Of a stretch of 19,544 nucleotides of DNA, positions 1 through 19,544 are shown one piece after another. Within the stretch, counting starts at the first letter, position 1. The number at the start of each line of letters is the position of its first letter. Under the pieces are notes generated by a model. The model made no database searches. It worked only from the letters and a program-made list of their open reading frames with translations, and was not told where the DNA came from. Source of the DNA: Pseudomonadota bacterium (GTDB lineage: Bacteria > Bdellovibrionota > FAC87 > UBA2466). A program made the translations under genes and the position numbers. The stretch spans positions 1-19,544 of the forward strand of contig JAYSWN010000193.1 in NCBI GenBank assembly GCA_043718025.1, written 5' to 3'.

Positions 1-21
1 CGTGAACCTGGACTTCTTCAT
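1..21 (-). CDS. IS3-family transposase OrfA, first 7 codons only (MKKSRFT...), truncated by the window
   Basis: The reverse complement of 1-21 is ATG AAG AAG TCC AGG TTC ACG, with a strong SD 6 nt upstream. It matches the MKKSRFTEEQI-type starts known for IS3-family OrfA. Only 7 aa are visible. Confidence 0.6.
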
Positions 22-97
22 TTTCCACTCCCCTTACCGCAATTTTATGCGGGTTGTTAGGAAGCTTCAAATGCTCCGATTTTTGGGGCCAACGTCG
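1..97 (-). mobile_element. Left end of a probable IS3-family (IS407-like) insertion sequence; the element continues beyond the window's left edge
   Basis: The minus strand reads CGACGTTGGCCCCAAAAATCGGAGC (from 97), resembling an IS3-family left terminal repeat but starting CG instead of canonical TG. It is followed by SD AAGGGGAG (35-28) and ATG at 21 opening MKKSRFT, the typical N-terminus of IS3-family OrfA. The terminus position is approximate and the right end is not visible. Confidence 0.6.
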
Positions 98-205
98 CCT
101 GCTTAACGAGGCTCATAAACGCTTAGGGGAAATCACTCTGGTTCCAAAGCAAAATCAGTCAGTTGGCTTGTTGTTGTTGATGTTTCGGTTTTTGGGTCTT
201 TCGTT

Positions 206-228
206 TTCAATTCCCGCCGCCCGGACCA
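206..228 (+). other. Orphan tRNA 3'-end fragment (probable att site scar; tRNA-Pro-like)
   Basis: TTCAATT-CCCGC-CGCCCGG-A-CCA corresponds to T-loop, 3' T-stem, 3' acceptor strand, discriminator and CCA. The complementary 5' T-stem (GCGGG) and 5' acceptor strand (CCGGGCG) are absent upstream, so this is not a full tRNA. G72/A73 suggests Pro (inference). Confidence 0.7.
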
Positions 229-403
229 TTTTAACCCTCAGACTTGTGGTAGCCCCCTAGCTTTCGATTCAGGATTCGTTTCCCACTCGGCGGCACTTGC
301 CACTCTGAGTTCGAGCACCAGCACCCTATATTTCTTGTTTCGGCAAATGGCTCCGCTTTTGCAAACTCCGCCTGCGGGTGGAGAAAGCTACCGGGAGTAC
401 TCA

Positions 404-1411
404 ATGAAGCTGACGTTTTATGCCATCGCGATGACGGTTCTGGGCACGGCTTTGCTCTGTTCTTGTCAGAAAGACTCTAGCTCACCCAGCAAAGAGGTTC
501 TGCTTTCCACCAAAAGTTTCGATATTTCCGAGCAAGAACTCAAAGCAAACATCTTGACGCTCGTCTCTTTCGGAACCCGCAACACCTACTCCACCAAGAC
601 CTCCAAAACCCAAGGGATCGGCGCCGCGCAGGCCTGGCTGGAAGAGAAGTTTCGCGCCCTCTCCGACGGGGATCAGTTCCGTCCTTTTACTAATTGCTTC
701 ACCTCTTCGGGGAACAAGCTGTGTAACGTCGGCGGCATTCTTAAAGGATCGGTGACTCCGGAAAAATTTTTCGTAATCAGCGGGCATTATGACTCTATGC
801 CTTCCAGCTCTCGCGACGGAACGAGTGACGCGCCCGGAGCCGACGATGATGCCTCCGGAACTTCGGTCGTGCTCGAAGCGGCGCGCGTGCTCTCAAGGCA
901 AAAGGTGGCGATCTCGGTAATATTTCTGGCCACGGTGGGTGAAGAGCAAGGGCTTCTAGGTTCCCGGCATTTTGCCCAGCAAATGAAAAAACAGGGTGTG
1001 AACATCGTCGGAATGATTACCAACGATATCGTCGGGAGCAGTAACGGAACCGACGGGAGCGCACCCAACCGCCTGCGATGCTATTCCGACTGGAACGGAA
1101 AATATACTTCAGGGTCGAAAATTTTGGCCAGGAAAGTGAGTTCCGCCGTCGCCGAGGGCACCAAAAATCAGTTCACGCTTGAACTTCGCGACTCCATCGA
1201 CCGGCCAGGGCGAAGCGGTGACCATGTTGCTTTCCTTGAGCAAGGGTTTCCCGCGATCCGCTTCATTGAGCCCTACGAGGACTTGAATCATCAGCACCAA
1301 AACGTTCGCACCGAGAACGGAACCCCTAAAGGGGACCTCCCCGAATATTTGGAGTACGACTACATGGCGCGGGTCGTGCTGGCTAACGTTCTGGCTGTTC
1401 TGTCTATTTGA
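404..1411 (+). CDS. M28 family zinc metallopeptidase/aminopeptidase, probable lipoprotein
   Basis: Motifs SGHYDS, GADDDASG, GEEQGLLGS, NDIVG, RSGDH and a C-terminal HQH. The start is placed at ATG 404 (GGGAG upstream), giving signal peptide MKLTFYAIAMTVLGTALLCSC with a lipobox-like Cys. The ORF track start of 335 is probably too long. Confidence 0.9.
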   Translation: MKLTFYAIAMTVLGTALLCSCQKDSSSPSKEVLLSTKSFDISEQELKANILTLVSFGTRNTYSTKTSKTQGIGAAQAWLEEKFRALSDGDQFRPFTNCFTSSGNKLCNVGGILKGSVTPEKFFVISGHYDSMPSSSRDGTSDAPGADDDASGTSVVLEAARVLSRQKVAISVIFLATVGEEQGLLGSRHFAQQMKKQGVNIVGMITNDIVGSSNGTDGSAPNRLRCYSDWNGKYTSGSKILARKVSSAVAEGTKNQFTLELRDSIDRPGRSGDHVAFLEQGFPAIRFIEPYEDLNHQHQNVRTENGTPKGDLPEYLEYDYMARVVLANVLAVLSI

Positions 1412-1428
1412 GACCGATCCCTGCGTTC

Positions 1429-1466
1429 GGGCGGGGGGAAAGCAATCTACGCCATCCCGCCTTTTT
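1429..1466 (+). terminator. Possible weak intrinsic terminator after the M28 peptidase gene
   Basis: GGCGGG ... CCCGCC inverted repeat followed by TTTTT. The loop is long (about 20 nt), so support is weak. Confidence 0.3.
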
Positions 1467-1524
1467 CTCTTTACCTCTTTACTCACAGCAACTCGAAAAC
1501 GACCCGCTTCCTTTTGTTATCAAT

Positions 1525-2574
1525 TCAGGGCATTCCAGCGTCGGCTGTTCCTATTTTTTCCGTAGTCCAAAAGCCGATTCGATGTAGTTCGATCAGAGGC
1601 TCGAAGAGTTCCGCCTCGAGGAGCGATCTTCCCTGCACTAATTCCCATGGTGCCTGTTTACGGGGTTCAAGCTGCCGGGGTATCTCCTTAGGAATGGCGG
1701 AGAAGAGATAGTCCACGTACAACGGGCCTGCTCCTTGGTCGCGATGACGAACGGTCATGAGAAACCTAAGATCTTCGATTTCCACGCCCGCCTCTTCCCG
1801 CACTTCTCGTCTCGCGCACTGTTCGATGGTCTCTTCTTCCTCCAATTTTCCGCCAACGCCCGTATACTTCCCCTGCCCCGGAGCCTTGAGTCGTCTCGCC
1901 ATCCATAGCCCTTTTTCCCGCCCCCTTAACAAAACTCCAACCGCATAGTGATCCCCCTCCTGCGGGAGTCGGGGAAGAGTCTGCAACGTCTTTTGAAACA
2001 CTTGAGTTTGTACTGACGTGCGAAAGGCCTCCTCTTTGGATGGAGAGAAGTGACCCTGCAGTCTTTGGTATTCCGGCCAGTGTGGGAAAATATGCTCCAA
2101 GGGGAGAGTAAACCAGTTGAAGTTCTCATCTCGCTCCACTTCCGACGTGAATACCGGAAGGCCTATTCCATGTGCGTAGCCCATTTCCATGGAGGTAGCC
2201 CGACCTACATAGCCTTCTGGATTGCAAACCGCGACGAAGGAGCACTGTTCTTTAATTTTTGAAAGAACCTCCTGCTGAAGCTCGCCGTTAGATCGGTTGG
2301 GTGCATCTGCCACCAACCGCACAAAAGTGGCCTCGGGCTCCACTACTTCGGCCCCCGCCGGGGAAAGAATTTCGACTCCCTGAAGTTCGAGGAAATCCTT
2401 CATCCTCAATAGTTGAGAAAAACGTTCTCCGCGAAAGGAGCCAATGACCACACTTCTTGGCCGAACCATTCCTTCCAAAATCTGCCCACAGGTAAGTTGG
2501 CTGGCTGAGGACGTGGCGCCAAACATCGCCAAGAAGGGGAGGACGGCACATCGGGTCGGATTTCGATACTGCAT
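1525..2574 (-). CDS. Fusion of an N-terminal nucleoside 2-deoxyribosyltransferase/N-glycosidase-like domain and a C-terminal Nudix hydrolase; possible signal peptide
   Basis: There is a perfect Nudix box GKLEEEETIEQCARREVREEAGV (GX5EX7REUXEEXGU). The N-terminal domain has VVIGSF...VEILSP...NPEGYVGRATSMEMGYA...LPVF, the T-x-x-E-x-G-Y-A catalytic pattern of NDT/DNPH1-like folds. The start is uncertain (ATG 2574 versus GTG 2610). Confidence 0.8.
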   Translation of the reverse strand: MQYRNPTRCAVLPFLAMFGATSSASQLTCGQILEGMVRPRSVVIGSFRGERFSQLLRMKDFLELQGVEILSPAGAEVVEPEATFVRLVADAPNRSNGELQQEVLSKIKEQCSFVAVCNPEGYVGRATSMEMGYAHGIGLPVFTSEVERDENFNWFTLPLEHIFPHWPEYQRLQGHFSPSKEEAFRTSVQTQVFQKTLQTLPRLPQEGDHYAVGVLLRGREKGLWMARRLKAPGQGKYTGVGGKLEEEETIEQCARREVREEAGVEIEDLRFLMTVRHRDQGAGPLYVDYLFSAIPKEIPRQLEPRKQAPWELVQGRSLLEAELFEPLIELHRIGFWTTEKIGTADAGMP

Positions 2575-2668
2575 GAAGCCAGTCGTACGGTTTCGGACGG
2601 GGCGAAACACAAAAAATGGCCGACCTATTTGGGCCTTTGGAAAAAAACCAATCGACTGGAGTGGTTAG

Positions 2669-3397
2669 ATGTCGTCAAAAAGGGACATAGGTTACAATTC
2701 TACCGACCTTATGATTGAACTCCGCGCTCTTATGCAGTCCCCAATTTTCAAAGGGCTAACTCCAGAAACCGTAGAACGAATTGAGAAGAGGCTAAGGCGG
2801 AAGATCGTGGCACGAGGGGAACTTATCGTTCGCCAGGGGCAAAAGTCGACGGCGGCTTACGTGCTACTCGAAGGAAAGATAGAAGCTTACTACACTTCGA
2901 ACGATGGCCGCACCGTGTCCATTATTCTGCACCAGGCTCCCTTCTTTTTTGGGGCCTTTGAATTGATGGAACAGGTACCCTACCTTGCCAACGTGAAGGC
3001 AATGGAACGTTGTAAGCTCGCCATTCTTAAACGCGAGCTTTACCTGGACCTATTGCATTCCCACCACCAAATAGCGGTAAATATGGTGACGATGCTTTCC
3101 AAGTTGATGTGTGTCACCGGCCAAGATCGGCGCGTAAAGTTTTTTGGTCAGGTCAAACACCTACTTGCCAACACGCTGTGCGCTTTAGCGGAGCTCTACG
3201 GGGAAAAGCACGAACACGGAGTACGCCTTTCCCAAAAGCTAAAACAGGAAGATCTTGCCGAGATGTTGGGTGCCTCAAGAAAAAGTACCCTACGCGCCTT
3301 AAAAGATCTAAAGGCGGCCAACCTCATTGACCGAGAGCGCGGTTATTTTATTTTGCGGAATATTAAATCGCTCCGCCAATTGGCTCGCTCATTTTAA
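2669..3397 (+). CDS. Crp/Fnr family transcriptional regulator
   Basis: N-terminal cNMP-binding barrel (RGELIVRQGQ..AYVLLEG..FFGAFEL) and C-terminal HTH (LKQEDLAEMLGASRKSTLRALKDL). GGAG lies 7 nt upstream of ATG 2669; an alternative start is 2711. Confidence 0.93.
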   Translation: MSSKRDIGYNSTDLMIELRALMQSPIFKGLTPETVERIEKRLRRKIVARGELIVRQGQKSTAAYVLLEGKIEAYYTSNDGRTVSIILHQAPFFFGAFELMEQVPYLANVKAMERCKLAILKRELYLDLLHSHHQIAVNMVTMLSKLMCVTGQDRRVKFFGQVKHLLANTLCALAELYGEKHEHGVRLSQKLKQEDLAEMLGASRKSTLRALKDLKAANLIDRERGYFILRNIKSLRQLARSF

Positions 3398-3604
3398 AAA
3401 GATAGGTGATTCTTAGGATTATCGGAACGACGCGGCAGAGAGGGACTGATTCGGTAAACTGCGAAGTGCCGAAAACACTCCGCGCGCATATACGCATTTA
3501 CCTGCACTGAAAGGCAAGTCTTAGCCAAGCAATTTCCGATCGCGTGAGACGACAGGCGCCGGGGTGAAATAATAACGGCCTCTCGATTGGGTAGCGAAAA
3601 ATCT

Positions 3605-4660
3605 CTAGCCAATTGCCGAGTGGTTGCTCAATATTTGCCCGACGGCACGAACGTCATCGTTTGTTGTTCCATGCTTAGCCAAAAGTTTTTCAAACTCACG
3701 ATAAGCTTGGTCCCATTTCTCTTGATGAATGTAGCCCATGATTCGTGACGCTTCGACCATTGGCCATTCTGTCACCCCCAATGGTTGGCAGGAGTATTCA
3801 AAGGCGGCCTCGTACTCATCTTCAGAAAACGATTCAAATGAGTAATTCCTATTTAATGCTTCGCTAGTGAAGGGCGCAACCAACTCAAAAATAACGGAGC
3901 CAGTCCCCTTCACAATGTGTTTGAGCCGAAAGTTTCCGCGAAACCGAAACATCAGTAGATGGATCCAAGGGGTATAAAAATGGTTAAAGTCTTGATGATG
4001 TATCAAAGAAAGATTAGGCACCAACTTTGGGAAAAAAATTTTTACAACAACGTTGGCCAAATTCCACGACTTCATTACGTCGATAAAAAGGTATTCAATA
4101 TCCATTGGGAAGCGGGAAACGAAATTGAGATCGGCAGGGTAGACTTCAATCAGGGCTTTGCGTTGTTTAATGGTTCTTTTGAATAAGCGAAGAAATGAAT
4201 CACCCTCTTTTATTCGTTTCGCCAGCTTTGAGCCCTCGAAGGTGTCAGCCATCCAAGACTCCCACACGAAATCATCAAAAGCATGAATGCGCTTTTTCTT
4301 TTTAGACACGCGCTGGTTCTTTACCAGGCCATTAGCTAACCCTAAGGTCGAACCTCCCAACCAACATCCGAGGTCTACCATTTCTCCTTTTCCCAAATAA
4401 GAATGCTCAGCGAAGCTCTGCAGACTATCGAGTTCGGCCGCCAATAACATGGTCGAAGGCGGGTAAAGGTTGTCTTTTGCTCTGGTAATAATTGAGCGCG
4501 AAAAACGGCGGACACTACGGGGGAAAAAATTTCTGAACAACACTATGCGGCCACACAGTAGCCTTGGGGGCTTGCCACTAATTCCAGAAATGACCCGGCT
4601 TGCTTGCTTGTCGTTAACATAATGGTACCGATTCTCCCGGCGATTACCGCCTATCCTCAT
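3605..4660 (-). CDS. Class I SAM-dependent methyltransferase (TylF/Methyltransf_24-like), probably glycan-modifying
   Basis: SAM-binding motif I VDLGCWLGGST, plus IHAFDDF, YLFIDVMKS and HHQDF. ATG 4660 overlaps the GT2 stop (ATGA), but the first 40-70 aa look non-conserved, so the real start may be downstream. Confidence 0.75.
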   Translation of the reverse strand: MRIGGNRRENRYHYVNDKQASRVISGISGKPPRLLCGRIVLFRNFFPRSVRRFSRSIITRAKDNLYPPSTMLLAAELDSLQSFAEHSYLGKGEMVDLGCWLGGSTLGLANGLVKNQRVSKKKKRIHAFDDFVWESWMADTFEGSKLAKRIKEGDSFLRLFKRTIKQRKALIEVYPADLNFVSRFPMDIEYLFIDVMKSWNLANVVVKIFFPKLVPNLSLIHHQDFNHFYTPWIHLLMFRFRGNFRLKHIVKGTGSVIFELVAPFTSEALNRNYSFESFSEDEYEAAFEYSCQPLGVTEWPMVEASRIMGYIHQEKWDQAYREFEKLLAKHGTTNDDVRAVGQILSNHSAIG

Positions 4661-5424
4661 TTTTCTACGGTATGAAAGTCAGTAAGCTGTCGGGGGAAGC
4701 TAGGCACATGCCCGAAGTAAAGGCCAAGCAACCGCAGCAGGTGGGTAGTACCGTACCTGAGCAGGTTGACGTTGCTGCGATCGGCCTTACCCCAGGTAAT
4801 AGGAAAGTCCACGAGGCGAATGCGTTTATGGCGGGCGGCCAACAGCACCAGCAGAGGCTGATAACTCATGTCAGGAGGGAGCTTCCAGTAGGGGAGACTC
4901 TGAATCGTTTTTAAATTGAATGCAATGTAGGCGCCGATATCACCCAGTTTTTGGCCCACAACTATATTTTGAATCGTCTCAAAAAACCGATTTCCCAGCC
5001 AACGAATCAAAGAGTAATTTCTGGCAAGCGATCTGTCGGCCAGCCGATTTCCCAAAACAAAGTCCACCGACGGATCCGCCCGATCCAAAAAATCATCCAG
5101 CGCGCGGGGGTCGGCCTGCCCGTCACTATGAAGACAAACCAGAAAATCGCCGCCGGCGGAAATCGCCTCTCGTAGCGCGATGATTGTGGAGCCGCCCAGG
5201 CTATAATTTGTTGCGTTGAATAATAATCGAAAACGGAAGTCGGCGCGTTTTTCCAACCATTCCCTTAGCACTTCGCGAGTCCCGTCGGCACTGCCGTTAT
5301 CTATAATTAAAATCTGGTGAAAGCGCTTCAGCGTCGCGGGGGGAATGGCCTCTAGCACCGCTAAGACCCGATCGGCGACATTATAGGTTGGCACAAAGAG
5401 GAAATACCGGGGCGGGTGGCTCAT
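4657..5424 (-). CDS. Glycosyltransferase family 2 (polyprenol-phosphate glycosyltransferase/DPM1-like)
   Basis: FVPTYNV, IIDNGSADGT, NYSLGG, CLHSDGQ (DxD-equivalent), DFVLGNR and R..GN motifs. Confidence 0.9.
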   Translation of the reverse strand: MSHPPRYFLFVPTYNVADRVLAVLEAIPPATLKRFHQILIIDNGSADGTREVLREWLEKRADFRFRLLFNATNYSLGGSTIIALREAISAGGDFLVCLHSDGQADPRALDDFLDRADPSVDFVLGNRLADRSLARNYSLIRWLGNRFFETIQNIVVGQKLGDIGAYIAFNLKTIQSLPYWKLPPDMSYQPLLVLLAARHKRIRLVDFPITWGKADRSNVNLLRYGTTHLLRLLGLYFGHVPSFPRQLTDFHTVEK

Positions 5425-5465
5425 CGCTAGATTCTGCCCAACTTGTGATAAACTTCAAACGCAAA

Positions 5466-7097
5466 ATGCAAATGGAATCGCCTTCAAAAACGAGTACCAT
5501 ATGCATTCTGGCCGCCGGCTCTGGCACCCGCATGGGACGCTATGGGAGCATGACCCACAAAGCGCTCCTCCCCATTGCGGAATCAGCAGCAATTTCTCAC
5601 CTTATAGAAAAATTTCTTGCTCTCATCGGCCCCAAGGCTCGCTTTGTGATCGCCGTCGGTTTTCATGCCACTGACGTGATCGATTACGTTGAACTGGCGC
5701 ATCCCGACATTTTAGTGGAATTCATGCGCGTTGACGATTTTGACGCTCCGGGCGCAGGACCCGGTGCCTCTGTCCTGGCGTGTAAAAAGTTGCTCCGTAC
5801 TCCCTTCTACCTGACGTGCTGCGATGCGCTCTGGACCGAGATCCATATCACGCCTTTTTTATGGAACCGGGATTGGCTTGCGGTGGCGCGGGTAGAAACT
5901 AAAGTTACGGTGGACTACTGCAATGTGCGGATCGCCGGCTCGGAAGTGCTGAGCTTTTACGATAAAGAAAAAGTGGCGGGGAATGAGTTCCGAACTTTTA
6001 CCGGTCTGGCTCACATCGCCCACCCCGCAAGTTTTTTTCATTCGCTCAAAGGCGCTCAACTTCACTCTGCCTCCCTTGAATTGGCCTCCGGCTTTTCGGG
6101 ACTGCTCTCCCCCCACGGCGCCGGATTATTTATCTGTGAGATGACGGGCTGGCAGGACATTGGCACCCTGGAGCGCTATGAAGAGGTAAGGCGGCTATAT
6201 GGCGGCGCTGGTTTTTTAAAGTTCGGAGAGCTTTTCTACCGGGTGAATGATCAGGTTATCAAGTTCTTTGCCGATCCCAGCGTGGTCTCCATGCGGGTAG
6301 CACGCGCCGAAATTCTGGATCCGCTGACTCCGGCGGTACTGCAAGCCCGCCGCCATTTTTTTTCCTATCGCTATCTTCCGGGGCAGACACTTTACGAGGC
6401 CATAAGCCCGGGGCGTCTGGAGAATTTTCTTCATTGGCTGGAGAAAAACTTATGGCATCCGGTAGAGGTTTGCGCTCAGGAAAAACAACAGCGGGGACTG
6501 GAGTTTTATAGAGATAAAACCCTGGGGCGAATGGATTCTTACTTTGAGGACAAAAAGTGCCTCGTTGACGCGCCAATAAAAATACAAATTAAAACGCTTT
6601 TAGCAAAAGTACCCTGGGAACGGCTTTCTCAGGTACGGCCTGTCCTTTTTCATGGGGATCTACAGCTGGATAATATAATTCATCATCCACCGACAGGACA
6701 GTATTCCCTGATCGACTGGCGACAAGACTTCGCCGGTTCCCTTACCTGGGGGGATCTCTACTATGACTGCGCCAAGTTACTATGCAGTATCGAAATCGAT
6801 TTCAGAAGAATTCAACGGGCCGACGGCAGTATCTTTGGGACCGCGTGCCCCATTCCAAACGCAGAAATTTTACGGAACGTGCTAAAGAATTTTTTTTTGA
6901 AAAAGCGGCTCGAGCCCGCCCGAATCGATCTTCTAATGGCGCTTATTTGTCTAAATATGGCGGGTATTCAAACAGCCCCCAGCAATAGAATTCTTTTCGA
7001 AGAGGGGTATCTCAGGCTGCAACGGTGCTTGGAAGCCTCTGCACGGCCCGGAATAAAAAGGGGGCTTTCGGGCGACAATATGGAATCGGTCGAATGA
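5466..7097 (+). CDS. Bifunctional nucleotidyltransferase (NTP_transferase/LicC-like) and APH/choline-kinase-like phosphotransferase
   Basis: The N-terminal part has ILAAGSGTRM..KALLPI, CCDAL and WQDIGT. The C-terminal part has the Brenner motif FHGDLQLDNII, LIDWRQ and GDLYYDCAKL. The start is placed at ATG 5466 (or 5472) because 5388 overlaps the divergent GT2. Confidence 0.85.
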   Translation: MQMESPSKTSTICILAAGSGTRMGRYGSMTHKALLPIAESAAISHLIEKFLALIGPKARFVIAVGFHATDVIDYVELAHPDILVEFMRVDDFDAPGAGPGASVLACKKLLRTPFYLTCCDALWTEIHITPFLWNRDWLAVARVETKVTVDYCNVRIAGSEVLSFYDKEKVAGNEFRTFTGLAHIAHPASFFHSLKGAQLHSASLELASGFSGLLSPHGAGLFICEMTGWQDIGTLERYEEVRRLYGGAGFLKFGELFYRVNDQVIKFFADPSVVSMRVARAEILDPLTPAVLQARRHFFSYRYLPGQTLYEAISPGRLENFLHWLEKNLWHPVEVCAQEKQQRGLEFYRDKTLGRMDSYFEDKKCLVDAPIKIQIKTLLAKVPWERLSQVRPVLFHGDLQLDNIIHHPPTGQYSLIDWRQDFAGSLTWGDLYYDCAKLLCSIEIDFRRIQRADGSIFGTACPIPNAEILRNVLKNFFLKKRLEPARIDLLMALICLNMAGIQTAPSNRILFEEGYLRLQRCLEASARPGIKRGLSGDNMESVE

Positions 7098-8701
7098 GCG
7101 GGCTGGCGAGTTCGCTCAGGTCTCACTGGAATTTGGCGGTCAGTTTTATTCTTGGCCTTTCTTTTTTGGTTTCGACTCCTCAGCTTGCCACCTCTCCCCG
7201 AACCTTTCTCCTGGCCCGGATTCTGGCCGCAGCTCTGATTGGATCTGCTTGCTGGCTTCTGATTTGGGGAGTGGCCTCTGGTCCCCAGGCAATAGAACAG
7301 AGGACGATCCTCCAAAAAAAGTTCCTAAAGGAATGGTTCATACAGGCCTCGTTTGGACTAGTACTCCTAGGAAGCTGGCTTGGCGGACAATGGCCCGGTT
7401 TTCTTAACATCGACACTTTTGTAATTTATAGGGAGCTGAAGTCCCTGCGCCTGCATGAATGGGCGTCCTCGCTCTATTCTCTATATCTGCTGACACTTCA
7501 GCAGCTCAGCAAGAATCCGGGGCTGGTCCCTGCGGTTCAGGTGGTAGTCGCGGCGGTGCTCTCGGGATTTCTGTTTAGCCTTCCCGTGCTCGATGGCAGA
7601 CCGGTGTGGATTTGGCGATTGCTGCTTTTTATTTTCCTCATAAATCCACTCAATGGCGCTCTTAATGTGACGTTGAGCCGCGATATTATTTTTTCGTGGT
7701 GCCATATGGGCTGCGCCTTGTTTGTTCCGTGTTACCGGCTTTTTTACCCCGACAAGGCGAACCCATCACTTTTGCTGATTGGGGCTTACAGCCTGGCCGT
7801 GGTCTGCACCGCAAAGTTACGAATGGAAACGGTTCCCACCTTAATTGTGCTACCGTTTTTGTTGGCGGGAATTTGCCTTTGGCGGCGGAAAGCCGTTGCT
7901 ATTTTCTGTGCGTTCACCGCCTTTTTCGGCGTATTGATTTTCGAAACCATGCCCAGCTGGACCAGAACTTTTTCTCCTGCGCTGTCCTACTCCGCCACCT
8001 CATTTATTAATCCCTTAAGTTACCTCCTTCACCATTCCTACAAGACGGATGACCGCGAAGGGGATGCCCAAATCATCGATCGCTTTCTTGATTTTTCACT
8101 GATGGCGAAAATGCCTGACCCCTACGAAATCACGGCGTTTCATAAAGGCTTGCGTAAGCCGGTAAAAAAAGAAAATTATTTAGCGTTACGCAATTTGTTT
8201 CTAAAGATGATCTGGCGCAATCCGGGGCTTTTTATTGAGAATCGCTGGGTCATGTTTCTGGCATTGAATGGCTATGGCAGGCACACGTTCTACTTTGGCA
8301 ACGATCTTGAAGCACGGCTGCCGGGTTCAGCCGAGCTAAGGAGTTGGTTCCCCTCAATCAAAAAAGCACCGTGGTCGGAGCCGCTTCATGCCCTACAGTT
8401 GAGGCTATTGCGCCCTTTCTTCCGCGGAGAGATTGTGCCCTTTCCCACTCTCTTTGTTACCAACACTATTGCCTTTCTGGTACTCCTGCTGAGCTTGCTT
8501 TTATTTCCGTGGGCGCCGGCAACCGCGGGAGCGGCGCTGTTCGTTTTTTTGCGGCTGGTCATTGTATTTCTAACCGCGCCGGCTCCGCATTTCACTTATG
8601 TCTACGGGGTCTATCTCTTTGGCGTTTTTGCCCCCGTATTGCTCTGGATGGAGTTGCAAAAAAACGGCTCGAATAAATTGGTAGGGCAGTCAGTACCCTA
8701 G
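7094..8701 (+). CDS. Polytopic membrane protein, GT-C-like glycosyltransferase candidate
   Basis: About 12 or more hydrophobic segments. The first loop WPGFLNIDT...HEW resembles the PG...D-S/T loop of GT-C/DUF6020-like proteins, there is an RDIIFS motif, and a large soluble loop lies before the C-terminal TMs. ATG 7094 overlaps the upstream TGA (ATGA), indicating coupling. Confidence 0.65.
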   Translation: MSGLASSLRSHWNLAVSFILGLSFLVSTPQLATSPRTFLLARILAAALIGSACWLLIWGVASGPQAIEQRTILQKKFLKEWFIQASFGLVLLGSWLGGQWPGFLNIDTFVIYRELKSLRLHEWASSLYSLYLLTLQQLSKNPGLVPAVQVVVAAVLSGFLFSLPVLDGRPVWIWRLLLFIFLINPLNGALNVTLSRDIIFSWCHMGCALFVPCYRLFYPDKANPSLLLIGAYSLAVVCTAKLRMETVPTLIVLPFLLAGICLWRRKAVAIFCAFTAFFGVLIFETMPSWTRTFSPALSYSATSFINPLSYLLHHSYKTDDREGDAQIIDRFLDFSLMAKMPDPYEITAFHKGLRKPVKKENYLALRNLFLKMIWRNPGLFIENRWVMFLALNGYGRHTFYFGNDLEARLPGSAELRSWFPSIKKAPWSEPLHALQLRLLRPFFRGEIVPFPTLFVTNTIAFLVLLLSLLLFPWAPATAGAALFVFLRLVIVFLTAPAPHFTYVYGVYLFGVFAPVLLWMELQKNGSNKLVGQSVP

Positions 8702-9171
8702 TTAATAATCACGGGTTTTGCTCCGGTTACTCGATAACGGGGGTCTACCGGATCGATGAATAGCTTGTGCGAGTGGCCATCGACCTCGGTGGTCTGCAAC
8801 GTCACCCGCTTTAATTGTTTTAATACCGCAAAATGTTCGGGGGTAACGGTAAATTGGTGATCTCGGCCACCGTGACCATGCCAAAAAGTAAAGGGAACCG
8901 GTTTGTTTTCAATGATGGCGGCCACCCGAATGATCCCCGTTTTGGGCCCTAGGCCGCCGTCAAAATAGAGGGCCATCGCGTTGGTGTCATAAAGCGTGAT
9001 CGCTTTTCGTATGATCTCTTCGGGCGGTTCGAAACTAAAAAGGGAACTGGCTTTCGGGGCGTTAGAAAATTGTCGCCCGCAGGCAGCCAGCCCGCCAACC
9101 ATAACTCCCATCACGCTGGCTAACGCGGCCCGCAGAAAATCTCTTCGATCTAGATTTACGCAAGTTTTCAA
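8698..9171 (-). CDS. Tat-exported His-rich lipoprotein of unknown function (putative metal binding)
   Basis: SD AAGGAG lies 8 nt before TTG at 9171. There is a twin-arginine motif DRRDFL, a hydrophobic stretch, lipobox LAAC, and C-terminal FWHGHGGRDH...EH...GHSH. Confidence 0.8.
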   Translation of the reverse strand: MKTCVNLDRRDFLRAALASVMGVMVGGLAACGRQFSNAPKASSLFSFEPPEEIIRKAITLYDTNAMALYFDGGLGPKTGIIRVAAIIENKPVPFTFWHGHGGRDHQFTVTPEHFAVLKQLKRVTLQTTEVDGHSHKLFIDPVDPRYRVTGAKPVIIN

Positions 9172-9390
9172 GCAGAAGACTCCTTTTTTAAGGTCTAGTC
9201 CAAGCTTAAAACGGGGCGCGCCAGCGCAGGGACTATCGAACAATAAATGCTAACAGGCGCTAATAAGGTAGCCGTGGAAGCTAGTGGCATTAAATCCGCC
9301 GCCAATGCTAGAAGAGTGGTTTAGCGAATAAAGGCGAGGCTAGTCAGAGCCTTCTTAAATACGTTTTTTAAAGTTTAAAGGATGAATGCG

Positions 9391-10503
9391 ATGCACGAGA
9401 GAACGCCCTATAATCTCTTATTCCTAATGCTTCTAATGCTTTACACATTGCCGTTCAGCACCTCTCCCGCCTTTTCTGATTCGGTGCCCGAGGATGATAA
9501 TTCTACCCCCGACCTGCAAAAGACAAAGTTTGATAAGTTTGGCCACTCATTCGCCCCGGTTGTGGGCTACGACCCCACTTTTGGCGTCGTGGCTGGTGGC
9601 GCCTATTTTTATGAAGAGAGGCGTTTAGGCCTGCACGTCGACGCCAATACCAACTTTCGCCAGGTGTACCAACTTCACTACTCCTACCGCCACCAGTTCG
9701 GCGACATTTGGGAACACGGTTGGCGTGGCACACTAATGAAGGGTTTTGATCCTTACTACGGCGAAGGGGGAGAGACCACGGTGGGAAACTACAGCCAAAT
9801 CTGGGGACTGCAGACGCATAACCGTTTTCACTTCGGAATCCGCACCTCTCCCATTTTTTTAATGGGGGCCTTTTTGGATCTGCGCACGCGCAGCGAAGAG
9901 GCTGGCGCCAATAGCCCCGTCACTCGAGTGGGGCCCGATGAGCAGACCGCGGCGGTTGGCCTTTTTCAAAGGCTAGACACCCGCAAGCAAAAGCCTGGCA
10001 CTTTGATCGCCGAAGGCTTTTTGCTGGAATCTTCGGTAAGTCACGTGCCAAGAAAATTTACCTCCGCCGCAGATCAAGAATCGTTTACTCAAGTTGAAGG
10101 TGATTTCATTGTTTACAAAGAAATTTTGGAACAGATTCTTCCCGATGTAGTGGCAGCGTTTTCCCTTCGTGGCGGTTTCACGATTGGAAATCCAAACTAT
10201 GCTTTTACCTACCGACTAGGCGGAACCAATTCCTTGCGCGGTTACCTAGAAAATAGATTTCGAGGAAAAAAATATTACCTGCAACAGACCGAAATACGCT
10301 TTCCGGTAATTCAACCCGTTGGAGTGGCGGTCTTCATGGGCTTCGGCGATGCCTCTAGCACCGATTTTACTGACGCCAAAATGGCTTACGGAGCCGGTCT
10401 ACGCATCGGATTGCCTCCAGATTACGTAAGTCAGGTGCGGCTTGATTTCGGTTTTGCCCGTGATCAATGGGGGTTCTTCGCCAACTTCGGGCAAGTTTTC
10501 TAG
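9391..10503 (+). CDS. Omp85 (BamA/TamA) family outer-membrane beta-barrel without POTRA domains
   Basis: Signal peptide, P-V-V-G-Y-D-P-T-F-G first strand, lid-loop motif YRLGGTNSLRGY (VRGF/Y equivalent), YGAGLRI, VRLDFG, and a terminal NFGQVF beta-signal. The start is 9391 (AAGGA 8 nt upstream) or 9382. Confidence 0.85.
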   Translation: MHERTPYNLLFLMLLMLYTLPFSTSPAFSDSVPEDDNSTPDLQKTKFDKFGHSFAPVVGYDPTFGVVAGGAYFYEERRLGLHVDANTNFRQVYQLHYSYRHQFGDIWEHGWRGTLMKGFDPYYGEGGETTVGNYSQIWGLQTHNRFHFGIRTSPIFLMGAFLDLRTRSEEAGANSPVTRVGPDEQTAAVGLFQRLDTRKQKPGTLIAEGFLLESSVSHVPRKFTSAADQESFTQVEGDFIVYKEILEQILPDVVAAFSLRGGFTIGNPNYAFTYRLGGTNSLRGYLENRFRGKKYYLQQTEIRFPVIQPVGVAVFMGFGDASSTDFTDAKMAYGAGLRIGLPPDYVSQVRLDFGFARDQWGFFANFGQVF

Positions 10504-10582
10504 CCTTTGATTCAACGCGTTGCGCCCGCAAAAAAACAGCAGAGATGTTCAGAAATGTCCGATAAGCCCCTTAGGAGCGCTT

Positions 10583-11413
10583 ATGGGCAGCTACACCCCT
10601 TCGGTCATTGAGACGTTTAGTATCCTCCTCGCCATTATTTTGATGCGCTATTTCGTGGTTTCGGCCGCCTTCTATTTTGCTACCACCTTGGTTTTCAAAA
10701 AACGGTGGCAAAAACGCCGGCTCCACCACGAAATCATTTCCCGAAAACAGATTGTCACCGAAATCGGCTGGTCGATGTTGTCGTGCCTGATTTTTGCCGG
10801 CGCCGGCACCTTGGGGCGCACCCTTTGGGCTCAGGGTTACACCAAAGTTTATTTAGATGTCTCAACCTACGGTTGGATCTATTTCTTTGCCAGCCTTCCG
10901 CTACTTTTGTTCGTTCACGACACTTACTTTTATTTTACGCACCGGTTGATGCATCTGCCTCGGTTATTCCGCGTCATTCATAAAGCACACCACGAATCCC
11001 GACACCCTTCACCATTTTCCTCGTTTTCTTTTCATCCCATCGAGGCCGTAATCGAAGCGTTAATCCTACCCATACTGGTGACGGTGATTCCCACTCATCC
11101 GGCAATCCTTCTGGCCTTTTTAACGATCATGTCAATTTTTGGGGTGGTGAACCACACCGGATACGAAATCTATTCTCAGGCGTTCGTCAGTAACCGCTGG
11201 CTTCGCCATTGGCTAACCACAACGCACCACGAGATGCACCACAGCCATTACCGCACCAACTACAGCTTATATTTTACCTTTTGGGATCGCTGGTTAAATA
11301 CCGAGCATCCCGATTATGAAACCACGTTCTTCGCGTTTACCGAGCGGCTCAAACTACCAACGAGTGTAGGGGCCGTTTTTCACGGCACGCCAAGCCAGTC
11401 CAAAAGTTATTAG
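10583..11413 (+). CDS. Sterol desaturase / fatty acid hydroxylase superfamily protein
   Basis: His boxes HDTYFYFTHRLMH, HKAHH, NHTG and HHEMHH, plus NYSLYFTFWDR. SD AGGAG precedes ATG 10583. Confidence 0.93.
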   Translation: MGSYTPSVIETFSILLAIILMRYFVVSAAFYFATTLVFKKRWQKRRLHHEIISRKQIVTEIGWSMLSCLIFAGAGTLGRTLWAQGYTKVYLDVSTYGWIYFFASLPLLLFVHDTYFYFTHRLMHLPRLFRVIHKAHHESRHPSPFSSFSFHPIEAVIEALILPILVTVIPTHPAILLAFLTIMSIFGVVNHTGYEIYSQAFVSNRWLRHWLTTTHHEMHHSHYRTNYSLYFTFWDRWLNTEHPDYETTFFAFTERLKLPTSVGAVFHGTPSQSKSY

Positions 11414-12154
11414 TACCGTCACCAGCGAAAAGACGGCGCATAACATCGCCGAGATATCTGAAGTGCCCAAAACACCGAAACGGACGCCATTTATAAAATA
11501 AAGCATTGGGTTGGCCTTCGACAACGTCTGCCAAAAGGGATGTAAGTTAGTCAGGGGGAAAAATACTCCGCCCAAATACAGCAAAGGCAGCAAGATAAAC
11601 CCGCCCACCGCGCTTAGCTGATCAATGCTCTTACTCCTAAAGCCAATGGCAATTCCCAAGCTCGAAAAAGCAAATCCGCCCGTGCAAAGAAAAAAAACCA
11701 AAGCTAATGGATGAGCGATTACCAGCCAATCATTCTGAGTCACGTAAAAAAAAGCCTGCCCTACTGAATACGTGACCAGCCCCACCACAAAACCGCGAAC
11801 CATGCCAGCAAGACTCATGGCGCACACAATTTGCAGGTGAGTCAACGGCACCGTTCTCAGGTCTTCAAGGTCACCATGAAACTTGGACGTTGCGATCGAG
11901 CTGCTGCTGTTTTGAAAAGCGTTATTAAGCACGCCCATCATGATTAGACCAGGGATCAGAAACGCAATGTAAGGGTGGCTAGAGCCTACTTGAATGCTGT
12001 TTCCTAAACTGACGCCAAAAATCATCAGGTAAAGCGTAGAGTTAACCAAGGGGATCAAAATTGTTTGTGCGATTACCCGCCAAAATCTCAACACCTCTTT
12101 TTTAAACAGCGTGAGAAAGGGCACCCAAATTAGATTCGAAGCGGTAGAGCTCAT
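11354..12154 (-). CDS. ABC-2 type transporter permease (YadH-like)
   Basis: TLFKKEVLRFWR, LYLMIFG, YIAFLIPGLIMM, LGGVFFP and NPMLYFINGVRFG; six TM segments. Confidence 0.93.
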   Translation of the reverse strand: MSSTASNLIWVPFLTLFKKEVLRFWRVIAQTILIPLVNSTLYLMIFGVSLGNSIQVGSSHPYIAFLIPGLIMMGVLNNAFQNSSSSIATSKFHGDLEDLRTVPLTHLQIVCAMSLAGMVRGFVVGLVTYSVGQAFFYVTQNDWLVIAHPLALVFFLCTGGFAFSSLGIAIGFRSKSIDQLSAVGGFILLPLLYLGGVFFPLTNLHPFWQTLSKANPMLYFINGVRFGVLGTSDISAMLCAVFSLVTVLITFGLAWRAVKNGPYTRW

Positions 12155-13047
12155 TGCGCCTCCTTAATCAAATGCACGAAGGCGTCTTCGAGACTGCCTT
12201 CGCGAATATGCACGTCGAGCAGCCGCTCAGGGGCTAAGGCCAGCTCCCGAATCACATCGCCCACCACCTGATGGCTGGGCACCTTGAAAATAAGATCATC
12301 CCCTTTTTTCTCAACGAGACGCGGGTGCCGAATGCCACTGAGATCGCCTGAAACTTTGAGATGAATCTCACGGGTGGTGAGGTGGTTTATCAACGTTTGG
12401 GTCTTCTCAATTTTAAAAATCTGCCCCTTATGAAGAATGCCCACGCGCGAGCAGAGCGACTCGGCCTCTTCCAAGTAATGCGTAGTGAGTAAAACCGAGA
12501 CCCCCTCGGCGTTCAGCTCACGCACGAACGACCACAATGAGGTACGTAGCCCCACGTCAACGCCGGCCGTGGGCTCATCCAACAAGAGAAGTCGTGGCTT
12601 ATGAACCAGCGCCTTGGCGATCAACAAACGGCGTTTCATACCGCCGCTCAGCTGGCGAACCCGTTTTTCTCGATGCTCGGCTAAACCCAGGCGGTCGAGC
12701 AAGAAATCGATCTGCTTCTGGTTTTTCCGGATGCCGAAATATCCAGAATGAAAGTGCAGGACCTCTTCTACGGAGAAGAATCCATGGCTTACGGTTTCTT
12801 GCGGCACGCAACCGACCAGTGGTTTGGATTTTCCGTCTTTGCCAACGTCCACGCCAAAAACCCGGGCCGAACCTGAAGTGGCCCGAATGAGAGTCGTTAA
12901 AATCGAAATTAAGCTGGTTTTACCCGCCCCGTTTGGGCCCAAAAGGCCAAAAACCTCGCCTGGCTCCAGGTGAAACGAAACGTTATCGAGAGCCTTAAAA
13001 TTGCCGTAAGTCTTAGATAGTCCGATGATTTCGAGGGGCTTTTCCAT
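12151..13047 (-). CDS. ABC transporter ATP-binding protein (YadG-like)
   Basis: Walker A GPNGAGKT, signature LSGGMKRR, Walker B LLLLDEPT and H-loop TTHY. There is an ATGA overlap with the permease gene. The start is placed at ATG 13047. Confidence 0.95.
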   Translation of the reverse strand: MEKPLEIIGLSKTYGNFKALDNVSFHLEPGEVFGLLGPNGAGKTSLISILTTLIRATSGSARVFGVDVGKDGKSKPLVGCVPQETVSHGFFSVEEVLHFHSGYFGIRKNQKQIDFLLDRLGLAEHREKRVRQLSGGMKRRLLIAKALVHKPRLLLLDEPTAGVDVGLRTSLWSFVRELNAEGVSVLLTTHYLEEAESLCSRVGILHKGQIFKIEKTQTLINHLTTREIHLKVSGDLSGIRHPRLVEKKGDDLIFKVPSHQVVGDVIRELALAPERLLDVHIREGSLEDAFVHLIKEAQ

Positions 13048-13112
13048 AGCGGGTGCCAAAAACTATGCCTTTTCGGATTGGTCCTGAAAAGGTAATTACT
13101 ACCTCCTTAACT

Positions 13113-14795
13113 ATGAGTGACGATCCAGTAAATCAAAAGCGCCGCCTTCAGGCAGAGATTGCCCGCCGGCGCACCTTTGCGATCATCTCGCACCCGGATG
13201 CCGGTAAAACCACGCTTACTGAAAAACTCCTCTTATACGGGGGCGCGATTCATTTAGCCGGCGCCGTAAAAGCAAAGGGCAGCGCGCGAAAAACAACCTC
13301 GGATTGGATGGAAATTGAAAAGCAGCGGGGCATCTCGATTAGCACCAGCGTGCTGCGTTTTGAATACGAGGGTAAGCTGGTCAACCTGCTCGATACCCCC
13401 GGCCACAAAGACTTCTCAGAAGATACGTACCGTACATTAGTAGCGGTTGACTCGGCGGTGATGCTCATCGACGCCGCAAAAGGCGTTGAGCCTCAAACCC
13501 GAAAGCTTTTTGAAATTTGTCGCATGCGCGGCATTCCCATTTTTACTTTTATCAACAAGCTCGATCGCCCGGGTCGTGATCCCTTTGAACTGCTCGATGA
13601 ATTAGAAAAAGTGTTGGGTATTCGGTCTTGCCCCGTCAGCTGGCCAATCGGAATGGGACCGCGTTTCAAAGGCGTATATGATCGGGCGGCCAAAGAGCTT
13701 CTGCTTTTTAAAACCGACGGTAAATCTCACGTGGCCAAAGAGATTGTTCCGCGAAAAGTGGATGACATCCGATCAAAAGAAATTCCGCGGCTACTCGCCA
13801 ACGGCCCGGCCGATTTGGAAGACTGCGAGCTTTTGCACCAAGAACTTTTAGAGCAGCTCGACCTGGTTGACGCAGCCGCTGAAGAGATGAACATGGAAAA
13901 GGTGCTGGCGGGACAGCTAAGCCCCGTTTTTTTTGGCAGCGCGATGAACAACTTTGGCGTTCAGCACTTTTTAGAAACCTTTTTGAAAATGGCCCCGTGT
14001 CCTGGTCCACGTAAGGCGGTGGAAGGCGACATCAATCCCGAAAACCCCGAGTTTTCGGGATTTTTCTTTAAGATCCAGGCCAATATGGATCCCCAGCACC
14101 GTGATCGCGTTTCGTTTTTACGAGTTGGCTCCGGACGCTACTACCGCAATATTCCGGTGACCCACGCCCGACTAAAAAAAGACTTTAGGTTAAATAAGGC
14201 ACTGCACTTTTTTGCCCAAGAGCGCGAGCTTATCGAAGAGGCGTTTCCGGGAGATGTGATCGGAATGTTGGACACCACCGGTGATTTTCGTATTGGCGAC
14301 AGTCTGTACGAAAATAAGCCGATCACTTACGAGGGCGTACCTCGTTTTTCTCCAGAAAACTTCACCACCATTGCCGTTGGCGATCCGTTGCGACGCAAAC
14401 AAATGCAGCAAGGGCTCGAGCAGCTTTCTGAAGAAGGGGTCGTACAGATGTTCCACCATTGGGGCGGCGGCAATCTGTATCCGATTTTAGGGGCAGTGGG
14501 CGCTTTGCAGTTTGAGGTGCTCGAGCACCGCTTGAAGGCAGAATACAAAGTCGATCTTAAGTTAGAGCGAATGCCTTTTATCAAAGCCCGCTGGATCGTA
14601 AACCGCAGTAGCGCCGATTTTGCCAAAGCACTCGAAAACTTTCGCCATCTAGCCGAAACTCAACTGGTAGAAGATCGCGATAAAAACCCGGTAGTGCTCT
14701 TTCGCAGCGAATGGAGCGTGGGGTTCGTAACCGAAAAATATAAAGATCTAGATTTTTTACCCGTGGCGCCACTTAAAGGGGCCGAAAAAAAATAG
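13113..14795 (+). CDS. prfC: Peptide chain release factor 3
   Basis: RRRTFAIISHPDAGKTTLTEKLLLYGGAI, SDWMEIEKQRGISI, DTPGHKDFSEDTYR, NKLD, FKIQANMDPQHRDR and GAVGALQFEV are hallmark RF3 motifs. The start is placed at ATG 13113. Confidence 0.98.
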   Translation: MSDDPVNQKRRLQAEIARRRTFAIISHPDAGKTTLTEKLLLYGGAIHLAGAVKAKGSARKTTSDWMEIEKQRGISISTSVLRFEYEGKLVNLLDTPGHKDFSEDTYRTLVAVDSAVMLIDAAKGVEPQTRKLFEICRMRGIPIFTFINKLDRPGRDPFELLDELEKVLGIRSCPVSWPIGMGPRFKGVYDRAAKELLLFKTDGKSHVAKEIVPRKVDDIRSKEIPRLLANGPADLEDCELLHQELLEQLDLVDAAAEEMNMEKVLAGQLSPVFFGSAMNNFGVQHFLETFLKMAPCPGPRKAVEGDINPENPEFSGFFFKIQANMDPQHRDRVSFLRVGSGRYYRNIPVTHARLKKDFRLNKALHFFAQERELIEEAFPGDVIGMLDTTGDFRIGDSLYENKPITYEGVPRFSPENFTTIAVGDPLRRKQMQQGLEQLSEEGVVQMFHHWGGGNLYPILGAVGALQFEVLEHRLKAEYKVDLKLERMPFIKARWIVNRSSADFAKALENFRHLAETQLVEDRDKNPVVLFRSEWSVGFVTEKYKDLDFLPVAPLKGAEKK

Positions 14796-14985
14796 CCCTT
14801 GCGACGTTTTCTCTTCCGATAACGAACACGATGTCACGCGTTAGCTCTGCGCGTTATTTTTAAACTCACCCGGTTGCTGAATTCAGATTTTGGTGGGAAA
14901 CTATTCTCCATCGGTTTGGCGCATATTTTTTGTTTCAGGCCTTTGTTTTATCAACTTAATTGTCACTCATCGAAAGGACATAACC

Positions 14986-15270
14986 ATGAACCAATGGTCA
15001 AAAGCACTCGTAGGTGCGGTAGTAGCAGGCTTTCTCACTTCACAAACTTTAAAGGCCGATGAAACAGCTCCCGCGGCGACGGACCCGTCGGCAGCCCCGG
15101 CCACGACTGAAGCCGCTCCAGCGGCTGATGCAACGCATAAAAAAGCCAAAAAAGGCAAAGGCAAGAAAAAGCACGGCAAAGACGGCTGTGGCGGAAAATC
15201 CGGATGCAAAGGTGCCGATAAATCCAGCTGCAAAGGTGCAGACAAGTCTAGCTGCAAAGCCAAAGAATAA
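14986..15270 (+). CDS. Secreted Cys-motif precursor peptide for the adjacent MNIO (bufferin/oxazolin-like RiPP precursor), 94 aa
   Basis: SD AAAGGA precedes ATG 14986. The product has a Sec-type signal (…TSQTLKA/DE), an Ala/Pro/Thr acidic linker, a Lys-rich block and four Cys motifs (KDGCGG, KSGCKG, KSSCKG, KSSCKA). It lies directly upstream of DUF692 and DUF2063. Confidence 0.88.
   Translation: MNQWSKALVGAVVAGFLTSQTLKADETAPAATDPSAAPATTEAAPAADATHKKAKKGKGKKKHGKDGCGGKSGCKGADKSSCKGADKSSCKAKE
15205..15259 (+). repeat. 24-bp coding tandem repeat (2.3 copies) encoding CKGADKSS
   Basis: tgcaaaggtgccgataaatccagc / tgcaaaggtgcagacaagtctagc / tgcaaag; all 4 differences between the two full copies are synonymous third-position changes. 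Confidence 0.92.
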
Positions 15271-15284
15271 CTGATTGGATGTTT

Positions 15285-15319
15285 GGCCCCGAGGGCGTTT
15301 CGCCTTTGGGGCCTTTTTT
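15285..15319 (+). terminator. Intrinsic terminator-like hairpin between the precursor and MNIO genes
   Basis: GGCCCCGAGGGCG-TTT-CGCCTTTGGGGCC forms a 13-bp stem with 2 G:U pairs. It is followed by TTTTTT and then immediately ATG 15320. Confidence 0.85.
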
Positions 15320-16198
15320 ATGAGACTTCCTGATTTCCCCCACCTTGGTTTTGGAGTCGGCTTTCGCCACCATTACTCCGATTTTTTTTCGCAAAACCGA
15401 CCCGCCAAAATTGATTGGGTGGAAGCCATCACCGAAAATTATCTCCCTTGGGAAGACGGCACCTGGGTACGCCCCATCGAAATGCTCGAAAAGGTTCGGG
15501 CGCACACTCCGGTCGCGCTTCACGGCGTCTCACTTTCAATTGGTTCCGAAGAGCCTTTAAACGAGAGCTACTTATGGCGTTGGAAAGAGCTAGTTGACCG
15601 GATTGAGCCGGCTTGGATTTCTGACCACCTCTGCTGGACAGGTAGCAGTGCGCACAACGCCCACGACTTACTCCCTCTGCCATATACCACCGAGACCCTA
15701 GCTCTTCTCGTCGACAAAGTGACGCGCATACAAGATTTTATGGGCCGCAGGCTCATGCTCGAAAATGTCTCCAGTTACGTAGAATTCAAGCACGCTGAGT
15801 ACACCGAGTGGGATTTTCTTGCTGCCTTGGCCAGCAAAGCCGACTGCGGTCTGCTACTCGATGTGAACAACATATACGTAAGCTCGATTAATCACGGCTT
15901 TGACCCGATGACCTATTTGCGGGCAATTCCCAAAAAACGAGTGGGGCAGATCCACCTTGCCGGTCATCGAAACAAAGGCACCTACTGCATCGACACGCAC
16001 GACGAACCGGTGTGTGATAACGTTTGGAATCTTTACCGTTGGGCGTGGCAACATTTTGGTCCAGTTAGTACGATGATCGAACGCGATGATCGTTATCCTG
16101 AGTGGAACGAGCTTGCCCAAGAGGTAGACCGGGCAAGAAACTTAGCCAAAGAACCGAATGCCAAACTTAAACCTAAAGACACTTCAGCAACGCTTTAG
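15320..16198 (+). CDS. DUF692 multinuclear non-heme iron-dependent oxidative enzyme (MNIO; BufB/HvfB-like maturase)
   Basis: GFGVGFR, WVEAITENY, LHGVSLSIG, WISDHLCW, DLLPLPY, LENVSSY, LLDVNNIY, QIHLAGH, IDTHD and MIERDD are the conserved DUF692 iron-ligand motifs. The start is placed at 15320 because the track start 15275 runs through the hairpin. Confidence 0.96.
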   Translation: MRLPDFPHLGFGVGFRHHYSDFFSQNRPAKIDWVEAITENYLPWEDGTWVRPIEMLEKVRAHTPVALHGVSLSIGSEEPLNESYLWRWKELVDRIEPAWISDHLCWTGSSAHNAHDLLPLPYTTETLALLVDKVTRIQDFMGRRLMLENVSSYVEFKHAEYTEWDFLAALASKADCGLLLDVNNIYVSSINHGFDPMTYLRAIPKKRVGQIHLAGHRNKGTYCIDTHDEPVCDNVWNLYRWAWQHFGPVSTMIERDDRYPEWNELAQEVDRARNLAKEPNAKLKPKDTSATL

Positions 16199-16934
16199 AA
16201 AAGCGGTAACTGAACAAGGCGCCAGGCAGAGCCCAGCTTGGCTTGGGGTCAAAGACACGGCCCCTATCCCATACCAACGCCGCCTCGATATTTACCAATT
16301 CGCTTACTTCGCCCGCATCCACGAATCCCTAGCCGATGACTTCGAAGAGCTCAAGAAATTGGTCGGAGACAAGAACTTTGAAAAAATTTGCCGCCTCTAT
16401 CTAACAAAATACCCTTCTCGTTACGCCAGCCTTTCGGAACTTGGACGCCGGTTACCGCAATTCTTATTGGAAGAAAGGCCTTGGGCGGCCAAACCCTATT
16501 TAAGCGCGTTAGCCGCTTTCGAATGGGAAGTTTTTTTGGCCACCGTAACCGCCAACCCAAAACTGCACAGCCCCAGTGGGGAGAGCGCCACGAATGCTGC
16601 CCAATTTTTTTTTCTCCATCCCGCCGTTCGCCTCTTTGAATCGATTTGGGAAGTAGATCGAATAAAAAAAAGGGAAAAGAAAATCCCCAAAGGGAAAAGC
16701 AAATTATTCTGGGTTATTCATCGACAAGGGCACGACATTTACTGGTACCGCATCTCAGCCGTTCAACATGAGGTGCTCACTCTGTTGTTTAAGGGGCACG
16801 CAACCGACAGCCTGGTAGCGACCTTCGAAAAGCGGAAAGTCTCTCAACGCCAAGCTTCGGTCTGGTTCAAACTCTGGGCAGAAAACAACATTATTACGGG
16901 GTTCCAGAATGCGCAGACTGCATCGTCAACTTAG
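16158..16934 (+). CDS. DUF2063-containing MNIO partner protein (BufC/HvfC-like)
   Basis: LKTLQQRF...RRLDIYQFAYFARIHESLADDF...LVG...F...YP S...L...G..LPQFL...LAAFEW...FLHPAVRL is the DUF2063 pattern. It overlaps the MNIO gene by 41 bp. Confidence 0.9.
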   Translation: MPNLNLKTLQQRFRKAVTEQGARQSPAWLGVKDTAPIPYQRRLDIYQFAYFARIHESLADDFEELKKLVGDKNFEKICRLYLTKYPSRYASLSELGRRLPQFLLEERPWAAKPYLSALAAFEWEVFLATVTANPKLHSPSGESATNAAQFFFLHPAVRLFESIWEVDRIKKREKKIPKGKSKLFWVIHRQGHDIYWYRISAVQHEVLTLLFKGHATDSLVATFEKRKVSQRQASVWFKLWAENNIITGFQNAQTASST

Positions 16935-18699
16935 TTTTATCGCACTACTGCCGTTCCTGGTTCTGTCTTCTGCGGCAAATGCAAAATTGAATTGGCAAGG
17001 CTGGTCAAACGAGGCCTTCGCAAAGGCAAAAGCCGAAAACAAGTTGGTGATCTTAGATCTTGAAGCCATTTGGTGTCACTGGTGCCACGTAATGGAGGAA
17101 AAGACTTACTCCGATTCAGCAATCGTTAAAATCCTCGAAGAAAAATTTGTGCTCTTACGCGTCGATCAAGATTCACGGCCAGACCTTTCTCAGCGCTATT
17201 CTGATTATGGTTGGCCAGCCACCATTATTTTTGATGGCGCGGGCCGCGAGCTCGCGAAACGGGCCGGTTTCATTTCGCCAGAAAAATTTCTTGCTCTCAT
17301 CAAAAAGTTGGTGGCAAACCCTATCCCCGAAGAGATCGGAATTGACGAGAAACCCGAAGTTCCAAAAAGCCCTTTCTTATCCGAAGAGCTTAAAAAGAAG
17401 CTAAAAGACCTGCACCTTAAACAATACGATAGCAAGAATGGCGGCTGGGGTCGTATTCACAAGTTTATTTTTGGTCCGAGCGAAGAGCTGGCGTTAAGTG
17501 ATTCGCGAAAAGGTGACAAGAGAAGCGCTAAGATGATGGTCACCACCTTAGCCCAGGCCAAAAAGATCATCGACCCCGTGTGGGGAGGTGCCTACCAGTA
17601 CTCGGTAGAAGACTGGGAAGAGCCTCACTTCGAAAAAATTGCGCTCAGCCAACTAAAGTTTCTGCAGACTTACGCGCTAGCCGCACGACAAAGTAAAAAC
17701 CCCGACTACCTTCAGGCCGCAAACAACATCAAAAAATTTCTAGTCGGTTTCTTGTTAGCCCCCGAGAAAGCCTTCTACACCAGCATGGACGCCGATTTGG
17801 TTAAGGGCACCCACAGCGAAGAGTATTTTAAGCTAGATGATAAATCACGCCGAGCTAAAGGGGTGCCCGCAATCGATAGAAACCTCTACGCGCGCGAAAA
17901 TGGCTGGTACACGCAAGGGCTGCTGTCACTCTACTGCGCCAGCGGTAGTGAGGAAGACCTGAGCCTCGCTAAAAATGCCGCGTCATGGGCGATAAAAAAT
18001 CGCGGGCGAAAAGACGGGGGGTTCAACCATGCCACTACGGATGCCGCTGGACCATACCTGGGCGATAGCCTGGAAATGGGGGCCGCTCTATTAGCTCTGT
18101 ACGAAAGCACGGGCGATAGACAATGGCTCAGTAATTCGCGGGCGGCCGCCACCTTTATTTCTAAAATGTTTTCGGTCGAAGTGGACGGCAAAGGATTCGG
18201 TTTTAAAACCACGGCCTCACTTTTATTACCTAACCAAAAGCCAGACTATGATCGCACGGAAAACGTGCGCCTAGTCCGGTTTACGAATCGACTGTTTCAT
18301 TACACCGGTGATGAGCTTTTTAAAAAGATGGCCGAACAGGGAATGCGTTACCTCGTGCAACCCAAACTGGCCTCCGAGCTTCCCACCGCCGGCACTTTAT
18401 TAGCCGACGACGAACTGATTCGGCCACCGTTACACATTACAATCGTAGGTGCGAAAACTGATCCCAATGCCAAGGAGCTTTTTTCCGCGGCCCTGGCCTA
18501 CCCAGCCACCTTTAGGCGAATTGAGTGGTGGGATAAAAGCGAAGGAGAACTTCCGCGCAAAGACGTGAACTATCCCACTCTGTCTAAGGCGGCGCTGTTC
18601 GTATGTACAGAAGGGCGCTGCTCACTGCCGATGTTTGACCCATCGACAGTGGCAGCTAAGATTAATGCGTTGTTAAAGGTGAATGCCGCCGAACTTTAA
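16909..18699 (+). CDS. Secreted DUF255 thioredoxin-domain protein (YyaL/SPATA20-like, C-terminal alpha/alpha barrel)
   Basis: Signal peptide ending SAANA, followed by NWQGWSNEAFAKAKAENKLVIL, WCHWCHVME (CxxC), VDQDSRPDL, GWPAT, DPVWGG..QYS..DW..PHFEK, FYTSMDAD and a C-terminal VCTEGRCSLP. It overlaps the upstream gene by 26 bp. Confidence 0.9.
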   Translation: MRRLHRQLSFIALLPFLVLSSAANAKLNWQGWSNEAFAKAKAENKLVILDLEAIWCHWCHVMEEKTYSDSAIVKILEEKFVLLRVDQDSRPDLSQRYSDYGWPATIIFDGAGRELAKRAGFISPEKFLALIKKLVANPIPEEIGIDEKPEVPKSPFLSEELKKKLKDLHLKQYDSKNGGWGRIHKFIFGPSEELALSDSRKGDKRSAKMMVTTLAQAKKIIDPVWGGAYQYSVEDWEEPHFEKIALSQLKFLQTYALAARQSKNPDYLQAANNIKKFLVGFLLAPEKAFYTSMDADLVKGTHSEEYFKLDDKSRRAKGVPAIDRNLYARENGWYTQGLLSLYCASGSEEDLSLAKNAASWAIKNRGRKDGGFNHATTDAAGPYLGDSLEMGAALLALYESTGDRQWLSNSRAAATFISKMFSVEVDGKGFGFKTTASLLLPNQKPDYDRTENVRLVRFTNRLFHYTGDELFKKMAEQGMRYLVQPKLASELPTAGTLLADDELIRPPLHITIVGAKTDPNAKELFSAALAYPATFRRIEWWDKSEGELPRKDVNYPTLSKAALFVCTEGRCSLPMFDPSTVAAKINALLKVNAAEL

Positions 18700-19544
18700 G
18701 CCCGCTCTTCGATCCACAAATTGCATAGGCTCGCGTACGTTTCCGCAATTTTTTCGGCAGCCTGATCACGCGTCATCCGGTTTTCGCGAAACGCTTTGAG
18801 CGGTTCCCAAAATACCGTTCGGCCCACCGCAAAACCAATTACGCCCTTCACGTTGGCGCCAACTTTAAGCCATTCGCGAACCTTCTGTTCGTTTTCGCCG
18901 CGGCCCAACACAATGCAACCCACCTGCTCACGACCGCCATCGGTGGCCGCTTTACAAACCGCTTCAAAATCAACCGTGCGATCTAACCCTTCGAGTTTCC
19001 AGATATCGGCTTCAATTCCGGCTTTCTGAATTTCGTGGATGGCTTGAATCATCAACCGCGGCCGCACTTCAACGTCGTACATTTTTTTGTCGCCGTTGCA
19101 TTTTTCAAGCTGGCCCGCGGTCGCCGGAACCAAGAGCTCGAACATAAATTTGCGATTCGTCTTTTCTAAAAATCGCGATAACTCGGCAAGCCGGGTGGTT
19201 TGCCGGACGTTGCCCGCTTTTTCGCCTTCGGGATTATAGCGAACCAGCACTTTAATAATCTGTGGGTTCACCGCATCGATATGCTGCTGCCAGTCAGTGT
19301 ATTCAAAGTCGAATTCGTCTTGCCCACTTTTTTCTACGCAGATGCATAGAGTCACACCGTCTTTGCGGGCCTTCTCAATCACCTCGGCCCCAAATTGTTC
19401 ATCAACCAAAACGCTCATTTTGGCTTTGGGCAAACCCTTCGCCAGAGCTTTCGTAAAGCCTTCGTAGATCAGCGTTTTGTAGGAGCTGATCATTTTTACT
19501 TGTTCCGGAGTGGGCTTACCAAAAATCCCAAACATCTTTTCTTG
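18696..19544 (-). CDS. DUF2090 family class I aldolase-like protein (IolC C-terminal/LacD-like); 5' end lies beyond the window
   Basis: YKTLIYEGF, VLVDEQFG, VEKSGQDEFDFEY, KVLVRYNP, FMFELLVP, DIWKLEG, CIVLGRG and GFAVGRTVF. The frame stays open to the window edge (…QEK-MFG), so ATG 19535 is probably internal. Confidence 0.85.
   Translation of the reverse strand, partial: QEKMFGIFGKPTPEQVKMISSYKTLIYEGFTKALAKGLPKAKMSVLVDEQFGAEVIEKARKDGVTLCICVEKSGQDEFDFEYTDWQQHIDAVNPQIIKVLVRYNPEGEKAGNVRQTTRLAELSRFLEKTNRKFMFELLVPATAGQLEKCNGDKKMYDVEVRPRLMIQAIHEIQKAGIEADIWKLEGLDRTVDFEAVCKAATDGGREQVGCIVLGRGENEQKVREWLKVGANVKGVIGFAVGRTVFWEPLKAFRENRMTRDQAAEKIAETYASLCNLWIEERA

Follow-up and report, generated by a model that had tools for sequence, protein, structure and literature searches.

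A predicted exported form of DUF255 (the YyaL/SPATA20 family) is a recurrent but optional companion of captophorin gene clusters across lineages, and we put the probability of a functional link between this protein and the captophorin peptide at about 0.8. The locus described here lies in a window of 19,544 nucleotides (the whole stretch of DNA analysed), and carries the DUF255 gene behind three genes that, to judge from their sequences, very probably produce a copper-binding peptide for export, one that belongs to an established class.

Organization of the locus

The locus consists of four co-oriented genes on the + strand, coding for a precursor peptide, an MNIO, a DUF2063 protein and the DUF255 protein. 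The MNIO and DUF2063 genes overlap by 41 bp, the DUF2063 and DUF255 genes overlap by 26 bp, and the stop of DUF255 has 4 bp in common with the stop of a convergent DUF2090 gene (PF09863), which flanks the locus together with prfC. The ORF coordinates and the Pfam scan agree with the earlier note on this DNA about the orientation, the overlaps and the flanks, and the three families that it proposed for HMM searches (PF05114, PF09836 and PF03190) all scored above the Pfam cut-off. The identical four-gene order was unbroken in one genome of the same genus (G001) and was cut by contig ends in two others (G002 and G003). One contig from sequencing run X1, a possible source of the DNA analysed, covered the whole stretch without a break. 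Runs X3 and X5, of small share, contained short pieces only.

No match to DoxX or to sigma/anti-sigma factors was found among the 18 window ORFs scanned with Pfam. The earlier note had considered this absence distinctive, but it is ordinary for Buf2 clusters. The founding buf2ABC has no DoxX, doxX deletion leaves Buf1 unaffected (PMC11626156), and sigma genes accompany Buf1 clusters, not Buf2 (PMC12452194).

Two candidate regulatory elements were found on the + strand. The motif TGGGAAACTA (14,894–14,903), about 90 nt 5' of the precursor start, is located at −90 to −97 in all three genus members having the region; of the 23 loci, the remaining 20 had no match to it in this form. It is possibly a promoter element. 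It was rejected as a regulon mark, as its 10 copies in the 4.1-Mb genome show no clear regulon. A sigma-70 promoter scan was at the chance level (3 versus 2.8). A GC-rich hairpin with a U-tract (15,285–15,319; 13 pairs, −27 kcal/mol) lies inside the 49-bp gap between the precursor and the MNIO, directly 5' of the MNIO ATG. The same hairpin is present in two same-genus genomes, and comparable ones were found at six other loci (L212, L217, L090, L098, L146 and L195), with a weak one at L141 and none at L211. It is likely a partial terminator or an mRNA stabiliser, which would yield an excess of the precursor.

The precursor peptide

The precursor (14,986–15,270, + strand; 94 aa) is composed of a predicted Sec signal at about residues 1–24 (N-terminal hydrophobicity 2.51, helix 3–20), an Ala/Thr/Pro linker, a Lys-rich stretch and a four-Cys core, DGCGGKSGCKGADKSSCKGADKSSCKAKE, with Cys at 68, 74, 82 and 90. 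It has the properties of a captophorin precursor, being a Cys-containing peptide shorter than 200 aa with a predicted Sec signal, encoded 5' of an MNIO, and its three CK[G/A] motifs are those of the Cys-Lys captophorins. The BufA1, BufA2 and HvfA models did not match it, nor did the Pfam model of DUF2282 (Buf1), which matches the precursors of L210 and L291, and the EGKCG motif is absent. The BufA2 model gave no match even at E 1, as compared with matches to eight of eight Buf2-like controls, three of them above the cut-off. The Buf2 family (BUF_6/12Cys, NF050166) has six or twelve conserved Cys, while this precursor has four. A home-made Buf2 HMM scored it at 14.4 bits, a remote match, against a mean of −4.1 and a maximum of 8.9 for 500 shuffles, and aligned its four Cys on Cys II–V of Buf2. 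On this alignment, the precursor is a reduced Buf2, in which the structural disulfide pair (Cys I–VI) is missing. The AF2 model, from a shallow alignment of 14 sequences, showed no secondary structure (pLDDT 53). The homologue search returned four close kin and nothing beyond.

The like precursors of same-genus relatives are of a KDGCK-repeat type, and such precursors are catalogued in the Cys-Lys captophorin group in Data set S2 of PMC13097082, within the accessible part of that source. The precursor type belongs in this catalogued group, the peptide itself falls as expected within a class already described, and the idea of a new precursor class was dropped.

The MNIO and its DUF2063 partner

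The MNIO (15,320–16,198, + strand; 292 aa) is BufB2-like, of the Cys-Lys specificity type and single-copy in the genome. It scored 345.5 bits with PF05114, above the cut-off, and 351.4 with the MNIO_BufB model NF050167 (cut-off 310), which places it in the bufferin-maturase class, and it matched 3BWW at E 6e-43. Its scores with the HvfB (244 versus 360), MbnB, ChrH and ApyH models were under their cut-offs. The ERDD sequence at 254–257, located by motif and not by FonB alignment, has the specificity Asp after the catalytic Asp, as in Cys-Lys MNIOs. The 35 MNIOs read at DUF255-linked loci served as an internal control for this reading: 29 have D at the specificity site, with a Cys-Lys precursor found for 28 of them, and six have F, with an EGxCG precursor found for five.

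The DUF2063 protein (16,158–16,934, + strand; 258 aa; PME type 1), encoded 3' of the MNIO as a captophorin partner is, scored 66.4 bits with PF09836 (cut-off 27.2) and 63.8 with the HvfC model, under its cut-off of 142. It had no PDB sequence match under E 0.4, and a look for the RRE fold by sequence only gave no 3DEE match and a PadR-like match at E 0.45. The MNIO score above the BufB cut-off and the Buf2-like Cys register support the earlier proposal of an exported metal-binding RiPP locus of the bufferin type. Buf2 precursors, identified by regex, were present at 70 of the 80 nearest MNIO loci, and a DUF255 gene at one; the core of the locus is of a known kind, and DUF255 is rare among these neighbourhoods.

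The locus resembles buf2ABC of Caulobacter vibrioides (bufferin 2, BUF_6/12Cys; Leprevost et al. 2024, PMC11626156) in the precursor–MNIO–DUF2063 order, the Sec-type signal, the lack of DoxX, the BufB-class MNIO and Cys-Lys motifs at each of the central four Cys, but it has four Cys instead of six, a precursor that is predicted to be unstructured and does not match the BufA2 model, and DUF255 as the fourth gene. It shares the MNIO–PME1 pair, several CK motifs and the specificity Asp with the Cys-Lys captophorins (Gadgil et al. 2026, PMC13097082); in the accessible part of that source no low-complexity CK precursor of this type is characterised, and DUF255 does not appear in its main text (Table S1 lay outside the part covered). 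An unstructured repeat-type exported precursor without a structural disulfide is also known from the oxazolin HvfABC and fontiphorin systems (EGKCG, Lys-Cys group), from which the locus differs by the lack of EGKCG, the MNIO score under the HvfB cut-off, and Asp instead of Phe.

The DUF255 protein

The DUF255 protein (16,909–18,699, + strand; 596 aa) matched PF03190 with 91.9 bits at residues 19–100 only. This thioredoxin domain, with W-C56-H-W-C59-H and a GWP loop, makes up one quarter of the protein, which also has a predicted signal peptide, an (alpha/alpha)6 barrel and a C-terminal alpha/beta domain with C566-x4-C571. The predicted structure (pLDDT 94.6) superimposed on 7TKV with Z 38.5 and rmsd 2.8 over 502 aligned residues, and the combination of PF03190 with the barrel identifies a DUF255/YyaL/SPATA20 protein. 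YyaL/SPATA20 (SSP411; 7TKV, domain 3IRA) has the same three domains and likewise keeps CHWCH, GWP, the barrel pocket and C-x4-C. The locus protein differs by an identity of only about 20–28%, a length about 80 aa shorter and the predicted signal peptide, and the exported forms make a separate long-branch clade with captophorin linkage. By a crude hydrophobicity test, a hydrophobic N-terminus was found in 126 of 129 proteins versus 0 of 6 canonical ones. Independent export of two DUF255 branches was considered and dropped, as the branches can form one side of the unrooted tree, which has six cytoplasmic rows only.

CHWCH is invariant across 77 aligned rows, and its thiol-disulfide activity is putative; H240, E242, K243, D294, D296, H374 and D386 are invariant or near-invariant. 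All the putative catalytic residues are common to cytoplasmic YyaL, a sign that the function may be general to the family and not specific to the peptide. The redox direction (reductase, oxidase or isomerase) is not readable from the sequence, and a simple reductase role does not account for the conserved barrel pocket. Complex prediction for the cognate DUF255–Buf2 pair from L195 scored 0.00; it used the unmodified peptide, and counts neither way.

Association of DUF255 with MNIO genes

Loci were collected by DUF255 alone, giving 132 (80 metagenome loci and 52 genome regions). An MNIO lay within 4 kb at 36 of them, 18 of the 80 from metagenomes and 18 of the 52 from genomes (5/14 and 13/38), where about 0.0026 per locus, or about 0.3%, is expected by chance. 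The gene flagged in the earlier note is thus a recurrent companion. The linked MNIO was 450–3710 bp away, upstream, downstream or convergent (four loci). Thirty-eight linked loci fell into 14 clusters at 60% identity, and the link required 13 state changes on the tree, with partial loci scored as linked. Buf2, reduced Buf2 and EGKCG precursors occurred at the linked loci, the EGKCG clusters including L243, L247 and L264. Since DUF255 accompanies all three types, it does not define a subfamily, and the uncharacterised RiPP subfamily suggested earlier is not supported, the precursor type being already catalogued. DoxX and DUF255 occurred together at 21 of 36 linked loci; the suggestion that DUF255 stands instead of DoxX was dropped. 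An HExxH peptidase-like gene was present at 17 of 36, and CcdA/DsbD was encoded at 12 of 36, all from one DUF255 cluster; in the own genome it is encoded elsewhere.

As a control, canonical-type YyaL had 49 matches in 61 relatives, and an MNIO adjoined one, a protein whose N-terminus is extended in an export-like way. A second exported branch, distant from the first, lay within Buf1/Buf2 clusters at three of nine loci (two genomes), and beside DsbD/HMA/MerT or MsrAB at two further loci. MNIO was present in 35 of 38 DUF255-bearing versus 66 of 112 other genomes of one order, and in 10 of 11 versus 22 of 50 of the own relatives, with kin not independent in either count. The DUF255 and MNIO distances correlate (rho 0.64, distant pairs); this was left out of the evidence because shared ancestry explains it.

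No MNIO was found in the flank examined at 96 of 132 loci, many of these flanks being short, and their neighbours showed no pattern; G019, G034, G037 and G011, of the same order, have unlinked copies. Most captophorin producers have no DUF255, which is therefore dispensable. Exported DUF255 was not found in 201 genomes from the phylum to which G063 belongs nor, among 301 own-phylum genomes, in those outside the own order. Around the sole plasmid match (Bradyrhizobium NZ_CP100605.1), the annotation shows no MNIO within 10 kb. DUF255 and DUF692 occur together in no paper of the searchable literature, supplementary co-occurrence tables lying outside the search. DUF255 is not mentioned in the papers searched, nor is thioredoxin in those on bufferins and captophorins, and neither term appears in the xlsx files accompanying PMC12452194 and PMC13097082, which list IDs, loci and precursors (as distinct from the PDF supplements).

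Discussion

By the chemistry of BufBC/FonBC/HvfBC, the MNIO and DUF2063 proteins would oxidise each Cys (−4 Da) to a 5-thiooxazole in the cytoplasm, and Sec would export the modified peptide to the periplasm. The predicted product (residues 25–94, 6829.6 Da minus 16 Da), unstructured and with no structural disulfide, would be a periplasmic copper buffer. Labile disulfides form between the modified residues of bufferins (PMC11626156). The CHWC site of DUF255 may reduce such bonds between thiooxazole thiols, leaving ring thiols able to bind metal, with electrons perhaps from CcdA/DsbD, and a possible task of the barrel is to bind the Lys-rich peptide. On this reading, the best of those considered, DUF255 would be a periplasmic thiol reductase for thiooxazole thiols, although this exact role falls somewhat short of even odds. 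Plain disulfide folding is not a job shared by DUF255 proteins, because the precursor here and the EGKCG precursors have no structural disulfide.

Alternatively, DUF255 may serve in general repair of the envelope under metal or oxidative stress; it would then share its regulation with the captophorin genes but not act on the peptide. The many copies standing alone (96/132), the catalytic residues common to the housekeeping cytoplasmic form, the four convergent loci and the second-branch genes beside MsrAB, DsbD and MerT agree with this explanation, but no other stress gene recurs beside unlinked DUF255, the unlinked copies of the order tested come mostly from genomes with an MNIO elsewhere (35/38 overall), and the genes overlap at this locus; we consider it unlikely, though a serious competitor. 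Simple accidental adjacency, to which the unlinked copies in four genomes of the same order might point, is largely refuted by the 36 of 132 loci, the 14 clusters and the several gene orders.

The resemblance of the barrel to AGE-family epimerases and GH76/GH88 (Z 24–26), its invariant or near-invariant residues listed above, and the HExxH peptidase-like gene, which hints at further processing, would fit a tailoring enzyme for a second modification of the exported peptide (C-S, glycosyl or epimerase-type), in which thiols would be presented or activated by the thioredoxin domain. This is improbable, as the identity with AGE/GH enzymes is 9–17%, the same pocket exists in forms unlinked to peptides, and characterised captophorins contain thiooxazoles and disulfides only, though none is from a DUF255 locus. 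It is also quite improbable that DUF255 itself binds metal, through CHWCH or the C-terminal Cys pair, and unloads the peptide so that its copper can be reused or disposed of. The invariant Cys/His cluster, the copper chaperones SCO and PCuAC next to one locus of the second branch (L291) and the aggregation of fully loaded captophorins, described in the accessible part of PMC13097082, favour such unloading; the canonical thioredoxin CxxC and GWP loop, and the lack of a recurring copper transporter among DUF255 neighbours, do not.

More broadly, and more speculatively than the reductase role at this locus, exported YyaL/SPATA20 proteins may be periplasmic enzymes dedicated to the maturation or recycling of thiooxazole metallophores, in which the peptide is bound by the barrel and its heteroaromatic thiols are acted on by the thioredoxin domain. 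Captophorins form one of the largest classes of RiPPs, and the locus bears on their fate after export, i.e., redox state, turnover and copper release. YyaL/SPATA20 structures have been solved, and to our knowledge no biochemical function is described in the accessible part of the literature searched. The recurrent cross-lineage gene link points to a candidate substrate for this family and to a way of assaying it directly. A test at this locus would be a clean one, because the peptide lacks a structural disulfide that could blur the outcome. If the dedicated-enzyme reading is true, it would add an unrecognised step to captophorin biology, and a family whose conservation extends from bacteria to human sperm would have its first substrate.

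Locus layout and maturation enzyme

The four ORFs that the earlier note took for an atypical MNIO RiPP operon were recovered on the forward strand at the same coordinates: the precursor (14986-15270), the MNIO (15320-16198), its partner protein DUF2063 (16158-16934) and DUF255 (16909-18699). The overlaps of 41 bp (MNIO/DUF2063) and 26 bp (DUF2063/DUF255) were confirmed, as were the flanking prfC on one side and the convergent DUF2090 gene on the other. The gap between precursor and MNIO is occupied by a strong hairpin and T-run ending at the MNIO ATG. At this start (window 15314-15322), directly after the U-tract, a Shine-Dalgarno sequence was not evident, and the compared locus L217 was alike. 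The source genome (4.14 Mb, 92% complete) has a single MNIO copy, and a regex search of its 4.14 Mb for the precursor types covered found no further precursor. Four DoxX and two DsbD/CcdA-type matches were detected, all on other contigs.

The MNIO scored 351.4 against NF050167 (bufferin maturase; cut-off 310) and fell below the cut-offs of the HvfB, ApyH, MbnB and ChrH models; its best named match was from a Bdellovibrionota MAG (56%). The precursors at the 80 nearest genome MNIO loci were Buf2-type by regex at 70 and of another type at six, and none was found at four. According to Gadgil et al. (PMC13097082), Cys-Lys MNIOs have Asp where FonB has Phe250. ERDD occurs at 254-257 of our MNIO, with Asp as in the Cys-Lys MNIOs, and among 35 MNIOs linked to DUF255 (within 4 kb), those with D were paired with CK precursors and those with F with EGxCG types. 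Precursors of L251, L253 and L257 carry EGNCG repeats in place of EGKCG, beside an ERDF-type MNIO. The Rickettsiella-type loci L028, L030 and L051 encode a precursor with 9-10 Cys and a lipoprotein-like signal, which is not Buf2 by regex.

Precursor peptide

Curated precursor models gave no match to the precursor. Against a profile HMM made with these 70 Buf2-type precursors, its mature part scored 14.4 bits, while 500 composition-keeping shuffles gave a mean of -4.1 (sd 2.6, maximum 8.9). In the HMM alignment, the four Cys fall on Buf2 Cys II-V, another residue stands at the Cys I position, and the sequence stops short of Cys VI. According to PMC11626156, Cys I and VI of Buf2 are likely a disulfide pair, and the central four Cys carry -4.03 Da. 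Because the precursor Cys match the modified II-V, with I and VI absent, the product is predicted, by analogy and from the AF2 model (pLDDT 53), to be unstructured and to carry four thiooxazoles.

Similar low-complexity KDxCxGK precursors occur in relatives of the same family, and the peptide system is of a known kind. The proposal of an uncharacterised subfamily was not sustained for the peptide, since KDGCK-repeat precursors are already catalogued in Data set S2 of PMC13097082. The exported DUF255 companion was not found in the literature searched, including spreadsheet supplements; one supplementary co-occurrence table outside this search may name the family. The missing DoxX and sigma/anti-sigma genes, earlier regarded as atypical, are an ordinary feature of Buf2 clusters (PMC11626156, PMC12452194).

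DUF255 protein and its linkage to MNIO

The 596-aa DUF255 protein was modelled with a confident fold (pLDDT 94.6), comprising a thioredoxin domain, an (alpha/alpha)6 barrel and a C-terminal alpha/beta domain. The best structure match was 7TKV (Z 38.5), followed by AGE-family epimerases and GH76 (Z 24-26). WCHWCH was invariant across 77 aligned rows, and the barrel pocket and a C-x4-C were conserved; most of these residues are common to canonical YyaL, the cytoplasmic form (we take YyaL and SPATA20 to be names for the DUF255 family). The subfamily formed a separate long-branch clade, and 126 of the 129 members read had a hydrophobic N-terminus versus none of six canonical proteins.

Using DUF255 as the sole query, MNIO and DUF2063 were found within the available flank at 18 of 80 metagenomic DUF255 loci, with the suggestive loci L138, L152, L179 and L191 kept out of the count. 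In the order of the Hyphomicrobiaceae record, 13 of 401 genomes had a DUF255 match and 5/14 regions were linked, excluding one 0.7-kb fragment; in that of the Nevskia record, the values were 39 of 151 and 13/38, leaving out the seed genome. The spacing was 450-3710 bp, with MNIO upstream, downstream or convergent, and the chance expectation of an MNIO neighbour was about 0.0026 per locus. At 60% identity, the 38 linked loci that had complete sequences grouped into 14 clusters. Among the window's own relatives, DUF255 touches DUF2063 in genomes G000, G001, G002, G003, G007 and G017. In G006 it faces YceI and a solitary Buf2 gene; G019, G034, G037 and G011 show no linkage. In two genomes, a YceI gene lies immediately 5' of a Buf2 precursor, with a DUF255 gene alongside (L213:8083-8976, L292:4380-5370).

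The link is not obligatory: DUF255 was present at only 1 of the 80 nearest MNIO loci, and 96 of 132 DUF255 loci had no MNIO nearby. The former value agrees with the very low proportions of extra conserved genes given by Antoine et al. (PMC12452194). No recurring partner of unlinked DUF255 was seen in the 93 of 124 flanking ORFs scanned.

As a control, the positions of canonical-type DUF255 were compared by hand with those of MNIO. The 49 matches (in 48/61 relatives) gave a single MNIO neighbour, G010:C540; this form has 770 aa, is extended at its N-terminus by a hydrophobic segment, and lies within a sigma-NrsF-Buf1 cluster. Of eight further loci of this second exported branch, two were in bufferin clusters (both G080), two had DsbD/HMA/MerT or MsrAB as neighbours, and four had no such neighbours. 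Loci of the branch (760-825 aa) include L210:3761-6073 and L291-L294, in sigma/anti-sigma bufferin clusters or beside SCO/PCuAC, MsrAB, or DsbD with HMA and MerT.

Neighbouring genes

An extended alphaproteobacterial cluster (L177:3498-11262; also L170, L171, L184, L189, L195 and L223-L225) contains CcdA, DoxX, DUF255, one or two Buf2 genes, MNIO, DUF2063, a creatininase-family protein and a peptidase-like gene. At 17/36 DUF255-MNIO loci (e.g. L177:10276-11262), and beside DUF255 without MNIO at L138, L155 and L163, there is a gene for a protein of about 330 aa that looks exported and bears an HExxH-like motif; the protein had no match in a Pfam search and is a candidate peptide-processing protease.

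Elsewhere in the window, the reverse strand encodes a 181-aa ORF (8698-9243) with a weak Tat-like signal match, His-rich motifs (WHGHGG, GHSH) and no family match; it is possibly an exported metal-binding protein. The region 3605-8701, with a glycosyltransferase, a methyltransferase-like ORF, an NTP-transferase/kinase fusion and a membrane protein that matched no family, looks like a small surface-modification cluster.

Proposed role of DUF255

Thiols in the periplasm meet an oxidising environment, and copper favours their oxidation. Among the 36 linked loci, CcdA was beside DUF255 in 12, all of one lineage, and DoxX in 21. According to PMC11626156, copper binding needs the thiooxazole thiols, which are able to form a labile disulfide. 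Folding of a structural disulfide is not the shared need, because DUF255 also accompanies precursors without one, such as the window's own and the EGKCG types. Possible roles other than reduction of the peptide are general envelope repair, tailoring by the barrel, and the unloading of copper by DUF255. With CcdA and DoxX among its neighbours, the CxxC protein, predicted to be exported to the compartment of the peptide, fits a reductase that would keep or restore the copper-binding thiol form.

Follow-up and report, generated by a model that had tools for sequence, protein, structure and literature searches.

Organization of the Locus

The window (i.e., the whole stretch of 19,544 nucleotides under analysis) harbors a putative precursor peptide gene followed by three larger genes on the same strand. 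The features of the locus are the following:

14894..14920, + strand: conserved element TGGGAAACTA ... GTT, about 90 nt before the precursor ATG, found in three same-genus genomes
14986..15270, + strand: precursor peptide gene, 94 aa, with same-position orthologues in two genomes of the genus, G001 (locus L103) and G002 (locus L108)
14986..15057, + strand: predicted Sec signal peptide, residues 1-24, recognized by eye from a basic beginning and a hydrophobic run ending in A↓D-E
15178..15270, + strand: core with Cys68, 74, 82 and 90 in K-x-x-C-x-G/A, as read in the sequence
15196..15259, + strand: 2.7 tandem copies of a 24-bp unit with 85% matches (score of 86 in Tandem Repeats Finder)
15285..15319, + strand: 13-bp GC-rich hairpin followed by T6, between the precursor and MNIO genes (-27.2 kcal/mol, z -4.0)
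15320..16198, + strand: MNIO (DUF692) maturase of the BufB type, 292 aa (NF050167, 351.4 bits; PF05114)
16158..16934, + strand: DUF2063 (PME type 1, BufC-like) partner, 258 aa (PF09836, 66.4 bits)
16909..18699, + strand: thioredoxin-like protein of the DUF255 family, bearing C-H-W-C, with an N-terminus resembling a signal peptide (PF03190, 91.9 bits)

The ATG of the 94-residue ORF is preceded by GAAAGGA, and the equivalent ATG with the same Shine-Dalgarno sequence is the start in both orthologues of the same genus; a longer start, from the TTG at 14890, is possible and would add one cysteine to the precursor. The predicted signal peptide, likely cleaved after L-K-A, is the best-conserved part of the precursor alignment (A3), and the peptide is likely to be secreted. 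It is followed by an acidic Ala/Thr/Pro linker (residues 25-50), a Lys/His patch with a charge of about +9 (residues 51-65), and the four-cysteine core (residues 66-94). The ORF lies directly upstream of a BufB-type MNIO gene and its DUF2063 partner, in agreement with the earlier note on this DNA, which had regarded it as an MNIO precursor. In a scan of the source genome (G000, 92% complete), it alone turned up among the small ORFs with at least two such motifs, and it adjoins the only MNIO found there.

The element located upstream of the precursor contains a 10-mer that is identical, at -89 to -96, in the source genome and in those of the two relatives, despite a different upstream gene in one of them (G001). 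It is possibly an alternative (ECF-type) sigma promoter; it is not general across the phylum, and a scan of the source genome returned 25 matches, 22 of which inside long ORFs, with no regulon found. Hairpins similar to the one separating the precursor and MNIO genes exist in both same-genus loci, and a strong hairpin (z < -2) occurs in 29/50 loci of the scaffold-free type (see below) vs. 14/39 Buf2 loci. The hairpin ends with six T ahead of the MNIO ATG, so that no clear ribosome-binding site remains; the MNIO frame is also open from a TTG at 15275. It is likely that this structure acts as a leaky terminator or as an mRNA stabilizer favoring the precursor over the enzyme.

The rest of the window (335-14795 and 18696-19535) looks like unrelated housekeeping. 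Family scans disclosed a M28 peptidase, a NUDIX protein, a Crp regulator, a glycosyltransferase, a nucleotidyltransferase-kinase, Omp85, a fatty acid hydroxylase, release factor 3 and DUF2090, and an ABC transporter pair was recognized by eye. A 181-aa ORF (8698-9243, - strand) shows a weak twin-arginine signal match and two His-rich motifs near its C-terminus, with no family match; its sequence would be compatible with a possible exported metal-binding protein.

The Cysteine Core

Counting from the ATG, the only cysteines of the precursor are Cys68 (KDGCGG), Cys74 (KSGCKG), Cys82 (KSSCKG), and Cys90 (KSSCKA), whose codons begin at 15187, 15205, 15229, and 15253; motifs, positions, and spacing (6, 8, 8) are exactly those first reported. 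Three of the four are followed by lysine. All four fall in K-x-x-C-x-[GA], an outcome reached in a fraction of 1.5e-5 of 200,000 shuffles of residues 25-94, a figure that overstates the case, since the last three motifs belong to one tandem repeat and are not independent. It is the 24-bp repeat that gives rise to both the 8-residue spacing of the cysteines and the repetition of DKSSCK.

The mature precursor is likely disordered, as its composition suggests, since none of its 70 residues is a bulky hydrophobic one (V, I, L, F, W, Y, or M). The AlphaFold2 model contains only a 4-residue helix (pLDDT 57), which, for a single-sequence prediction run with no folded control, lends weak support. The disorder proposed for the repeat core in the earlier note is thus upheld as likely. 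A prediction of the complex formed by the MNIO, its partner, residues 51-94 and three Fe, with a score of 0.02 (mark 0.32), carries no weight in either direction.

Comparison with Known Precursors

The window peptide retrieved no match to the BufA2 (NF050166) or HvfA (NF050188) models at E <= 1, and none to PF10048 (DUF2282, Bufferin 1), a model passed by the one control tried (L133, 72.4 bits). The BufA2 model, whose membership threshold is 60 bits, was passed by two of four Buf2 controls (L146, 61.4 bits; L196, 66.2 bits), and an intermediate precursor (L100) scored 40.2 bits; run on the source genome it gave no match, an uninformative outcome, as it gave none in the control genomes either. 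Among 21 other scaffold-free proteins, eight had sub-threshold BufA2 matches (best E 5.3e-7) and three sub-threshold HvfA matches. The profile built on alignment A3 had no PDB match at E <= 1. A word-index protein search with residues 50-94 yielded no candidate, and none of the 597 pattern matches from a metagenome scan using the precursor was confirmed as a relative, both being methods that fail on short low-complexity sequences.

A weak signal came from the Asr model (19.2 bits, E 0.0016), which would make the ORF a basic repetitive periplasmic protein placed upstream of the MNIO by chance and not its substrate. The match scores well under the cut-off of 50, spans residues 8-72 instead of the core, and was rejected as compositional; moreover, a Cys-bearing ORF fills the same slot in 50/106 related loci, with Buf2 or Buf1 in 40 others, so that such a coincidence is extremely improbable.

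The earlier note had compared the core with the EGKCG and DUF2282 types. Both were correctly excluded, the peptide having neither an EGKCG motif nor a DUF2282 match, and no precursor model matching it; a third published group, the Cys-Lys captophorins, had been overlooked. This group (PMC12668002, published as PMC13097082) shares with the window the MNIO and PME1 (DUF2063) genes, multiple Cys-Lys pairs and an Asp after the catalytic Asp; the available part of that study takes the folded BufA2 as its example, and neither separates the scaffold-free form nor tests it. Dataset S2 of the same work flags as CK-style scaffold-free Lys-rich precursors such as WP_220165998.1, with SCKAK repeats, and WP_083270191.1, with repeats of KDGCK.

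Bufferin 2 of Caulobacter vibrioides (BufA2B2C2; BUF_6/12Cys; NF050166; PMC11626156) has the same A-B-C gene order with no DoxX, and shares with the window a Sec signal (predicted here), a BufB-type enzyme, a first cysteine spacing of 6 and four candidate modified cysteines in an x-[SAG]-C-K-G context. Unlike Bufferin 2, with its six/twelve-Cys pattern, its CysI-CysVI disulfide and its beta/alpha fold, the window peptide has four cysteines, no CysI or CysVI, no structural disulfide, and neither beta-sheet nor helical fold in the model; its spacing is 6-8-8 instead of mostly 6-7-6, and the residue at -2 is Asp or Ser instead of Asn. HvfA, fontiphorin, gonophorin, and bulbicupramide (the EGKCG or Lys-Cys group; NF050188) are, like the window peptide, repeat-type and Lys-rich, and also, as predicted for it, of the Sec type, with a variable number of cysteines, and the bulbicupramide cassettes are also flanked by Lys runs (PMC12538549). 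However, the window peptide has no EGKCG, its lysine follows the cysteine instead of preceding it, and its MNIO, below the HvfB cut-off, carries Asp where the EGKCG-type enzyme has Phe. The CxxxxC family (PMC12452194), judged by motif alone, has a spacing of 5 and differs from the 6, 8, 8 found here. According to the same source, hundreds of small signal-peptide ORFs with 1-18 cysteines precede BufB-like MNIOs and fit no profile; the window peptide belongs in this unassigned bin, which, in the parts of that work that were compared, is not grouped into a family.

Taken by its sequence, the window peptide is likely Buf2-like in chemistry and HvfA-like in architecture, falling outside Buf1, Buf2, and HvfA by their defining features. 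In the literature searched, which leaves most subscription journals outside its coverage, no study of a scaffold-free Cys-Lys peptide was found.

The Maturase and Its Neighbors

The MNIO passes the BufB model (NF050167, cut-off 310) and remains below that of HvfB (244.3 vs. 360), and the DUF2063 partner is also below the HvfC cut-off (63.8 vs. 142). Ten residues (H68, H103, E148, D181, N184, H212, D225, H227, E254, and D256) are invariant in 46 MNIO sequences and correspond to the ligands and the base of the active site, which is intact in the window enzyme. The enzyme has E254-R-D256-D257, which aligns to the ERDF of PDB 3BWW, so that Asp257 corresponds to the Phe of that structure (the FonB Phe250 equivalent being judged via 3BWW only).

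A switch from Phe to Asp after the catalytic Asp has been described as the mark of Cys-Lys MNIOs (PMC12668002). In the 50 scaffold-free loci this site is occupied by D (14), G (14), A (12), N (4), S (4), or E (2), and never by Phe, and Asp is found in 21/39 Buf2 loci. With Asp in only 14/50 loci, the scaffold-free group as a whole escapes the specificity rule as published. A cysteine is followed by lysine in 28/50 cases where the site is Asp vs. 51/147 elsewhere (scaffold-free loci, independence not assumed).

The DUF255 gene, which overlaps that of the partner, occupies the same position in two other loci (L103 and L083), with weaker matches in four more of the 184 searched; its product is a possible redox accessory, of uncertain membership in the cluster. 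It takes the slot where DoxX often sits, DoxX-like genes being present in 23/104 relative loci (many of which end early).

This C-x-x-C protein bears on an alternative in which the pathway would be the same and only some cysteines would be modified (e.g., the three Cys-Lys ones and not Cys68), the rest forming a disulfide handled by the DUF255 protein. In each of Buf1, Buf2 (PMC11626156), and HvfA (PMC11252979), two cysteines are kept as a disulfide, and Cys68 (C-G-G) is devoid of the lysine that Asp257 is proposed to bind. Nevertheless, the cysteine number in relatives (1 to 8) is often odd, no pair is fixed and there is no fold in need of stabilization, C-G-G and C-S-G are common among them, and the DUF255 link concerns few loci; such a partial modification therefore appears rather unlikely.

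No DoxX follows the partner gene in the window, and family scans of the window revealed neither a copper-resistance gene nor a sigma factor adjoining the locus; both absences speak against the copper-sink reading preferred below. The source genome yielded no match for the heavy-metal P1B ATPase (TIGR01525), vs. matches in 30/33 family relatives; the genome being 92% complete, this may be an assembly gap. The lack of copper genes nearby would fit a main job elsewhere for the modified cysteines, i.e., in the handling of a different soft metal, in oxidative stress, or in the envelope, where the Lys patch could serve as a polycation, given the charge of residues 51-65. Published fusions tie bufferins to mercury loci (PMC12452194), and E. 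coli was protected from copper by bulbicupramide only slightly (PMC12538549). Since copper is bound by every characterized product of the MNIO-DUF2063 type (PMC11626156, PMC12668002, PMC12538549, and PMC11252979, within the parts available), we consider a non-copper role to be of low probability.

Scaffold-Free Precursors in Bdellovibrionota

MNIO homologues (E <= 1e-50) were retrieved in 168/401 genomes of the phylum, presumably Bdellovibrionota judging by the names of close relatives, and 106 loci out of about 190 matches, mainly the best-scoring ones, were examined. The class of the precursor was assigned by regular expression, with one locus (L205) placed in the scaffold-free type by eye. 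Upstream of the MNIO, 50 loci (the window included) harbor a scaffold-free precursor, 39 a Buf2 and one a Buf1; 14 have no plausible precursor and two no upstream ORF. The scaffold-free bin is mixed, with a few members bearing Lys-Cys motifs. Among the best 80 MNIO loci from other genomes, most have a Buf2-type precursor directly upstream, as judged by eye.

The MNIOs of the two same-genus orthologues are 68% and 71% identical to that of the window. Their precursors keep the signal peptide, and the cores are rearranged, with KDGCSG, KDGCKG, and DASCKG; in one of them (L108) the core precedes the Lys patch. Neither DKSSCKG nor KSSCK occurs in any of the 88 other MNIO-adjacent precursors of the phylum, both orthologues included.

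The 193 cysteines of the 49 other scaffold-free proteins have Lys at -3 in 116 cases (46.8 in shuffled sequences) and Gly at +2 in 109 (24.5), and Cys-Lys occurs 76 times (48.2) vs. 32 for Lys-Cys (48.1); these counts are descriptive only, as the proteins are kin and not independent. The emphasis of the earlier note on Lys at -3 thus holds for the group as a whole, even if only nine of the 49 have every cysteine in K-x-x-C-x-[GA]. The context of the cysteine in 48 of them (K-3 60%, N/D-2 45%, G/S-1 58%, K+1 39%, G+1 25%, G+2 56%) gives a consensus G-K-[ND]-[GS]-C-[KG]-G-K, close to the G-x-N-[AS]-C-K-G-K of Buf2 CysII-V (N-2 60%, A/S-1 60%, K+1 52%, G+2 84% in 31 six-Cys proteins). Lys at -3 is more enriched in the scaffold-free type (60% vs. 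a background of 25%) than in Buf2 (31% vs. 18.5%).

A phylogenetic tree of 114 MNIOs (quick LG+G4, with one outgroup row falling within the ingroup) gathers 40/50 scaffold-free loci in a single branch (SH-aLRT 85), and the scaffold-free label requires six changes vs. 37.4 when shuffled. The scaffold-free and Buf2 branches interleave, and from this quick tree the direction of scaffold loss or gain is not readable.

Other arrangements were also observed. Two scaffold-free precursors are in tandem in L107, and in L148 a Buf2 precursor is in tandem with a short one of the scaffold-free type; in L094 and L160 a hybrid precursor sits after the partner gene. In L198, L200, L208, and L212 an exported protein of about 200 aa, presumably YceI-like, is directly before the MNIO. 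A second MNIO type, 32-38% identical to the window enzyme, is present in L136, L137, L138, L139, and L140 (family f1, second MNIO loci). It is preceded by short ORFs with no obvious signal peptide (L140:1142-1297, L136:706-882, L139:1117-1254), one with four C-W-R-N repeats and the others with H/C-rich tails, and is followed by a different partner and then, in L137, L138, and L140, by a CxxxCxxC ORF that we assume to be a radical SAM enzyme. These loci possibly represent an undescribed MNIO + radical SAM RiPP cluster.

Wider Searches and the DKSSCKG Motif

A profile of 34 scaffold-free precursors gave 1,054 matches at E <= 0.001 in 1.84 billion representatives (68 at E <= 1e-10), an upper bound in clusters counted without gene context. 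The best 150 are all devoid of the Buf2 scaffold pattern; 145 have K-x-x-C-x-G, two DKSSCKG, and none EGKCG, counts that lean toward the profile; four of the 150 were among its inputs.

A second search disclosed precursors combining Buf2-like N-x-C-K-G repeats with a tail such as KSSCKGKSGCK, seven of seven having sub-threshold BufA2 matches. From 80 metagenome loci belonging to this family, 71 ORFs were parsed, and a MNIO directly follows in all the 59 cases with room for it. KSSCKG was counted in 35 of the 71 ORFs (many of them near-copies), KSGCK in 36, and DKSSCKG in four; both window motifs being common in this Buf2-like family, they are ordinary variants. The MNIO-adjacent precursors of the metagenome loci L219-L295, often with the KSSCKGKSGCK tail, begin with M-D-R-R-E-F, which to us has a twin-arginine signal look; their MNIOs form one branch, with E-W-D-E in 45/45 readable cases. 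Tat rather than Sec export, if true for this family, would be unusual for the class.

The earlier note had viewed DKSSCKG as a distinct recognition motif. If it were the dedicated motif of a separate MNIO subfamily, possibly with another chemistry and a defined multinuclear metal site, the failure of all precursor models, the stronger enrichment of Lys at -3, and the single branch holding most scaffold-free loci would find an explanation, as would the absence of DKSSC from Dataset S2 of PMC12668002 (0 matches). This view does not withstand the comparison with relatives. The repeat is a local DNA duplication, found in none of the 88 other precursors of the phylum and in two of the top 150 profile matches; orthologues served by MNIOs 68-71% identical use KDGCKG, KDGCSG, and DASCKG; KSSCKG, which ends 35/71 Buf2-like precursors served by a separate MNIO branch, is not peculiar to the window peptide; the conserved cysteine context matches that of the modified Buf2 cysteines; and the window MNIO, passing the BufB model, carries the Cys-Lys-type Asp257. 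A dedicated DKSSCKG subfamily is therefore very unlikely.

Proposed Function of the Window Peptide

The gene order, the enzyme family, Asp257, the motif statistics, the lack of hydrophobic residues and the spread of the type are direct observations. By analogy with characterized systems, from which modification, export and copper binding are carried over, the gene is probably the precursor of a scaffold-free Cys-Lys captophorin (bufferin-2-like), whose cysteines would be oxidized to 5-thiooxazoles and which, after predicted Sec export, would act as a periplasmic copper sink.

According to this scheme, the precursor, MNIO, and DUF2063 genes would likely be co-transcribed, the hairpin holding the precursor in excess. 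The unfolded peptide would be bound by the heterodimer of MNIO and partner, which would oxidize each cysteine by four electrons. Recognition would rely on a loosely defined local context (small residue-Cys-Lys/Gly-Gly), where Asp257 would pair with the lysine after the cysteine, as published enzymes suggest. The expected mass change would be -4.03 Da per cysteine, up to -16.1 Da from 6825.4 Da; up to four modified cysteines, as previously supposed, are plausible. The signal peptidase would then free residues 25-94. Each chain would take up about two Cu(I) through paired thiooxazole thiols; alternatively, these pairs would link different chains in a mixed Cu network, as described for EGKCG products. 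Neither a structural disulfide nor a folded cage would be involved.

It is known that all the characterized MNIO-PME1 cases install 5-thiooxazoles and generally bind Cu (PMC12668002), and that the four central cysteines (CysII-V) of Caulobacter Buf2 carry shifts of -4.03 Da (PMC11626156). For HvfA, the data are consistent with one Cu(I) for every two modifications (PMC11252979); bulbicupramide binds Cu(I) (PMC12538549), fontiphorin bound up to four Cu with aggregation (PMC12668002), and several Cu per chain are reported for repeat-type captophorins (PMC12668002, PMC11252979). Since the disulfide retained by HvfA is possibly important for its modification (PMC11252979) and Buf1 requires one for stability (PMC11626156), the disulfide-free window peptide may be only partly modified.

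Common among relatives, the scaffold-free Cys-Lys type belongs to a known peptide class, of which it is a variant that has received little description. A bolder proposal, which we advance tentatively and with some doubt, is that scaffold-free Cys-Lys captophorins form a large subfamily of their own, whose MNIOs would read K-x-x-C-x-G through a real contact with Lys(-3), with a relaxed Asp257 site and no need of a fold or a disulfide. If so, the core would grow and shrink by DNA duplication into multi-copper sponges, nearly every flexible peptide would be open to thiooxazole formation by these enzymes, and current precursor models would have missed the type that is commonest in the Bdellovibrionota sample.

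No new chemistry is indicated, and the DKSSCKG repeat is without special meaning. The described captophorin architectures are the folded Buf1, the folded Buf2, and the EGKCG repeats; the window peptide fills the missing combination, i.e., Buf2-type Cys-Lys chemistry on an unfolded repeat core. The type is common, with 50/106 loci examined and, as an upper bound, 1,054 clusters at E <= 0.001, and a new profile for it would close an annotation gap. The window peptide represents a clean case for asking whether Cys-Lys MNIOs need the Buf2 fold or the local motif only.
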